Of a stretch of DNA of 64,000 nucleotides, positions 1 to 64,000 are shown piece after piece. The translations under genes were made by a program, and so were the position numbers. Position 1 is the stretch's first letter, and every line of letters begins with the position of its first letter. Source of the DNA: Candidatus Bathyarchaeota archaeon (GTDB lineage: Archaea; Thermoproteota; Bathyarchaeia; TCS64; PIYN01); assembly GCA_003601775.1 (NCBI GenBank), contig PIYN01000001.1, positions 27,758 to 91,757 of the forward strand, written 5' to 3'. Below the pieces are notes generated by a model. That model ran no database searches. It was given only the letters and a program-made list of their open reading frames with translations, and was not told the DNA's origin.

Positions 1-198
1 CCTCATGCCGACCTCCCAACCCCTCCAGGACCTCCCACCGCATCACCACGACGATCATAGACCCATACCCTACCTGGCATCGAACTGATATAGGGTTTGC
101 CTGAGATGAAGGAGGCCTTCCACCGAGAAGATCGTCGAGGGACACCTCTCAGGTCATCGCGATAATTTTATCTGGGGTCCCCTCCCCCTTTAGTTGAG

Positions 199-900
199 TT
201 GAGGCACTTGTCCCTTAGGGATGCTGGCTTGATGAGAGAGGTCGAGCGACTGGTCAGGCGTATTAGAGATCGGGAGTTGAGGGGGAAGGTAAGGGACCTG
301 CTGAGGAACCCTGAAGTTATACTTGAGGGCGACCGCCTGCCCCTGGAGGAGTGCCCAGGCGGGTCCTATGTCCACCACTCCTATCCTGGGGGCCTCCTCC
401 AGCACACCGTCTCCGTCGCTCGCATCGCCCTCCTCCTCTGCGACCTCGTCGAGGAGATCTACGGGGGCTCGGTCGACCGAGACACCGTCCTGGCCGGGGC
501 CCTCCTCCACGACCTGATGAAGTGCTACGTCTACAAGGTGGAGGGGGAGGGCTTCGCCTCGACGCCCCTCGGGGAGCGCATCGACCACCTCACCCTCCTC
601 GTTGCTGAGATGTACCGTCGAGGCTTCCCCCTGGAGGTCATCCACGCCGTCGTGGCCCATCACGGCGACAACAGCCCCCTCCCCCCGCGGACCCTGGAGG
701 CCCTCATCGTCTACATAGCCGACTATACAGACGCGGAGCTGAGCCGGAAGGTCCTGAGGGCCGCCGAGGGCTTAGTCCGCAGGGCGACACGAGAGGTTCC
801 AGGGAGGCTCTCCGCCGAGGAAGCACTACGTATCCTGAAGGTGAAGGAACGGGAGGGGTGGGAAGGGGTAAGGCGACTCCTGGAAGGGAGAGAAAGGTAA
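199..900 (+). CDS. HD-domain metal-dependent phosphohydrolase (true start possibly M12 at ~232)
   Basis: The translation carries HD-domain signature residues in the expected order: HHSYPGGLLQHT, LLHDLMK, HHG and YIADYTD. It is a 233-aa ORF with high-GC codon usage. Confidence 0.6.
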   Translation: MRHLSLRDAGLMREVERLVRRIRDRELRGKVRDLLRNPEVILEGDRLPLEECPGGSYVHHSYPGGLLQHTVSVARIALLLCDLVEEIYGGSVDRDTVLAGALLHDLMKCYVYKVEGEGFASTPLGERIDHLTLLVAEMYRRGFPLEVIHAVVAHHGDNSPLPPRTLEALIVYIADYTDAELSRKVLRAAEGLVRRATREVPGRLSAEEALRILKVKEREGWEGVRRLLEGRER

Positions 901-934
901 TTTAATAACCCTTGTGGCTATCTGTTATTGGGGC

Positions 935-1022
935 GCCGCGGTGCCAGAGTGGTTATTGGGCCAGACTCGAGATCTGGTGACCCTTTCGGGTCGCAGGGGT
1001 TCGAATCCTCTCCGCGGCGCCA
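935..1022 (+). tRNA. tRNA-Ser (anticodon CGA), class II with long variable arm, 3' CCA encoded
   Basis: Manual cloverleaf fold. Acceptor stem gccgcgg/ccgcggc with U8. D-stem ccag/ttgg with a GG-containing D-loop. Anticodon stem ccaga/tctgg with loop cuCGAga. A 17-nt variable arm carries its own gaccc/gggtc stem. T-stem agggg/cctct with loop TTCGAAT. Discriminator G followed by CCA. Confidence 0.75.
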
Positions 1023-1061
1023 ACAAAGGTTATCGAGAGTCAGACTCATCCATTTAGATAG

Positions 1062-2225
1062 TTATCTTCTTTCCTCTGGGGGTTTCACGTCCTTGAAGGT
1101 AAAGTAGAGCGTGAGGTCGTAGGCCGCCTTCAGGCCCCCGGCTATGGGGAAGGGGAGGGAGAGTCCAAGGAACTCCATGATGAAACCGGCGAGGCTGGGG
1201 CTGACCGCGAGTGTGAGGCTCCGCGGGAGGTTGATGATCCCGGCGACGCGGCTCCGTTCCTCCGGCTTCACGATGGCCATCACGTAGGACTGCCTCGTCG
1301 GCACGTCCATCTGCGATAGGAGGGCGCGGCTCAGGTAGAGGAGTATCGACGAGGCGAGGTTCGGCATGAAGGGTATCATCATCGTCATCATGTTCGCGGG
1401 GAGGTGGCTGAAGACCATGGTATTGATGAGGCCGATGCGCTCGGCAATGCGGGCGGCGAGGATGAAGGAGAGGGCCGAGAGGAGGCTGGAGGCGGAGAAG
1501 ATGACACCGATGACGTCCATCCCGAGGCCGAAACGGACGAAGAACCAGTAGGATACAAGGCTGGAGGTGATGAGACCTCCTCCGAAGGAGTCCATGCTGA
1601 ACAGCAGAGACAGCTTCAAAATGTTCCTCTTGGTCTCGGGCGATAGGGGAACTACTCGATCCTTCGCTACCACCTCCACCTCGGCCCTGCTGGATAGCTG
1701 GGAATACAGGATGAGGGCCCCGAGGTTGAGGAGGGCGTAGAGGCCGAACATCACCCTGTAGGAGGCGAGCTCTGAGAGGGAGAACCGGCTCTGGAGGAGG
1801 ACGACCATCCCCGTGAAGAGGGAGCCGCCCGAGGTGGCGAGATAGCTCAGGGTGCTCCTTATCGCGTACATCCTCGTCCTCTTCTCATCTGGGCAGGTCT
1901 GAGCCAGAATAACCCTCTCCAACATCTGGATGGGGCCGAAGCCCCCTCTGTACCCCATCGTGGAGATGATGGCCGTGGGGATGAGGATGGCTGGGTTCGA
2001 TATCCCCGCGAAGATCCCACCTGAGAGGGCGGCGATGAGCCCGAAGAGGACCAGCATCTTCCTCCGCCCGACCTGATCGGCGAGGAACCCCGCCACGAGG
2101 TTCAGGAAGGTCGAGAATAGGAGCCCCCCGGTCAACACGAGGCCTATCTGCCAGAGGGGCAGCCCTATGACGCTCAGGAAGACCGCGAAGAAGACGGAGA
2201 CGAAGCTGCTCGCGAAGGACTGCAA
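1062..2225 (-). CDS. MFS-type membrane transporter
   Basis: A 387-aa ORF that is hydrophobic throughout, with about 12 predicted TM segments, a conserved G-rich loop (GRR-like) and the 6+6 architecture typical of the major facilitator superfamily. Confidence 0.55.
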   Translation of the reverse strand: MQSFASSFVSVFFAVFLSVIGLPLWQIGLVLTGGLLFSTFLNLVAGFLADQVGRRKMLVLFGLIAALSGGIFAGISNPAILIPTAIISTMGYRGGFGPIQMLERVILAQTCPDEKRTRMYAIRSTLSYLATSGGSLFTGMVVLLQSRFSLSELASYRVMFGLYALLNLGALILYSQLSSRAEVEVVAKDRVVPLSPETKRNILKLSLLFSMDSFGGGLITSSLVSYWFFVRFGLGMDVIGVIFSASSLLSALSFILAARIAERIGLINTMVFSHLPANMMTMMIPFMPNLASSILLYLSRALLSQMDVPTRQSYVMAIVKPEERSRVAGIINLPRSLTLAVSPSLAGFIMEFLGLSLPFPIAGGLKAAYDLTLYFTFKDVKPPEERR

Positions 2226-2406
2226 GGGCCTAACGGCGAGGAGGGAGCTTCCCCTCCCTCGAGAGCCAATCCATCAGCAAGGGCTTACATAGCTCCTGTA
2301 TAGAAACTCGCGGTCGTATGGGGCATATAACCTTTATTTCCCCATCTAACCCCTGTTCACCGCCCTCCATGGAAGGGGTAGAAAAAGGCTTTTAATCCGA
2401 TTAGAT

Positions 2407-3450
2407 GTGATCTTCTTGGAGGTTATTCTGATGCCTGAGGTAATTGAGGTTGGAGATGTAGCCGCGAAGAGAGGGGAGTTGAAGAAGGGTATCATCAAGG
2501 GCGTCGAGCTCGTCAATAACGTGAGTATAGATATACCCGTCCTCGTGATGAATGGGGTTAAGGAGGGCCCGACCCTCCTCCTCATGTCGACTCAGCACGG
2601 CATAGAGATCCAGGGCATCGAGGTCATCAGGAGGGTGATGAGGGAGGAGGTCCGTCCGGAAGGCCTCAGGGGGGCGATCATCGGGATACCCGTGGGGAAC
2701 CCCCTCGCCTTCATGCACCACCAGTACCTCTCTTGGATCGATAACCTGGACGTGGGGCGGGTGAGGGCTGACAACCCGAGGGGGAACACGACGGAGAGGC
2801 TGGCCCACGCCCTCTGGACGGAGGCATGGAGCAAGGCGGACCTCATCGTCAACCTACACTGTAACACGAGGCCCGACTCCCTCATCTACCAGTGGATCAA
2901 CGTGGGGAACCCCAAGACGAGGGAGAAGCTGGAGAAGATGGCCGAGGCCTTCGGCGTCACCACCATCGTCTCCGACACGCCGGTCGCCGAGGATGCGCCC
3001 CCGACCCTGGGAAACCTCGCCGCGAGGAAGGGGATCCCGGTCCTCCTCGCGGAGTTGATAGATGGGAGGTGGATCTCGGAGCCCTCCACGAGCGCCGGCG
3101 TCAGGGGGGTCCTCAATATCATGAAGGTCTTCGATATGATCGATGGTGAGCCGGAGCCCCAGAGGGGCTTCCCTATCGTCCCCGGCGTCAACAGGTTCTA
3201 CGGAATCATCAGGGCTAACAGGGGAGGCCTGATACGCTTCTTCAAGAAGCCGGGCGAGTTCATAAAGCAGGGGGAGGTTCTCGCGGAGATCTACGACCTC
3301 TACGGCGACGTCATCGAGGAGGTGAGGATGCCCGTCGACGGCTACGTCTGGGCCTACCCCTGCGGCCAGTCCCTCGGCACCTCCGGTAGCCTACAGGCCG
3401 TCCAGACGGGGGCCAACATCGCCTACGCCTTCACGCATGAGAAGGACTAA
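2407..3450 (+). CDS. succinylglutamate desuccinylase/aspartoacylase (AstE/AspA, M14-like Zn hydrolase) family protein
   Basis: Contains TQHGIEIQG (the HGxE metal-binding motif of the family) and a later LHCN motif. It is about 340 aa, which is typical for this family. Confidence 0.5.
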   Translation: MIFLEVILMPEVIEVGDVAAKRGELKKGIIKGVELVNNVSIDIPVLVMNGVKEGPTLLLMSTQHGIEIQGIEVIRRVMREEVRPEGLRGAIIGIPVGNPLAFMHHQYLSWIDNLDVGRVRADNPRGNTTERLAHALWTEAWSKADLIVNLHCNTRPDSLIYQWINVGNPKTREKLEKMAEAFGVTTIVSDTPVAEDAPPTLGNLAARKGIPVLLAELIDGRWISEPSTSAGVRGVLNIMKVFDMIDGEPEPQRGFPIVPGVNRFYGIIRANRGGLIRFFKKPGEFIKQGEVLAEIYDLYGDVIEEVRMPVDGYVWAYPCGQSLGTSGSLQAVQTGANIAYAFTHEKD

Positions 3451-3510
3451 CGTTCCCCTTCTCCCTTTTTATCCCGTTGGGTCTTCCTACCCCGGATAAG
3501 ATCTATCTTA

Positions 3511-4260
3511 GTGGTCTCTCGGACTCATCTATTTGAGCAAAAGGATTTTTACTATGATACCGATCCCAAGGTTATGGCAGAGGGTCTGCAAGAGACTAAA
3601 AGATCTGGGGTAGTCGCCCTATTCTTGGGATTTTTAAATCTGGCAGCCTTCTCTTTCCTCTCCTACCTTGAACTTCCGCTATTGCGGTTCATTTTTCCCA
3701 TCCTATTCCTCTGGGTCCTGCCCTTTCTCATCTCCTATAGGGTTGAGGGGAGAGATGCGAGCGCCTTAGGTTTAAGCCTTAGATCGGAGAGGTTCTCCCT
3801 TTACCTTCTTTATACCCTCCTTGGCTTTATCCTCACGACGCTTCTCTTATGCATGGAGTTTCACCTCAGGATCTGCTTCGCAGGGGAACCCCTTGGCGAG
3901 GTCCTTAGGGTAGAGGAGGATCTTGTCACGGGGCTGCTTTTCCAGATTGGGGGTATCGGCCTGCCTGAGGAGGTCTTCTTTAGAGGGTTTTTGATGGGGA
4001 GACTTTGTAATTGGCTGGGAGAGGAGGAAGGGTTAGTTCTGAGTAGTCTCCTCTTTGGCATGGGGCATGTAACGTCCAGGCTCTGCCAGATCGGACTGGA
4101 CTACGCCCTCTCAGCGACCATAATCGGCGTATACGCCTCCCTAAACGGTCTGATATTCGGTTATCAGTATCTGAAGACGGGGAGTGTGCTCCCCTCCGCG
4201 GCAACTCATATCTCCCTTAACCTCTTCGGCGCACGGATCGTTAATGCTATCCTTCTCTGA
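3511..4260 (+). CDS. CPBP-family (CAAX-protease-like) intramembrane metalloprotease
   Basis: Multi-TM protein carrying the CPBP motifs EEVFFRGFL (EExxxR) and FGMGH (FxxxH), followed by a later conserved His. Confidence 0.6.
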   Translation: MVSRTHLFEQKDFYYDTDPKVMAEGLQETKRSGVVALFLGFLNLAAFSFLSYLELPLLRFIFPILFLWVLPFLISYRVEGRDASALGLSLRSERFSLYLLYTLLGFILTTLLLCMEFHLRICFAGEPLGEVLRVEEDLVTGLLFQIGGIGLPEEVFFRGFLMGRLCNWLGEEEGLVLSSLLFGMGHVTSRLCQIGLDYALSATIIGVYASLNGLIFGYQYLKTGSVLPSAATHISLNLFGARIVNAILL

Positions 4261-4263
4261 TGG

Positions 4264-5061
4264 CTATCTCCCGCCATCTGTTTCCACGCCCAAGAGGGGG
4301 TCACCCTCACCCGCCTTGAATCCCAGCTCCCATCCACGTTGGTCCATCTCCCGGAGGAAGGAGACGAGGAGCTCCACCAAGGCGTCTCTCATCTTCCTCC
4401 CCTTCTCGGCCGTCGCCTTCGTCGGGTCGCCCGTCACGCCATAGGGCGTGAGTTCCTCGAACCTCCACTTCACCTCGACATGTGCGGGGAGCTTGGGGAT
4501 CACTCCTCGCGCATGGCTCATCTCGACGAGTTCGGGGACCACCGCCAGCATCATCGAGGTCTTGCCCTCTCCTCCGTGTCCCAGCCCGCCCCAGGCCTCG
4601 AAGGTCCCCTCTGGGAGGAGGTCCGCTGCCGTCTTCCACCAGGCCTCGAGGACGGCGATCTTCATCTCGGGGTGCTTAACCCTGAACTCCCTCGTCGCTG
4701 CCTCGATGGCGGGGATGTTCCCGTCATGCCCGTTGATGATGAGGAGCCTCCTTATCCCGTGCCTCAGCAGGGACTCGAAGACCTCCCAGAGGACCCGCAT
4801 AAGGGTCTCCGTGGAGAGGGAGAGGGCGAGGGGGAAGGAGGCGTAGTGGTGGCTCATCCCGAGGGGGAGGGGGGGAAGGACCAGAAGCCCCTCAACCCTC
4901 TCGGCGACGGCCTCGGCGAGGTGCTCCGCCACGAGGGTATCCGTCCCGTAGGGGAGGTGCTCCCCATGGTACTCCGTGGACCCGATGGCAAGGACCGCCT
5001 TATCGAAGCGCCCCAACCGGAAATCACGACCCGTCATCCTAAATAACCGTTTCTCACTCAT
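4264..5061 (-). CDS. creatininase-family amidohydrolase (ArfB-like), paralog 1
   Basis: Carries the creatininase-fold motifs GSTEYHGEHLPYGTD and INGHDGN. It is a paralog of the ORF at 25903-26682. Confidence 0.65.
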   Translation of the reverse strand: MSEKRLFRMTGRDFRLGRFDKAVLAIGSTEYHGEHLPYGTDTLVAEHLAEAVAERVEGLLVLPPLPLGMSHHYASFPLALSLSTETLMRVLWEVFESLLRHGIRRLLIINGHDGNIPAIEAATREFRVKHPEMKIAVLEAWWKTAADLLPEGTFEAWGGLGHGGEGKTSMMLAVVPELVEMSHARGVIPKLPAHVEVKWRFEELTPYGVTGDPTKATAEKGRKMRDALVELLVSFLREMDQRGWELGFKAGEGDPLLGVETDGGR

Positions 5062-5174
5062 AATCCAACCACAGTTAGACCACTAATCTCAGAAATATAT
5101 AAGACGACCCTCATGGTGCCTCCCTAAATGGATTCCCACATCCAAGGGAGAAGCCGAAAAAGAGAGGTTTGAAA

Positions 5175-6428
5175 CTACGTCCCCTTCTTCCATGAGGATA
5201 GGTACTCGCGCTGTTCCTCGGTCAACTCATCTATCTCGACGCCCATCCCCCTCAGCTTCAGCCTCGCCACGAAGCGGTCGATCTCCTCCGGGACCCTGTA
5301 GACCTTGGGCTCCATCCTTGGGTGCTTCGCGAGGTACTCGACGCAGAGGGCCTGGTTGGCGAAGGACATATCCATCACCTCGCTGGGGTGGCCCTCGGCC
5401 GCCGCGAGGTTCACGAGCCTCCCCTCTGCCAGGAGGTAGAGCCTCCGCCCATCCTTGAGCCTGTACTCCTCCAGGTTCGGCCTGATGAGGCGCTTGGAGA
5501 CGGAGAGGGCCTCCAGGTCGGGGAGGCTGATCTCCACGTTAAAGTGGCCGCTGTTCGCCAGGATCGCGCCGTCCTTCATCCTCTCCATGTGTTCCCCCCT
5601 GATGACGTTGATGTCCCCGGTAGCGGTGACGAAGAGGTCGCCGACCTCGGCCGCCTCCCTTAGGGGCATCACCCTGAAGCCGTCCATCACCGCCTCCAGC
5701 GCCCTCAATGGGTCGACCTCCGTGACGATGACGTTGGCGCCCATCCCCCGCGCCCTCAGGGCGATCCCCCTCCCGCACCACCCGTAGCCACAGACGACGA
5801 AGTTCTTCCCCGCCAGGAGGATGGAGGTGGCCCTGAGGATGCCGTCGATGGTGCTCTGCCCTGTCCCATAGCGGTTGTCGAAGAGGTACTTGGTGTAGGC
5901 GTCGTTCACGGCGATGATGGGATACCTCAAGGCCCCATCCCTCGCCATCGCCCTCAGCCGGATGACCCCCGTCGTCGTCTCCTCCGTCCCCCCCTTCACC
6001 TCCCCCAACGCCTCGGTCCTCTTCGAGTGGAGGGTGCTCACGAGGTCCGCCCCATCATCGAGCGTGACCACCGGCACCCCGTCGATGACACGGTCGATGC
6101 ACCAGTAGTACTCCTCCGTCGTCTCCCCCCTCCAGGCGTAGACGCCCACACCCCTCTCCGCGAGGGCCGCCGCGACCTCATCCTGCGTCGAGAGGGGGTT
6201 CGAGCCACAGAGGAAGACCTCCGCCCCACCGGCCATCAGGGTCTCCACGAGGACAGCCGTCTCCTTCGTCACGTGGAGGCAGGCCCCCACCCTCAACCCT
6301 TCCAACGGCCTCTCCTCCCCGAAACGCCCACGGATCTGCCTGAGAACGGGCATATGCATCGAGGCCCACTCGATCATCAGGTCCCCCTTCTCAGCGAGGG
6401 AGATGTCCTTTACCTTGTATCCGACCAT
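5175..6428 (-). CDS. ahcY: S-adenosyl-L-homocysteine hydrolase
   Basis: Begins [12 protein letters not shown], which is the conserved AHCY N-terminus. Also has an NAD-binding GYGWCGRG Rossmann motif and a conserved C-terminal region. The likely start is the internal Met at 6428, not the track start at 6497. Confidence 0.85.
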
Positions 6429-6559
6429 GATAATTCCCGAGTAGGATAGGGACGCTCCATTATTTAAGGCACTTCCCCAGAACCCGACGAGGGACAAAGA
6501 TATGAGACGTCAGGCCTTAAGTTACAGCAGGTACCCTTCAGCTTTAGGGAGGATAGGAG

Positions 6560-6946
6560 ATGAGGTTTGTTAAGGGGAGCGACCTAAGGGCCTTCCCCAT
6601 ATTTGGGGATGTCTTGGGGAGGGTGGTCTTCAGCAGCGAGAGGGTCATGTTCCTCCTCGTGGAGATACCGCCAGGGGGAATTGTGCCGGAGCATAGCCAT
6701 CCTCACGAGCAGATGGGGGTCTGTCTAAAGGGGAGGGCCGAGTTCAGGTCAGGGGGAGAGAGGAGGATAGTCGAGGAGGGGACCTTCTACTGGATAAAGC
6801 CGGGGGAGAAGCACAGCGTCATCTCCCTGTCAGATGGGCCGAGCCTCTTCTTAGACGTCTTCAACCCACCCAGGGAGGACTACCTGGAGAGGATCAGGGA
6901 ACTCGGCGGGGCTAAACGAGACGCGGTCGAGGATGAAGGCTTATAA
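6560..6946 (+). CDS. cupin-domain protein
   Basis: 128 aa. The His/Glu pattern PEHSHPHEQ...G...H matches the two cupin motifs. Confidence 0.55.
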   Translation: MRFVKGSDLRAFPIFGDVLGRVVFSSERVMFLLVEIPPGGIVPEHSHPHEQMGVCLKGRAEFRSGGERRIVEEGTFYWIKPGEKHSVISLSDGPSLFLDVFNPPREDYLERIRELGGAKRDAVEDEGL

Positions 6947-6984
6947 CGAGACTCTCCCTTAACTACCTCTGGGAGGATTCCAGA

Positions 6985-8760
6985 TTGTCCGAGGAGTTTG
7001 ATATTCTCATAAAGAACGCGACTATAGTCGAGGGGACCGGGAAGAAGGCCTACGTCGGCTCCATCGCCATCAAGGGTGACCGCGTTGAGGCCCTTGGGGA
7101 GGTGAAGGGCGACGCGAAGAGGGTGATAGACGCGACGGGGCTGACCGCCCTCCCGGGTTTCGTCGACGCCCACTCCCACCACGACGGCCTACTCCTCTGG
7201 TACCCGAAGTGCGAGAGCTACGTGATGCAGGGCGTCACCACCTTCATCGGGGGCCAGTGCGGCGGATCTCCAGCCCCCTTCGGGGACCACATCCCCGTCT
7301 TCGGCCGCCTCCGGGAGTACCTCTTCGAGTTCGTCCCCTACAAATACTACCCTCCGAAAGTGCTCTACCCCATCGAGCAGGTGAATGAGTGGATGAAGGA
7401 GAAATTCGGGTGGACGATAGACTGGAGGACGATGGGTGAGTACTTCAAGAAGGTTGAGAAGGTCGGCATCTCCATGAACTACGCTCCCCTCGTCGGTCAC
7501 GGGACGATAAGATACTTCGTCATGGGGGAGGACTACAAGCGCCACTGCAACGAGAGGGAGCTGGAGGAGATGAAGGAGCAGATCCACAAGGCGATGGAGG
7601 AGGGCTGCATCGGCATGTCCACGGGCCTTGACTACGACCCCGACGTCTTCGCCTCAAAGGAGGAGATCAACGAGTGCGTCGCCGTGTTGAAGGAGTACGG
7701 CGGGATCTACTGCCCCCACTGGAGGCGGACCGGGAGGAGGAGGGGAATAGCAAGGGGGCATAGGCGGGTTGAGAAGATCGAGGGTATCCTCGAGTGCATC
7801 GAGACCTGCAGGGTCACGGGCGTCCCACTCCACTTCGCCCACCTCGCGACGGGCTGGTACATCGACCCCACCCCACCCGAGGTGTTGGAGGAGGCGAATA
7901 TCAGGGCGACGCTCCAGGTCATAGACAAGGCGAGGGAGGAGGGCCTCGACGTGACCTACGACGCCATCCCCTTCTTCGTCAGAGGAGGCTTCTCCGTCCT
8001 GCCCTACCTCTGCTCCCTCCTCGCACCCTGGCTGAGGGAGCTCGGCTCGAGGGAGGCCCTCGCCAAGTGGCTGAAGGTCCCCGACTTCAGGGAGGAGATA
8101 AAGGACGCCATCGCCAGGGGCAAGTGGTTCTGGCGCATCGCCTACAACCCCAACACAAACCCCCACTGGGCTGAGAATATCACGATACTGAAGAGCAAGA
8201 GCCCAGGCTGCGACGGAAAGACCCTCGCCCAGATAGCAGCGGAGCGGAAGAAGGACCCCATGGACGTATACTTCGACATCATCGCTGAGGACCCGGATAC
8301 GAGGGCCCTCGCAGGGCCGGTGAGGGCGACGGAGAGCTACAGGCTCTTCTACACCCACCCGGCTGGGATGGTGGGCCTCGACGTCGTGGCCCGGGACACC
8401 AAGTGGCAGGGGGAGTACCCGCCCTACTCCCTGCCCGGGATCAACACCTTCAGCGCCTACCCCATCTTCCTCATAAAGTTCGTGAGGGAGGAGAAGGTCT
8501 TCTCCCTGGAGGAGGCGGTCCAGAAGATCTCGACGATGCCGGCGAAGGTCCACGGCCTGGAGGGGAGGGGTGTCATAGCCGAGGGGGGCTACGCGGACAT
8601 AGTGCTCCTCGACCTACCTAACCTCAAGGTGCTTGGGGACCCGCTGGAGCCGAGGAGGTACCCGAAGGGCATCGAATACGTCTTCGTCAACGGGGTCCCC
8701 GTGGTGGAGAAGGGGAAGCACACCGGGGCAACGCCGGGGAGGGTCCTCAAGAGAAGATAG
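6985..8760 (+). CDS. N-acyl-D-amino-acid deacylase (D-aminoacylase) family amidohydrolase
   Basis: Metal-binding motif GFVDAHSHHD near the N-terminus. The 591-aa length and domain order are typical of D-aminoacylase-type amidohydrolases. An oligo-T terminator follows at ~8771. Confidence 0.7.
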   Translation: MSEEFDILIKNATIVEGTGKKAYVGSIAIKGDRVEALGEVKGDAKRVIDATGLTALPGFVDAHSHHDGLLLWYPKCESYVMQGVTTFIGGQCGGSPAPFGDHIPVFGRLREYLFEFVPYKYYPPKVLYPIEQVNEWMKEKFGWTIDWRTMGEYFKKVEKVGISMNYAPLVGHGTIRYFVMGEDYKRHCNERELEEMKEQIHKAMEEGCIGMSTGLDYDPDVFASKEEINECVAVLKEYGGIYCPHWRRTGRRRGIARGHRRVEKIEGILECIETCRVTGVPLHFAHLATGWYIDPTPPEVLEEANIRATLQVIDKAREEGLDVTYDAIPFFVRGGFSVLPYLCSLLAPWLRELGSREALAKWLKVPDFREEIKDAIARGKWFWRIAYNPNTNPHWAENITILKSKSPGCDGKTLAQIAAERKKDPMDVYFDIIAEDPDTRALAGPVRATESYRLFYTHPAGMVGLDVVARDTKWQGEYPPYSLPGINTFSAYPIFLIKFVREEKVFSLEEAVQKISTMPAKVHGLEGRGVIAEGGYADIVLLDLPNLKVLGDPLEPRRYPKGIEYVFVNGVPVVEKGKHTGATPGRVLKRR

Positions 8761-8770
8761 AGAAACCCCC

Positions 8771-8781
8771 AATTTTTTTGA
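8771..8781 (+). terminator. oligo-T archaeal terminator after amidohydrolase gene
   Basis: The sequence caatttttttga lies immediately 3' of the stop codon at 8760. Confidence 0.45.
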
Positions 8782-8826
8782 TCCTTGAGAATACGCTAAA
8801 GGCCGTTCATCTCCAACACGTCTAAA

Positions 8827-10185
8827 TCAACAATCTTCTAAGTCGGCCCCCTCAACCATTAGAGGGTTGCTGGATGTAAGGGATCGGACCACGAGGGGAG
8901 CGACGGTGATGTGGCCGGTCTTCTCCGTTCGGTACCACCCCTCCTCCAGGTTCCCATCCTCGAGGATAAGCCCCCTTATGCTGGCCAGGGCCAGGAAGGG
9001 AGCCGTCGCGGTGAAGGTGAGCGGGAAGAGCACCAGCCCCAGGAGGTTCTCCCTGACCCCCCCAGCGACCCAGGAGGCCGTGAGACCCATGGAGAGGGGT
9101 GCGAGGAGGTCGAAGAGGAAGAGGAGGAGGCCGAGTCTCGTGGACAGGGGGCCGGAGGGGGTGGGGTCGGCTATCAAGGTGCACCCCACGCCCAACAGGA
9201 AGAGGACGGATTGGAGGTAGAAGAGGGAGAGGAGGAGGAACTCCATCTTCTGCCTCAGGGTCATCAGGGGGGAGGTCAGCACCCGTTTGAAGTAGTTCCT
9301 CGCCACACGTATATGACCCTCTGCCCACCTCATCTGCTGCCTGATGTAGTCCCGCAGGGTGCTCGGGCACTCGGCCAGGACCCTGAGCCTCGGGTCGTAG
9401 ACGATCTCATAGCCCTCTAAGTAGAGGCGGAGGGTGAGGTCCCAGTCCTCCGTGAGGCAGTTGGTCGAGAAGCCGAGTCTCCGTATCACCTCCGTCCTGA
9501 GGATCATCGCCCCCCCTGTCAACTGCTTCAGGGTATCGAGGAGGCTCCTCGCGTAGAAATCGACGAGGTACCCACTTATCGTCGAGACCCTGACGACCCG
9601 GGTCACTGGGGTCTCATCCCAGTTCAGGACATGATCCTGGTAGCCCTGGACGGCTGCGACCCTGTCATCCTCGAAGTGCTCCAGGCCTCTCTGAAGGATG
9701 TCGGGCGGCGGGATGAAGTCGGCATCGAGGAAGAGGACGAAGCGGCTCTCAGGGCTGAGGTGCCTGAGGCCCTCGTTGAGGGCACCTCCCTTGAAGCCCT
9801 CCCTCCGATCCCTGTGGATCACCCTCACCCTGGGATGCCTCGCCCACCTCTTGATCCTCCTGAGGGACTCGGGGTCCGTGGAGTCGTCGACGACGATGAT
9901 CTCGTACTCCGGGTAGTCGATGGAGGTGCAGGCCCTGAGGAGCCTATCCACGACCCTTGCCTCGTTGTAGATGGGGAGGATTATGCTGACGAGCCCCCTA
10001 TAGTCGTCGCCTCCCCCCCTCTCAGGGGGCCTCCCCCCGAGTAGCGTGACGAGGGCGTAGAGGTAATACCGCGCCGCGTAGATGGTGAAGGAGATGCAGA
10101 TGAGGAGGCTTAGGATGGTCGGGACCCAGCCGAGGTTCAGCGTCTCCCCTCCCCCCTGGGGGTCGCCAAGGCGAAGAGGAGGCAG
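8827..10185 (-). CDS. GT2-family glycosyltransferase with C-terminal multi-TM domain (cellulose-synthase-like architecture). The open frame extends upstream of the annotated GTG at 9951 to 10185 without a canonical start.
   Basis: The track ORF starts at a GTG (9951), but the same frame stays open for another 78 codons. Those codons encode a TM helix and the GT2 core motif GLVSIILPIYNE. The core also has IIVVDDSTD and DADF(I) DxD-like motifs, and a QxxRW-like QQMRWAEG motif. At least four C-terminal TM helices follow. Confidence 0.6.
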   Translation of the reverse strand: MPPLRLGDPQGGGETLNLGWVPTILSLLICISFTIYAARYYLYALVTLLGGRPPERGGGDDYRGLVSIILPIYNEARVVDRLLRACTSIDYPEYEIIVVDDSTDPESLRRIKRWARHPRVRVIHRDRREGFKGGALNEGLRHLSPESRFVLFLDADFIPPPDILQRGLEHFEDDRVAAVQGYQDHVLNWDETPVTRVVRVSTISGYLVDFYARSLLDTLKQLTGGAMILRTEVIRRLGFSTNCLTEDWDLTLRLYLEGYEIVYDPRLRVLAECPSTLRDYIRQQMRWAEGHIRVARNYFKRVLTSPLMTLRQKMEFLLLSLFYLQSVLFLLGVGCTLIADPTPSGPLSTRLGLLLFLFDLLAPLSMGLTASWVAGGVRENLLGLVLFPLTFTATAPFLALASIRGLILEDGNLEEGWYRTEKTGHITVAPLVVRSLTSSNPLMVEGADLEDC

Positions 10186-11558
10186 TTAAACATGAAGGGC
10201 CCGCAGGTCAGGACCTCGAAGCCGTGTTCCTCCAAGAGACACGCCAACTCAGCCCTGGTGAAGGTGGAGTGGTTCGCCTCCAGCTCCCTCCTCCTTAAAT
10301 TCGTCCATACGGCCTCAACGAGGCCCCAGAGCTTCCCCCTCCTCGGCGTCGTTATCACCAGGAGGCCTCCAGGCCTCAGGAGCCTGCGGAACTGTTCGAG
10401 GGCCTCCCCCGCCTCCCTCTTGAAGTGCTCCAAGACCTCTGAGCAGATGATGGCGTCGAAGGAGGCCTCCGCGAAGGGGAGGCTCCGTGCATCCCCCATT
10501 AGGTAACTTGGCTTGATGGAGTTTATATGTCTCCTCCTCCCCTGGCACCAACGTAGGAAACCCTCCCCGATATCCACCCCGTAGACCTCGTACCCCTCCT
10601 CACCCAGTCTCTCCGTTAAGACCCCTGACCCACACCCGACGTCCAAGACCCTCCTCACACCCCTCCCATATCTCCTCAACGCCTCAAGTATCTGCCCGTT
10701 CTTATGTCGATGCCAGAACCTCCTCGGGAGGAAGAGGCTCCTGGACGCCCTGTAGTATACGTCTCCCGGGAGGGAGTCATAGAACCTCTTCAACTCCCCC
10801 TCATCCTCAAGCGTCCTCCCCCTCCTCTTCGACTCCAGCCATATCCTCACGAGGTCCATCCCCATCTCGAGGGCCTCCCTCCAGGCCCTGACCTTCGACC
10901 CGTCGACGTGGGACCACTCCACGGGCACCTCGACGATCCTGTATCCCCTCATCCAGGCCTTGACGACGAGCTCCGTGTCGAAGGCGAAGCCGTCGGTATC
11001 AACATCGTAGACCAGGTCCAAGAGGACCTCCCTCCTGAAGGCCTTAAAGCCGCACTGGACGTCCCTGACCCCGATTTTGGGGAAGAGGACTTCGAAGAGT
11101 GCTTGGTAGACCCCGCTGAGAAGGGCCCTGTGGATGGGCTGGCCGTTCTTAATCCTCGAATTTGGGAGTCTCCTTGAGCCGAGGGCGATATCGGCACCCC
11201 TCAGGATCGCCTCGGTGAGTCTCTTGATGTAGGGTGGCTCGACGGCGAGGTCCGCGTCCATGAGGATGACGATGTCGTTCTCCGACCTGAGGAGGCCGTG
11301 CTTTATACCGCCCCCCTTCCCCATCTTCTCTGGGAAGTGTACGATCTTCACCCTTCCGTCTCTCTCAGCATATCTCCTCGCGATCTCCAAGGTCCCATCG
11401 GTGCTCCCATCCTCCGCGATGATGACCTCGGCCTTAACCCCTTCCTCCCCGTCGAGGAAGGATAGGACCTTCTCCAGGCAGTCGGAGAGGCGCCTCCCCT
11501 CGTTGTGGGCTGGGATGATGATGGACCAAGTCCCCTTCTGCTTCAACTGTAGCAACAA
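10137..11558 (-). CDS. bifunctional GT2 glycosyltransferase (DPM1-like) / class I SAM-dependent methyltransferase fusion
   Basis: The N-terminal half has GT2 motifs WSIIIPAHNEG, AEDGSTDGT and DADL. The C-terminal half has the SAM-binding motif LDVGCGSGVL and a Methyltransf_11-like core. Confidence 0.7.
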   Translation of the reverse strand: MLLQLKQKGTWSIIIPAHNEGRRLSDCLEKVLSFLDGEEGVKAEVIIAEDGSTDGTLEIARRYAERDGRVKIVHFPEKMGKGGGIKHGLLRSENDIVILMDADLAVEPPYIKRLTEAILRGADIALGSRRLPNSRIKNGQPIHRALLSGVYQALFEVLFPKIGVRDVQCGFKAFRREVLLDLVYDVDTDGFAFDTELVVKAWMRGYRIVEVPVEWSHVDGSKVRAWREALEMGMDLVRIWLESKRRGRTLEDEGELKRFYDSLPGDVYYRASRSLFLPRRFWHRHKNGQILEALRRYGRGVRRVLDVGCGSGVLTERLGEEGYEVYGVDIGEGFLRWCQGRRRHINSIKPSYLMGDARSLPFAEASFDAIICSEVLEHFKREAGEALEQFRRLLRPGGLLVITTPRRGKLWGLVEAVWTNLRRRELEANHSTFTRAELACLLEEHGFEVLTCGPFMFNCLLFALATPRGEGRR

Positions 11559-11750
11559 GTGGGTGCACCAGTGGATCTCGGCTCTGATAGGTATCGGGGT
11601 TAAAACCTTATCTAAGCGTGCTGTAACCGAAAAAAGCCCTATAGGGATACATCTCTCTGATCCATATCTAAAACTGTCACCAGAGAGCCGAATACTCGGT
11701 TAAACAACTCTTATGTCAAATGAGCCTATTACTATACGTCCAGAGGGAAA

Positions 11751-14700
11751 ATGACGAGGACATCTACATACCTTCTCCTACTTTTGATGCTATCAGCAGC
11801 GATGCTACAGCCGATGGCTCTTCCGACGATCGCCCAGTCCCCAACCACCGGGACCATCCAAGGAGTCGTCTATGACCGCGTCACCGGCGAACCCATAGCG
11901 AATGCGAGGGTGGAGTTACGCCTCTCAAACGAATCTTGGACGTGGTTCAACGATACTTGGACCAACGCTGATGGGGAGTACTCCTTCGAGGTCCCGCCTG
12001 GGACCTATCATATCGTGGCGGATAAGTGGCCCAACTACACCGTGCCTCAGGTTGAGAAGTTTGTCGAGGTTGAGGCGGGGTCAACGGTCTCCGTCGACCT
12101 CTTCCTCTGGCCTACGGGCCGGGTCAACGGAACTGTGGCGTATGAGGGCATGACCTCGGAACAAGGCGCCGACGTGCTCTTCGTGAACGCGACCTCGGGA
12201 AATGTCGTGGCGAGGAAGTACGCTGGAGTCTGGGATGGAGGGTACATCCTGGACGTGCCCGTGGGGGACTACGACATCCTCGCCTTCGGCTGGGGCTATG
12301 GCCCCGGGCGGATGACCGACGAGATCTCCACCATCTCCGTCCTCAAGGGCGAGGAGACCCCCGTGGATATAGACCTCCGGGACTCGGGGATGGAGGTCTG
12401 GGTCCATACCCATGGGTGGAGGTGGGAGTACATGCCAGGGGCGTCGATGACCTGCATCGTGGAGGTCCAGAACACCACGACCTGGGAGCCGATCTCCAAC
12501 GCCTCCATCGTCCTCTACTTATTCGGCCCCGTCGATTGGCCCCACAGTGAGCCCTTCACCTACAGCGCAAGCTTCGACGACCTGGTGGAGGTGGAGCCGG
12601 GTAAGTATATCGCCAGGCTGGAGGTCCCATCTGACCTCTCCCCGGGGCAGTACAACATCTTCGCGGCAGTCAGGGAGGGAGGGCGGCTGGGTCTGGGGGA
12701 GATGTGGCTCTCCATCATCCAGTACAGGCTGGAGTGGTGCCACGCGAAGTCGGTCTACTCCCCCTCCGAGGAACTCTCCTTCAGGTTCACCGTCGACGAC
12801 GGCTCGGAGTACGTCACGGACTTGGAGATCTCCTACGCCATAGTGGAGCAGTTCAACGGGACCGAGTGGGTTCATAATGTCCTTGAGACCGGGAAGGCGA
12901 CCTATAATGAGGAGCTGAAGGAGTACGAGGTCACGGCGGAGGGCGTCACTGTCGTCGAGGGACACAAGTATAGGCTCTCCCTCTCCGTCGGCCAGAACAC
13001 CTACGACTGGTGGTTCGAGGCAGGCGACACGCCGGTGGTCCTGAAGGCTCTCTCCGAGTACCCGGTTCACATAGAACTCGGGATCAGGGACTACCCACCC
13101 TTCGTCTTCACCTGCGACAGGAAGGTCGTCATCATCGACGAGGAGGCCTACTACACGAAGATGCGGCTCCCCATCGCTGATGTAGACTGGATCCACCTCT
13201 ACTACGACAACGTATCGACGCCAGCGATGGACATCTTCGAGAGCTGGGAGATGGGACCCAACGCCACAGCCCTAATCGACCTTAACGACACCTTCGTATC
13301 CTTCACCACGGTCCCTGCCGGCGAGATCAGGGGCGTCATCAGGGACGATGAGACCGGTGAGCCGCTGGGGGACGTCGAGGTGCTGGGGATACCCATCAAG
13401 TACGGCGAAGCCGCGAGGTGGGCCTACGCCCGATCAGACTGGGATGGCTCCTACAGGCTCCCGGTCGTGGCGGGGAGGGCCTACCTCCTGAGGTTCTCCT
13501 CCGCCCTCTACGAGGTCTACAAGACGGATAACGAGACCCATGGCTATCGGGTGATGGAGCCCGGGGCGGTGGCGACGGTCGATGTGAACCTGACGAAGGT
13601 GCCGACGGGCGTCCTGACGGGCGTCGTCTTCTGGGACGTCGACGTGGACGGGGTCTACAACAGCTCCATAGATAAGCCCCTCTCCGACGTCTGGATCGGC
13701 TTCCACGACTACTCCTGGAACTGGCTCGGTGGCGTCACCACGGCGGCGAACGGGAGGTACACCTTCACGGTGAGGGCTGACACCTTCCTCCGCATCACGG
13801 CTTGGCTGAATGAGACCTTCCGCTCGAGGCCCATCGAGGGAGTCTCGGTCGCGGAGGGGGAGACGCTGAGACTCGATATACCGCTGGAACGGGCGATCAT
13901 CATCAGGGGCCGGATCGAGGGACCCGGGTGGGTCGACTGTCTACTCCTCGACGGGGACTATAATATCGTGGATAGGATCGGCGAGGGCGGTGGGTGGGAC
14001 TTCCAGTGGAGCGTCCCCGCCTCCGTGGAGACCCTCCTCTTCCGGACCTGGGGGGACTACTACCCGACAGAGGTGTCGCTCCCCAAGGTGAAGACGGAGG
14101 AGGAGTACGACATAGGAGTCATCGAGATGAACGCCACGACCCTGGACACCTGGTCCTACATGAAGGACTGGGACGAGGAACGTCAGCCAGGGGAGTCCGT
14201 CCTCTTCTACGTCGAGGCGGTGAACCGGTCGAGCTGGTCCGATAGGAGCGTGGAGGGGCTGGAGGTCAGCTACATGCTCTGGGACTCGACGGGGCGGTTC
14301 CTCGGCAGCGGCACGGGCGTCTACAAGGACGGGCGATACTTGGTGAATGTCTCCATCCCGCTGGAGGCGAAGCCGGGGCCGATCGAGCTGATCTTCATGG
14401 CGGAGAACGCCTCTCTCAACTACTACGGGGTATGCGGCGGATGGTTCCACATCACGACGCTGAAGATCGTGACCCTGAAGGAGGCGACGCCCTACTCGAC
14501 GGAGGAGTCACCGACCTTCGCCTGGCTCGTCCTCAACGCCTCCAAGCTCCCCGCCAAGGACGTCCACCTCGAGTACGAGGTCTACTCGACCTCTGGCGCC
14601 TGGGAGCAGATAGCCGCTGGGGACATCAGGGGGAGCCCGACCGGCGTCTACAATATCACCCTCCCACCCCAGGAGGAGGGAGGCTACCAGCTCCACGTCG

Positions 14701-17336
14701 TCTTCGACAAGCAGCTTGACCGATGGATATGGTTTGACGTCCTGGAGAACCTAACGAAGGTGAAGGTCTATGGACACGTCACGGACAAGGACGGCAGGCC
14801 CGTGAAGATGGCGGTGGTGGACCTCAGCGGGGGGTTGGAGGACCCCACGGGGAGATATCCGGGGGGCTACTGGGTCCACTACGTCACCATGACGAACGCC
14901 TCCGGCTACTATGAGGCCTTCATCCCCAAGGGAGGCTATGGGGTACACGTGACGAAGGGCTCGATGAGGACGCTCCCTGAGTGGCTCTGGATCGAGGTGC
15001 CTCCAAGGGTCTTCGACTTCACCCTCTACCAAGTCGGCTTCCTGGAGGGGAGGGTCATCGACCCGCCTCTGGGACAGGAGCCTGAACCAAGTCCTGAGGG
15101 GCCGATCTGGGTCGCGGTGACGATCAACGCGACTCTGACCTGGACGAACCTCTGGGACGCCTCCACGCCAGATCAGCACCTACCACCCTCCGGCACGACC
15201 TCCTACCTACCCGGAGTGGAGGTGGGAGACGAGGCCAACTACACCATCATGGTCTTCTTCGAGTCCAACGATCCCTCCGTCATCGAGGAGATGAAGAACC
15301 CGCCGGAGAACGAGACCGGTAGGATGCCGATGAATGGGACGATCACCGTCACGGTCCTCGAGGTCGACGGGAGCAACGTCACCCTCCTCTTCAGGAACTA
15401 CGACGAGAATGACGCCCTCAGGGAGGAGTACCTCTACTGGATCGACGTCGAGACGGGGGACACGATGGAGGAAGGGGAGGGGCCACCTCTCCTGATAGCG
15501 GCGAACCTCACCGCCGGAGACCACCTCTTCAACTTCTCAGAGGCACCGGTGATAGAGGAGACCATCGAGAGGCTGGTGACGGGCAAGTGGAGACTGGCTA
15601 ATCTACTCCACCAGAACGCCACAGAGGAGACACGCCTCCTCCTATGGGACAGGACAACGGGGATCCTCATCGAGGCGACCATATTCTCCAACGAGACCCT
15701 CACCCAGGAGCCGGGACCAGAACCCGGACCAGGACCCGAGCCTGAACCTGGACCAGAGCCGGGACCGGAGCCGGTTCCCGAGGGCGGAGGATACGAGATA
15801 GGGGCACAGGTGCTCTTCTGGAACTCTACCACGGGGAAGTTGGTCACCATGGAGTGGGTCTGGGGCTACTTCACGATCGCCGCCCCGACGGGTACCTACG
15901 ACCTCACCTTCGCGGACTGGGGGCTGATACCCCGGACGATCTACAACGTGACCATAGAGTCCGATGAGACGACGGACGTCGGCGACGTGAAGCTGTACCG
16001 GGTCGACCCGAGGTATGAGATGTGGACGGACTGCAGCCCCTGGCAGACGGTGCCGGGGAGGAACGTCACTATCGAGATCGATCTCTCCCAGAACAACTGG
16101 CAGCTCGAGTTATCGGAGAGCATAACGGGGCTGGTGGAGGAGAACTTCACCATCTACCTCATTGGGTGGAGGTGGCCCCAGCCCCCGACGGGATACGAGA
16201 AGGTACAGTTCGCCGTCGAGGAGGGCCCCGAGGGCGTCTATACCCTGAATATCACCATCCCGGAGGACGCTGAGGCGGGCTTCTGGGACGGGAGGGTCAT
16301 CGTCTCGACGGCTAACGGGACCTATCTGGTGAACTTCGGCTTCAACCTCGTCTCGCTCTACGTCGGCGCGACGCCACAGAAGCGCATCTTCGACCCAGGG
16401 GAGACCGTCTACCTCGTCACCATCGTGACGACACCAGACAACACCCAGGTCACGGGACTCGAGGACGTCGACTTCAGGATCCAGATCTTCGGACCCTACG
16501 GGGAGGTCTCAGGCAACTTCACATCAACCTTCTACGAACTGGGACACGGCGTCTACCTCATGGAGTTCTCCATCCCCAACGGGACGAAGCCCGGAGGATA
16601 CTCGATAGACGTGACGGTCACCGTCCCAGGCGTAGGCTCAGCCACAGACTGGCAGTGGTTCGAGATCGCGGGGAAGAAGGAGGAATACGGGCCCGGACCG
16701 GGTCCCGAGCCAGGTCCAGGACCGGCGCCTCCACCGCCACCTCCGCCTGAGGAGGAGAGGCCCCTCTTCGTGGTCGCGGCCAACCTAACTGAGGGTGACA
16801 CGCTCTTCGATGTCACCGAGGCCCCTGTCATCGACGAAACTCTCGAGGAGTTCTTCGCTGGGACGACCCGGCTGGTCAACTACCTCTACAAGGATGATAT
16901 CACCCCGGATGTGGAGGAGCATCTGACGGTGGGCTGGGATCGATCCACAGGACTGTTGTGCATAGTGGTCCATGAGGTCAACAAGACGAGTCCCGAGGGC
17001 AACACCTACATCTCCACCACCTTAACCCTGACCTGGACAAGCCTCTGGAACGAGACCACGCCACCCCAGAGCCTACCGGCGACCGGTGAGACAGAGTACC
17101 TCCCCGGCGTCTATGTAGGGGCCGAGGCTGAGTACAACTTCACGGTGTACTGGGAGTCGACGGACCCCTACTTCGTCTACGAGGGACCGGCGAATGGTAC
17201 GATAAGCCTGGAGATAACAGATGTCTACGACTCCACCGTCAAGATACATGTCACACAATACGAGGAGGGCATGGACATGCCGGTACGAGACGAGGAGTTC
17301 AACATCGATCTAACAACTGGCGAGATCTTCTATTAA
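11751..17336 (+). CDS. giant secreted cell-surface glycoprotein (1861 aa) with signal peptide, many N-glycosylation sequons, Pro/Glu-rich linkers and an internally duplicated, permuted C-terminal domain pair
   Basis: The N-terminus is a signal peptide (MTRTSTYLLLLLMLSAAMLQPMALPTIAQS). There are dozens of N-x-S/T sequons. Two PGPEPGPGPEPEPGPEP linkers occur at ~15708-15777 and ~16689-16748. Domain pair A1-B1 (15131-15700) recurs as B2-A2 (16762-17333). No C-terminal TM anchor. Confidence 0.7.
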   Translation: MTRTSTYLLLLLMLSAAMLQPMALPTIAQSPTTGTIQGVVYDRVTGEPIANARVELRLSNESWTWFNDTWTNADGEYSFEVPPGTYHIVADKWPNYTVPQVEKFVEVEAGSTVSVDLFLWPTGRVNGTVAYEGMTSEQGADVLFVNATSGNVVARKYAGVWDGGYILDVPVGDYDILAFGWGYGPGRMTDEISTISVLKGEETPVDIDLRDSGMEVWVHTHGWRWEYMPGASMTCIVEVQNTTTWEPISNASIVLYLFGPVDWPHSEPFTYSASFDDLVEVEPGKYIARLEVPSDLSPGQYNIFAAVREGGRLGLGEMWLSIIQYRLEWCHAKSVYSPSEELSFRFTVDDGSEYVTDLEISYAIVEQFNGTEWVHNVLETGKATYNEELKEYEVTAEGVTVVEGHKYRLSLSVGQNTYDWWFEAGDTPVVLKALSEYPVHIELGIRDYPPFVFTCDRKVVIIDEEAYYTKMRLPIADVDWIHLYYDNVSTPAMDIFESWEMGPNATALIDLNDTFVSFTTVPAGEIRGVIRDDETGEPLGDVEVLGIPIKYGEAARWAYARSDWDGSYRLPVVAGRAYLLRFSSALYEVYKTDNETHGYRVMEPGAVATVDVNLTKVPTGVLTGVVFWDVDVDGVYNSSIDKPLSDVWIGFHDYSWNWLGGVTTAANGRYTFTVRADTFLRITAWLNETFRSRPIEGVSVAEGETLRLDIPLERAIIIRGRIEGPGWVDCLLLDGDYNIVDRIGEGGGWDFQWSVPASVETLLFRTWGDYYPTEVSLPKVKTEEEYDIGVIEMNATTLDTWSYMKDWDEERQPGESVLFYVEAVNRSSWSDRSVEGLEVSYMLWDSTGRFLGSGTGVYKDGRYLVNVSIPLEAKPGPIELIFMAENASLNYYGVCGGWFHITTLKIVTLKEATPYSTEESPTFAWLVLNASKLPAKDVHLEYEVYSTSGAWEQIAAGDIRGSPTGVYNITLPPQEEGGYQLHVVFDKQLDRWIWFDVLENLTKVKVYGHVTDKDGRPVKMAVVDLSGGLEDPTGRYPGGYWVHYVTMTNASGYYEAFIPKGGYGVHVTKGSMRTLPEWLWIEVPPRVFDFTLYQVGFLEGRVIDPPLGQEPEPSPEGPIWVAVTINATLTWTNLWDASTPDQHLPPSGTTSYLPGVEVGDEANYTIMVFFESNDPSVIEEMKNPPENETGRMPMNGTITVTVLEVDGSNVTLLFRNYDENDALREEYLYWIDVETGDTMEEGEGPPLLIAANLTAGDHLFNFSEAPVIEETIERLVTGKWRLANLLHQNATEETRLLLWDRTTGILIEATIFSNETLTQEPGPEPGPGPEPEPGPEPGPEPVPEGGGYEIGAQVLFWNSTTGKLVTMEWVWGYFTIAAPTGTYDLTFADWGLIPRTIYNVTIESDETTDVGDVKLYRVDPRYEMWTDCSPWQTVPGRNVTIEIDLSQNNWQLELSESITGLVEENFTIYLIGWRWPQPPTGYEKVQFAVEEGPEGVYTLNITIPEDAEAGFWDGRVIVSTANGTYLVNFGFNLVSLYVGATPQKRIFDPGETVYLVTIVTTPDNTQVTGLEDVDFRIQIFGPYGEVSGNFTSTFYELGHGVYLMEFSIPNGTKPGGYSIDVTVTVPGVGSATDWQWFEIAGKKEEYGPGPGPEPGPGPAPPPPPPPEEERPLFVVAANLTEGDTLFDVTEAPVIDETLEEFFAGTTRLVNYLYKDDITPDVEEHLTVGWDRSTGLLCIVVHEVNKTSPEGNTYISTTLTLTWTSLWNETTPPQSLPATGETEYLPGVYVGAEAEYNFTVYWESTDPYFVYEGPANGTISLEITDVYDSTVKIHVTQYEEGMDMPVRDEEFNIDLTTGEIFY
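15708..15777 (+). repeat. low-complexity Pro-Glu/Pro-Gly coding repeat (linker 1) inside giant glycoprotein gene
   Basis: The protein sequence here is EPGPEPGPGPEPEPGPEPGPEPVPE. The nucleotide string ccgggaccagaacccggaccaggacccgagcctgaacctggaccagagccgggaccggagccg is imperfectly repeated. Confidence 0.7.
16689..16748 (+). repeat. low-complexity Pro-Glu/Pro-Gly/poly-Pro coding repeat (linker 2) inside giant glycoprotein gene
   Basis: The protein sequence is GPGPGPEPGPGPAPPPPPPPEEE. It is a second copy of the linker type at 15708, placed before the duplicated domain pair. Confidence 0.7.
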
Positions 17337-19518
17337 ACCCCTTTCCCCCTTTTTCTGTCCCTTTAACCCTTCTTCTAAGAGTAATCGACCTCCTTCTTAG
17401 TAGATACACTCCCACAGTGACTATTGTGATGAGGGAGACGATATCCCCGCAGGCCTCGGGCGGGGTCCTCGTGAAGATGAGCTCCACCTCCGAGAGGCCT
17501 TGGGGAACCTCGACGGCCATCAGCCCGTTCGGCGTCCTGATCACCGGCGACCATCTCCCATTCACCTTTGCGCGCCACCCTGGGAAGAAGGACTCCTTGA
17601 CCGTGAGGAAGTACCTCCCAGTGGAGGAGGTGGAGTGGACGTTGACGCGGCACCTCATCCTCTCCTCCGAGAACCTCTCCACCGTGACCTCGCACCCCAC
17701 GGCCCCCGAAGTGACGTCCTCAGCTCCGTCGAGGACTTCGAAGAAGGGCCTGGCCTCGGGGTTCCTCAGGACATAGACCCCCCCGAAGCGGCGTTCGATG
17801 ACCGTCCCCTCGTACCTCGAGGCGTTCCTGGTCACGATGTACTTCACAGAGAGGAAGTCAGTCACATTGAGCGGCAGCCCCGATGTGAGTTCCCCAAGGG
17901 CGTGGAACATCAGGTTCGACCCGACGGGCTTCCAGTCGTAGTAGGGCCCGTCGAGGAGGAGGGGATGATGGCCCTCAGATAGGATCGTGTAGTAAGGCGC
18001 CTCCGAGCACCAGACTCGGTACAGGCCCCCCTGCCCGCTCACCCATCTCAGCGCGGCGTCCACATCTCCATCAAGGTGGAGGCCCTCCTCCCATCTGACG
18101 GCCCCGGTGTAGGGGTGCATATCCACCAGGAGGGCGAGGAGCAGGAGGAGGAAGAGGAGACGGCTCAGCCCAGGCCTATCCTCCAATCGTCTATGGAGGG
18201 CTCTCACCGTATATCCGGCGAGGAGGCTTGAGATGAAGGCGAGGAGGGTGAGGAGGCGCCAGGGGAACTGGAGGGGGCTGAGGATGGTCGAGATGGGGGG
18301 GACGTAGACCGGGCGGATGAGCGGTCGGGCGAGAGTTGTGGGCAGGAAGAGGAGGAGGACCCCGGTTGTGTAGAGGGAGAGGAACTCGATGTCTCGCTTC
18401 TCCACGAGGATGAAGGAGGAGAAGGCCGTGAAGAGGATGAGATTCCCCAGGTATAGGGGGAGCCGGGGGGACTCCAGGGGGAACTGGCTCATGGACCACT
18501 GGACCCTTCTCAGGAGCTGAAGGGGGGAGACGAAGTGGTTTAGGAGGCAGAAGTAGCCGGAGAACCCGTAGGCGGAGATGGTGGCATGCCTCAGCTCCAG
18601 GAGGGCGGGGAGGAGGAAGAAGGCTGAGGAGGCGAGGGCGACGGAGAGGAAGTTCCCAAGGACCTTAAGGGTCCAGAAGGTGTCATCGATATCGAATCCT
18701 CCTGTTAAAAGGCGCTTAAGGACCATCGTTATTGCTACGTAGAGGATGAGCCAGAGGATCTCGAGGAGGCCGATTAGGACGTGGGTCAGGATGAGGAGGG
18801 CGAGGAGGAGGCCCCCGAGGACCGACCTTCGATGGTCCCCCTTCCTCAAGGACTCCCTGAGCAGGAGGTAGATGGGGGGGAGCCAGATGAAGGAGGCTGT
18901 CTCCGTCAGGTCTCCGCGGATGAGGGCGTCGAGGAGGTGGTAGCCGAAGAGGGTGTAGCAGAGGGAGGCGTAGGAGGCGGCGGGGCGGTCGCCCAGAACC
19001 GAGAGGGCGACCCAGTACATGAGGACCGCGGAGAGGAAGAAGGAGAGGGCGAGGACCACCTTCACCATCCCCACACCTCTCAGCAGGGGGATGAGGGCTG
19101 AGAGCCAGGGGACGAGGGGCGAGTAGAACCTCAGGCAGGGAACGCCGCACCAGATCTCATGTATCCACCTGGGGGGTCTCCCAAGGGACCATGTTAGGTG
19201 CCTGAGGAGGGGGAGGAAACCCAGGGAGTTCCCCGTGAGGTCGTGGGTCCACATGATCCCCTCCCTGAAGAGGGAGTTCACAGCGAAGAGGGAGGAGAAC
19301 CCGGCGACGAGGAGACTGGCGGGGAGTCTCCACGCCCTTATCGGCTCAGTAGCCCGGCTGGTCCAGGCGAGGTAGAGGACCGTGGCGACGAGGAGGGAGG
19401 GGCGGAGGGGGAGGAGGGGGGGAATGGCGACCGGCTCCGTTGAGGAGAGGAGGGAGAGGAGTAGCACCAGCAGGGTTGCGGAGATGAAGACCAAGGCCAC
19501 GCGGCTGGGGCTCCTCAA
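17299..19518 (-). CDS. polytopic integral membrane protein, GT-C-fold/YfhO-like architecture (putative glycosyltransferase or envelope assembly protein)
   Basis: 739 aa. About 13 N-terminal TM helices are followed by a soluble extracytoplasmic domain and a final C-terminal TM helix with an RRR tail. This is the YfhO/GT-C layout. I found no WWDYG motif, so it is probably not AglB. Its 3' end overlaps the giant gene's 3' end. Confidence 0.45.
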   Translation of the reverse strand: MRSPSRVALVFISATLLVLLLSLLSSTEPVAIPPLLPLRPSLLVATVLYLAWTSRATEPIRAWRLPASLLVAGFSSLFAVNSLFREGIMWTHDLTGNSLGFLPLLRHLTWSLGRPPRWIHEIWCGVPCLRFYSPLVPWLSALIPLLRGVGMVKVVLALSFFLSAVLMYWVALSVLGDRPAASYASLCYTLFGYHLLDALIRGDLTETASFIWLPPIYLLLRESLRKGDHRRSVLGGLLLALLILTHVLIGLLEILWLILYVAITMVLKRLLTGGFDIDDTFWTLKVLGNFLSVALASSAFFLLPALLELRHATISAYGFSGYFCLLNHFVSPLQLLRRVQWSMSQFPLESPRLPLYLGNLILFTAFSSFILVEKRDIEFLSLYTTGVLLLFLPTTLARPLIRPVYVPPISTILSPLQFPWRLLTLLAFISSLLAGYTVRALHRRLEDRPGLSRLLFLLLLLALLVDMHPYTGAVRWEEGLHLDGDVDAALRWVSGQGGLYRVWCSEAPYYTILSEGHHPLLLDGPYYDWKPVGSNLMFHALGELTSGLPLNVTDFLSVKYIVTRNASRYEGTVIERRFGGVYVLRNPEARPFFEVLDGAEDVTSGAVGCEVTVERFSEERMRCRVNVHSTSSTGRYFLTVKESFFPGWRAKVNGRWSPVIRTPNGLMAVEVPQGLSEVELIFTRTPPEACGDIVSLITIVTVGVYLLRRRSITLRRRVKGTEKGGKGFNRRSRQLLDRC

Positions 19519-19599
19519 TTTAATTTGGGGTTTATGCTCCCTCTCTATCTAATGATTGTGTCACCGCCGGGCGACAGGGGGAGGTGACGTTCACCCTAT

Positions 19600-21345
19600 A
19601 TGGATTCTGCGCGTAGAACCCCTCTGAAGATAAGGGGATCCGATATGCGTCGATTCCCCAGAAGGACCTCTTTGATGATCCTCCTGTTTCTCCTCCTGCA
19701 GGTCTTCCCATGGACCATATCGGCGGAGTCCTCCGAGGTCCTCTCGGTGAACGAGATCCAGGTCCCCGAGCTCCTTGTCAGGGGCCTCCCCAACACCATA
19801 CAGTTCAACATCACGAACAACTCCCAGGCGTCTCAGAACTGCACGATACGTCTCACTCTGACCCTCCTCCACGAATGGAACGTCACCGTTCAGCCTGGTG
19901 TCAACCTCTTCAACCTCACCCTCATCCCCCCCGAGGACACCGAGGTCGGGCCAAGGGAGCTCGAGGCCGAGGTCTGGTGCGGGGGGCAACTGATACACGA
20001 TGAGAATCGCTCTGTGAGGGTTGTGGGGCGCCTCCTCCCCACCGTCCGGTTCTCCCCTGGCAGCACCCTCATTCAGGGTCAGACGCTCTCCATCTCAGTC
20101 GAGGTGAGGGACGAGCTGGGGAACAGGGTGGGGAACGCGACGATCTCGGCCGAGGTGTGCGGCAGGGTCTATAACTTCACGGAGAGCCAGCCCGGCTTCC
20201 AGTCCAGCGGACCCCTGGACACGAGCCTCTTCCCCACGGGAAACCTGACGGTCAAGCTGACGATCGAACAGGAGAACTACAGCCGCTACCTGGGGCTCTA
20301 CCCCCTGAGGGTCATGAGGACCCTCCTCCTCGACGACCATAACCAGTTCCCCTCCACCCTCAGACAGGGCGAGCCCACGACGATAAGGATCGATCTAATT
20401 GACGGGTATAGTGGAGAGGTGGTCCCCGGGGGCTATATCTCCCTGACGATCGGGGGGACGACCTTCCCCTTCACCGAGTCAGGGAGCGGCTCCTACACAG
20501 CAACCGTCAACATCACCCTCCCCCTGGGCTCCTATATAGCCGAGGTCAGGGGCTCAAGAGAGGGCTATGTGGACGCCGTGAGGAGCTACGAGGTGGAGGT
20601 CTACGGAAGCCTCGAGATGAGGCTCATGGACCCGGAGGCAGGGGGAAGGGTCATCCTCCTCCAGGGCACCCCCCTCATCGTGATTGTTAACATCACGACG
20701 ACACTGGGTGAGGGGCTCGAGGACGCGTCGCTCTCCGCCTGGATAGGGGATGAGCGCTTCCCCGGGGACCACCTCTCCGGCAGCCTCTACACCGTCGCCA
20801 TCGACACCTCCCCCTTCATGGGGACTTGGAAGGTCACCATCTCCGCCACCCACAGCCGCTGCGTGAACACAGCCACCGGGTCCATCACACTGACGGTCAT
20901 ACCCACCGTCTTGGAGACCGCCAACTCCACCATCCGCTCCATAAAGTCCCAGGGCTACAACGTCTCCCTGGCGGAGAGGACCCTGGAGACGGCCTACGCC
21001 TGCGCCCTCGACGGCGACGCCGCCTCCGCCCTCCAGTACTCCACGGCCGCCGTCACCCTCGCCCAGGGGTCGATGAGGGCGACAGACGCCATAGCCCAGG
21101 CCCGTAGGGCCGTCGAGGAGGCGAGGAGGGAGGGGAGGACGATCGGCCTGAAGAAGGCTCAGACCCTCCTCTCCTCAGCAGAGGAGTACTATACCCTTGG
21201 CCAGTACTCCATGGCCGAGAACTACGCGTTGAGGGCGAGGAAAGCCGCTGAGGTGGCCCTCTCCCCCCATCTGATCGTCATCTCAGTCCTCGCGTTCCTC
21301 ACGGTCGCTGCAGGGTTGTTCTTCCTCAGGTGGAGGAGGCGATAG
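19600..21345 (+). CDS. secreted surface (S-layer-like) glycoprotein with C-terminal TM anchor; real start probably the Met at ~19645
   Basis: Signal peptide (MRRFPRRTSLMILLFLLLQVFPWTISA). Many N-x-S/T sequons, e.g. NITNNSQASQNCT and NVTVQPGVNLFNLT. A predicted beta-rich ectodomain is followed by a helical stalk and a C-terminal TM helix plus basic tail (LIVISVLAFLTVAAGLFFLRWRRR). This end is typical of archaeal surface proteins. Confidence 0.55.
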   Translation: MDSARRTPLKIRGSDMRRFPRRTSLMILLFLLLQVFPWTISAESSEVLSVNEIQVPELLVRGLPNTIQFNITNNSQASQNCTIRLTLTLLHEWNVTVQPGVNLFNLTLIPPEDTEVGPRELEAEVWCGGQLIHDENRSVRVVGRLLPTVRFSPGSTLIQGQTLSISVEVRDELGNRVGNATISAEVCGRVYNFTESQPGFQSSGPLDTSLFPTGNLTVKLTIEQENYSRYLGLYPLRVMRTLLLDDHNQFPSTLRQGEPTTIRIDLIDGYSGEVVPGGYISLTIGGTTFPFTESGSGSYTATVNITLPLGSYIAEVRGSREGYVDAVRSYEVEVYGSLEMRLMDPEAGGRVILLQGTPLIVIVNITTTLGEGLEDASLSAWIGDERFPGDHLSGSLYTVAIDTSPFMGTWKVTISATHSRCVNTATGSITLTVIPTVLETANSTIRSIKSQGYNVSLAERTLETAYACALDGDAASALQYSTAAVTLAQGSMRATDAIAQARRAVEEARREGRTIGLKKAQTLLSSAEEYYTLGQYSMAENYALRARKAAEVALSPHLIVISVLAFLTVAAGLFFLRWRRR

Positions 21346-21351
21346 GGTCCC

Positions 21352-21906
21352 TTAACGTGTTACGAGTCCTTCGCGCTGAGATACGGTCTCAGGCGAGGAT
21401 CCCTCGGTTGTCTCCATCACTTCAGGACGACATGGCACTATCATGACTGAGTCACTACCCTGGAAGCATGTTCCATCGTAGGTATAGCCTGTAAGGGTCG
21501 CCTCGGTGCTCGAGGGCTCCAGCTGGAGATCTCGGATCCTGAAGAAGAGGAGCAGGTCGAGGTCTCCCTCCCTATCAACGTCCAGGAGGCAGCTCCATAG
21601 GGGCGGGGCTCCGGCGAAGAGGACGGTCGTGGTATTGACGTCGCTTGCATCGAAGTCGTCGGTCGTTAGGACCGCCACCAGGACGACTCCGTGGGAACCG
21701 AGGCAGATGATGTTCAGGGGGGACCAGGGGCGGATGTCTATCTCAACCTCCCTGCATAGGGGGCGTATGGTGTAGGAGAACCTCCACTCATACCTGCCTC
21801 CCGGGTGGAGGTGGGAGGACAGGAAGCCCCCTAAGGCAACCGCTGTCAGCAAGAGCACTATGACGTAAAGGTGCCTCCTCAACCCCAGGTCCCGCCGACC
21901 ATTCAA
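21352..21906 (-). CDS. small N-terminally membrane-anchored protein with extracellular Cys-containing domain (hypothetical)
   Basis: N-terminal TM helix (LYVIVLLLTAVALGGFL) followed by a ~150-aa soluble domain. There is a TATA-like element in the upstream spacer. Confidence 0.35.
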   Translation of the reverse strand: MNGRRDLGLRRHLYVIVLLLTAVALGGFLSSHLHPGGRYEWRFSYTIRPLCREVEIDIRPWSPLNIICLGSHGVVLVAVLTTDDFDASDVNTTTVLFAGAPPLWSCLLDVDREGDLDLLLFFRIRDLQLEPSSTEATLTGYTYDGTCFQGSDSVMIVPCRPEVMETTEGSSPETVSQREGLVTR

Positions 21907-21990
21907 GGTTTCAATTAGAGATAGAGGATTTAAAGGTTAACGCCCTCAGGATAGTGAAGACTTCTATGGACCAGGGGTACAGCCCTGAGC

Positions 21991-23205
21991 CTACTCCAAG
22001 AGGGTTACTGTGACCTCCTCCCCCTCTTCGATGACATCGACGTTGAGGGGTATGACGATGTACCCGTCGGCCTCCGACATGCTGGTGATAGCCCCCGACT
22101 CCTTGAAGGCCTGGTAGGCTTTTCCCTCCCTGATCCTCACCGTGAGGAACTGCACCCTCCCCGAGGAGGAGACGAACCTATGCCCCATCCTCACCCGCAC
22201 CTTCCTCGGCTCCTTCTTGGGCAATCTCGCCATCTTCCTCACGGCCGGTGCGAGAAAAAGGTAGGCGTTGCTGAGGCAAGAGGTGGGGTACCCTGGCATG
22301 CCGAGGAGAGGTCTCCCGTCGATGATGCCGAAGAGGGTGGGCTTGCCCGGCTTCACCTGGACCCCGTGGAAGAGGACCTCCCCCACCTCCTCGACGACGC
22401 GGTAGAGCAGGTCCCGTGCCCCCACGGAGCTCCCCCCGGAGAGGACGATCATATCGTCACTTAGGGTCTCCTCGATGGCCGACCTCAGGTCCTCATGGGC
22501 ATCGGGGACGATGCCACGTCTAATGGGCTTCGCCCCGTTGGCCACGACGACGGCCGAGAGGGTGTAGGAGTTGATGTCGTAGACCTCCCCCTCCCCGAGC
22601 TCCGACCCCACCTCCCTCACCTCCCTCCCCGTCGAGAGGATGGAGACCCTGGGCCTCTCATAGGCCTCGACGGCTCTCCTCCCGAGGGCCGCGAGGACGC
22701 CGACCTTAGGCGGCGTGAGGAGGACGCCGGCCTTAAGGACCGTTGTTCCCTCTTCTATGTCTTCACCCCTCGGTGCCACGTTGGCGCCGGGGTAGACGGG
22801 CCTCTGAACCTCGACGATCCCGTCTTCTTCTTTGGTGAACTCGACCATGACGACGGCGTCTGCCCCCTTGGGAATGGGGCAGCCGGTCGCGATCTGGACG
22901 CACTCTCCCTTCCCTATCTCTCCCCTGAAGGGCTCCCCGGGGTAGGCTGAGCCGATGAGTCGCAGCTTCTTCGGCTTGAAGGTCGAGGCCCCGTAGGTGT
23001 CCTCGGCCCTGACGGCGTAGCCGTCCATGGCGGCCCTGTCGAAGGGTGGGATGGAGATCTCCGCTATGATGTCCTCCGCCAGGACCCGCCCATGGGCTTC
23101 TTCGAGTGGAACTTTCTCCGTCCGTTCTATGGGTCTGACGTTCTCCAGGATGATCCTCATCGCCTCCTCGTAGGGGGTGAGCGTCTTGAAGGGCTCCATC
23201 CTCAT
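21991..23205 (-). CDS. moeA: molybdopterin molybdenum/tungsten transferase
   Basis: 404 aa with MoeA domain order: an N-terminal domain containing FDRAAMDGYA, a central MoCF-binding domain with GGSSVG, and a C-terminal beta domain. Confidence 0.85.
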   Translation of the reverse strand: MRMEPFKTLTPYEEAMRIILENVRPIERTEKVPLEEAHGRVLAEDIIAEISIPPFDRAAMDGYAVRAEDTYGASTFKPKKLRLIGSAYPGEPFRGEIGKGECVQIATGCPIPKGADAVVMVEFTKEEDGIVEVQRPVYPGANVAPRGEDIEEGTTVLKAGVLLTPPKVGVLAALGRRAVEAYERPRVSILSTGREVREVGSELGEGEVYDINSYTLSAVVVANGAKPIRRGIVPDAHEDLRSAIEETLSDDMIVLSGGSSVGARDLLYRVVEEVGEVLFHGVQVKPGKPTLFGIIDGRPLLGMPGYPTSCLSNAYLFLAPAVRKMARLPKKEPRKVRVRMGHRFVSSSGRVQFLTVRIREGKAYQAFKESGAITSMSEADGYIVIPLNVDVIEEGEEVTVTLLE

Positions 23206-23699
23206 CTATTCACCTCCCAGAGCATGTGCCCCAGCGCCGGGAGTATGATCCTCTTTAAACCCAGCTCCACGGCGCCCCGGGAGCCGGGGAGGGAGAAGAT
23301 TATCTTCCTCCCCACCGTCCCCGCCATGGCCCTGCTGAGGATCGCCGCCTCCCCGATCTCCTCGTAGCTCAGCCTCCTGAAGAGCTCCCCGAAGCCCTCG
23401 AGCCTCTTCTCCAGGAGCTCCATGACGGCCTCGACTGTCTGGTCCTTGGAGCTTATCCCCGTCCCGCCGCTGGTGATGATCACCTCCACCCTCTCGTCGC
23501 TGAGGAGCCTCCTCAGGGCCTCCTTTATCGCCTCCCTGTCGTTCCCCACGATCTTGTAGGCGTGTACCCTGTGCCCGGCCTCCTCCAAGAGCTGGATGGC
23601 CCTCCTCCCCGTCTCGTCAGTCCTCTCATCCCTCGTGTCGCTCGTCACTAGGACGGCGCAGCCGGCGTGCTCCCTCCTCCTCTCCCTATGCTCCCTCAT
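23202..23699 (-). CDS. moaB: molybdenum cofactor biosynthesis protein MoaB/MogA (MoCF-binding domain)
   Basis: The sequence ITSGGTGISSKD, reverse-translated from 23202-23699, is the MogA/MoaB GGTG motif. I chose the internal Met start (MREHRE...) over the longer Arg/Gly-rich extension in the track ORF. Its stop overlaps the moeA start. Confidence 0.75.
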   Translation of the reverse strand: MREHRERRREHAGCAVLVTSDTRDERTDETGRRAIQLLEEAGHRVHAYKIVGNDREAIKEALRRLLSDERVEVIITSGGTGISSKDQTVEAVMELLEKRLEGFGELFRRLSYEEIGEAAILSRAMAGTVGRKIIFSLPGSRGAVELGLKRIILPALGHMLWEVNR

Positions 23700-23704
23700 C
23701 TCTC

Positions 23705-24166
23705 TCACTCCTTCCTCTTCTCCACCACTCGGACCTCTGTGATCCGGGTCGTTGGGTACTGCCCCTCCTCGTCCTTCTCTAGGTACTTCACCATGTCCCA
23801 GAGGGTGAGGAGGGCGACCGTCACGCCGGTGAGGGCCTCCATCTCCACCCCTGTCTTGTAGTCGGCGACGACCCTGCACCTCGCCTCCACGTGGTCCTCA
23901 CCTATCCTGAATGAGACGTCGACCTTCGTCAGGGGTATGGGGTGGCAGAGGGGTATCAGCTCCGAGACCCTCTTAGCGGCGAGGATCCCCGCGACCTCCG
24001 CGACGGGGAAGGGGTCGCCCTTCTTGATCGTCCCCTTCCTAATGGCCTCGAGGGTCTCCTTCCTCAGGAGGATCCTCCCAGCCGCCTCGGCGGTCCTGTG
24101 GACGACCCTCTTCTCCGAGACGTCCACCATGTCTAGGGGGTTGACCTCCCCGCCCCGCTCACCCAT
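23705..24166 (-). CDS. moaC: cyclic pyranopterin monophosphate synthase accessory protein
   Basis: 153 aa. Conserved MoaC motifs: MVDVSEK, AKRVSELIPLCHP and GVEMEALT. Confidence 0.85.
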   Translation of the reverse strand: MGERGGEVNPLDMVDVSEKRVVHRTAEAAGRILLRKETLEAIRKGTIKKGDPFPVAEVAGILAAKRVSELIPLCHPIPLTKVDVSFRIGEDHVEARCRVVADYKTGVEMEALTGVTVALLTLWDMVKYLEKDEEGQYPTTRITEVRVVEKRKE

Positions 24167-24584
24167 CTTCTTCGCCCTCCACCCAGAGGCCCCCCTCCGG
24201 GGTATACTCCTTCTTCCATATCGGCGCCAATCTCTTCACCTCCTCCAATATGAACCTACAGGCCTCGAAGGCCTCCTTCCTGTGGGCTGAGGCGACGGCG
24301 ATGAGGAGGATGTTCTCCGAGACCTTGAGCGTCCCGATGCGGTGGATGATCACGGCCTCCTCCACCCCAAACCTCTCGAGGACCCTCCTCCTGATCCCCT
24401 CCAGTTCCCTCAGGGCCATCTCCTCGTAGGCCTCCACCTCGAGGCGCTCCACACAGCGGCCCCGGGACTCCCCCCGGACGATGCCGAGGAAGGCAACGAT
24501 AGCCCCCGCATCCCTCCTCCTCAGGCCCTCGAGGACCTCCCCCACAGAGAAGTCCTCCCGAGTGATCCTGATCATCCCACTCAA
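24159..24584 (-). CDS. moaE: molybdopterin synthase catalytic (large) subunit
   Basis: 141-aa MoaE fold (IVAFLGIVRG...IHRIGTLKVSENILLIAVASAHRKEAFEAC). Translationally coupled to moaD and moaC. Confidence 0.8.
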   Translation of the reverse strand: MSGMIRITREDFSVGEVLEGLRRRDAGAIVAFLGIVRGESRGRCVERLEVEAYEEMALRELEGIRRRVLERFGVEEAVIIHRIGTLKVSENILLIAVASAHRKEAFEACRFILEEVKRLAPIWKKEYTPEGGLWVEGEEDG

Positions 24585-24817
24585 CCTCCACTCACAGATG
24601 GGAGGAGCGCCACGATATCCCCCTCCCTCAGCCTCCGCTCAGGGCCTGACCGGACGCCGTTGACGGCGACCAGCAGTTTCCTGCGTCCCCGTAACTCCGG
24701 GCGGGCCTCCCTCAGAGCCTCCAGGAGGTCCCTGACGGTGGAGCCCTCCTGGACCTCGACCTCCTCCCTCTCGAGGCCTACCTCCTCCCTGATGGAGGCG
24801 AAGTACCTGACGGTCAC
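24581..24817 (-). CDS. moaD: molybdopterin synthase sulfur-carrier (small) subunit, ThiS/MoaD fold ending in Gly-Gly
   Basis: The C-terminus is ...LLPSVSGG*, the diglycine typical of MoaD. The VTVRYFASIREE region is beta-grasp-like. The start is probably GTG at 24817 or TTG at 24823, not the long Arg-rich extension in the track ORF. Confidence 0.65.
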   Translation of the reverse strand: MTVRYFASIREEVGLEREEVEVQEGSTVRDLLEALREARPELRGRRKLLVAVNGVRSGPERRLREGDIVALLPSVSGG

Positions 24818-24824
24818 CCTCAAC

Positions 24825-25781
24825 TCAGTCCCTCCAATAGGGCTCTCTCCTGGAGACCGCCTCCTTGAAGGCCTCCACCAGCGCATCCCCTCCGCCTCCT
24901 CTCCTCAATAGGGGTGCTACATCCACGAGGTTATCGTTCCTCATCAGGCAGGGCTTCAGCCTCCCATCTGAGGTCACCCGGAGGCGTGTGCAGTACCTGC
25001 AGAACTCCGTGTTATGCATCGGTCTCACGATCTCCACCACCCCTCCCCCCTTCAGGTAGTACTGCCTCCTCCTCTGGAGCTCTCTCACCCGAACCCTCTG
25101 GGACCTCGCCTTCAGCATCTCCTCTATGTCACGGAGGTCGTGGTGGAGGCTCTCCCAGTAGGGCCCTGTCCCCGCCTGCACGGGCTGGAACTCGATGAGC
25201 TGTAGGATCGCCCCATGCTCCTTGGAGAACTCGATCATCCGGGGGATCTCCCCGTCGTTCAGACCCCTCAGGACCACCATGTTCAGCTTCACGGGCTCCA
25301 GGCCGCTCTCAATGGCTGCCTCCACCCCCTCCACCACCTCGTTGAGCATGTCCCTCCCCGTGATCCTCCTGAAGGTCTCGGGGTCCAGGGAGTGGAGGCT
25401 GATATTCGCCCGTCGCAGCCCCGCTTCGTGGAGGTCTTGAGCGAACTTCCCCAGGAGGGACCCGTTCGTCGTCATGGAGACCTCGTCGACGTGGGGGGCG
25501 ATCCCGGAGACGATCTCCACGATATCCCTCCGGATCAGCGGCTCCCCTCCCGTGAGCTTGACCTTCCTCATCCCCAGGGCCGAGGCGACCTCGACGAGTT
25601 CCACGATCTCCTCCGCAGAGAGTTCCCCATGGGGGTTCAGCTCCCCCTCCCTGTGACAGAAGAAGCACTCGAAGTTACACCTCTGTGTCACCGAGATCCT
25701 GAGGCTGTTCACGGGTCTCCCAAAGGGGTCACGGAGCAGTCCCCCTCCCCCCTCCCGTCCCATCTCCCACCCCTCGTCCAA
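24825..25781 (-). CDS. moaA: GTP 3',8-cyclase, radical SAM
   Basis: Radical-SAM cluster motif CNFECFFCHREG. The C-terminal auxiliary-cluster cysteines CRYCTRLRVTSDGRLKPC are present. The first gene of the moa operon. Confidence 0.85.
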   Translation of the reverse strand: MDEGWEMGREGGGGLLRDPFGRPVNSLRISVTQRCNFECFFCHREGELNPHGELSAEEIVELVEVASALGMRKVKLTGGEPLIRRDIVEIVSGIAPHVDEVSMTTNGSLLGKFAQDLHEAGLRRANISLHSLDPETFRRITGRDMLNEVVEGVEAAIESGLEPVKLNMVVLRGLNDGEIPRMIEFSKEHGAILQLIEFQPVQAGTGPYWESLHHDLRDIEEMLKARSQRVRVRELQRRRQYYLKGGGVVEIVRPMHNTEFCRYCTRLRVTSDGRLKPCLMRNDNLVDVAPLLRRGGGGDALVEAFKEAVSRREPYWRD

Positions 25782-25902
25782 GATGGTTTTATCCTAATAG
25801 TCGAGATTCCCTTAAAACTGTTATGTCGCTTCATGCATATCGAGGTTCTTTGATGGAAAAGGGTAATAACCCAGGGAGGGGAGTAGGTGATGGTGGAGAC
25901 TG

Positions 25903-26682
25903 ATGGTTCAGTTGGCTGAGATCACCTGGACGGATGCCAAGGAGTTCTTCTCGGAGTCGGATGTCGTGATCCTACCCGTGGGGAGCACCGAGCAGCATGG
26001 ACCGCACAACCCCCTGGGGACGGATTACCTGAACGCGGAGGCAGTGAGCCGGGTCGTCGGGGAGAGGACGAAGACCCTCGTCCTCCCCGTCATCCCCGTC
26101 GGGGTCTCCGAGCATCACAGGCAGTTCCCCGGGACCCTCTGGGTCCCGCCCCAGGTCTTCCGGGAGTATGTGGAGGCCGTCGCCCTCTCGGCGGCGAGCC
26201 ATGGGGCGAGGAAGATCGTCATCGTGAACGGCCACGGCGGGAACACGGCGAGCCTCCTGGAGGTCGCCGGTCACCTTAGGAGGGAGTGTGGGGTCTTCGC
26301 CGTCGTCGTCATGGCCTTCCCGCCTGGGATGATGGAGATCGGGGGAGGACATGCCGGGGCGGGGGAGACGAGCGCGAACCTCTACTGGCACCCCCATCTC
26401 GTCAAGATGGAGAGGGCGCCGAGGACGAGGCAGAAGGAGCGACTCGGGGGGCTGAGGATGCAGGGCATGGGTCGAGTCGGGCCGGCTCAGTTCCCCTGGG
26501 ACACCATCGACCTGACGGAGACCGGCCTCCTCGGAGGGGCTGGGCAGGACCTGGACGCTTCCACGGCCTCTGCGGAGAAGATCAAGCCGATGATGGAGAA
26601 GTTCCTCGACAACCTCTGCGAGTTCGTAGAGGCCCTGAAGAAGGAGGATGTCAAGAGTCTCCTGTGCAAGCCCCACAAGTAA
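25903..26682 (+). CDS. creatininase-family amidohydrolase (ArfB-like), paralog 2
   Basis: Motifs GSTEQHGPHNPLGTD and VNGHGGN. Same fold as the ORF at 4264-5061. Confidence 0.65.
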   Translation: MVQLAEITWTDAKEFFSESDVVILPVGSTEQHGPHNPLGTDYLNAEAVSRVVGERTKTLVLPVIPVGVSEHHRQFPGTLWVPPQVFREYVEAVALSAASHGARKIVIVNGHGGNTASLLEVAGHLRRECGVFAVVVMAFPPGMMEIGGGHAGAGETSANLYWHPHLVKMERAPRTRQKERLGGLRMQGMGRVGPAQFPWDTIDLTETGLLGGAGQDLDASTASAEKIKPMMEKFLDNLCEFVEALKKEDVKSLLCKPHK

Positions 26683-26781
26683 TCCCTCTTTTTATACTTA
26701 TGGGGTGGACTCAACGCCTCGCCTGTAGGTCGCTTCATTTATCTATCAAGAGAGGCATCTAACCTCCTTGGAGGAGTCCCC

Positions 26782-27723
26782 TTGAGGCATATCCTCATAG
26801 ACACGGACCCTGGGATCGACGACGCCCTCGCCCTGATCTTCGCCCTCAACTCCCCGGAGGCGGGGGTCGAGGGGGTCACGACCGTCGTGGGGAATGTCAC
26901 CCAGGAGAAGGCCCTCAAGAACGCGCTGAAGATCCTTGAGTTCCTCGGTGTCGAGGGAGTCCCCGTGGCCCCGGGGAGCACAAGGCCCCTCCTCCGGGAG
27001 CCGAGGGTCGCGGAGGAGATCCATGGGAAGACGGGGCTTGGAGGAGCCGTCCTCCCAGAGCCGAGGCTGAGGCCAGATGAGAGGTCCGCCGTGGGGCTCA
27101 TCCTCGATAAGGTGGAGGAGTTTGGGAGGGACCTGACGTTGGTCGCCATAGGTCCGCTCACCAACATCGCCTCGGCCCTCTTGGTCGAACCCCGTTTGGC
27201 GGAGGAGGTGGGGCGCCTCGTCATCATGGGGGGCGCCTTCCATGTGACGCCCTACGGGTTTGGGAACGTCACTCCCGTCGCCGAGTTCAATATCTGGCAT
27301 GACCCCGAGGCCGCGAAGATCGTCTTCGACTCCGGGATCCCCCTCACCGCCGTCGGCCTCGATGTCACCACGGACCCGAGGAACCGCCTCTCACCGGAAG
27401 CCCTCAGGGAGATTGAGGGCTTGGGCACGAGGAGGGCCTGCCTCGTCGCCGACCTCTGCCGGGACCTCGTCCACCGCTTCGGAGGCCTCAACCTCCACGA
27501 CCCCCTCGCCGTCGCCGCCGCCATCGACCCGAGGCTTGTGAGGACCAAGCCCTATGTCGTCGATGTGGAGACGAGGGGGGAGCTGACCCTTGGGATGACC
27601 ATCGCCGACCGGCGGGACCCGAGGCGTGTGTGGAGGCGGAGGGAGCCCAACGTCGACGTCTGCGTCTCCGTCGACGGGGACCGCTTTATGGAGCTATTCA
27701 TGGAGCGGGTCGTCGGGGTATGA
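26782..27723 (+). CDS. iunH: inosine-uridine preferring nucleoside hydrolase
   Basis: N-terminal DTDPGIDDALAL, the Ca-binding DxDxxxDD fingerprint of nucleoside hydrolases. 313 aa. Confidence 0.8.
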   Translation: MRHILIDTDPGIDDALALIFALNSPEAGVEGVTTVVGNVTQEKALKNALKILEFLGVEGVPVAPGSTRPLLREPRVAEEIHGKTGLGGAVLPEPRLRPDERSAVGLILDKVEEFGRDLTLVAIGPLTNIASALLVEPRLAEEVGRLVIMGGAFHVTPYGFGNVTPVAEFNIWHDPEAAKIVFDSGIPLTAVGLDVTTDPRNRLSPEALREIEGLGTRRACLVADLCRDLVHRFGGLNLHDPLAVAAAIDPRLVRTKPYVVDVETRGELTLGMTIADRRDPRRVWRRREPNVDVCVSVDGDRFMELFMERVVGV

Positions 27724-28679
27724 TCGACCTCGTCTGCTGTGGGGCCATAAACTGGGATATAACCCTCTTCGTGGAGAGGCTCCCACGCCCTGGGGAGGAG
27801 GTCCCCGTCCATGAGATCCAGAGAACCTCAGGCGGGACGGCGGCGAACGTCTCAGTGGCAGCAGCCCGCATCCTAGGCCCGGGCAGGGTAGCCTTCATCG
27901 GCGCCCTTGGCGGCGACGAGATCGCCGAGGAGCAGATCGCCATCCTCAGGGCTGAGGGGGTCGACCCATCCGGCGTCCTGAGGGTGCCGGGAAAGGAATC
28001 AGGGCAGGCCTACATCATCGTTGGTCCCGAAGGGGAGAACGAGATCCACACCTACTTCGGGGCAAACCTCCACCTCACCCCCCAATCCCTGAGAGACCAG
28101 GAGAGGCTTCGCCTCATCGAGGAGGCCAAGGTCACCGTCATCATGGACCCGCCCCTCGAGACGGCGAAGGCCCTCGCGGAGCTCTCCAAGGAGGAGGGGA
28201 ACAGGGTGATCTGGGACCCGGGCGTCTACGCGGAGCTCGGCCTCGCCGCTCTCAAGGGCATCCTCCGGAACGTCGACTACTTCATCCTCAACCACTTAGA
28301 GTTCGAGGGCCTCCTCGGGACGAGCGACCCATGGGAGGTCACGGCGAGGCTGGGGGCGGTGAACCCCAGCGTCAAGGCGGTCATTAAGAGGGGTGCGGAG
28401 GGGTGCATCCTCTGCTCCAGCGGTGAGGAGCCCACCTGGGTCAGGGCGGTCCCACTGGAGCGACTCGGGATGAGGGTGGTGAATACCGTGGGGTGTGGCG
28501 ACGCCTTCATCGGGGCCCTCGCCGCCTCCCTCGTAGAGGGCTTCGACGAGGTTGAGGCCTTGAGACGTGGCTGCGCAGCCGGGGCCTTCAAGGCGACGAG
28601 GAAGGAGACCCGAGGCGGACCGACGGCCGAGGAACTCCAGGAGTTGCTGAGGAGATGGGCGGAGCTGGAGGGGGGATAG
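27720..28679 (+). CDS. ribokinase/PfkB-family sugar or nucleoside kinase
   Basis: Has the N-terminal GG motif (VCCGAINWDI...GGTAANV). The C-terminal PfkB signature is VNTVGCGDAFIGAL. The start codon overlaps the iunH stop (ATGA). Confidence 0.75.
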   Translation: MIDLVCCGAINWDITLFVERLPRPGEEVPVHEIQRTSGGTAANVSVAAARILGPGRVAFIGALGGDEIAEEQIAILRAEGVDPSGVLRVPGKESGQAYIIVGPEGENEIHTYFGANLHLTPQSLRDQERLRLIEEAKVTVIMDPPLETAKALAELSKEEGNRVIWDPGVYAELGLAALKGILRNVDYFILNHLEFEGLLGTSDPWEVTARLGAVNPSVKAVIKRGAEGCILCSSGEEPTWVRAVPLERLGMRVVNTVGCGDAFIGALAASLVEGFDEVEALRRGCAAGAFKATRKETRGGPTAEELQELLRRWAELEGG

Positions 28680-28743
28680 CCGCCCCTTAGGGGCTCAATC
28701 AGGGCACCGTCGATTGGGATTTATGGCATGGGGGCGCTGGGCA

Positions 28744-28755
28744 ATTTATTTATAC
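28744..28755 (+). promoter_or_regulatory. TATA box of wtp operon promoter
   Basis: aTTTATTTATAc lies about 45 bp upstream of the wtpA ATG (28799) in an AT-rich spacer. Confidence 0.5.
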
Positions 28756-28765
28756 GCTTTCATCG

Positions 28766-28785
28766 ATATGTTTGTCAAAACATAT
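28766..28785 (+). promoter_or_regulatory. perfect 8-4-8 inverted repeat (ATATGTTT-gtca-AAACATAT), candidate operator for a tungstate/molybdate-responsive regulator
   Basis: Seen directly in the sequence: atatgtttgtcaaaacatat. It sits ~12 bp downstream of the TATA box and overlaps the predicted transcription start of the wtpABC operon. Confidence 0.5.
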
Positions 28786-28798
28786 TGAGGATGGGGCG

Positions 28799-29824
28799 AT
28801 GAGGGGGAAGATCCTCCTGGGGTTGGTCTTGGCCGCCGTGGTGGCCTTGGGGCTCTTCCTCGGCCCCCTGTCGAGGCGGGGGGTCGTCCTGAGGGTCTTC
28901 TGTGCCGGGAGCCTCACCCTGCCCCTGGAGGAGATCAAGGGGGAGTTCGAGCGACAGCATCAGGACGTCAGGGTTGAGATCGAGCCCTCGGGGAGCGTCG
29001 CCTGCGTGAGGAAGGTCGTCGAGGTCGGTAAGGCCGCGGACGTCGTCGCCGTGGCGGACCATAGACTCATCCCCACCATGATGATGCCGGAACACGCCGA
29101 CTGGTACATCGTCTTCGCCACGAATCAGATGGTCCTGGCCTACTCGAATAGCAGCCGGCACGCGGGGGAGGTCAACTCCATCAACTGGTACGAGGTCCTA
29201 CGGGACCCGGAGGTCCGGTGGGGCTTCTCGAACCCCAACATCGACCCCTGCGGCTACAGGGCCCTGATGGTGATCCAGCTCGCGGAGTGGCTGTACAACG
29301 ACTCCAGCATCTTCGACGACCTCATCATCGAGAACACGGCCATCAAGGCCTCGGAGGAGGGTGGCAGGTGCTCCATCCTGGTCCTAAAGGACCTTGAGCC
29401 GAACAGCAAGCGGGTCACTGTCCGAGATAAGTCCGTCGATCTCCTATCCCTCTTGGAGGAGGGGGGGCTGGATTATGCCTTCGAGTACCTCAGCGTCGCC
29501 GTACAGCACAACCTCAACTACGTGGTCCTCCCTCCAGCCATCGACCTCAGCGACCTCAGTAGAGCTGAGGAGTATGGGAGGGTCGTCGTCACCCTCGCCT
29601 CTGGAGAGAACATCATGGGGGCGCCGATAACCTACGGTGTCACGATACCGAAGAATGCTCCGAATAGGGATCTCGCCGAGGAGTTCATTGAGTTCCTGAT
29701 CGGCGACCCCGGGAGGGAGGTCTTCTCAAGGCTCGGGCAGCCCTCTCTCTCACCGGCGGTTGCCAGCGATCTGGAGGCCCTCCCCCCCTCCCTCAGGCCC
29801 TACTGCGAGGAGGCGTCTCCATGA
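28799..29824 (+). CDS. wtpA: tungstate/molybdate ABC transporter substrate-binding protein (WtpA/ModA-like)
   Basis: An N-terminal signal/TM anchor, then FCAGSLTLPLEE...PSGSVACVRKV...VADHRLIP. This is the periplasmic-binding-protein type II fold of the ModA/WtpA family. It is the first gene of a three-gene ABC operon next to Moco biosynthesis. Confidence 0.7.
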   Translation: MRGKILLGLVLAAVVALGLFLGPLSRRGVVLRVFCAGSLTLPLEEIKGEFERQHQDVRVEIEPSGSVACVRKVVEVGKAADVVAVADHRLIPTMMMPEHADWYIVFATNQMVLAYSNSSRHAGEVNSINWYEVLRDPEVRWGFSNPNIDPCGYRALMVIQLAEWLYNDSSIFDDLIIENTAIKASEEGGRCSILVLKDLEPNSKRVTVRDKSVDLLSLLEEGGLDYAFEYLSVAVQHNLNYVVLPPAIDLSDLSRAEEYGRVVVTLASGENIMGAPITYGVTIPKNAPNRDLAEEFIEFLIGDPGREVFSRLGQPSLSPAVASDLEALPPSLRPYCEEASP

Positions 29825-30627
29825 GGGGCTTAGATCTTCTCAGGCGCTACCCCCTCTCCGTGCTCTTCGCCGCCGTCGGCTCCCTGCTCCTCCTCTTCAC
29901 CGTCGTCGTCCTCTTTAACATGGTCTTCAGGCAGGTGGTCCTCAGGCCTGAGGGCCTCCTTGAGGCCGTCCGGGACCCCACAGTGATCCGCTCCATAGGC
30001 CTCACGATGTACGCCTCCCTCATGGCCACCCTCATCGCCGTCTCCCTTGGGACGCCCCTCGCCTACCTCCTCGCGAGGCATAGGTTCCCGGGGAAGAGCC
30101 TGGCGGAGGCCCTCGTCGACGTCCCCGTCGTCATCCCCCACAGCGTCGCGGGGATCGCCCTCTACGCCCTCTTCATGAGACACGGCGCCGTGGGGCGGGC
30201 CTTCTCCAGGCTGGGGGTCGTCTTCGAGGACTCCCTCTGGGGGGTCGTCGTCGCGATGCTCTTCGTCAGCGCTCCCTTCTACATCAACGCCGCCCGAGAA
30301 GGCTTCCGAGGTGTCGATCCGAGGTTGGAGAGGGTGGCGAGGAGCCTCGGCGCCGGGCAGTGGACGACCTTCTACAGGGTGACCCTTCCCCTCTCCCTCA
30401 GGAGCCTCATCTCGGGGGCGGTGATGTCCTGGGCCCGGGGGATCAGCGAGTTCGGCGCCATCATCTTCCTCGCCTACTACCCCATGGTCGCCCCCACCCT
30501 CATCTACTACAGGTTCACTATCCACGGCCTCACCGGCTCCCAGCCCGTCGCCGTCCTCCTCATCCTCCTCTGCCTCGCCATCTTCCTCGCCCTCCGCCTC
30601 TACACACGCCCAAGGAGAGGAAGGTGA
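29821..30627 (+). CDS. wtpB: tungstate/molybdate ABC transporter permease
   Basis: A 6-TM permease with the ABC-2 EAA-like loop (ARSLGAGQWTTFYRVTLP). It overlaps its neighbours at both ends (ATGA). Confidence 0.7.
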   Translation: MRGLDLLRRYPLSVLFAAVGSLLLLFTVVVLFNMVFRQVVLRPEGLLEAVRDPTVIRSIGLTMYASLMATLIAVSLGTPLAYLLARHRFPGKSLAEALVDVPVVIPHSVAGIALYALFMRHGAVGRAFSRLGVVFEDSLWGVVVAMLFVSAPFYINAAREGFRGVDPRLERVARSLGAGQWTTFYRVTLPLSLRSLISGAVMSWARGISEFGAIIFLAYYPMVAPTLIYYRFTIHGLTGSQPVAVLLILLCLAIFLALRLYTRPRRGR

Positions 30628-31676
30628 TGATCGTCCTCGAGGGGGTGAGCCTCACACTCGGCTCCTTCCAACTCAGGAGGATCAGCCTCAGGGTGGAGAG
30701 GGGGGAGTACTTCATCGTTCTCGGGCCGACGGGGGCCGGGAAGACCCTCCTCCTCGAGACCATAGCGGGCTTCCACACCCCGAGGGAGGGGCGGATCCTC
30801 ATAGATGGGGTGGACATGACCTACGCCCCGCCCGAGGAGCGGGGGATCGGCTTCGTCTACCAGGACTACCTCCTCTTCCCCCACTTGACGGTGGAGGAGA
30901 ACATCTCCTTCGGCCTGAGGGCGCGGGGACTCGCAGAGGAGGAGATCAGGGAGAGGGTCGCCCAAGTCATGAAGTCCCTCGGCATCCCACACCTCAGGGG
31001 CAGGTACCCGTCAACGCTCTCAGGGGGGGAGCAGCAGAGGGTCGCCCTCGCCAGAGCCCTGGCCATCTCCCCCAAGGTCCTCCTGCTGGATGAGCCCCTC
31101 AGCGCCCTCGACCCCCAGACGAGAGAGACGTTGAGGAGGGAGTTGAGGAGGGTGCACGAGTCCCTGGGGACGACGACGATCCACGTGACCCATGACAGGG
31201 TGGAGGCCCTCACGCTGGGCGATAGGGTGGCCGTCCTGATGGGGGGTGAGGTCGTTCAGGTGGGGGCGCCCGAGGAGGTCTTCGAGAGGCCTGGGGGGGT
31301 GGAGGTGGCGGAGTTCCTGGGCGTTGAGAACATCCTCAGCGGCGTGGTGAGGGCAAACAGGGGTGGCATAGCCGTCGTGGAGACCGAGGGTTTCCAAGTC
31401 ACCGCCATCTCCCCTATAGAGAGCGGCGAGGTGACCCTCTTCATCAGGCCCGAGAACATCATCCTCTCACGGAGCCGCCTGGAGAGCAGCGCGAGGAACT
31501 GCGTGGAGGGGCGGGTCACGGAGGTCACCCCCCTCGGCCCCACCGTCCTCGTCCACCTCGACAACGGGCTGAAGGCATCGATCACGAGGAGGTCCCTCGA
31601 GGAGATGGGGCTACGCCCCGGGAGGAGGGTCTACGCCTACTTCAAGGCAACCTCTGTCCACGTCGTCCCCAAGTAG
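30627..31676 (+). CDS. wtpC: tungstate/molybdate ABC transporter ATP-binding protein with C-terminal TOBE-like domain
   Basis: Walker A GPTGAGKT, signature LSGGEQQRVALARAL, Walker B LLLDEPLSALD, H-loop, plus a C-terminal MOP/TOBE-like beta domain. I used the internal ATG (MIVLEGV) as the start, not the long Pro/His-rich extension in the track ORF. Confidence 0.75.
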   Translation: MIVLEGVSLTLGSFQLRRISLRVERGEYFIVLGPTGAGKTLLLETIAGFHTPREGRILIDGVDMTYAPPEERGIGFVYQDYLLFPHLTVEENISFGLRARGLAEEEIRERVAQVMKSLGIPHLRGRYPSTLSGGEQQRVALARALAISPKVLLLDEPLSALDPQTRETLRRELRRVHESLGTTTIHVTHDRVEALTLGDRVAVLMGGEVVQVGAPEEVFERPGGVEVAEFLGVENILSGVVRANRGGIAVVETEGFQVTAISPIESGEVTLFIRPENIILSRSRLESSARNCVEGRVTEVTPLGPTVLVHLDNGLKASITRRSLEEMGLRPGRRVYAYFKATSVHVVPK

Positions 31677-31698
31677 GAGGCTAACTGAGGGACGAGGG

Positions 31699-32049
31699 TC
31701 AGACGAGGAAGGAGCGCCTCTCCTCCTTACGCTTCTGGACCTCGGGGATCTTCCCGAACTGCTTCTCATACTGGTTCAGGGTCTGGGTGAGCCAGTTCAG
31801 CAGACCCTTCGCCTGCATCGGCGTCAACACCAGCCTGCACTGCAGCGTCCTCCTGATGTAGACCTTGCTGCTGTCCGGGATGACCGAGGCCAGGGCCTCG
31901 TCGGCGCACATCTCATCCGTGTAGCAGATCATCTCGAAGAGGCCCGAGCGACTCCCCCCGAAGACCCCATCCACGATGACCGTCTTATAGTCCTCAGCCC
32001 TCACCGTCTCAACCCTGAGATCCCTCGGCTGGATCTTCCCCTGGAACAT
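31699..32049 (-). CDS. small conserved hypothetical protein
   Basis: A 116-aa ORF, last in a co-directional four-gene minus-strand cluster (34954 to 31699). No motif I can assign. Confidence 0.35.
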   Translation of the reverse strand: MFQGKIQPRDLRVETVRAEDYKTVIVDGVFGGSRSGLFEMICYTDEMCADEALASVIPDSSKVYIRRTLQCRLVLTPMQAKGLLNWLTQTLNQYEKQFGKIPEVQKRKEERRSFLV

Positions 32050-32124
32050 CTCGGATCATCAGAGAAGAGTGGGGTGCTGGATAAATAAGGTTCTCGCTCT
32101 GGAAGGTCAAAAAGAGGGGGAGGG

Positions 32125-33591
32125 TCACCTCTTCCTCTTCGCCGCCTCGGCGGCGGCCCTCGCCACCTCGAGTGGGGGTCTCACCTCCTCGGGGATAGGC
32201 GACCTGTAGGTCCTACCCTTCAGACGCTCCCTGAACTCCTCCTGCGCTCTCCTCAGCAGTTCCGACCTCGTCAGTAGATCCAGCGCGGCCCCGGCGATGG
32301 TCTTCGCCGCGAAGAGGAGGGACTTGTGCCCGATGCTCATCCCCGCGCAGGCGACCGCCTGCCAGGAGTGCCCCGGGGTGCCGAGGACGAAGGTCGTGGT
32401 CCCGAACTCCATCGTCGGCGCCTTCCAGCTGACGTCTCCGACGTCCGTCGAGGCCGGCATCACCATTCCCTCGTCCCAGGGGTCGATGACCTCCTGGACG
32501 AGGTCCACGTCCATGTACCTCTCCCAGTTGGGGAACCTGATCCTCCTCAGCGCATCCCTCTTCTGCTCCCTCGGGACCGTCTCCCCGATCCTCCGAGCGA
32601 ACTCCAGCTCCTCCTCCGTGTACCTCGGCGGCCCTATCTCCCGCATATTCGCCAGGACCACCTCGCTCAGGGTCCTGTTGGGGAGGAGGTTGTAGCATCC
32701 GCCGAGGAACTCGACCCTATGGGTGGTCCCCGCCATGAGGTCCGCCCCATCCGCGATCCTCAGGACCCATTCGTAGATCTCCTCCACCTGATCCCGCTCA
32801 GGGGCGCGGATGTAGTACCAGCTCCTCGCGTAGTCGGGGACGACGTTGGGCTGGCCGCCCCCCACCTCGATGACGTAGTGTATCCTCGCCTTATCGATGA
32901 TGTGCTCCCGCATGTAGTTGACCCCGATATTCATCAACTCGACCGCGTCGAGGGCGCTCCTCCCCTGCTCCGGGGAGCCGGCGGCGTGGGATGCCTTTCC
33001 ATAGAAGTGGAACTTCACGGAGTTCATGGCGTTGCTACTCCCCAGCCTCGCCGTGTTCACCTGTCCCGGGTGATGGCTCAGGCAGGCATCCACCCCATCG
33101 AAGAGCCCGGCGCGGACCATGAAGACCTTCCCATCATAGTTCTCCTCCGCGGGGCACCCGAAGAACTTCACCGTTCCAGAGATCCCCGCCGCCTCCATCG
33201 CCACCTTGACGGCTATGGCCCCAGCCATCCCCGAGGTCCCATGGATGTTATGGCCGCAGCCGTGGCCGGGAGCCCCCTCCTCCAGCGGCTCCTTGTAGGG
33301 CACCGGCTTCTGCGACAACCCAGGCAGGGCGTCATACTCCCCCATGATCCCGATGACGGGGCGGCCGCTCCCCCAGGTGGCGACGAAGGCCGTCGGCATC
33401 CCCGCGACCCCTCTCTCCACCCTGAAGTCGTGGCGCTCCAGCTCGTCGGCCAGGAGCTTCGAGGACCTATACTCGACGAGGCCGAGCTCCGCGTACCCCC
33501 AGATCCTGTCGCTGATCTCTATAATTCGGTCCCTGTTCTCCTCTATCCACCTCCAAGCCCTCTCCTTCACTTTATTCACCTCCATTTTCAT
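32125..33591 (-). CDS. M20-family metal-dependent amidohydrolase (AbgB/hippuricase subgroup)
   Basis: Has the M20D metal-binding motif HGCGHN, the GTVKFFGCPAEE motif and a dimerisation domain. 488 aa. Confidence 0.7.
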   Translation of the reverse strand: MKMEVNKVKERAWRWIEENRDRIIEISDRIWGYAELGLVEYRSSKLLADELERHDFRVERGVAGMPTAFVATWGSGRPVIGIMGEYDALPGLSQKPVPYKEPLEEGAPGHGCGHNIHGTSGMAGAIAVKVAMEAAGISGTVKFFGCPAEENYDGKVFMVRAGLFDGVDACLSHHPGQVNTARLGSSNAMNSVKFHFYGKASHAAGSPEQGRSALDAVELMNIGVNYMREHIIDKARIHYVIEVGGGQPNVVPDYARSWYYIRAPERDQVEEIYEWVLRIADGADLMAGTTHRVEFLGGCYNLLPNRTLSEVVLANMREIGPPRYTEEELEFARRIGETVPREQKRDALRRIRFPNWERYMDVDLVQEVIDPWDEGMVMPASTDVGDVSWKAPTMEFGTTTFVLGTPGHSWQAVACAGMSIGHKSLLFAAKTIAGAALDLLTRSELLRRAQEEFRERLKGRTYRSPIPEEVRPPLEVARAAAEAAKRKR

Positions 33592-33634
33592 GCCGTCCTA
33601 AAATCTGGTGCATCCATTAAAAAGTGAGGCCATC

Positions 33635-34090
33635 TCACTCCTGGCTGATCTCGTATCGGCACTCCCGGTCCCCCTCTAAGACCCAGCTCCTCCGCTCGAC
33701 CTTTATCCTCGGGTTATACCCTACGTACTTCCAGATATCGACGTCGCAGTAGAGCTTACAGAGGTCTACGGCCCCCTTCTCGAGCCAGACCTCGGCGAAG
33801 GGGCAGTAGGATTCCCGGGTCGGTCCGCTCCAACCGATCTCGGGGAGGTCTGCGGCCTTTCGATAGTTCTCCAGCGTTGGCTCGAGGCCCATCGCCACCA
33901 CCTTCTCCTTGATCTGCTGGGCCCTATCGAGCCCGAAACGCTTCACCGCCTCCCTCACCAGCGCTTTCCCCCTCTCCTCTCCGAGCTCCTCGACGAGGAG
34001 GTTGGCGAAGTGGTAAAACATCAGCCCGAAGAGGCGTCCGAGTCTACGGACCTGCTCGGTCGCCTCCTCCCGGGTATAGACCTCCTTCAA
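33635..34090 (-). CDS. Cys-containing small protein of unknown function
   Basis: 151 aa with conserved-looking cysteines (CPFAEVW...CKLYCDVD). It lies between the nitroreductase and the M20 hydrolase on the same strand, with 7-bp and 44-bp spacers. Confidence 0.35.
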   Translation of the reverse strand: MKEVYTREEATEQVRRLGRLFGLMFYHFANLLVEELGEERGKALVREAVKRFGLDRAQQIKEKVVAMGLEPTLENYRKAADLPEIGWSGPTRESYCPFAEVWLEKGAVDLCKLYCDVDIWKYVGYNPRIKVERRSWVLEGDRECRYEISQE

Positions 34091-34096
34091 CTTCTA

Positions 34097-34954
34097 TCAC
34101 CCCCTCCCTATGATGACCTCGTCGCGACTCATCCGCGCGGACTTGATGGGTGCCTCCGCCGGCCATCCGACGACGATGTGGCACCGGGTCACGAAGGTCT
34201 CGGGGAGGCCGAAGTACTCCCCGATCCTCCTCTGGGTCTCCTCCCCGTGGGTGAGCCAGACCCCGCCGAGGCCGAGGGCGTGGGCCATGAGGAGCATGTG
34301 ATCCGCGGCCGCGGCGGCATCGTAGTAGATGTTCTGGGGCACCCTCTTATCGAAGCCGAGGGCCTGGTAGACATGCATATCTTGGCAGACGAGGATCATG
34401 ACGCCGTTCTCTATGGGTATATCACTGCTGACCAGCCTCTGCTCCTCGGGATCTCGGAGGACGATGAACCTCGTCGACCCGACGTTGCACCCTTGGGGTG
34501 CCATCAACCCCGCGTATAGGATCTTCCTTATCATCTCCTCCGGCACCGGACGAGGCGCCCACTGCCTGATGGATCGGCGGCCGAAGAGGAGCTTCTCCAC
34601 GACCCTCATCTCCTCCTCCGTGAAGGGTTTAGGCAGCTTCGTCTCCAGCTTGACGGTCCCCCCTGACCTGAGGACCTTGGCCAACCGGAGGTAGTTCACC
34701 ACCCACCTTATGTCGGGGGCGTCCATCGGCAACCCCCTCCTCCTCCAGAGGTCGAGTAGAAACTCGACGGTCTCACCGAAGTCCCTTGGGACCTCCATCT
34801 TCCCCGCGAGGATGCGGTAGATGAGGACCTCGATGGTGTGGTGGGTCCGCTCATGGATCAGCGTCCGCAGCACCACCGGGTCCACCCTCGTCAGCTCCTC
34901 CTCAGTGAAGCCGAAGACGCCCTTGGGCTTGCTCACCATACTCACCAAACCCAA
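34097..34954 (-). CDS. nitroreductase-family flavoprotein with ~110-aa N-terminal helical extension
   Basis: The C-terminal 170 aa matches the nitroreductase fold (RRSIRQW...PAPQGCNVGSTRFIVL...). The N-terminal domain has no match I can assign. Confidence 0.6.
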   Translation of the reverse strand: MGLVSMVSKPKGVFGFTEEELTRVDPVVLRTLIHERTHHTIEVLIYRILAGKMEVPRDFGETVEFLLDLWRRRGLPMDAPDIRWVVNYLRLAKVLRSGGTVKLETKLPKPFTEEEMRVVEKLLFGRRSIRQWAPRPVPEEMIRKILYAGLMAPQGCNVGSTRFIVLRDPEEQRLVSSDIPIENGVMILVCQDMHVYQALGFDKRVPQNIYYDAAAAADHMLLMAHALGLGGVWLTHGEETQRRIGEYFGLPETFVTRCHIVVGWPAEAPIKSARMSRDEVIIGRG

Positions 34955-35049
34955 TTAGTCGACAACCTTTAAAGAGCCTATCCATCCCTCGATCATCTGG
35001 GGGAACTAAAAAGCGGGGGAAGGAGATCGCCTGTTCAGAGGGTGAGAGA

Positions 35050-35658
35050 TTGAGGGTCGAGGACCGGCTGAGGGAGCTCCGGAGCTTCCCGGAGGAGCTT
35101 GGGATAGATGTGAGGACCCCTGAGGGGCGGTTCAAGTGGTTCCTCGCCTCTCTTCTCTTCGCGAAGAGGATCTCCGCTGAGATAGCCAAGAGGACCTACC
35201 TGAGGTTCGAGGAGGAGGGGCTGACGACCCCTGAGCGCATCCTGGAGGCCGGCTGGGACAGGCTGGTCGAGGTCCTGGACTCAGGGGGCTACGTGAGATA
35301 CGACTTCTCGACGGCCTCACGCCTCCTCGAGAACATGGAGAAGCTGCTCAAAGTCTACGGCGACCTGGAGGAGCTCCACAGACGCTCCAGAGACCCCAGG
35401 GACTTGGAGAGGCGGCTCAGGGAGTTCAAGGGCCTCGGACCCGTGGGGGTGAACATCTTCCTCAGGGAGCTCAGAGGGATATGGCCCAAGGCCAGGCCAG
35501 AGCCCTCCAAGATCGCCGTGGATATGGGGGAGAGGCTGGGCCTGGAGGATCCCGTGCCCTATGAGTCTGCCCTGGTGAGGGTGAGGCTCGAGTACTGTAA
35601 GAGGCGTCGATGTGGGGAGTGCCCGGTCAGGGACTACTGTAGGGAGCCCTTGGCCTGA
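35050..35658 (+). CDS. HhH-type DNA glycosylase-like protein with C-terminal Cys cluster (tentative)
   Basis: A GLGPVGVNIFLRELRG helix-hairpin-helix-like element and a C-terminal CKRRRCGECPVRDYC motif. The assignment is weak. Confidence 0.35.
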   Translation: MRVEDRLRELRSFPEELGIDVRTPEGRFKWFLASLLFAKRISAEIAKRTYLRFEEEGLTTPERILEAGWDRLVEVLDSGGYVRYDFSTASRLLENMEKLLKVYGDLEELHRRSRDPRDLERRLREFKGLGPVGVNIFLRELRGIWPKARPEPSKIAVDMGERLGLEDPVPYESALVRVRLEYCKRRRCGECPVRDYCREPLA

Positions 35659-35710
35659 CCTCCGAGGATCGCAACTTTCTTACCTTCCCCCTCCCCAGTG
35701 ATCCCTGGGG

Positions 35711-37069
35711 TTGCCGAAGAAGATCGCCAGGAGGATCAAGGCGAGGGACGTCTGGGTGAGGGAGCTCGCCTTAGACGACCCCAGGCTCGCCCAGGAGCTC
35801 GACTATACGAGGGACTACCTCAGGGTGAAGGCACCGGAGGGAAGCCTCTGCGTCGTCTGTAAGGGCTCCAAGCTCCTCTGCGGGAAGCCGAGGTGCCCCG
35901 TGATCACAAGGCTCCTCTCAACGGTGAGGCTCTGGAGGAGGGTGAAGGGGCTTAACATCGAGGGGACCTCCCCTCCCTCCGTCTTCGTCGGGAGGTTCGG
36001 CTACCCCTACGTCTACGCCGGCCCCCTCACACCCCCCACCTACGGGGATACCTCCATCCTCGACGAGCCCGAACGCTGGTTCGGCCGCTCCATAGAGGAG
36101 ATCATAGACTTCAGATCCCAGCTCATCAGGGGGACCTTCAAGGTCCACGTCAAGAGACCTGAGAAGGCTGGAAGGTTAATGGAGCGGACCCTCGAACTCG
36201 CCCTCTCAGAGAACTACGTGGAGACGGAGATGGAGCTGAGGAAGAGGCCCCGGAAGAACTTCTACCTCGACGGGGAGGTCCAGCCGATAGGACCGACAGC
36301 CCCCTTGAAGGACGTGGAGATCGGCTACGTTAGATGGGACCACCGGATGGAGAGGGCCTACTACGACGATGACCTGAAGGCCGCCGAGGCCGTGAGGATG
36401 ATCTATGAGCGAGGCGTGCCCGTCACGAAGATCCAGCGCGCCTTCAGCGTTGGGGCCTTCGGCCTGAAGAGGAACCGGAGGCTCGTCCCCACGAGGTGGA
36501 GCATCACCGCCGTCGACAGCATCCTCTCCCTCGACCTCATCAAGAGGGTGAAGAGGTGCCCCTGGATCAACGAGTTCGAGGTCTACGAGTCCGACTACCT
36601 GGGAAACAGGTTCGAGGTCCTCCTCGTCCCCGACGCCTGGAGCTACGAGGCCTTCGAGGCCTGGTATCCGAGGACCCTCTGGAACCCCGACGCCGAGGAC
36701 ATCGCCCTCATCACCGACTGGGAGGGCTACGGGGGTAGGTGGCGCTACGCCTCCATGGGGGGATGCTACTACGCCGGGAGGCTCGCCGTCGCCGAGCACC
36801 TGGCGGAGAGGAGGCGCCAGGCCCGGGTCTTCATCTTCCGTGAGGCCTACCCAGACTACCTCCTCCCCGTCGGCGTCTGGCAGGTGAGGGAGAACGTGAG
36901 GAACGCGATGAGGCAGAGACCCCTCAAGTTCAACACCCTCGAGGAGGCCCTGGAGAGGATCTCGAGGAGGCTCACGATAGGTCTCAAGCACTGGGTCGGG
37001 GCGAGCACCCTCCTGAGGGAGACCCTGACCCAGAGGAAGATGACCGACTTCCTACGGAGAAAGGGATGA
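35711..37069 (+). CDS. Nre-family protein (archaeal putative DNA-repair protein NreA-like)
   Basis: An N-terminal Zn-ribbon CVVCKGSKLLCGKPRCPV followed by a ~400-aa conserved body, as in archaeal Nre proteins. Confidence 0.5.
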   Translation: MPKKIARRIKARDVWVRELALDDPRLAQELDYTRDYLRVKAPEGSLCVVCKGSKLLCGKPRCPVITRLLSTVRLWRRVKGLNIEGTSPPSVFVGRFGYPYVYAGPLTPPTYGDTSILDEPERWFGRSIEEIIDFRSQLIRGTFKVHVKRPEKAGRLMERTLELALSENYVETEMELRKRPRKNFYLDGEVQPIGPTAPLKDVEIGYVRWDHRMERAYYDDDLKAAEAVRMIYERGVPVTKIQRAFSVGAFGLKRNRRLVPTRWSITAVDSILSLDLIKRVKRCPWINEFEVYESDYLGNRFEVLLVPDAWSYEAFEAWYPRTLWNPDAEDIALITDWEGYGGRWRYASMGGCYYAGRLAVAEHLAERRRQARVFIFREAYPDYLLPVGVWQVRENVRNAMRQRPLKFNTLEEALERISRRLTIGLKHWVGASTLLRETLTQRKMTDFLRRKG

Positions 37070-37093
37070 CCTCTCAGAAGCCGAACGCGGGGG

Positions 37094-37396
37094 TCAGAGG
37101 TGGACTATCTGCGCATGGGGGACCTCCCCCAGGTATAGGACAGCCTCCGGGTGGACGAGCCCAACCCTTACCGCCGCCTCAACGACCCTCTTCCCAACGA
37201 GGTTCACGATCGTCCCCATCTTAATAATCTCCAAAGCCTCCTCCACCTCCATAAGGACGCCCTTGTAAAAGGCCTCGTTAACCTTAAAGGGGACCCTCCC
37301 CCCCTTTAGGGTCCTTCCAAGAAGTTCCGCATCGCAGGCAGCGACGACGAACTCTCGGCCACGCCTGGTGGATTTTACGTAGACCCGGGCCTCCAA
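37094..37396 (-). CDS. small conserved archaeal protein (DUF424-like)
   Basis: 100 aa; the DUF424-like assignment is from recall only. Confidence 0.35.
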   Translation of the reverse strand: MEARVYVKSTRRGREFVVAACDAELLGRTLKGGRVPFKVNEAFYKGVLMEVEEALEIIKMGTIVNLVGKRVVEAAVRVGLVHPEAVLYLGEVPHAQIVHL

Positions 37397-37420
37397 GGTC
37401 TCACACCGAGCGTTCTTTCC

Positions 37421-37837
37421 CTAAAGCCTGTGGGGTATTGAGGATCTCGCACCGCAGGCCTCGCAGACGAGGAAGGCGAGCCTCTTCTCTTTCACGATCC
37501 TCGTATCCGGGCGCTTACAGACGGGGCAGATCACATACCTCTTCGTGTAAGCCTCGATCAGGTTCCTGATGGTATCTTGCCTGAAGACGCCTTGGAAGAT
37601 CGCCCTCGTCCCCTCCATGGAGGCCAGGGTCGCCATCTCCCTCGAGAGATACTTCAGGAGGTGCTTCGGATCCCTGTTAAGGGCGTCACAGATCTCCTTG
37701 AAGTTCAGGAGGATCGTCCTCTTCCCCACCTGAAAGACCTGAGGCCTCGGGACCTCGAACCTCTCATACTTCTCAACCCTACGGGGGAGGCGCCCATAGG
37801 CCCTCTCCAACATCTCCCTGTAACTCATCCCCGCCAT
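37421..37837 (-). CDS. eif2b: translation initiation factor 2 subunit beta
   Basis: 138 aa with a C-terminal Zn-ribbon (CPVCKRPDT...CEACG) and the conserved core FVLCHECG...NFKEICDALNRDPKHLLKYL, which is characteristic of aIF2-beta. Confidence 0.85.
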   Translation of the reverse strand: MAGMSYREMLERAYGRLPRRVEKYERFEVPRPQVFQVGKRTILLNFKEICDALNRDPKHLLKYLSREMATLASMEGTRAIFQGVFRQDTIRNLIEAYTKRYVICPVCKRPDTRIVKEKRLAFLVCEACGARSSIPHRL

Positions 37838-37919
37838 GACCTCTTCAATAAATCATTATCAGAACTCCCTTTTTACCTCTCCGCTTCACATTAAGCATCC
37901 AAGGGACCAGATCCCCCCA

Positions 37920-38447
37920 TCAACTCTGAGAGTCAATCGAGGAGAGGTATTCCATCAGTCTTTCAAAGCGTATATTTGCACCTATCCTGACCGATTTGAA
38001 TCCGAGGGCTCCCCAGAACCCCTCAGCTTCCTCGTTCCCAATGATGTAGTTGAGAGTTACCTCCTCTACATTCTTAGAGGCGAAGAATCGACAGAGTTCT
38101 TCAACCAAGCGCTTCCCTATCCCCCTTCTCCTGAACTCCTCTCGAACATAGAGGATTGAGATCCTCCCGATATTATTTGGCGTGTAGGTGGTCCGGTGGG
38201 AGAACTCACCATAGATGAAGCCCACGATGACTCCATCCTTCACCGCCACCAACATCCGCCCATCCTCCTTCGCGAGCATCTCCTCAGTCTCCTCCCTCAG
38301 ATGGGCCTCCCCCTCCTTTGTGATCCGCCAGACCCGAGGATTGGGCCTCTCCATGTGACGCTGAAAGAGCAATCTAAGCCTCACCAACTCCTCCACATCA
38401 GACCTTTCAGCACTCCGAATGAGCAAATCCCTCAAGACATCCACCAA
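37920..38447 (-). CDS. GNAT-family N-acetyltransferase
   Basis: Acetyl-CoA-binding motif RRRGIGKRLVEE (Q/RxxGxG/A). 175 aa. Confidence 0.7.
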   Translation of the reverse strand: MVDVLRDLLIRSAERSDVEELVRLRLLFQRHMERPNPRVWRITKEGEAHLREETEEMLAKEDGRMLVAVKDGVIVGFIYGEFSHRTTYTPNNIGRISILYVREEFRRRGIGKRLVEELCRFFASKNVEEVTLNYIIGNEEAEGFWGALGFKSVRIGANIRFERLMEYLSSIDSQS

Positions 38448-38596
38448 CCAAAACTATATCTAACACCTTTAGATCCGGACTTCCATATTTAATTCTACCT
38501 GAACCCTTCTCCTGGGAAGCCGATAAAGAGGAGATTTAGCGTCGTCGCCCCTTTTGGGGGAGGGAAGGACCTGTCCTTAGATGCCTTAGAGAGGGA

Positions 38597-39391
38597 CTAT
38601 AGGAGGGCGTCTTTTAAGGCGTGTTGGCAGTCACAGGTCCTCTCCTTCGGGATCCTGGGGATCGCCTCCATGATCAGCTTCTTGAACTTCTCGGCGTTGC
38701 TTCTCATCGTCCTGATCACTTCCTCCGTCGAGACAGGCTTCTCGGCCCAGACGTCGTAGTCCGTGACCATGGCGACCGAGACGTAGCAGAGCTCCGCCTC
38801 CCTCGCCAATACGCACTCCGGGTAGAGGGTCATCCCTATGATATCGGCGCCCCAGGACCTGAAGAGCCGTGACTCGGCCCTCGTCGAGAACCTCGGCCCC
38901 TCGATGCAGACGTAGGTCCCCCGGTCATGGACCTGGAAACCCAGCTCCTTGGTGAGTCCGATGAAGAACTCCCTGAGCTGGGGGCAGAAGGGGTCGGCGG
39001 AGGAGATGTGGCAGAGCTGCCCCCCTTCGTAGAAGGTGTCGAGCCTCTTCCTCGTCCGGTCGATGAACTGATCTGGGATGACGAAGTCCCCGGGCCTGTA
39101 GTCCTCCCTCAGGCTCCCGACGGCCGAGGAGGCTATAACCCGCTTCACTCCCAGCTCCCGCAGGGCCCAGATATTAGCCCTATAATTGACCCTGTGAGGA
39201 GGTATTGTGTGGCCCCTTCCATGGCGGGGTATGAAGGCGACCTTCACGCCCTTATAGGTCCCAAGGGAGATGAGGGAGGAGGGCGCCCCGAAGGGGGTAT
39301 AGACCTTGATCTCCTCCACCTCCTCGAAGAGGCCGGGGTCATATACCCCAGACCCGCCGATGATCCCGATCTCAGCCCTCTTCTCCATCAA
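38597..39391 (-). CDS. mtnP: 5'-methylthioadenosine/purine nucleoside phosphorylase
   Basis: N-terminal [12 protein letters not shown] with downstream PNP-family motifs. 264 aa. Confidence 0.85.
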
Positions 39392-39422
39392 CTCTTCACC
39401 ACATTAACGGTGGAGGGATAGT

Positions 39423-39983
39423 TTATTTGAAGGTTTTCGGACCTTCCTCCTCCCATCTCTTGACGAGCTCGTCCACCTCTGTGACCTCCGCCCCGTAGAA
39501 CTCCTCCATATATCTCAGCCCCTCCCGATACGCCTCCTCCGTGAAGGCCTCCGTCCCATCTCGGGGAACCACGATCCTGTAGCCCCTGAAGAAGGCATCA
39601 GCGGCCGTATGCCTAACACAGAGGTGCGTGTGGATCCCCGTGAGCACCAGGGTATCAACTCCCAACCCCCTCAACAGGGGGTCGAGCCCTGTCTCATAGA
39701 AGCCGCTGTAAGTCCTCTTCTCCAAGACATAGTCCCCCTCCACAGGACCGAGCTCAGGGACCACCTCCGCACCCTCCGTCCCCCTCATCGCATGCTCCCC
39801 CCACCTCCTCAACTCGAAGTCCACGGGGAGATGCGCGTCATTCAAGTAAATAACAGGGATGCCGCATCGCCTGGCCGCTGACAAGAGTTTCAAGAGGTTA
39901 GGGATTATCCTCTCCGCCCTCTCACACTGAAGCCTCCCAGAGACAAAATCCCTCAACATATCTATAACGAGCACCGCCTCCAT
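39423..39983 (-). CDS. isochorismatase-family cysteine hydrolase (nicotinamidase-like)
   Basis: Catalytic-triad context VLVIDMLRDF...TGIHTHLCVRHTA. 186 aa. Confidence 0.7.
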   Translation of the reverse strand: MEAVLVIDMLRDFVSGRLQCERAERIIPNLLKLLSAARRCGIPVIYLNDAHLPVDFELRRWGEHAMRGTEGAEVVPELGPVEGDYVLEKRTYSGFYETGLDPLLRGLGVDTLVLTGIHTHLCVRHTAADAFFRGYRIVVPRDGTEAFTEEAYREGLRYMEEFYGAEVTEVDELVKRWEEEGPKTFK

Positions 39984-40139
39984 GGCTTCTCCCCTTTAAA
40001 GGTCAGTACCCAAATTAAGAAAAATCTTTACTATGATAACTTGAGTAGGCTTCTTCTCTTTATTATCTACAACATTGGCTATAGTTTTCCTTCCTCAAAA
40101 GATAGGTTTGATGAAAGACTTCGAATAGAATGGGGAGGT

Positions 40140-40637
40140 CTATACCCCAACTTCCTTGGGCTTCTTCCCGCTCATGTAATCGATGTCGATCCTTCCTATA
40201 GTGGTTCGGCTCAGTCTCTCAGGGTTGAGTCTCTTTATTAGGGGGTCTGGGTTGTTGTCAAGTTGTCTTATTATGCATTCCATGGCGTGCTGCTTCTCCT
40301 TGGGGTCTTCTGGGAAGGTGACCCTGCCTGAGAAGTGGACGGAGGCGTAGAGGTAGTCGCCTTTGCAGGGGTCCTCTGACCTGGAGTAGCCGTAGTCCAA
40401 GAGGACCTGCCCCCAGACGAGGTTGTTCGCCTTGAGGTAGTCCATCTTCTTTCCCTCCTTGGCGCAGTGGAAGTAGATGCAGTTCTTCTCGTCGTCGTAG
40501 CCGTAGCACAGTGACACCAGATAGGGTTGATCGTTCTTGGACATGGCCAGGGTCATGTATCTCGCGGACCGCAGGATCTCCTTCAGGAGGTCCATGTCCC
40601 TGATCTCCTTATCTGCTCTCCTCATGCGATACTCCAT
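40140..40637 (-). CDS. pyridoxamine-5'-phosphate-oxidase-like FMN-binding (split-barrel) protein
   Basis: The regions YMTLAMSKNDQPYLVSLCYGYDDEKNCIYFHCAKEGKK are typical of the PNPOx-like family. Visibly lower GC and A/T-ending codons than the neighbouring genes. Confidence 0.55.
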   Translation of the reverse strand: MEYRMRRADKEIRDMDLLKEILRSARYMTLAMSKNDQPYLVSLCYGYDDEKNCIYFHCAKEGKKMDYLKANNLVWGQVLLDYGYSRSEDPCKGDYLYASVHFSGRVTFPEDPKEKQHAMECIIRQLDNNPDPLIKRLNPERLSRTTIGRIDIDYMSGKKPKEVGV

Positions 40638-40769
40638 AGTTGTTCAGATCCTCGCTTTGTTTATCACAGGTTTAAATGTTTTCGGATGCCTTGACAGTAA
40701 CTGTTCGACTGAAGGAGGTCTACGTGACGGCCACGGCGAGGTCCAAAGAAATAAGAGCCACGGGTCCCT

Positions 40770-42278
40770 GTGGATAGGGTAGAGGGAGCGTCCCATGTTG
40801 GGCTCCTGACCCCCTGGGAGGGATATGATCTGTCTAAGGATCAGTTCGTGAGGTCCAAGATCATTTGCACCATCGGCCCCTCCTCCAGCGCGCCTGAGAC
40901 CCTGAAGGCGATGATAGAGGCGGGGATGGATGTAGCCCGGATAAACCTCTCCCACGGCGACTACAAGACCCATAGGAGGATCATCAAGACCCTTCGCAGC
41001 CTGGGTGAGGTCTCAGTACTCATCGACCTCCCCGGCCCCAAGATCAGGATTGGAGAGGTGGAGGGACGAGTGATGTTGAAAGATGGAGATGAGGTCCACT
41101 TCACGACGAACCCCGTGGTCGGAGGGCAAGGAGAACTCCCCATAACCTATGAAGAGCTGCCTCGAGAGATCCGGATGGGCGGGCGCCTCTTCCTCGGTGA
41201 CGGTCTCATCGAGGTCGAGATCATATCCATCGACGAGGACCTCCGGGGCTTCCGTGGTCGCGTCATCTCCGGCGGGGAGGTGACCAGCTATCAGGGGGTG
41301 AACGTGCCAGGGGCGTCCCTCTCAGTGAGGCCGCCGACGGGGAGGGATCTGAGAGGCATCGAGTTCGGTGTCGAGGTTGGGGCTGACTGGTTCGCCATCT
41401 CCTTCGTCCGAGATCGGCGGGATGTGGAGGAGACTCGGAGGGCGATAGCGCGGGTGGGGGGAGACCAACCTCTCATCTCGAAGATAGAGCACCGCGACGC
41501 CATAGGGAATATAGACGAGATTATCGATACCTCCGATGGCATCATGGTGGCGCGCGGGGATCTCGGGGTGGAGGTGCCCCCGTGGGAGGTCCCCCTCTAC
41601 CAGAAGATGATCATCGCCAAGTGCAACGAGGCAGGGAAGCCGGTCATCGTGGCGACTCAGATGCTGGGATCGATGGTGGACAATCCTCGGCCTACGAGGG
41701 CCGAGGCGAGTGATGTAGCCAACGCCATCCTCGACGGCGCTGATGCAGTGATGCTCTCCGAGGAGACGGCTATCGGACGCTACCCCGTCGAGGCGGTCAG
41801 GGTGATGAACCGTATCAGTCTCACCGTCGAGCAGCGGGCGCCATATCGAGGGTCCATGCGGCTGGAGGAGGGCGTCCCCATAGCCGATGTCATCGGGAGC
41901 CTCGCCTCCCGGGCGGCGGAGGCAGTGGAGCCCGCAGCGATTATCGTGGTCACCCGTAGCGGCTTCAGCGCCCGCATGGTCTCCAAGCACAGACCCAGAA
42001 CGGGCATCCTTGCCGTCGCGAAGAGCCTGAAGGTCAGGAGGCGGATGCACCTCTACTGGGGCGTCGAGCCCTTGGGCGTCCCCTGGACGGATGACCGTGA
42101 CGAACTTCTCCTCAGGGCTGTGAGCGAGAGCTTGAGAAGGGGGCTTGTAGGGAGGGAAGATGTGGTGATGATAGTCTCGGGCTCGACCCTTGAGGAGCCG
42201 GGGAGGACGAGTACCCTGGAGATTCTCAGGATAGAGGACATCCTCCATAATCTTCGAGGATCCGATCAAAGAAGATAG
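40770..42278 (+). CDS. pyk: pyruvate kinase
   Basis: KIICTIGPSS, MDVARINLSHG and the MVARGDLGVE signature. The true start may lie a few codons into the track ORF. Confidence 0.85.
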   Translation: MDRVEGASHVGLLTPWEGYDLSKDQFVRSKIICTIGPSSSAPETLKAMIEAGMDVARINLSHGDYKTHRRIIKTLRSLGEVSVLIDLPGPKIRIGEVEGRVMLKDGDEVHFTTNPVVGGQGELPITYEELPREIRMGGRLFLGDGLIEVEIISIDEDLRGFRGRVISGGEVTSYQGVNVPGASLSVRPPTGRDLRGIEFGVEVGADWFAISFVRDRRDVEETRRAIARVGGDQPLISKIEHRDAIGNIDEIIDTSDGIMVARGDLGVEVPPWEVPLYQKMIIAKCNEAGKPVIVATQMLGSMVDNPRPTRAEASDVANAILDGADAVMLSEETAIGRYPVEAVRVMNRISLTVEQRAPYRGSMRLEEGVPIADVIGSLASRAAEAVEPAAIIVVTRSGFSARMVSKHRPRTGILAVAKSLKVRRRMHLYWGVEPLGVPWTDDRDELLLRAVSESLRRGLVGREDVVMIVSGSTLEEPGRTSTLEILRIEDILHNLRGSDQRR

Positions 42279-42306
42279 ATAGCTAAAGTCGAGGGGTCTC
42301 ACAGGG

Positions 42307-43773
42307 TCAGGGATGTGCTCCCATAGAGAGGGAGATGAGTATCAAGCCCCAGTAGAAGGCCGCCCCGATGAGGAGCCAGAGGGTGTGGACCCAGCTCGGC
42401 CTCAGCTCCTCGGGTAGTAGCCTTCGGGTCACGTAGGCGAGGATTGGGCAGTAGAAGGCCATGGCGAAGGCCGCGAGCCACGTCGCCATCGTCACAAGCA
42501 CCAGGGGCTTCTCGGCGATGAAGAAGGCGGCACAGGCGGGGAGGAGGGTCCCGTAGAGGAAGATGTAGTACCACTTGCTGAGGTGGATCTTCCTCGCGGC
42601 GGGGAGGTTGTAGTACAGGATATCCGCTTGTCCCCTGGCGTAGCCGTCGTAGACGCCGAAGCCCGAGTTCCAGACCTGGAGGAAGGCGACGATGTAGAAG
42701 AGTTTGGCGGCCCAGGGGCCGATGTACTTCGTGAAGACCTCCCCCATCCCCGAGATGATGGCGAGGGACTTTCCCGTCCGCTCCAGCTCCACGAGGCTTG
42801 GGTCCAGGGCGACCGCCCCCTGGGCGAGGAGGACGTAGAAGAAGGTGAGGAAGATGCTCATGGCCCAGAAGAGGATGAGGGCGTCGAAGGTGCAGTAGCG
42901 CCTCCACCCCCTCCATTTTCCCCTCTCCCCAGGGTCCTTGGGGTCAAAGGTATACCCCGCCTCGGGGATGGACTCCTCCCGGCCGAAGAGGCCCGTGATC
43001 CTCCCCACATAGGCGCCCATCCCCATCCCCCTGTCCCTGCACCAGAGGGTGTACCAGGCCTGCTGCATCCCTGAGGGTCCGGCGTAGGCGATGGCGCCCA
43101 CGACGAAGGGCATGAAGGCCTTCGTTGACATCTCAGGGTGCCAGTAGCCGAAGCTGATGAAGCCCTTCAGGACCCCGAGGATCTGCCCGGGAGTGGAGAC
43201 GGCGAGGGTGACGAGGATGACGAGGATGGAGCTGATGAGGATCGCCGCCGCCATGACCTTCTCGATCACGTTGTAGATGATGGGGCTCGCCGTCAGGATG
43301 ATGAGGATGGCGACGACGCCGAGGACGGCGAAGACCTGCCAGCTCGCCTTCCCGAAGGGCTCTCCCGTCGCGTAGCTGAGGATCTGCCCAGCCGTCCCGA
43401 TCCACCCGGGCCAGAAGTAGATGACGGGGGCGCTGAGGAAGAAGATCCAGGAGAAGAGCTTCCTGAAACCCATACGGGCGGCGGCTTGGAAGAAGCTCTC
43501 CCCAGTCGCCGTGACCCACCTGGACATCTCCATCTGGACGAAGTATTGAATAGTGAAACCGAGGAGGGCGAGCCAGAGGACACCATTTCCCCACATGACG
43601 GTCATCCGGGGCCACATGATCATCTCCCCCATCCCGATCCCCATCGCGGCGAGGACGATGCCTGGCCCTAAGATGTGACTCGCCCTGGGGGGTGGGGGGA
43701 GCTTCGCAATCCTGAGGGGCGGCCCCTCGCCTATCCTTACTCCCTTATCGTCCTCCTGACCCTCCCGAGGCAT
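42307..43773 (-). CDS. LeuT-fold/APC-superfamily membrane transporter (Nramp-like resemblance, substrate unknown)
   Basis: 488 aa, 11-12 TMs. A G-P-G containing TM1 (HILGPGIVLAAMGIGMGE) looks like a discontinuous helix. There is no clear DPGN motif, so the Nramp assignment is tentative. Confidence 0.35.
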   Translation of the reverse strand: MPREGQEDDKGVRIGEGPPLRIAKLPPPPRASHILGPGIVLAAMGIGMGEMIMWPRMTVMWGNGVLWLALLGFTIQYFVQMEMSRWVTATGESFFQAAARMGFRKLFSWIFFLSAPVIYFWPGWIGTAGQILSYATGEPFGKASWQVFAVLGVVAILIILTASPIIYNVIEKVMAAAILISSILVILVTLAVSTPGQILGVLKGFISFGYWHPEMSTKAFMPFVVGAIAYAGPSGMQQAWYTLWCRDRGMGMGAYVGRITGLFGREESIPEAGYTFDPKDPGERGKWRGWRRYCTFDALILFWAMSIFLTFFYVLLAQGAVALDPSLVELERTGKSLAIISGMGEVFTKYIGPWAAKLFYIVAFLQVWNSGFGVYDGYARGQADILYYNLPAARKIHLSKWYYIFLYGTLLPACAAFFIAEKPLVLVTMATWLAAFAMAFYCPILAYVTRRLLPEELRPSWVHTLWLLIGAAFYWGLILISLSMGAHP

Positions 43774-43870
43774 GGTTAATAACCTTCTTCTCCATTATCT
43801 TTTAAAATTTATCACCTCCCAACCGGGTATTTCTTATCCCTTTAATCTACGGCGTCCACCTCCTCTAAAT

Positions 43871-43880
43871 TATTTATATA
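43871..43880 (+). promoter_or_regulatory. TATA box upstream of tandem-paralog cassette
   Basis: aaATTTATATAg lies ~20 bp upstream of the first codon, in a strongly AT-rich spacer. Confidence 0.45.
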
Positions 43881-43898
43881 GTTTGGTTAAAATCTTCT

Positions 43899-44789
43899 TT
43901 GGGTGAGACATTGATTAAGACAAATAAGGACAAGCTTGTCGTACAAGAGGTACTAGGGAAGATCTCTCATCCTGTAATGATTCAGAGTCGGGGCTATGTG
44001 ATCACCTGGGACGGCAAACCCAAGATCGGCTTGGGAATAGGCGGAATAAAATACAACGTTAAGGTGGGCGACCCCATCTTCGGTTGGCCTGAGGCAGAGT
44101 ACCTGGAGCCTGGCGTGGCCCTAGAGGGGATCGATGATCGGGCTAAAGGAGCGCTGCTCAATCTGAGTTGCGTCGGGAACGAAGTTAAGGTGATAAGTGG
44201 GGAAGGAAAGGGCCTTAAAGGCGTAGTGACCGGGAAGGCCGGATACGCTGGGGCGCCGGCGCACGTCCTCGCACATTTCTCGGATGAGGACTTAGAGAAG
44301 CTGGCCATCGGGGACAAGGTCCGTATCAAGGCAGAGGGCGTGGGTCTAGAGATCAAAGGCTTTGAGGGCAAGGTATTCAATGTATCACCCTCCTTCCTAG
44401 AATCCCTTGATCTTGAGCTAGAGGACGGGGAACTCATAGTACCCGTTGTTAAGGAGATCCCCGCGTACGCGATGGGCTCAGGCGTTGGTGGGGGAGCAGC
44501 GATGAGCGGGCACTGGTGTATACAGACCTGCCCACCTGAATTGGTGAAGGAATTGGGCTTAGAGGATCTAAGAATCGGCGATTTAGTGGCATGTAGAGAT
44601 ATCCTCATGTTATACGGTAAAGGTTACTATAAGGGGGCCATAACAGTCGGTATCATCGCGTTCGGTGCAAGCGATCGAGGGGGACATGGAGCAGGCGTCT
44701 TCGCTATCGCCGTATCGAAGGAGGGGAAGATTCGACCGAGGATCGATCCTGAAGCAAATGTAGCGAAGTATCTAGGACTGAAGAGATGA
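43899..44789 (+). CDS. conserved hypothetical protein, paralog A of a tandem pair (possibly a DUF4438-like family, unverified)
   Basis: 296 aa, soluble, Gly-rich motifs (IGLGIGGIKYNV, AMGSGVGGGAAMSGHWC, GASDRGGHGAGV). Collinear along its whole length with the downstream gene. Lower GC than the genome. Confidence 0.45.
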   Translation: MGETLIKTNKDKLVVQEVLGKISHPVMIQSRGYVITWDGKPKIGLGIGGIKYNVKVGDPIFGWPEAEYLEPGVALEGIDDRAKGALLNLSCVGNEVKVISGEGKGLKGVVTGKAGYAGAPAHVLAHFSDEDLEKLAIGDKVRIKAEGVGLEIKGFEGKVFNVSPSFLESLDLELEDGELIVPVVKEIPAYAMGSGVGGGAAMSGHWCIQTCPPELVKELGLEDLRIGDLVACRDILMLYGKGYYKGAITVGIIAFGASDRGGHGAGVFAIAVSKEGKIRPRIDPEANVAKYLGLKR

Positions 44790-45658
44790 GGGTTATGCTG
44801 AAAACGAATAAGGACCGATTGGTCAAGATGGCGGTGATGGGGGAAGTTGTCCACCCCTCATCCAGAGGCTACACCGTTGATTTTGAGGGCAAGCCTAGGA
44901 TGGGCTTGGGAATGTCAGGTATCAAGTACAACGTCACGGTCGGCGATCTATGTTACGGGTGGGCGGAGGAGGAGCATATGGAGCCCGGCCTCAGCATAAG
45001 TAACAGGGATCCAAATGAGAATGCCGCCCTCTCAGTCTTGGCATGTATCGGTAACGAGGTAAAGGTAGTGACAGGGGAGGCGAGAGGCGCGAAGGGGTAT
45101 ATCATCGGGAAACATGGGAACTTCATGGCCTGGCTCAGAGAGGAAGATCAGGAGAAGGTCAACATAGGGGATAAAATCCAGGTGAAGGCCTGGGGGGTTG
45201 GACTTAAGATCGAGGGCTTCGATGATGTTAAGGTGAATAAACTAGACCCAGACCTCTTGGAGAGGATGGGAATCACCGTGGAGAATGGAAGACTCGTGGT
45301 GCCCGTCGTTAACGAGTTCCCCGCTTATATCATGGGCTCGGGTTATGGGATGTGGCCTGTAACCATAGACTATGACATTCAGACCACCTGCCCTGAGGTC
45401 TATGATGAGCTAGGGTTGAAGAAGCTACGTTTCGGAGACATAGTCGCATTAAAGGACCAACTAAACTGGTGGGGACGAGGGTATTACAAGGGAGCCATCA
45501 CTATAGGTGTTGTTATCCATGGTTGGAGTTCCCACGCCGGACATGGACCGGGGGTGACCACCCTTCTGAGCACGAAGTCCGACAGGATCATCACTAAGAC
45601 CGACCCGGATGCGAACATAGCCTATTACCTCGGGATAAGAGAGAAGTCCAAGAAATGA
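44786..45658 (+). CDS. conserved hypothetical protein, paralog B of tandem pair (translationally coupled to paralog A)
   Basis: 290 aa. It shares the motifs GLGMSGIKYNV, VPVVNEFPAYIMGSG and GYYKGAITIG with paralog A. The ATGA overlap at 44786-44789 indicates coupling. Confidence 0.45.
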   Translation: MRVMLKTNKDRLVKMAVMGEVVHPSSRGYTVDFEGKPRMGLGMSGIKYNVTVGDLCYGWAEEEHMEPGLSISNRDPNENAALSVLACIGNEVKVVTGEARGAKGYIIGKHGNFMAWLREEDQEKVNIGDKIQVKAWGVGLKIEGFDDVKVNKLDPDLLERMGITVENGRLVVPVVNEFPAYIMGSGYGMWPVTIDYDIQTTCPEVYDELGLKKLRFGDIVALKDQLNWWGRGYYKGAITIGVVIHGWSSHAGHGPGVTTLLSTKSDRIITKTDPDANIAYYLGIREKSKK

Positions 45659-45704
45659 ATTAAGAGACACATTCCACCAACTAACTAGGCTGGAATCCCC
45701 CCTC

Positions 45705-45720
45705 TTTTGATTTTTTTTAA
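45705..45720 (+). terminator. oligo-T terminator after tandem-paralog cassette
   Basis: ctcttttgattttttttaa lies ~45 nt after the paralog B stop. Confidence 0.5.
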
Positions 45721-45868
45721 CAGGGAGGTAGTTACTGATGTTTCTTCAAGATCTATCAGTGGGCCCCTTGGGGGGCTGAGCCTTTGGGACCCAGCCATTA
45801 GAGAGTGTAGGAGACAGGGACAAGTCTCCAAGGAAAGGGTTATTTATTTCTGAGGAAGTGAAAGATCG

Positions 45869-46450
45869 TTGGCGATTCCCATGAACCTTTGGCGAGATCT
45901 TCCTGCGGGAGACGATCCACCGGACCTCGTGAATATGATCGTGGAGGTGATAAGCGGCTCCAGGGATAAGTACGAGTACCATAGGGAGTGGGAGGTCTTC
46001 GTCTTGGATAGGGTCCTTCACTCTTCTGTGGTCTTCCCCGTCGAGTACGGCTTCATCCCCCGGACCTGGTCAGAGGACGGAGATCCTCTGGATATCATGG
46101 CCCTCTCCTACGAACCCGCGGAGGTCGGGTGCCTCCTAAAGGTGCGCCCCATCGCCCTCCTCGTCATGGAGGATGAGGCCGGCGTGGACCATAAGGTCCT
46201 ATCCGTCCCAGTGAGCGACCCAAGGTTCGACGGCTACACCGACCTTGAGGATGTCCATCCCCACCTCCTCAGGGAGATCAGGGAGTTCTTCGAGATCTAC
46301 AAGAGGCTCGAGCCTGGAAAATGGGTGAAGTTCAGGGGCTGGAGAGGGGCAGAGGAGGCGAAGAGGCTCATCAGTCATGCGATCGACCTCTACCAGAGGG
46401 AGTTCACTGGGCCTTCCAGCACATCTGGTAGAGGTCGGAGAAGTGAATGA
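45869..46450 (+). CDS. ppa: inorganic pyrophosphatase (family I)
   Basis: Conserved PPase core VNMIVEVISGSRDKYEY...DGDPLDIMAL...EDEAGVDHKVLSV. The likely start is the ATG at 45881. A TATA-like ttatttattt lies ~25 bp upstream. Confidence 0.85.
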   Translation: MAIPMNLWRDLPAGDDPPDLVNMIVEVISGSRDKYEYHREWEVFVLDRVLHSSVVFPVEYGFIPRTWSEDGDPLDIMALSYEPAEVGCLLKVRPIALLVMEDEAGVDHKVLSVPVSDPRFDGYTDLEDVHPHLLREIREFFEIYKRLEPGKWVKFRGWRGAEEAKRLISHAIDLYQREFTGPSSTSGRGRRSE

Positions 46451-46765
46451 GATCCCCACCACACTCCTCCTCCAAGAAAGACTTATGCATCTTCTCAAAC
46501 ACCCCAGCAGATTGTGGGATATGAAAAATACGAAGGAACCATACACCTCAGATTAACATAAATCCCATAAAAATTGACGATCTTGGAACGTGAATTTGGC
46601 AGTTCTCTCCTCGCATCATAGAGGAGATCCGAAAGAACTTCGCCTCCCTGGAACTCTTTAACATATATTATGGAATATTATAATTAAATTAATAAATTTT
46701 TAATCAATTTCTTTAAATTTTAAGGCTTTATCGTTTCCTATAGATTATAAAATGGATGTTCCATT

Positions 46766-46819
46766 GTCTGAATTGAATCAGACGATATGCCCCAATGTGA
46801 GACATTGGGGTGTCTGATT
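46766..46819 (+). ncRNA. structured element in AT-rich leader upstream of ftsZ (nested or alternative hairpins); function unknown
   Basis: Seen in sequence: an inner perfect hairpin ccccaatg-tgaga-cattgggg (46790-46810). It is enclosed by the stem aatcagac (46776-83) / gtctgatt (46812-19). An upstream gtctg (46766-70) could alternatively pair with cagac (46779-83). Confidence 0.3.
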
Positions 46820-46849
46820 GGTTAAACGACTTTAACCTCGGTATAGGAG

Positions 46850-47971
46850 GTGGGAAGGATGGTGTTGATGGAGAAGGCGCTGAGGTATACGCGCCATGAG
46901 GTTACTGAGAGGGGGCTGATAGAGCCCGGGCGGTGTCGGATCCTCATCCTGGGGGTAGGCGGAGCAGGGAATAACACCTTGGATAGACTGATGAGGCTGG
47001 GCGTCGGCGGGGCGGAGTGCATCGCCATAAACACGGATATACAGCACCTCGAGATGATCCACGCGGACAAGAAGGTCCTCATAGGGGAGAAGGTGACCAG
47101 GGGTCTCGGCGCCGGGGGGAAGCCCAAGGTGGGCAGGGAGGCGATACTGGAGAGCAGGCGCAAGATCGAGAACCTCGTCGAGGGCGTGGACATCGCCTTC
47201 GTCACGGCGGGGATGGGCGGCGGGACGGGGACGGGCGCGGCGCCGGTGGTGGCGGAGATATGCAAGAGGAAGGGGGCGATCGTCGTCGGCGTCATCACGA
47301 TGCCCTTCAGGCACGAGAAGGGGCGGATAGACTTCGCGGTGCAAGGCCTCACGGAGATGAGGAGGGCGACAGATACCACGGTGATCATAGACAACAACAA
47401 GCTGATGGACCTCGTCCCCCAGCTCCCCATCAACGACGCCTTTACCCTGGCCGACGAGATCTTGGCGAACATGGTCAAGGGGATCGTGGAGACGATCGCC
47501 CTCCCGAGCCTCATAAACCTCGACTTCGCGGACTTCAAGACGATCATGGAGCAGGGGGACGTCGCCATCGTCGGCCTCGGGGAGTCCGACGCGCCGAACA
47601 GGGCCGAGGAGGCGGCGAGGAATGCCATGAGCCACTTCCTCCTCGACGTGGACTACGAGGGCGCCAACGGGGCCCTAATCCACATCTCAGGGGGGAAGGA
47701 CCTGACGCTGGGGGAGGCTGTGAGGACGGCGGAGATCGTGACGGAGATGATGGACGAGAAGGCGATGGTCATCTGGGGTGCGAGGGTCGATCCATCCCTC
47801 GGGGACCTGCTCAGGGTCACCCTCGTCCTGACGGGGATACGTTCACCCCAGATCCTGGGCGGATACCGCTTCCCGAGGACGGAGCTCTTCAACCTCGAGC
47901 CCTACGCAGGACCGGAGGAGCCGCTGAAGATAGACCTCGGCCTCTACCAGATGGAGGGAAAGGTGAAGTAG
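46850..47971 (+). CDS. ftsZ: cell division GTPase FtsZ (tubulin/FtsZ family)
   Basis: Tubulin signature GGGTGTGAAPVVAEI. N-terminal GVGGAGNN, the T7-loop region and an FtsZ C-terminal domain. GTG start. Confidence 0.85.
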   Translation: MGRMVLMEKALRYTRHEVTERGLIEPGRCRILILGVGGAGNNTLDRLMRLGVGGAECIAINTDIQHLEMIHADKKVLIGEKVTRGLGAGGKPKVGREAILESRRKIENLVEGVDIAFVTAGMGGGTGTGAAPVVAEICKRKGAIVVGVITMPFRHEKGRIDFAVQGLTEMRRATDTTVIIDNNKLMDLVPQLPINDAFTLADEILANMVKGIVETIALPSLINLDFADFKTIMEQGDVAIVGLGESDAPNRAEEAARNAMSHFLLDVDYEGANGALIHISGGKDLTLGEAVRTAEIVTEMMDEKAMVIWGARVDPSLGDLLRVTLVLTGIRSPQILGGYRFPRTELFNLEPYAGPEEPLKIDLGLYQMEGKVK

Positions 47972-48633
47972 ACCCTTAGTGGTCTCCTCATTTTGAGGAC
48001 CTTCAGAAGCCTCTCCCTCAGGGTGATACCTCCCCCCAGGGCCTCTGTCCTCCCCTCTCTCACAGCCTCCAATATATCTGAGACACTTCTCGAATCCGAG
48101 TCGATGACAGTATAGGCCCTGCCTATGGCCTGGGGGATATGAGCATCGCTCCCCCCAGTCATGGGGAGGCCGAGTTTCATGGCCAAGGCCCTGTTTATTC
48201 TCGCCATCCATGAATGAGGGAAGGAGGCGGCGTTCACGACCTCCAGGGCATCCGGCCTCGAAGCCCTGAGGACATCGACGTCCAGGAGCGGCCTGAGGAG
48301 GGAGATGGGATGGGCGACCACGGCGAGGCCGCCCAGTTCATGTATCCGCTCGACGGCCTCCACGAAACTGAGGCCCTCTTCAACGGGCCTCTCGACGTTG
48401 AGGGCGAGGATGTGCCCGCTGGGGGTCTCGACCTCCATTCCAGGTATGACGACGATCTCCCTACACCTCTCCGCCGCCCTCCATCCTCCTTCAAGGGTCC
48501 CATGATCCGTCACGGCCAACCCGTCTAAGCCCTCGGCCCGGCAGCGGGGGACAAGGTCCTCGATCTCTATGAGGCTGTCTCGGGAGTAGACCGTATGGAC
48601 GTGGAGGTCTATCCGGAGCCTCAACCCCCGCAC
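47944..48633 (-). CDS. PHP-domain metal-dependent phosphoesterase
   Basis: N-terminal DLHVHTVYSRDS and a later VTDHGT motif, matching the PHP His/Asp pattern. 229 aa. It sits directly downstream of metG. Confidence 0.7.
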   Translation of the reverse strand: MRGLRLRIDLHVHTVYSRDSLIEIEDLVPRCRAEGLDGLAVTDHGTLEGGWRAAERCREIVVIPGMEVETPSGHILALNVERPVEEGLSFVEAVERIHELGGLAVVAHPISLLRPLLDVDVLRASRPDALEVVNAASFPHSWMARINRALAMKLGLPMTGGSDAHIPQAIGRAYTVIDSDSRSVSDILEAVREGRTEALGGGITLRERLLKVLKMRRPLRVYFTFPSIW

Positions 48634-48635
48634 CC

Positions 48636-50345
48636 TCAGGAGCCCTGGGCCTTGGAGATCCGCTCCCTCACCCTCTCTATGAGGGGGGCGATCTCCTCGT
48701 CGGAGGCCCTCTTAAATAGCGGCCTGGGACGACCCAGTCTTCTCCCCGCCATGGGCGGGCTAAGGGCCTCGGCTACCAGGGCCTCCTCTACCTTCCCCTC
48801 CTCCCCGAGCTGCTCCCAGAGTTCCTGAGCCTTCCCAGGCATGAGGGGGGACATCAGGACGGCGAGGGCCCTCGCGATCCAGAGGCAGTTGTAGATGGTC
48901 GCTGAGCAGGCCTCCCTGTCCTCCTTCAGTGTCTTCCAGGGGGTATGGCTCTGGAAGTACCTGTTCCCGAAGGCGGAGAGGGCGAGGACGGAGTCCGCGA
49001 TCTTCTTGAACTCGTACTCGTCGAGGCCCAGGAGGATCTCCTCTATGGTCTCCTCTATGGTCCTCTTCACCTCGTCGTCCTTCAGCCCCTCTGGGATGCC
49101 GCCGAAGTTCCTGTGAGCGAAGAGGAGGACCCTGTAGAGGAAGTTCCCCAACGTCCCAACCAGCTCCTTGTTCACCTTCTCCTGATAGGCCCTCCAGGAG
49201 AAGTCCAGGTCCTTGGTGTGCCCCGTATAGGATAGGATGTAGTACCTCAGTGCATCGGGGTCAAGGCCCTCCTCGAGGTAGTCCTCCTCCACCCAGATGA
49301 CGTAGCCCCTACTCTTGGAGAAGATCTTCCCCTCGACCCTGACCATCCCGGAGGCGACGACGGCCCAGGGGAGGTTGTAGCCGCTCCCCCTGAGCATCGC
49401 CGGCCAGAAGATGCAGTGGTGGTAGACGATGTCCCCTCCTATGAAGTGGATGATGCGCCCCCTCCCCTTCCAGAAGAGCCTCCAGTCCCCCCCGGTCTTC
49501 TCGGCCCACTCCTCCGTCGAGGAGAGGTAGCCTATGGGGGCGTCCACCCAGACGTAGAGGACGAGGTCCTCCTCCCCCGGGAACTTCACCCCCCACTCTA
49601 TGTTCCTGGTGATGCACCAGTCCCTCAGCCCCTTCTCCACCCACTGGAGGGCGTAGTTCCTGGCGATGGAGGTCCCCTCGAGCCCCTGGAGGTACTCCCT
49701 GAGGAAGTCCTCGAAGGCGGATAGCCTCAGGAAGTAATGCTTTGTTCTCCTCATCTCCGCGGCGGTCCCGCAGATGGCGCACCTCGGGTTGAGAAGCTCC
49801 CCCGGCTCAAGGTGTCTCCCACACCCCTGGTCGCACTCGTCCCCTCTCGCCTCGGCGCCGCAGTAGGGGCAGGTCCCCCTCACGTAGCGGTCGGGGAGGA
49901 ATCTCCTACAACGTGGGCAGTAGGGCTGCTCGATCTCCTTAGGATAGACGTAACCCCTCTCCATGAGTGTCCTCACGATCTGCTGAGTCCGGCGGTGATT
50001 CCTGGGGTCGTCGGTGCTGCCGTAGTTGTCGAAGATGATGTTCAGCCTCCTGAAGACCTCCTGGTAATGCCTGTGGTAGCGGGATGCCAGCTCCCTCGGC
50101 GTGATCCCAAGTGCCTCCGCGTTCACGGTGATGGGCGTCCCATGGGTATCGGAGCCACAGACGAAGACGACCTCCTGCCCCAGCTTCCTCAGGTAGCGGA
50201 CGAAGACGTCCCCAGGGACGTAGGTCCTCAGATGGGCTATGTGACATGGACCGTTGGCATAGGGGAGGGCACAGGTGACAAGGATCGGGCGGTCCTGGGG
50301 GAACTTATGTCGGCTCAAAATCCTCTCAGCCTTGAGTTCTATCAC
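48636..50345 (-). CDS. metG: methionyl-tRNA synthetase
   Basis: HIGH-type motif PYANGPCHIAH and KMSKS-type KFSKSRG. Zn knuckles CPRCRR...CPYCG. The anticodon-binding helical domain is present. 569 aa. Confidence 0.9.
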   Translation of the reverse strand: MIELKAERILSRHKFPQDRPILVTCALPYANGPCHIAHLRTYVPGDVFVRYLRKLGQEVVFVCGSDTHGTPITVNAEALGITPRELASRYHRHYQEVFRRLNIIFDNYGSTDDPRNHRRTQQIVRTLMERGYVYPKEIEQPYCPRCRRFLPDRYVRGTCPYCGAEARGDECDQGCGRHLEPGELLNPRCAICGTAAEMRRTKHYFLRLSAFEDFLREYLQGLEGTSIARNYALQWVEKGLRDWCITRNIEWGVKFPGEEDLVLYVWVDAPIGYLSSTEEWAEKTGGDWRLFWKGRGRIIHFIGGDIVYHHCIFWPAMLRGSGYNLPWAVVASGMVRVEGKIFSKSRGYVIWVEEDYLEEGLDPDALRYYILSYTGHTKDLDFSWRAYQEKVNKELVGTLGNFLYRVLLFAHRNFGGIPEGLKDDEVKRTIEETIEEILLGLDEYEFKKIADSVLALSAFGNRYFQSHTPWKTLKEDREACSATIYNCLWIARALAVLMSPLMPGKAQELWEQLGEEGKVEEALVAEALSPPMAGRRLGRPRPLFKRASDEEIAPLIERVRERISKAQGS

Positions 50346-50420
50346 CTAACCAGATACGGTGAGAAGCATTATTTAAACCCAACTGGATGAGCCTGGGGCT
50401 CCTCAAGTAATGAACTCGTC

Positions 50421-51239
50421 CTATTCTTGCCTCTCCTCTTCTTCTGAGAGGAGCCTGAACTCCTCGAAGGTCAGTTTCTCCCCCCTCTCCAGTTTCTCCT
50501 TAATCCTCCTGAGGGCCTCTTCCTTCAATCTCTCCCTCTTCTTCCCTTCTATCTCCGCCCTGAGAGCCCTAAGCCTCCTCTTTAGGTCGAGTTCCTCCTT
50601 CCTGATCTCCCTGAGCCTCTCCCTTGCCTCCAAGACCCTCCTGTGGGCTTCATCGGCCTCCCCCCTCACCTCCTCCATCTTCTTAAAGACCTCGATCATC
50701 TCCTGATGTCTCGCCCGTCCCGCCTTCCTCCTCCTCCCTAATTCACCTTTCAGCTCCCTGACCCTGACCTGCCTTGCCATGATCTCAGCCCTCAGCTCGA
50801 GCCTCCTCGCCTCCAGTCTCTCAGCCTCATCGTAGGCCTCAAGCCTCCTCTTCAGCTCCCCGATCTCCCTGGCTACCTCCTCCTCCCTCCCCAGCATCTC
50901 CTCCGTAGGCGTCGTCATGACCTCCCACTCCAGCCTCCTCATCCTCTCCTCCAGCTCTCTGCGTTCCCCGGTCAGGACCTTCTCGACCTCCACAAGCCTC
51001 TGATCTACCTCTCGGAGTTTCCTCCTCCTCTCAGCTATCTCATCCCTGAGCCTCCGGATCTCCTCGATTAACTCTCGAGTCCGTCTATTCGCCTCGTCCC
51101 TCCTCTCTCTGAGCTCCAGGCCCCGAGACCTCAGTCTCCTCACCTCCTCGTTGAGCCTCTCCCGCTCCTCGACCCAGTGTTCTACCTCAGCCCTCAACGC
51201 CTCCCTCCTCTCTACCAGGGCTGAGAACTCCTCCTCCAA
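50421..51239 (-). CDS. highly charged (Arg/Glu/Leu-rich) coiled-coil protein, function unknown
   Basis: About 270 aa of continuous heptad-like ERRxxLxxE repeats. The track ORF begins at 51383, which is 128 nt inside the upstream MBL gene. An in-frame TTG at 51239, 17 nt after that gene's stop, is the more plausible start. Confidence 0.45.
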   Translation of the reverse strand: MEEEFSALVERREALRAEVEHWVEERERLNEEVRRLRSRGLELRERRDEANRRTRELIEEIRRLRDEIAERRRKLREVDQRLVEVEKVLTGERRELEERMRRLEWEVMTTPTEEMLGREEEVAREIGELKRRLEAYDEAERLEARRLELRAEIMARQVRVRELKGELGRRRKAGRARHQEMIEVFKKMEEVRGEADEAHRRVLEARERLREIRKEELDLKRRLRALRAEIEGKKRERLKEEALRRIKEKLERGEKLTFEEFRLLSEEEERQE

Positions 51240-51255
51240 CCTCCTGGGTTCCTCC

Positions 51256-52131
51256 TCACCCCCCACCCTCCTCCCCCTCCTGTTGGTACAGCTCCCTCCT
51301 CCTCGCCTCCAGCAGGTCTGGCTCCAGGCCCAGGAACTCCGCGGCCGTGACGATGGAGACACCCATCTCCTCCGCCGCCTCATATACTCGGCCGATCTGA
51401 GTCCTGTAGTTGAGATCCCTGGTGAGGTGGTGGTCCACTATGACCCTCCGCACACCCGTCCTCTCCATGATCTCGATGAGGTTCCTGTTCGCAGCCTCGA
51501 GGCACTCCGGAGGGTAGGCCTCCCCCAGCATGTAGGTCATCGGTCCATCTACGTAGAGGGTCCCCGGGTCCTCCTGGATTATGAACTCCACCTGCTCCCT
51601 GAGGGCGGGTCCCTGGACATCTGAGGTGAAGAGGAATCGACTGCTCTCCTCCACGCATACCTGGAGGACAAAGCCCAACATCGGCCCGATGCCATGGTAG
51701 ACGGGCTGGGAGAAGGTAATCTCCGTGGAGCCGATGGAGACCCGCCGCCCATCCACATAGGAGACCTCAACGGCGAGATCTCTGATCTTCCTCAGGAAGT
51801 CTGAGGCCCTCCTTCTCTGGCTCGAGTTTATCCGCTCCCTGGGGTGCTTCGTGTAGAGGACCTTTCCCTCATAGATCTCGGGCTCCTTGGGCTCGAAATG
51901 ATCATAGTGATAATGGGTTATGATGACAGCATCCGAGGTGGAGACCTTCTCCCTTATCTTGCTCCAGAGCTCCTCTCTTCTCTCCTTCTCCTTCCTATGA
52001 GGGGGGAGGCCGAACCTCTTCGGGCATAGGGCCACCCCCGGGTCTATGACGATTTCTACATCTCTCGTCCTGAGGTAGGTGGCCATGGAGCGGGCCCCGA
52101 GGCTCTCAGAGGCCAGAGGTACGATCTCCAT
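51256..52131 (-). CDS. MBL-fold metallo-hydrolase
   Basis: A His/Asp motif HYHYDH (HxHxDH) and further conserved His residues. 291 aa. Confidence 0.6.
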   Translation of the reverse strand: MEIVPLASESLGARSMATYLRTRDVEIVIDPGVALCPKRFGLPPHRKEKERREELWSKIREKVSTSDAVIITHYHYDHFEPKEPEIYEGKVLYTKHPRERINSSQRRRASDFLRKIRDLAVEVSYVDGRRVSIGSTEITFSQPVYHGIGPMLGFVLQVCVEESSRFLFTSDVQGPALREQVEFIIQEDPGTLYVDGPMTYMLGEAYPPECLEAANRNLIEIMERTGVRRVIVDHHLTRDLNYRTQIGRVYEAAEEMGVSIVTAAEFLGLEPDLLEARRRELYQQEGEEGGG

Positions 52132-52187
52132 AACGCCCCAACGCTAAGGGGAGGCGGGAGATATAAAACTTAACGTGTAGACAAACG

Positions 52188-53507
52188 CTATTCTTCCCTC
52201 TTCCTCGGCTCCTTCACGAAGAGGCCGAAGATGACCGCCGCCAAGAGGCCGAGGATCAATGAGATGTTGAAGGGCATCTGAGGTGTGTAGTTATTCCATA
52301 TATAGCCGCCGATCCAGGAGGAAGGTGCCCCAACCACACCGGTGATTGTCCCGATAGTCCCCATGATGGTCCCCCGTTTCTCCCTTGGGATGAGGTCTGC
52401 CACGAGGGCCTGCCAGGCCGGTCCCCCAGCGAACCCCCAGATCCCCCCTCCCAGGGCCGCCCCGACGCTGCCGATGAGCTGTACGGTGAGGTACTGGGGG
52501 AAGTTCTTCACGATGGTGATCCCCCAAGTCGTAAGGGGCGTGATGCACCTCGTGGCCAGGATCATCGGCTTCCTCCCGAACCGGTCTGAGAGCATCCCCC
52601 CGGGCATGGAGAGGAGGGTGGATATGACGCTGCCGAGGGTCTGCACGAGCCCGAGTTGGGTGTTCGTTAGACCTATGATCTCGATGGCGTAGATGCTCAT
52701 AAAGGGCATGACCAACCTCAAGGCGAAGCCCCCGAGGGTGGCGACGACCATCATCACCCATATCGTCCTGGGGACCTCGAAGGCCGAGGTGAACGTCGTC
52801 CTCGCGCTCCGTGATCTGCCTTCTCTTACTAACGTCTCCTCCAGGAACTTCGCCCTGGCGATGATGATTACGATCGAAGCGAAGATCGTGGCGAAGAGGA
52901 AGACCCTGACCCCCTCCTCGTATCCTAACATATCCATGACGATCCCGCCGATGAAGGGCATGAAGATCCTTGGAAGGGAGGTGATCATCCTATAGGCGCC
53001 ATACCCCGCCCCTCTCTGCCTATGGGGGAGCGAGTCCGCTATGATGGCGTTGAAGGCCGGCATGTAGATGCTTGCCATGGCACTTATGAGGAGCGCCGGG
53101 ATGACATGAACCCAGGTCGTGGCCAGGAGATATATGATGGGAGGTATCAGCCTGAAGACCGTCCCATAGACGATGATCCTCCTCCGCCCAAACTTGTCAG
53201 CGAGGATCCCGCCGGGTAGCTGGAAGAGGAGCTGGGAGGAGGATTGGATCATCGAGAGCATCCCCACCACAGGGATGGAGGCCTTCAGCACGTGCTTCAG
53301 GTACAGTGACCAATAGGGGCGCCAGCTCATATTGCAGATGCTCCATAGGGAGGTCGTGATGGAGATGACTAAGATATTCCTGTTGGAGAAGACGTTCCTT
53401 ATGACATCCCTGAAGGAGGAAGACATCGATCTCCCCTGAGCTCTACTCCCCCCAATATCCTCCCCATCCCTATTTATCGTTTGCGATGAAATCAAGGATG
53501 ATATCAT
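52188..53507 (-). CDS. MFS-type membrane transporter
   Basis: 439 aa, 12 TMs, with the MFS loop motif GILADKFGRRRII. Confidence 0.6.
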   Translation of the reverse strand: MISSLISSQTINRDGEDIGGSRAQGRSMSSSFRDVIRNVFSNRNILVISITTSLWSICNMSWRPYWSLYLKHVLKASIPVVGMLSMIQSSSQLLFQLPGGILADKFGRRRIIVYGTVFRLIPPIIYLLATTWVHVIPALLISAMASIYMPAFNAIIADSLPHRQRGAGYGAYRMITSLPRIFMPFIGGIVMDMLGYEEGVRVFLFATIFASIVIIIARAKFLEETLVREGRSRSARTTFTSAFEVPRTIWVMMVVATLGGFALRLVMPFMSIYAIEIIGLTNTQLGLVQTLGSVISTLLSMPGGMLSDRFGRKPMILATRCITPLTTWGITIVKNFPQYLTVQLIGSVGAALGGGIWGFAGGPAWQALVADLIPREKRGTIMGTIGTITGVVGAPSSWIGGYIWNNYTPQMPFNISLILGLLAAVIFGLFVKEPRKREE

Positions 53508-53633
53508 GGTTGACTAATCGACCTAATGTTAGTCGGATTGAACCTCCCTGATGGATTCCAATAAGGAGGACGGGATCAGGTCTGCATCAAATTTATGAGG
53601 GGGTCTTTCCATTAATCAACTCGAGGGTGGGAG

Positions 53634-53957
53634 ATGCCGCAGAAGAAGAGCCTGAAGCAGATGGAGAAGCAGCAGATGCTGAGGGAGCGGAAGGCGAGGG
53701 AGAGGGAGAGAGAGGCCGCCAGGATCGAGAAGACCATCGGTAGGCTCGATATGCCGGACCTGAGCAGCGAGGAGTTCCTGGAGCAGTTGAGGCGGATGAA
53801 GGTCATAACGCCGACACAGCTCGCGTCTCAGCTGAACGTGCGGGTAAGCATAGCGAAGAGGGCCCTCGAGGAACTCAGGAAGAGGAGGATTGTGGACCTC
53901 GTCTCGAGGAGCCACAACCTAAAGATCTATGTGATGAGAACGGGGCCGGGATCTTAG
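53634..53957 (+). CDS. rps25e: ribosomal protein S25e
   Basis: 107 aa. A Lys/Arg/Glu-rich N-terminal tail, then a winged-helix region (ITPTQLASQLNVRVSIAKRALEEL) typical of eS25. Confidence 0.7.
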   Translation: MPQKKSLKQMEKQQMLRERKAREREREAARIEKTIGRLDMPDLSSEEFLEQLRRMKVITPTQLASQLNVRVSIAKRALEELRKRRIVDLVSRSHNLKIYVMRTGPGS

Positions 53958-54328
53958 AGCTTCTCCATCCTGACCTTCGTGCCACTTCTCAGTAGCTTAA
54001 ACGACTCAAGGTTCTTCGTGATCCTTCCTATGATGTTCACAGGGCTGTAGGGGGTGGAGGCGCTATGGAAGACGCAGATGCTGTCGCTCATAGGCCAGTA
54101 GGCGATGGTCCCGGCCTCCACCCTCCTCCTTGACTTCTCCTCCCCCCTCCTGAGGCCGATGATGAAGTAGATGCCGCCGGGGCAGGGGTAGGCCCTCCCT
54201 TCAAGGGGCAGGGCCCTTAGGATGGCCTCCACCGTCAGGGGGGCCGAGATCTTCGTCAGCACCCCCTCGGCTTCTCCCACCCCCTCCAAGATGAACCTCA
54301 CGGGGATCCTCGAGGAGACCTCCGCCAT
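53954..54328 (-). CDS. small archaeal cyclophilin-like-fold protein (tentative)
   Basis: 124 aa. The region GTIAYWPMSDSICVF resembles the archaeal cyclophilin-like family. Low certainty. Confidence 0.35.
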   Translation of the reverse strand: MAEVSSRIPVRFILEGVGEAEGVLTKISAPLTVEAILRALPLEGRAYPCPGGIYFIIGLRRGEEKSRRRVEAGTIAYWPMSDSICVFHSASTPYSPVNIIGRITKNLESFKLLRSGTKVRMEKL

Positions 54329-54345
54329 TCAGACCACTCCCCTGC

Positions 54346-55266
54346 TCAGGATTCCTTACCACTACCTGGGGCGCGGCTATCCCTCACTTGAGGTTTCTGA
54401 GAGCAGATATATTCCACGATCTTCTCCGCGATGTCTACCCCAGATACGCTCTTCAGCGCCTGCCAGCCCGGGGCGCCGTTCACTTCCAGGATGATCGGGC
54501 CCCTCTCTGACTCTATGATATCGACGCCCGCGTAAATGAGGCCCAGGGCCTTGACGGCCTCCACGCCGAGTTTCTCCACCTCCTCCGGGACCTCCTCTGC
54601 GACCATCCTCCCCCCCTGGGCCACATTCGTCTTCCAGGTCCCCCCCGCCCTATACTTGTAGGCCGAGGCCACGGCCTCCTCGCCGACGACGAAGACCCTT
54701 ATATCCCTGCCGGGGTTGGGTATGTACTCCTGGATGACAAGGGGTTGACCGACCCTCGTGAGCATCTTGTAGGCGTCGAAGGCGAGGTCGGGGTCGCTGA
54801 ACTTCAGGGAGCCGTAGCCCCTCGACCCGAGGATGGGCTTATAGACGCTCTCGCCGAACTCCTTCGCCATCTCATAGGCCCTGTAGATGCTCTCCGTCGT
54901 GAAGGTCCTGGCGACGGGTAGTCCCGCCTTGGCGAGGACGTACTGGGTCGCGTACTTGTCCCTCGCCCTCCTGAAGGGGTAACAGGGGTTCACGACGCGT
55001 ATCCCCGCGAACTCCATATGCTCCACCATGCTTATCCTCCTCGTGAGCTCCTCGCAGGACCCAGGCCCGAAGGACCTGAGGAGGCATACGTCGATGTCCG
55101 TGACCTCCCGGGTCCCAAGCCAGAACCTTGACACCTCGGAGTCCACGTAGCTGGACATGTTCAGGATGCTGCCCAGCAGGACCTCGTGGCCGAGCCTCTC
55201 CGCCGCCTCGGCAAGATCCCTGACGTTCAGGCTGAGGGACTGCCCGTAGAGGATCATCACCTTCAA
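54346..55266 (-). CDS. RimK-family ATP-grasp ligase (alpha-L-glutamate/LysX-type)
   Basis: ATP-grasp motifs KPILGSRGYG and LVIQEYIP...D, and the C-terminal GLIYAGVDIIESERGPIILEVNGAPGW. 306 aa. Confidence 0.7.
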   Translation of the reverse strand: MKVMILYGQSLSLNVRDLAEAAERLGHEVLLGSILNMSSYVDSEVSRFWLGTREVTDIDVCLLRSFGPGSCEELTRRISMVEHMEFAGIRVVNPCYPFRRARDKYATQYVLAKAGLPVARTFTTESIYRAYEMAKEFGESVYKPILGSRGYGSLKFSDPDLAFDAYKMLTRVGQPLVIQEYIPNPGRDIRVFVVGEEAVASAYKYRAGGTWKTNVAQGGRMVAEEVPEEVEKLGVEAVKALGLIYAGVDIIESERGPIILEVNGAPGWQALKSVSGVDIAEKIVEYICSQKPQVRDSRAPGSGKES

Positions 55267-55422
55267 GAGAATCCCCTTAGGTTCAATAGAGAAGCGGGTT
55301 AAGAAGTTTACTATCCCCCCTGAAACAGTGGAACTCCTTGGGCGAGAAATATAAATGAGTGGAGGGCTAAACCTTAGAGAGGGCTCTCAGTCTATTTATT
55401 CCCATGCTAAGGGTGGAGGGAT

Positions 55423-55695
55423 ATGTCACAGGGAGAAACATATGGGGTGATCACCAGCTACAGGAGGGGGCCCAAGACCCAGCGTCCGAGGGAGCTGATC
55501 CTCCTCATCCCGGGAGTGAGGTCGAGGAGAGAGGCCTCCAAGTTCATAGGTAGACGCGTGGAGTGTCGTCTCCCTGGGAAGGTGCTGAGGGGGAAGATCG
55601 TGAGGCCGCATGGGAGGACAGGGAAGGTCCTCGTCCGCTTCAAACGTGGGCCGCCGGGGCAGATACTGGGATCGAAGGTTCTCATCTTGGAGTGA
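55423..55695 (+). CDS. rpl35ae: ribosomal protein L35Ae
   Basis: A 90-aa basic beta-barrel protein, GVITSYRRG...IGRRVECR...GKIVRPHGRTGKVLVRF, matching the eL33/L35Ae family. Confidence 0.7.
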   Translation: MSQGETYGVITSYRRGPKTQRPRELILLIPGVRSRREASKFIGRRVECRLPGKVLRGKIVRPHGRTGKVLVRFKRGPPGQILGSKVLILE

Positions 55696-55715
55696 GAGCC
55701 TAAAAACCTTTTAAC

Positions 55716-56492
55716 TTGCACAGATCGAAGTTACTGGAAAGGATGTCTCACGAAGATGGGATTCTACTGTGGAGGGGCTGCACCTACAGGAACCAGCTGC
55801 CGGAAGAGCTGAAGAGCATAGAGAGAGTTCTGCGCAGGGTCGACGTGGCCTTCAGCACCTTGGAGGAAGGTTGCTGCGGATACCCTCTCTTCCTCTCCGG
55901 ATATCAGAGGGAGGCGAGGGACCTAGCAGTTGAGAACATCGATGAGATCGGCTCCTTTAGGCTCATCGTCACGGCGTGCCCGGCGTGTCTCAGGGCCTTC
56001 AAGGAGGTCTACGAGGAACACTTCGGCCTGAGCCTCCCCCCAGTCCTCCACCTCACTCAGTTCCTCGACGAGAAGGTTAAGGAGGGCGTCTTGACCAGGG
56101 ATCGCCTCAGGCCCGTTAAATTGAAGGTGATGTACCACGACCCCTGTGAGCTGGGGAGAGCGATGGGGGTCTACGAGGAGCCGAGGAGGCTGTTGGGCCT
56201 CGTCCCAGGCCTGAGACTCTTCGAGCAGCGCTTCACCAGGGAGGCCTCGGCCTGCTGCGGGGGAGGCGGCCTGCTGCCCGCCTTCTTCCCCTCCCTGGCC
56301 TCGATGGCGGCGGCTCGGAAGCTCACCCAGGAGGATCGGGTGCCGGAGGACCTCGACGCCGTCGTGACGACGTGTCCCCAGTGCATCCTGAACCTGAGGA
56401 AGGGGCTGGAGATGTGGGTCGAGGAGGAGGGCCTCGAGGATCTTCAGGTGCTGGACCTCGCCCAGATCCTGGACATGGCCTTGGGTGGTTGA
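55716..56492 (+). CDS. CCG-domain Fe-S oxidoreductase (LutA/GlpC/HdrD-like)
   Basis: Two cysteine-rich CCG domains: CCGYP...CPAC and CCGGGG...CPQC. Confidence 0.65.
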   Translation: MHRSKLLERMSHEDGILLWRGCTYRNQLPEELKSIERVLRRVDVAFSTLEEGCCGYPLFLSGYQREARDLAVENIDEIGSFRLIVTACPACLRAFKEVYEEHFGLSLPPVLHLTQFLDEKVKEGVLTRDRLRPVKLKVMYHDPCELGRAMGVYEEPRRLLGLVPGLRLFEQRFTREASACCGGGGLLPAFFPSLASMAAARKLTQEDRVPEDLDAVVTTCPQCILNLRKGLEMWVEEEGLEDLQVLDLAQILDMALGG

Positions 56493-57756
56493 GATGGGAG
56501 AGAACTTCGAGAGGTTGGTGGGAGACTACCTCCAGGCCCTCTGGGACGCAGCGATGGACGACCATATCCGGCTGGCCCTCTCCAGGGCCGTGGAGAGCTT
56601 CCGCCGGAACCGCGCGGCGGCCTTCAAGCTCTACCCCTGGGTCGAGGAGAAGGCGGAGAGGCTGAGGGAGGTGAAGGACTACTCGCTGCTCCATGTGGAC
56701 GAGCTGGCGAGGGAGGTGAAGGATCGGGTGGAGGACCTCCATGGCAACTGCATCATAGCGGAGACGGTGGAGGAGGCGATGGAGTACATAGGCGACCAGG
56801 TGAAGCCGGGGGACGTCGTCGTGAAGGCGAAGAGCATCACCTCGGAGGAGCTCCACCTCAACCCGAGGCTCGAGGAGCTCGGGTGTAAGGTCTATGAGAC
56901 CGACTTGGGGGAGTTCATCATCCAGAACCTGGGGTCGAGGCCGATGCACATCCTCTCCCCCGCCATCCATGTCTCTCGGGAGAGGGTGGCGGAGCTCTTC
57001 TCTAAGGTGATGGGGAGGGAGTTCCCGCCGGATATCCCGACCCTGGCGGGGGCTGCGAGGGAGTTCCTGAGGGAGAAGTTCTTAGAGGCGAAGGTGGGGA
57101 TCAGCGGGGCCAACGCCATCGCTGCGGAGACGGGGACGACTTTTCTCATAGGGAATGAGGGGAACACACGCCTCGTCACGGGCCTCCCGGAGAAGCACAT
57201 CGTCATCGCAGGGCTGGAGAAGATCGTCCCGACGCTCCAGGATGGGATGCTCGTCGTCGAGGTCGTGAGCCGCTACGCCAACTACAAGGCCCCCGCCTAC
57301 GTCAGCCTCATCAGCGGCCCGAGCAAGACGGGCGACATAGAGAAGCAGATCGTCTACGGGGCCCACGGGCCGAGGGAGTACCACGTCGTCCTCCTGGACA
57401 ACCATAGGAGGGAGATGATCAAGGACCCGGTCTACCGACAGGCCCTGAGGTGCCTCAGGTGTGGCGCCTGCCTCTACGAGTGCACCATCTACCCCCTCGT
57501 CGCCGGCTACTACGGATACCTCTACATGGGGGGGATAGGGGCCGTCTTCACGAAGTACCTCATCGGGGGGATGGAGAACGCGGCGCCGATAGCCTACACC
57601 TGCACCCTCTGTGGCAGGTGCAAGGAGTACTGTCCCATGAAGATCGACGTCCCGGAGATGATCCTGAAGCTCAGAAGCGAGCTCGCCGAGAGGGGTCTCG
57701 TCCCGGAGAGGGTCAGGGGGAACGTGGAGGAGATCACGGGGAGGAAGTTGGAGTAG
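56485..57756 (+). CDS. LutB-like iron-sulfur protein (LUD/DUF162 domain + two 4Fe-4S ferredoxin motifs)
   Basis: An N-terminal LUD-type domain, then CLRCGACLYEC and CTLCGRCKEYCP ferredoxin clusters. It overlaps the upstream CCG-domain gene by 8 nt. Confidence 0.65.
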   Translation: MVEMGENFERLVGDYLQALWDAAMDDHIRLALSRAVESFRRNRAAAFKLYPWVEEKAERLREVKDYSLLHVDELAREVKDRVEDLHGNCIIAETVEEAMEYIGDQVKPGDVVVKAKSITSEELHLNPRLEELGCKVYETDLGEFIIQNLGSRPMHILSPAIHVSRERVAELFSKVMGREFPPDIPTLAGAAREFLREKFLEAKVGISGANAIAAETGTTFLIGNEGNTRLVTGLPEKHIVIAGLEKIVPTLQDGMLVVEVVSRYANYKAPAYVSLISGPSKTGDIEKQIVYGAHGPREYHVVLLDNHRREMIKDPVYRQALRCLRCGACLYECTIYPLVAGYYGYLYMGGIGAVFTKYLIGGMENAAPIAYTCTLCGRCKEYCPMKIDVPEMILKLRSELAERGLVPERVRGNVEEITGRKLE

Positions 57757-57853
57757 TCCCCGAGGTGAGTGGATTCCCCACTCCGATATCCTTTATTAGA
57801 GGGTTCTTTATTCCCTTTAGGGTTGAACGTGTCCGCTGGAGGGAGAAACCCCG

Positions 57854-59971
57854 TTGGGCCAAGTTCTGGTGATCTGTGAGAAGCCGACGGCCGCACGCAG
57901 GATCGCCGAGGCCTTGGATGACAGGGGGAAGCCCAAGGCCTTCAGGGAGATGGACGTCCCCTACTACATCTCCCGTCGGGGCGACCGGGAGTTCGTCGTG
58001 GTCTCAGCCCTGGGCCACCTGTTCACCCTCGCCCAGAGCAGCGGCTCCTGGACCTACCCCGTCTTCGATATCAAGTGGGTCCCAGCCTACACCGTGGATA
58101 AGAGCTCAAGGACGAGGAACTTCGTCGAGGTGATCGGGAAGCTCTCCATGGGGGTCGAGGAGTACATCAGCGCCTGCGACTACGACATCGAGGGGAGCCT
58201 CATAGCCTACACCATCCTCAGGTACATCTGCGGGGAGGAGAGCATCAAGAGGGCGAGGAGGATGAGGTTCTCCACCCTCACGAGGAGGGACCTCCAGATA
58301 GCCTTCGAGAAGAGGATGCCTACCCTCGACTTCCCCATGATCTACGCCGGGAAGGCCCGCCACGAGGTCGACTTCCTCTTCGGGATCAACCTCAGCAGGG
58401 CCCTCACCCTTTCCGTGAAGCGCGCCACAGGCTACTACAAGACCCTCAGCATAGGTCGCGTCCAGGGCCCGACCCTCAACTTCATCAAGGAGAGGGAGGT
58501 GGAGATCAGGACCTTCGTCCCCGAGCCCTACTGGGTCATAGAGGCCGAGGCGGAGATCGAGGGGAAGCGCTACCCCCTCGAGTACTCGGAGAAGAAGATC
58601 CAGAGGAAGAGGGAGATGGAGAGGGTCCTCGAGGCCTGCAGGGGGGCTGAGGGGGTCATCGCCGAGATCAACTCGAGGAAGATCACCCAGAAGCCCCCGG
58701 CGCCCTTCAACCTCGGAGACCTCCAGCGGGAGGCCTACAGCCTCTTCAGGTACTCCCCCCGCGTCACCCTGAGCGCTGCGGAGCAGCTCTACCTCAACGC
58801 CCTCATCTCCTACCCCAGGACCTCGAGCCAGAGGATCCCCCCCTCCATAGACGTAGAGGGCATCCTTAAGGGCCTCTCCAAGAGGAGGGAATACAGGAAG
58901 CTGGTCGAGAAGCTCCTCTCGAGGCCGAGCCTCAAGCCCCAGCAGGGGAAGAAGGACGACCCGGCGCACCCGGCGATCCACCCCACGGGGAACCTCCCGG
59001 AGAAGAAGCTCACCCGGGTCCAGTCGAGGATCTTCGACCTCGTCGTGAGGCGCTTCATGGCGGCGCTTGGGGACCCCTCCGTGCTGAGGAGTGTCCGTGC
59101 GGACGTGGATGTCAACGGCTTCCTCTTCTACCTCCGTGGGAGGCAGACGGAGAGCCTGGGATGGATGGAGTTCTACGGCCCCTACGTGAGGAGGAAGGAG
59201 GTGATCCTCCCGCCGTTGGAAGTGGGGCAGAGGGTCGTCGTCTCCAGGCTCGAGGGCGTGGAGAAGTTTACCTCTCCTCCCTCGAGGTTCAACCCGAGTT
59301 CCCTGCTGAAGCTCATGGAGGAGGTGGGGATCGGGACGAAGGCGACGAGGACCGATATCATCGAGACCCTCTTCAAGCGGGGCTATATCCTCGGAGAGAG
59401 TATCAACCTCACCGACCTCGGCCTCTCCATCGTCGAGACCATCGGGAGGTACTGCCCCGAGATCCTCTCCGTAGAGATGACGAGGAGGCTTGAGAGGGAC
59501 ATGGAGCTCATCCAACTTGGGAAGAAGACGGCCGAGGAGGTCGTTGCGGAGGCGGTGGAGGCGCTGAGGCCGATCCTGGAGGAGTTCAAGGCGAAGGAGA
59601 GGCTCATAGGGCTGGAGCTGAACGAGGCCCTCAGGGCCAGCAGGGAGAAGGAGAACATCCTCGGCCCCTGCCCCTCCTGTGGGACGGGGGTCATAAGGAT
59701 CATAAGGAGCAGGAGGACGGGGAAGCGCTTCGCCGGGTGCAGCAACTACTTCAACGGGACCTGTAAGATGAGCTACCCCCTGCCGCAGACCGGGAAGATA
59801 CAGCCCACGGGGAAGACCTGCCCCGCCTGTGGGGCTCCTATCATAAAGGTCCTGAGGAGGGGGAAGAGGCCCATGACCATCTGCATCAACTTCGACTGCC
59901 CGGCGAAGAAGAGGAGGGGTGAGAAGGTTGGAGCGGCGGTGTCCCATCTGCAACAGAAAGACAGAGGGTGA
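57854..59971 (+). CDS. topA: type IA DNA topoisomerase (Topo I/III family) with C-terminal Zn ribbons
   Basis: Toprim N-terminus (VLVICEKPTAARRIAEAL...DIEGS). The catalytic Tyr region is SYPRTSS. The C-terminus has CPSCGTG...C and CPACGAP...C zinc ribbons. 705 aa. Confidence 0.85.
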   Translation: MGQVLVICEKPTAARRIAEALDDRGKPKAFREMDVPYYISRRGDREFVVVSALGHLFTLAQSSGSWTYPVFDIKWVPAYTVDKSSRTRNFVEVIGKLSMGVEEYISACDYDIEGSLIAYTILRYICGEESIKRARRMRFSTLTRRDLQIAFEKRMPTLDFPMIYAGKARHEVDFLFGINLSRALTLSVKRATGYYKTLSIGRVQGPTLNFIKEREVEIRTFVPEPYWVIEAEAEIEGKRYPLEYSEKKIQRKREMERVLEACRGAEGVIAEINSRKITQKPPAPFNLGDLQREAYSLFRYSPRVTLSAAEQLYLNALISYPRTSSQRIPPSIDVEGILKGLSKRREYRKLVEKLLSRPSLKPQQGKKDDPAHPAIHPTGNLPEKKLTRVQSRIFDLVVRRFMAALGDPSVLRSVRADVDVNGFLFYLRGRQTESLGWMEFYGPYVRRKEVILPPLEVGQRVVVSRLEGVEKFTSPPSRFNPSSLLKLMEEVGIGTKATRTDIIETLFKRGYILGESINLTDLGLSIVETIGRYCPEILSVEMTRRLERDMELIQLGKKTAEEVVAEAVEALRPILEEFKAKERLIGLELNEALRASREKENILGPCPSCGTGVIRIIRSRRTGKRFAGCSNYFNGTCKMSYPLPQTGKIQPTGKTCPACGAPIIKVLRRGKRPMTICINFDCPAKKRRGEKVGAAVSHLQQKDRG

Positions 59972-60170
59972 CCCCCTCTGCCCCTATCACCAGAGGGCGT
60001 ACCTCAACCTCAGGGAGAGGTATGACCGCTGGAGGGAGGCGATGGAGATCGGTTGGGAGGATTACCTCAGGGAGGTCGCCGAGAATCCGAACACGGGTGA
60101 GTGGGCGAGGGAGGTCGCTCAGCACCTCCTTAAGAACGGAGGCACCCCTGGGCTTAACTCCCCTTCTTGA
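59919..60170 (+). CDS. small Zn-ribbon ORF overlapping topA 3' end (doubtful)
   Basis: 83 aa with CPICNRK...CPYHQ. It overlaps the topA terminus by 53 nt in another frame. It could be a real small protein or an artefact. Confidence 0.25.
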   Translation: MRRLERRCPICNRKTEGDPLCPYHQRAYLNLRERYDRWREAMEIGWEDYLREVAENPNTGEWAREVAQHLLKNGGTPGLNSPS

Positions 60171-60504
60171 TCTCCCAGCGGCTCTCCCGTCCCTCCCTCA
60201 CCCAGACCCCGCCCAGAGACTTCACGGCGTCGTTGATCGGCCCCCAGAGGTCCCCCAGAAACCTCTTCGGCCTTATCACCGTCACCTCCTCCCCCTCAGT
60301 GATCTCGAGAAGGGAGACGTCCACCCCCGCCGCCGCCAGCCTCTCCTTTATGCTGGGGGCAGGCGCCGGGGTAGGCGGTACAGCCTCCCTCACCGCTGTG
60401 GGCTTCTCCTCTACGGGCCCCTTCCCAACTGAGATGATGATCCCGATCTTCGCCCCACACTCGGGGCACCTGATCCAGGTGATCTTGGTCTCCCCCTCCT
60501 CCAA
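60154..60504 (-). CDS. Zn-ribbon-containing small protein, unknown function
   Basis: 116 aa. An N-terminal CPECGAK zinc ribbon, a Pro-rich linker (PPTPAPAPS), then a C-terminal ~60-aa domain. Confidence 0.35.
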   Translation of the reverse strand: MEEGETKITWIRCPECGAKIGIIISVGKGPVEEKPTAVREAVPPTPAPAPSIKERLAAAGVDVSLLEITEGEEVTVIRPKRFLGDLWGPINDAVKSLGGVWVREGRESRWEIKKGS

Positions 60505-60614
60505 ATCGATTCCTCCTCCAAGGAAGAAGGGCGAGCCTCCCCCTTATAAGTTGAGTTCTTCCGTGATGACCGGGCCTCCCAAGAGTTAAATGTGGGGTTG
60601 AGGTTGAGAGAGGA

Positions 60615-61109
60615 TTGGGGTTGGATGTGACGGTCTACGGGACGATCTGCTATATCATGAGGGGGGATAGGGTCCTCCTGATAAGGAAGGTGCAGGGCTT
60701 TGGGAGGGGGAAGCTGAACGCCCCGGGTGGGAAGATGAGGGAGGGGGAGACGCCGGAGGAGTGTGTCCTCCGGGAGGTCTACGAGGAGACGGGACTGAGG
60801 CTGCTCAACCTCAGGAGGCACGGCGTCCTCAACTTCTACTTCGGGGAGAAGGAGGAGCCCGACTGGGTCGTCTACATCTTCTCCTCCACCTCCTTCACAG
60901 GCGAGGTGAAGGGCTCCCCCGAGGGGCCCCTGGAGTGGGTGGAGGTCGATAGGCTGCCCTATGACGAGATGTGGGAGGACGACCGCCACTGGGTCCCCCT
61001 ACTACTCGAGGGCAAGGCCTTCTCAGGAGAGTTCCACTTCGACGAAGCAGGTGAGAGGCTCCTCCACCACTCCCTCTCCGAGATCGATGAGACCTCTCAA
61101 GATTTATAA
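60615..61109 (+). CDS. NUDIX hydrolase
   Basis: Nudix box GGKMREGETPEECVLREVYEETG (Gx5Ex7REVxEEtG). 164 aa. Confidence 0.75.
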   Translation: MGLDVTVYGTICYIMRGDRVLLIRKVQGFGRGKLNAPGGKMREGETPEECVLREVYEETGLRLLNLRRHGVLNFYFGEKEEPDWVVYIFSSTSFTGEVKGSPEGPLEWVEVDRLPYDEMWEDDRHWVPLLLEGKAFSGEFHFDEAGERLLHHSLSEIDETSQDL

Positions 61110-61183
61110 ATCTCAAAGAGGGCAAGGGCAGCCCCTAAGGAGTGAAGGGTATCGCGGCGGGGTCTCTTAGCGGGAGGAGAGAT

Positions 61184-62668
61184 TCAGTTCTCTTTCCTTT
61201 TCAGGTACTCCTCGGGGGTCATCTTGAACTTCTCCTCGACGGCCTGCCTGTGGAGGGTGTTCATGGTGCAGAAGGGTATGATCCTGCCGTCGGGTGTCGC
61301 GTAGTGGATGACGCATCTCTGGACGCGCTGGAGGTCGAAGTTGTAGGGGTCCATGAAGTGCATCGACCCTATCATGATCATGCGCATGTGGATATCCCTC
61401 AGGCTGTCGTAGTTCCCCTTCCAGATGACGGGGAGGATGTACTTCCTCAGCATCCCGAAGTTGATCTTGCTCAGCGCCGCCCTCGCGATGGAGAGCTTCG
61501 CCCTCGTCTTATGCCCCTCCTCAGCCAGCTTCACCGCCTCCTCGACGGCCTTGAAGAAGCCGTCTACGTCCACATACCTCGTTATCGGGGCCACCTTATC
61601 GCCGTCCTCGATGAGGTAGGTCGCCATCCCGCAGTGGGGGTGGGCGCTGAACTCGACGTACTTCCTATCCTTGAGGTGCTCCACGAGCCTCGATAGGGGG
61701 ACGACCGTCGGGACTGGGAACCAGTCCTCCTCCTTTATGAGGCCCTCGGTCTGCTCCTCGCAGAGGCGCATGAGGTCGGGGATCGTGATCCTCATCTTCT
61801 CTCTCTCCTTCCTGTTGATCCTCCCGGTGATGGAGACGGGCTGGAAGTTGACGCACCTCACGATGTCCCTGTGCTCTATTGCGAAGCGGATGATGTCGCC
61901 GATCTCTCCGTCGTTCACCCCCCGGACGAGGGTTGGGACGAGGACGACGCTCCTGAACCCCCCCTTCTTCAGGTTCTCCAGAGCCCTCTTCTTCACCTCG
62001 AAGAGAGGCCTCCCCCGAGCGATGATGTAGGGCTTCTCCGTCACCCCATCGAACTGGAGGTAGACGGTGCTGACCCCCGCCTCCTTCAACGTCCTGCAAT
62101 ACTCGACGCTCTCCGCCATCCTCAGCCCATTCGAGTCCACCTCGACGTGGTCGAAGCCGAGCTCCTTGGCCATCCTCACGAGCTCGGGGAGGTCCTCCCT
62201 CACCGTCGGCTCCCCCCCGGAGAACTGGAGGGCCGGGGGCTTCACGGGGTCGTTGGCCCGGAGGTTCTCCAGCATCGCCCTGATCTGCTCCTTCGTCGGT
62301 TCGTAGACATAGCCCACAGCACCAGCATGGGCGAAGCAGATGGGACAGTTCAGGTTACAGCGGTTCGTCACGTCGATGATGGCGAGGACGGTGTGGGACT
62401 TATGCTCGGGGCAGATGCCGCAGTCGTAGGGGCATCCCCTCACGGTCTTCGTCCTCGGGTTGTTCAGCTTCGTCCCTAGGTGGTCGTACCTCTCAGCCCG
62501 CCTGTACTGCTCATAGCTCCCCCAGTAGAGATCCTTGAAGTAGCCGTGCTCCGGGCAGGTCTTATCGATGTAGACCTTCCCCCCTTCCTCATAGACCCTC
62601 GCGTCGATGACCCTCAGGCACTCTGGACAGAGGCTCTTCGTCTCCTTGATGAGCTCCATACCTCGCAC
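61184..62668 (-). CDS. radical SAM protein with N-terminal rubredoxin-like Zn ribbon, GDGT-MAS/Tes-like architecture (putative tetraether lipid synthase)
   Basis: N-terminal CPECLRV...CPEHG and CPYDCGICPEH cysteine clusters. A radical SAM CNLNCPICF core. A ~250-aa C-terminal extension. At 494 aa, the size and layout resemble the archaeal tetraether synthase family. This identification is from recall only. Confidence 0.45.
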   Translation of the reverse strand: MRGMELIKETKSLCPECLRVIDARVYEEGGKVYIDKTCPEHGYFKDLYWGSYEQYRRAERYDHLGTKLNNPRTKTVRGCPYDCGICPEHKSHTVLAIIDVTNRCNLNCPICFAHAGAVGYVYEPTKEQIRAMLENLRANDPVKPPALQFSGGEPTVREDLPELVRMAKELGFDHVEVDSNGLRMAESVEYCRTLKEAGVSTVYLQFDGVTEKPYIIARGRPLFEVKKRALENLKKGGFRSVVLVPTLVRGVNDGEIGDIIRFAIEHRDIVRCVNFQPVSITGRINRKEREKMRITIPDLMRLCEEQTEGLIKEEDWFPVPTVVPLSRLVEHLKDRKYVEFSAHPHCGMATYLIEDGDKVAPITRYVDVDGFFKAVEEAVKLAEEGHKTRAKLSIARAALSKINFGMLRKYILPVIWKGNYDSLRDIHMRMIMIGSMHFMDPYNFDLQRVQRCVIHYATPDGRIIPFCTMNTLHRQAVEEKFKMTPEEYLKRKEN

Positions 62669-62816
62669 TACACCCCGATGTAAGGGCTATCCCGTTGATC
62701 ACTCCATAGTTATTTTAAAAGTATTCCCAACTCTCACCCTCGGATTGGTGAATCGACATCGGACGAGGAGAAGCCCTTCTCTAAGATGAGAGGTACCTCT
62801 TAACGGAGGCTCTCCT

Positions 62817-63381
62817 GTGAAGAGGGTCGAAGTCATATGCCCCAGGGACTGCTATGACTCCTGCCTTCTCACGGTACTCGTCGATAAGGACCGAGTCGTC
62901 TCCGTGAGAGAGTTCCGAGAACCTTGTGACCCAGGGGTTCACCTGCCCCCGAGGCGCCGGAGATCCGGAGAGGGGTCTGAGCCCCCTGCTGACTCAACTC
63001 CCCTTGAAGGCGGGTCGGGATGAGTTCATCATCCTCAACAGCGCTCTGTCCCAGTACACCCATACACAGTTCCAGGAAGTCTATGGACCCATCGCCCCAG
63101 TAGTCTGGCTGAACCCCAAGGACGCCGAGACTCTCAACATTAAGGACGGGGGAGAGGTCGAGTTCTACAACGAGTTGGGCTACGTAGTGGTGGAGGCCGT
63201 GGTCACTGATCGGGTCCCGAGGGGCGTCCTCTGGTCCCCGAGGCAGTTGACCGGGTTGAGGGGGCGGGCACAGAACCTCTTAGTCCCTCCCACAACCCAG
63301 AGGATCGGAGGTGGCCCCGTCTTCAACTTAACGAGGGTCAGGCTCCGTCCCAGGGGCGATGGTCCTGCTCCAGTCGGCTGA
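62817..63381 (+). pseudogene. remnant of a molybdopterin/tungstopterin (bis-PGD) oxidoreductase: N-terminal Fe-S/Mo-binding start joined to the C-terminal pterin-dinucleotide-binding domain, with a frameshift, ~500 codons missing
   Basis: ORF1 (MKRVEVICPRDCYDSCLLTVLVDKDRVVSV) matches the CxxCxxxC N-terminus of Mo-bisPGD enzymes. The overlapping frame then gives FTCPRGAG...ERGLSPL, which corresponds to the CxKG...RLxxPLxR segment. It passes directly into YTHTQFQEVYGPIAPVVWLNPKDAETLNIKDGGEVEFYNELGYVVVEAVVTDRVPRGVLWSP, a clear Molydop_binding C-terminal domain. Confidence 0.55.
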
Positions 63382-63391
63382 GAGGCGGGGC

Positions 63392-64000
63392 CTAAATCCA
63401 GCCCTGGGCTCTCAGGAGCTCGGCTAAGAGGATGGCGCAACCGGCGGCCCCCCTGATGGTGTTGTGTCCCAGGAGGACGAACTGGAGGGACCTCTCGTCG
63501 ATGCCGGGCCTCAGCCTCCCGACCGTCACGCTCATCCCCGGAACCGATCCCGCCATCCTGTCGAGGCGCGTCTGCGGCCTATCCCTCTCCTCCCTGAGGA
63601 TTATGGGGTTCTCGGGGGCCGTCGGGAGGCCGAGTTCCTGGGGCAGCCCCCTGAAGCCCCTGAGGGCCTCCCTCACCTCCTCCAGGTCCACCTCCTCCTC
63701 GGCCTCGAGGTAGACGGTCTCCAGGTGGCCGTCGAGGGTGGGTACCCTGTTGCAGGAGGCCGCGACGGAGAAGGAGGCCTCCTTCACTTTCTCCCCCTCC
63801 AGCCTCCCCAGGATCTTCAAGGTCTCCCTCTGCATCTTCTCCTCCTCCCTCTCTATGTAGGGGATGACGTTATCTATGATGGATAGGGAGGGGACGCCGG
63901 GGTATCCCGCGCCCGAGACGGCCTGCATCGTCGTCACTATGACCTTCTTGATGGTGAGGAGGTCGTGGAGGGGCTTGAGGGCGAGGACCAGGTTTATGGT
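63392..64000 (-). CDS. asd: aspartate-semialdehyde dehydrogenase (3' part; gene continues beyond window end)
   Basis: Contains the ASADH motif TMQAVSGAG (catalytic QAVSGAG). The in-frame upstream codons run to position 64000 (…TIKKVIVTTMQAVSGAG). Also NRVPTLDGHLETVYLE and a C-terminal LLGHNTIRGAAG. Confidence 0.8.
   Translation of the reverse strand, partial: TINLVLALKPLHDLLTIKKVIVTTMQAVSGAGYPGVPSLSIIDNVIPYIEREEEKMQRETLKILGRLEGEKVKEASFSVAASCNRVPTLDGHLETVYLEAEEEVDLEEVREALRGFRGLPQELGLPTAPENPIILREERDRPQTRLDRMAGSVPGMSVTVGRLRPGIDERSLQFVLLGHNTIRGAAGCAILLAELLRAQGWI

What the first reader, a model, noticed from the sequence alone, without database searches (positions are those of the whole stretch)
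62817..63381. Decayed Mo/W-bisPGD oxidoreductase gene: N-terminal cluster-binding start joined to the C-terminal pterin-binding domain, with an internal frameshift
Two short overlapping ORFs together encode only the first ~70 residues and the last ~90 residues of a formate-dehydrogenase or formylmethanofuran-dehydrogenase-type catalytic subunit. The middle ~500 residues are missing and a frame change lies near 62930-63020. This is a genuine pseudogene remnant in a genome that still maintains full Moco synthesis, so it records recent loss of a pterin enzyme. An alternative is a mini-protein with a new role.
Basis: partly seen in the sequence, partly recalled or inferred. Interest (0 to 1): 0.55.

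Follow-up and report, generated by a model that had tools for sequence, protein, structure and literature searches.

The report
Decaying molybdenum-enzyme pseudogene in Bathyarchaeota
This is the broken leftover of a roughly 655-residue molybdenum/tungsten-pterin enzyme gene in a Bathyarchaeota archaeon; it lacks its catalytic middle and is frameshifted, near-identical strains carry other broken versions, and it is an ordinary pseudogene.

Summary
ORF A (62817-63023) begins with the Fe4S4 domain of a Mo/W-bisPGD oxidoreductase. ORF B (62926-63381) ends with its Molydop_binding domain (Pfam 64 bits).

Compared with 68 intact relatives of about 650 aa, residues 57-525 are missing. These are the cofactor-binding and catalytic domains. 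The deletion is in frame and its junction lies at 62968-62976.

The frameshift is a separate lesion.

Assemblies of nine other near-identical strains show the same deletion junction, so it is not an assembly collapse.

Those strains form an allele series:
- one still has (GA)4 and an intact 188-aa ORF;
- two have a second indel;
- one keeps domains III and IV but has lost the start, and carries two frameshifts and a nonsense codon;
- one keeps only about 54 codons.

dN/dS of the remnant is 0.5-0.85, against 0.07-0.14 in the flanking genes.

No relative encodes a conserved short form. The parent enzyme belongs to an uncharacterised cytoplasmic clade. It is not a curated formate or formylmethanofuran dehydrogenase.

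Verdict: a genuine, recent pseudogene still eroding. It is of low interest.

The parts
62806..62810 (+). Shine-Dalgarno-like GGAGG, 6 nt upstream of the GTG start of ORF A. It is the retained translation signal of the ancestral gene.
   Evidence: Read from the sequence. ORF B has no such motif upstream. Function is inferred, not shown.
62817..62909 (+). Relic of codons 1-31 of the ancestral enzyme (frame A). It holds three of the four Fe4S4 cysteines: TGC at 62838, 62850 and 62862.
   Evidence: Pfam Molybdop_Fe4S4. tblastn to L007 residues 6-34.
62906..62912 (+). Frameshift site. This is a (GA)3 run; allele L168 has (GA)4 here. Loss of one GA unit moves the reading frame from A to B.
   Evidence: Direct DNA comparison of window and L168. 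A frame-B stop at 62905-62907 bounds the shift on the 5' side.
62910..63023 (+). Out-of-frame tail of ORF A, with no homology to the enzyme family. It ends at the TGA at 63021-63023.
   Evidence: Translations. The coding score in frame A is negative here.
62914..62973 (+). Relic of codons about 34-53 (frame B): SENLVTQGFTCPRGAGDPER. It includes the fourth Fe4S4 cysteine at 62944-62946.
   Evidence: tblastn to L007 residues 39-56 and L009 residues 38-56. Alignment with P0016.
62968..62976 (+). Junction of the in-frame deletion of about 1.41 kb (L007 residues 57-525). The sequence GAGAGGGGT lies in an imperfect microhomology.
   Evidence: Alignment with allele L166, which still has the deleted DNA and reads GGAGAAGGGT at the 3' breakpoint. 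Alignment to 68 full-length proteins.
62974..63381 (+). Relic of the C-terminal pterin-cap domain (domain IV, Molydop_binding; equivalent to L007 residues 526-660), with its TGA stop at 63379-63381.
   Evidence: Pfam PF01568 at 64.4 bits. tblastn 65% identity to L007. All invariant positions of alignment A3 are kept.
61184..62668 (-). Flanking gene, divergently oriented. It is a radical SAM protein with an HMPTM zinc ribbon (the methanopterin-biosynthesis type) and is not part of the relic.
   Evidence: Pfam labels on identical contigs. NCBI name 'radical SAM protein [Candidatus Bathyarchaeota archaeon]'.
63392..64000 (-). Flanking gene, convergent: the 3' part of aspartate-semialdehyde dehydrogenase, which runs off the window.
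   Evidence: Pfam labels on L001-L003. NCBI name.

Best explanation
The locus is a non-functional relic of a cytoplasmic Mo/W-bis(pyranopterin guanine dinucleotide) oxidoreductase gene of about 655 residues. The gene once sat between the radical SAM gene and asd in this Bathyarchaeota lineage.

Two lesions disable it in the window:
1. An in-frame deletion of about 1.41 kb joined codon about 53 to codon about 526. It probably arose by slippage or recombination at a microhomology of about 8 nt (GGAGA[G/A]GG). It removed domains II and III, which carry the metal ligand and bind both pterin cofactors.
2. One GA unit was lost from a (GA)4 run at 62906-62912. This splits what remained into ORF A (68 aa) and ORF B (151 aa).

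The promoter region, ribosome-binding site and start codon survive. A short junk peptide may therefore still be made, but no oxidoreductase can be.

Shown: homology, both lesions, the allele series and relaxed constraint. Inferred: the microhomology mechanism and the lack of function or expression. The order 'deletion first' is likely but not proven, because the GA run has changed more than once.
For: 1. Homology and lesions. Pfam and tblastn place the N-terminal Fe4S4 motif and the C-terminal Molydop_binding domain in two frames, with residues 57-525 absent.

2. No short relatives.
- 68 of 80 genome loci hold one intact ORF of about 647-715 aa beginning V..CPRDCYDTC. The rest are cut by contig ends, masked, or (L025, L069) full length with one frameshift.
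- In a search of 1.84 billion representatives, complete hits are 639-680 aa. Among the stronger hits the short ones nearly all match up to their own C-terminus, as N-truncated fragments would.

3. Reproducibility. The same junction occurs in the window and in L001, L002, L003, L004, L168, L170, L171 and L174 (L086 is the same contig as L002). These come from eight source assemblies made with different assemblers and differ by SNPs in the flanks.

4. Allele series.
- L168 has (GA)4 and one 188-aa ORF.
- L170 and L171 add a 1-nt deletion near 63006, and L170 also has a 1-nt insertion at 63353; L171's contig ends before that site.
- L166 keeps the DNA for residues about 278-660. It has lost codons 1 to about 277 and carries two frameshifts and a CAG>TAG nonsense codon.
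- L172 keeps only about 54 codons, with Cys1>Arg and a 48-nt deletion.
- L166 and the window each retain parts the other lacks, so both descend from a full-length ancestor.

5. Relaxed constraint.
- dN/dS of the C-domain is 0.53 (window vs L170) and 0.85 (window vs L166). The same genome pair gives 0.07 for radical SAM and 0.14 for asd. Fisher p = 0.017 against the flanks; the remnant is not different from neutral, p = 0.33.
- The codon-usage score of the C-domain lies in the lowest 1.6% of real-gene windows.

6. No partner gene is conserved next to intact family members, so loss of this one gene is self-contained.
Against: - One strain (L168) has an uninterrupted 188-aa ORF with a good ribosome-binding site. 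In L170 and L171 a second indel restores the frame from the ORF A start into the C-domain. Selection to keep domain IV translated would also produce this pattern.
- The surviving parts are barely decayed: 2 violations at 38 conserved positions, against a median of 1 and a maximum of 4 for intact members. The frame-B codon signal is still positive.
- The dN/dS estimates rest on 13-14 substitutions each and cannot exclude weak purifying selection.
- No expression data could be examined.
- No strain with an intact full-length gene was found, so the ancestor is inferred.
Confidence: 0.9

Rival explanations
1. It is a functional mini-protein. Either the 188-203 aa in-frame form (Fe4S4 domain fused to the pterin-cap beta-barrel) or ORF B alone acts as a stand-alone domain-IV protein like FwdD, for example as a cofactor-handling or regulatory subunit.
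For: - L168 encodes an intact 188-aa ORF with both Pfam domains and a GGAGG ribosome-binding site.
- L170 and L171 regain a continuous 203-aa frame through a compensating 1-nt deletion.
- The C-domain keeps all positions that are invariant in alignment A3.
- The best NCBIfam hit of ORF B is FwdD.
Against: - The FwdD score is 31.7 bits against a cut-off of 175, and the locus is not in an fwd operon.
- The commonest allele (window, L001-L003, L174) is frameshifted, and ORF B has no ribosome-binding site.
- L166 has a nonsense codon inside domain IV and no start codon. L172 lacks domain IV entirely.
- dN/dS is 0.5-0.85.
- The restored L170 frame garbles 32 residues, including the fourth cysteine.
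- No short homologue is conserved in any other lineage.
Confidence: 0.05
2. It is an assembly artefact: a full-length gene collapsed or was chimerically joined in the metagenome assembly.
For: - The window comes from an uncultured organism, and metagenome contigs can be chimeric.
- Two related contigs (L004 and L172) do look mosaic.
Against: - The identical junction and frameshift recur in eight other loci. They come from SPAdes, MEGAHIT and JGI assemblies of different samples, with distinct flanking SNPs.
- There is no long repeat at the junction that could cause a collapse; only 12-22 nt chance repeats were found.
Confidence: 0.01
3. It is an expression switch. Slippage at the (GA)3/(GA)4 run, or ribosomal frameshifting there, toggles production of the fused product.
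For: - The GA-run state conflicts with the SNP relationships. L168 groups with the window by SNPs but differs at the run, while L170 shares (GA)3. The run has therefore changed at least twice.
Against: - A run of 3-4 dinucleotides is very short for a contingency locus.
- The sequence has no recognisable slippery site for ribosomal frameshifting (own knowledge of known sites).
- The product would lack every catalytic part.
- The other alleles show plain decay.
Confidence: 0.02

Closest known systems
Mo/W-bisPGD oxidoreductase superfamily (DMSO reductase family). The closest solved members are acetylene hydratase 2e7z and E. coli formate dehydrogenase H 1aa6.
   Same: - The relic's ends match the superfamily's first domain (Fe4S4) and last domain (Molydop_binding).
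- Its intact relatives (for example L007, 660 aa) hit 2e7z at 9e-47 and 1aa6 at 9.5e-46.
- Those relatives have no conserved partner subunit, as with the stand-alone cytoplasmic members.
   Different: - The window copy lacks the whole Molybdopterin domain (PF00384) with the metal ligand.
- The parent clade reaches no curated family cut-off (Fdh-alpha 272 against 666 bits).
- It has a C-x3-C-x3-C cluster motif. At the position I take to be the metal ligand (by recalled comparison with FdhH, not from an alignment made here) it reads SICSKSGHEA, a Cys with no Sec-His pair (sequence). Its substrate is unknown.
FwdD/FmdD, the stand-alone Molydop_binding-domain subunit of formylmethanofuran dehydrogenase.
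   Same: ORF B is a protein of about 150 aa made almost only of a Molydop_binding domain. FwdD is its top NCBIfam hit.
   Different: - The score is 31.7 bits against a cut-off of 175.
- There is no fwd operon context.
- ORF B is demonstrably the 3' end of a truncated gene of about 655 codons.
Prokaryotic pseudogenes eroded by deletion and repeat slippage, such as those counted in sediment MAGs.
   Same: - Homology to an intact family, disabling lesions, relaxed dN/dS, and different lesions in sister strains.
- High-quality sediment MAGs, including Bathyarchaeia, are reported to carry 125-527 pseudogenes each (PMC13288992).
   Different: Nothing essential differs. This case is unusual only in how many structural alleles the public assemblies happen to capture.

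Membership tests
Mo/W-bisPGD oxidoreductase (functional member) | N-terminal Fe4S4 domain with four cluster cysteines in one polypeptide | tested here: not met
   All four Cys codons are present (62838, 62850, 62862, 62944). However, the first three are in frame A and the fourth is in frame B. Pfam scores 18.7 bits, below the 22.7 cut-off, unless the frame is repaired.
Mo/W-bisPGD oxidoreductase (functional member) | Molybdopterin domain (PF00384; domains II/III) carrying the metal ligand and the cofactor-binding folds | tested here: not met
   There is no PF00384 hit in either ORF. Residues 57-525 of L007 have no counterpart anywhere in the window.
Mo/W-bisPGD oxidoreductase (functional member) | C-terminal Molydop_binding domain (PF01568) | tested here: met
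   64.4 bits against a cut-off of 26.8.
Formate dehydrogenase alpha / FdhH (NCBIfam TIGR01591) | Score above the curated equivalog cut-off | tested here: not met
   The remnant scores 20.5 bits and the full-length relative L007 scores 272 bits, against a cut-off of 666. By recalled comparison with FdhH (not aligned here), the ligand position in L007 reads SICSKSGHEA, a Cys with no following His (sequence).
FwdD (NCBIfam NF042908) | Score above the curated cut-off and location in an fwd operon | tested here: not met
   31.7 bits against a cut-off of 175. The neighbours are a radical SAM gene and asd.
Pseudogene | Clear homology to an intact gene family, with disabling lesions absent from intact members | tested here: met
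   A 469-residue deletion plus a 2-nt frameshift. All 68 complete relatives are intact and about 650 aa long.
Pseudogene | Relaxed selective constraint relative to neighbouring genes | tested here: met
   dN/dS is 0.53 and 0.85, against 0.07 and 0.14 in the flanks. Fisher p = 0.017. Counts are small.
Pseudogene | Independent, non-nested lesions in sister lineages | tested here: met
   L166, L172, L170/L171 and L168 each differ from the window in structure.
Pseudogene | No functional product (no stable transcript or protein with activity) | not testable with these tools
   No transcriptome, proteome or read data are available here.

The most novel reading that the evidence does not exclude
The in-frame forms seen in some strains (188 aa in L168, 203 aa in L170/L171) might encode a real two-domain mini-protein, an Fe-S cluster domain fused to the pterin-cap beta-barrel. 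Its production would be switched on and off by slippage at the (GA)3/(GA)4 run. The window would then carry the 'off' state of a newly born small gene rather than dead DNA.
Probability: 0.04. Interest if true: 0.55.

Novelty: new member of a known kind. Interest (0 to 1): 0.15.

Why it matters
The finding has little importance on its own. It has three modest uses:

- Annotation. ORF B is deposited as 'hypothetical protein' (RJS90538.1, RLI33300.1) and should be flagged as a pseudogene fragment.
- Metabolic reconstruction. It shows that this Bathyarchaeota lineage recently lost one uncharacterised cytoplasmic Mo/W-pterin enzyme while keeping cofactor-synthesis and molybdate/tungstate-uptake genes. 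Those genes presumably serve other pterin enzymes such as formylmethanofuran dehydrogenase (inference).
- Illustration. Public metagenome assemblies happen to capture at least five structural alleles of one decaying gene: microhomology deletions, dinucleotide slippage, a nonsense codon and mosaic recombinants. This makes it a compact natural example of deletional gene erosion in an uncultured archaeon.

Tried and rejected
- Syntenic intact orthologue. A metagenome scan with the flanking radical SAM protein gave 80 loci (best 78% identity). None has asd, aspartate kinase, NUDIX or the Mo gene nearby, so no syntenic comparator exists at that distance. The sister species L169 (radical SAM 87% aa identity) has the block inverted and no Mo gene within 13 kb.
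- Own species in the genome collection. It was not found among the species representatives; the best hit was 65%.
- Closer intact relative. The 78% hit (L167) is itself decayed.
- Excess of substitutions in L004's 3' part. I first considered accelerated decay. It is explained by L004 being a mosaic of a window-type 5' part and an L170-type 3' part.
- Mobile element or long repeat at the junction. None was found.
- Rfam and tRNA scans. Nothing lies near the locus.
- Literature. No paper was found for the MAG accession or for this enzyme clade.
- Programmed ribosomal frameshift. Rejected for lack of a slippery site; this rests on sequence inspection only.
- Structure prediction. Not run, because a confident beta-barrel model would not discriminate between the hypotheses.

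Full report
**What is in the sequence**

Two overlapping + strand ORFs lie at 62817-63381, between a divergently oriented radical SAM gene (61184-62668, -) and the 3' end of aspartate-semialdehyde dehydrogenase (63392 onward, -).

- ORF A (68 aa) starts VKRVEVICPRDCYDSC. It matches the Pfam Molybdop_Fe4S4 domain over its first 32 residues (18.7 bits).
- ORF B (151 aa) matches Molydop_binding at 64.4 bits, E 1.2e-17.
- Removing one base to join the frames gives a 187-aa sequence that passes both Pfam cut-offs (27.3 and 63.6 bits).
- tblastn with a full-length relative (L007, 660 aa) places 62826-62909 (frame A) on residues 6-34, 62920-62973 (frame B) on residues 39-56, and 62974-63348 (frame B) on residues 526-650, with 65% identity and E 4e-44.
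- An alignment with 68 intact relatives shows that residues 57-525 are missing.

**The two lesions**

The large deletion is in frame. TQGFTCPRGAGDPER and the C-terminal domain are both read in frame B, and the junction is at 62968-62976.

The frameshift is a separate lesion further upstream. Allele L168 reads CCGTGAGAGAGAGTTCC where the window reads CCGTGAGAGAGTTCC. The window has therefore lost one GA unit from a (GA)4 run at 62906-62912.

A GGAGG motif lies 6 nt before the GTG of ORF A, whereas ORF B has no such motif. The old translation start therefore survives, but it now leads into a 68-aa product whose last 37 residues are out of frame.

**What the parent gene was**

A scan of species-representative genomes returned 80 loci.

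- 68 hold a single intact ORF of about 647-715 aa that begins V..CPRDCYDTC and ends ...IGGGPVFNSTRV.
- The rest are cut by contig ends or masked, or (L025, L069) are full length with one frameshift.
- The hosts include Bathyarchaeia, Thermofilaceae, Culexmicrobium, Archaeoglobus, Desulfobacterales and Chloroflexota.

A full-length member is closest to acetylene hydratase (2e7z, 9e-47) and FdhH (1aa6, 9.5e-46) among solved structures. It reaches no curated NCBIfam cut-off: Fdh-alpha scores 272 bits against 666. The remnant scores 31.7 bits against 175 for FwdD.

At the position I take to be the metal ligand, by recalled comparison with FdhH and not from an alignment made here, the family reads SICSKSGHEA (sequence). 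No neighbouring gene is conserved across the 80 loci.

The parent is therefore an uncharacterised, stand-alone, cytoplasmic Mo/W-bisPGD enzyme. 'Formate- or formylmethanofuran-dehydrogenase type' is only loosely right.

**Not an artefact**

The organism is named 'Candidatus Bathyarchaeota archaeon' in NCBI. There ORF B is deposited as a hypothetical protein (RJS90538.1, RLI33300.1).

The same junction is present in L001, L002 (and L086, the same contig), L003, L004, L168, L170, L171 and L174. These come from SPAdes, MEGAHIT and JGI assemblies of different samples and differ from the window by SNPs in the flanks. No long repeat or mobile-element end lies at the junction.

**The allele series, which is the decisive evidence**

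Near-identical strains carry structurally different versions of this locus. Their flanks are 96-99.9% identical in DNA.

- T1, L168: the deletion only. It has (GA)4 and one 188-aa ORF.
- T2, the window, L001-L003 and L174: T1 plus the GA loss. This is the commonest form.
- T3, L170 and L171: T2 plus a 1-nt deletion near 63006. L170 also has a 1-nt insertion at 63353; L171's contig ends before that site. The net -3 restores a 203-aa frame in L170 but garbles 32 residues, including the fourth cysteine.
- L004 is a mosaic of a T2 5' part and a T3 3' part. This explains its cluster of 15 substitutions in 245 bp.
- T4, L166:
  - The 5' untranslated region is joined, at a GAGGCTCTC microhomology, to about codon 278.
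  - Domains III and IV are still present, but with two frameshifts and a CAG>TAG nonsense codon.
- T5, L172:
  - Only about 54 codons remain, with the first cysteine changed to arginine and a 48-nt deletion.
  - They are joined to DNA that lies about 5.7 kb downstream in the other strains.

L166 keeps what the window lost, and the window keeps what L166 lost. Both must therefore descend from a full-length gene at this site.

L166 also supplies the 3' side of the window's breakpoint (GGAGAAGGGT against GGAGAGGGGT). This supports a microhomology-mediated deletion, which remains an inference.

A more distant relative (L167, 76% nt identity, GC 51%) is also N-truncated, twice frameshifted and carries a nonsense codon.

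**Selection**

- Between the window and L170, the C-domain has 8 non-synonymous and 5 synonymous changes (dN/dS 0.53). The same pair gives 0.07 for the radical SAM gene and 0.14 for asd. Fisher p = 0.017 against the flanks, and the remnant is not different from neutral (p = 0.33).
- Against L166 the value is 0.85.
- The frame-B codon score of the C-domain is positive but lies in the lowest 1.6% of real-gene windows.
- The surviving parts break only 2 of 38 family-conserved positions, against a median of 1 and a maximum of 4 for intact members. Inactivation is therefore recent.

**Context**

The window holds MoeA (21991-23205), a MoaB/Mog-like gene, MoaE, MoaA and a molybdate/tungstate-type ABC transporter (28772-31676). 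No MoaC, MoaD, MobA or other Mo/W enzyme was seen among the 39 ORFs scanned. 'Full Moco synthesis' is thus only partly verified.

Retention of these genes is expected if the organism has other pterin enzymes. The neighbouring methanopterin-type radical SAM gene hints at a Wood-Ljungdahl pathway that uses formylmethanofuran dehydrogenase; this is an inference.

**Rivals**

- A functional mini-protein is the only serious rival.
  - T1 is intact and T3 regains a frame.
  - However, the commonest allele is broken, T4 has a stop inside domain IV, and T5 lacks the domain.
  - dN/dS is high, and no short homologue is conserved elsewhere.
  - I give it about 5%.
- Assembly artefact is about 1%.
- A slippage switch is about 2%.

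**Verdict**

This is a genuine, recent pseudogene that is still eroding. Such relics are common in sediment MAGs, which carry 125-527 each (PMC13288992). It is a new instance of a known kind and of low interest (0.15).

Noticed in passing
window 21991-31676: Moco-related cluster: MoeA (21991-23205, -), a MoaB/Mog-like gene (23202-23879, -), MoaE (24159-24584, -) and MoaA (24825-25781, -). It also holds a molybdate/tungstate-type ABC transporter: a binding protein at 28772-29824 and an ATPase with a TOBE domain at 30360-31676.
   Followed up: partly
L172:1-990 (ENA ERZ27248349 k141_141114): In this allele only about 54 codons of the enzyme remain. They are fused to sequence 85% identical to L001:15774-16492, inside an HTH-CBS gene. 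Relative to the window-type order, asd, aspartate kinase and the HcyBio genes are skipped. This could be a real deletion of about 5.7 kb, a rearrangement or a chimeric contig. Its 5' breakpoint lies within a few bases of the window's own deletion junction.
   Followed up: partly
L169 (ENA ERZ23499022, sister species; radical SAM 87% aa identity): The block of the 116-aa gene, NUDIX and radical SAM is inverted relative to the window. A Lactamase_B gene sits where the relic would be. One inversion breakpoint coincides with the relic's position.
   Followed up: partly
L167:1740-2795 (JGI 3300033156, GC 51%): A more distant relative's copy of the same enzyme gene is also decayed. It is N-terminally truncated and has two frameshifts and one nonsense codon. 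This suggests repeated loss of the enzyme in this clade.
   Followed up: partly
L025:8434-10384 and L069:8452-10369: Two otherwise full-length family members, in Thermoproteota and Hecatellales MAGs, each carry a single frameshift. Whether these are real pseudogenes or assembly errors is unknown.
   Followed up: no
window 62906-62912 compared with L168 and L170: The state of the GA run, (GA)3 or (GA)4, disagrees with the SNP-based grouping of the alleles. The run must have slipped at least twice, or the alleles have recombined.
   Followed up: partly
window 17299-19518 (-), 19600-21345 (+), 21352-21906 (-), 26746-27300 (-), 35050-35658 (+): These ORFs have gene-like codon bias but no Pfam family at E <= 1e-5. 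Two of them are large (739 and 581 aa).
   Followed up: no
window 11751-17336 (+): A very large ORF of 1861 aa. It has an N-terminal CarboxypepD_reg domain and weak MG2 and SdrD_B matches, so it is probably a surface protein.
   Followed up: no
window 43899-45658 (+): Two adjacent paralogous DUF4438 genes of 296 and 290 aa.
   Followed up: no
window 935-1022 (+): tRNA-Ser (anticodon CGA). It is the only RNA gene found in the 64-kb window.
   Followed up: yes
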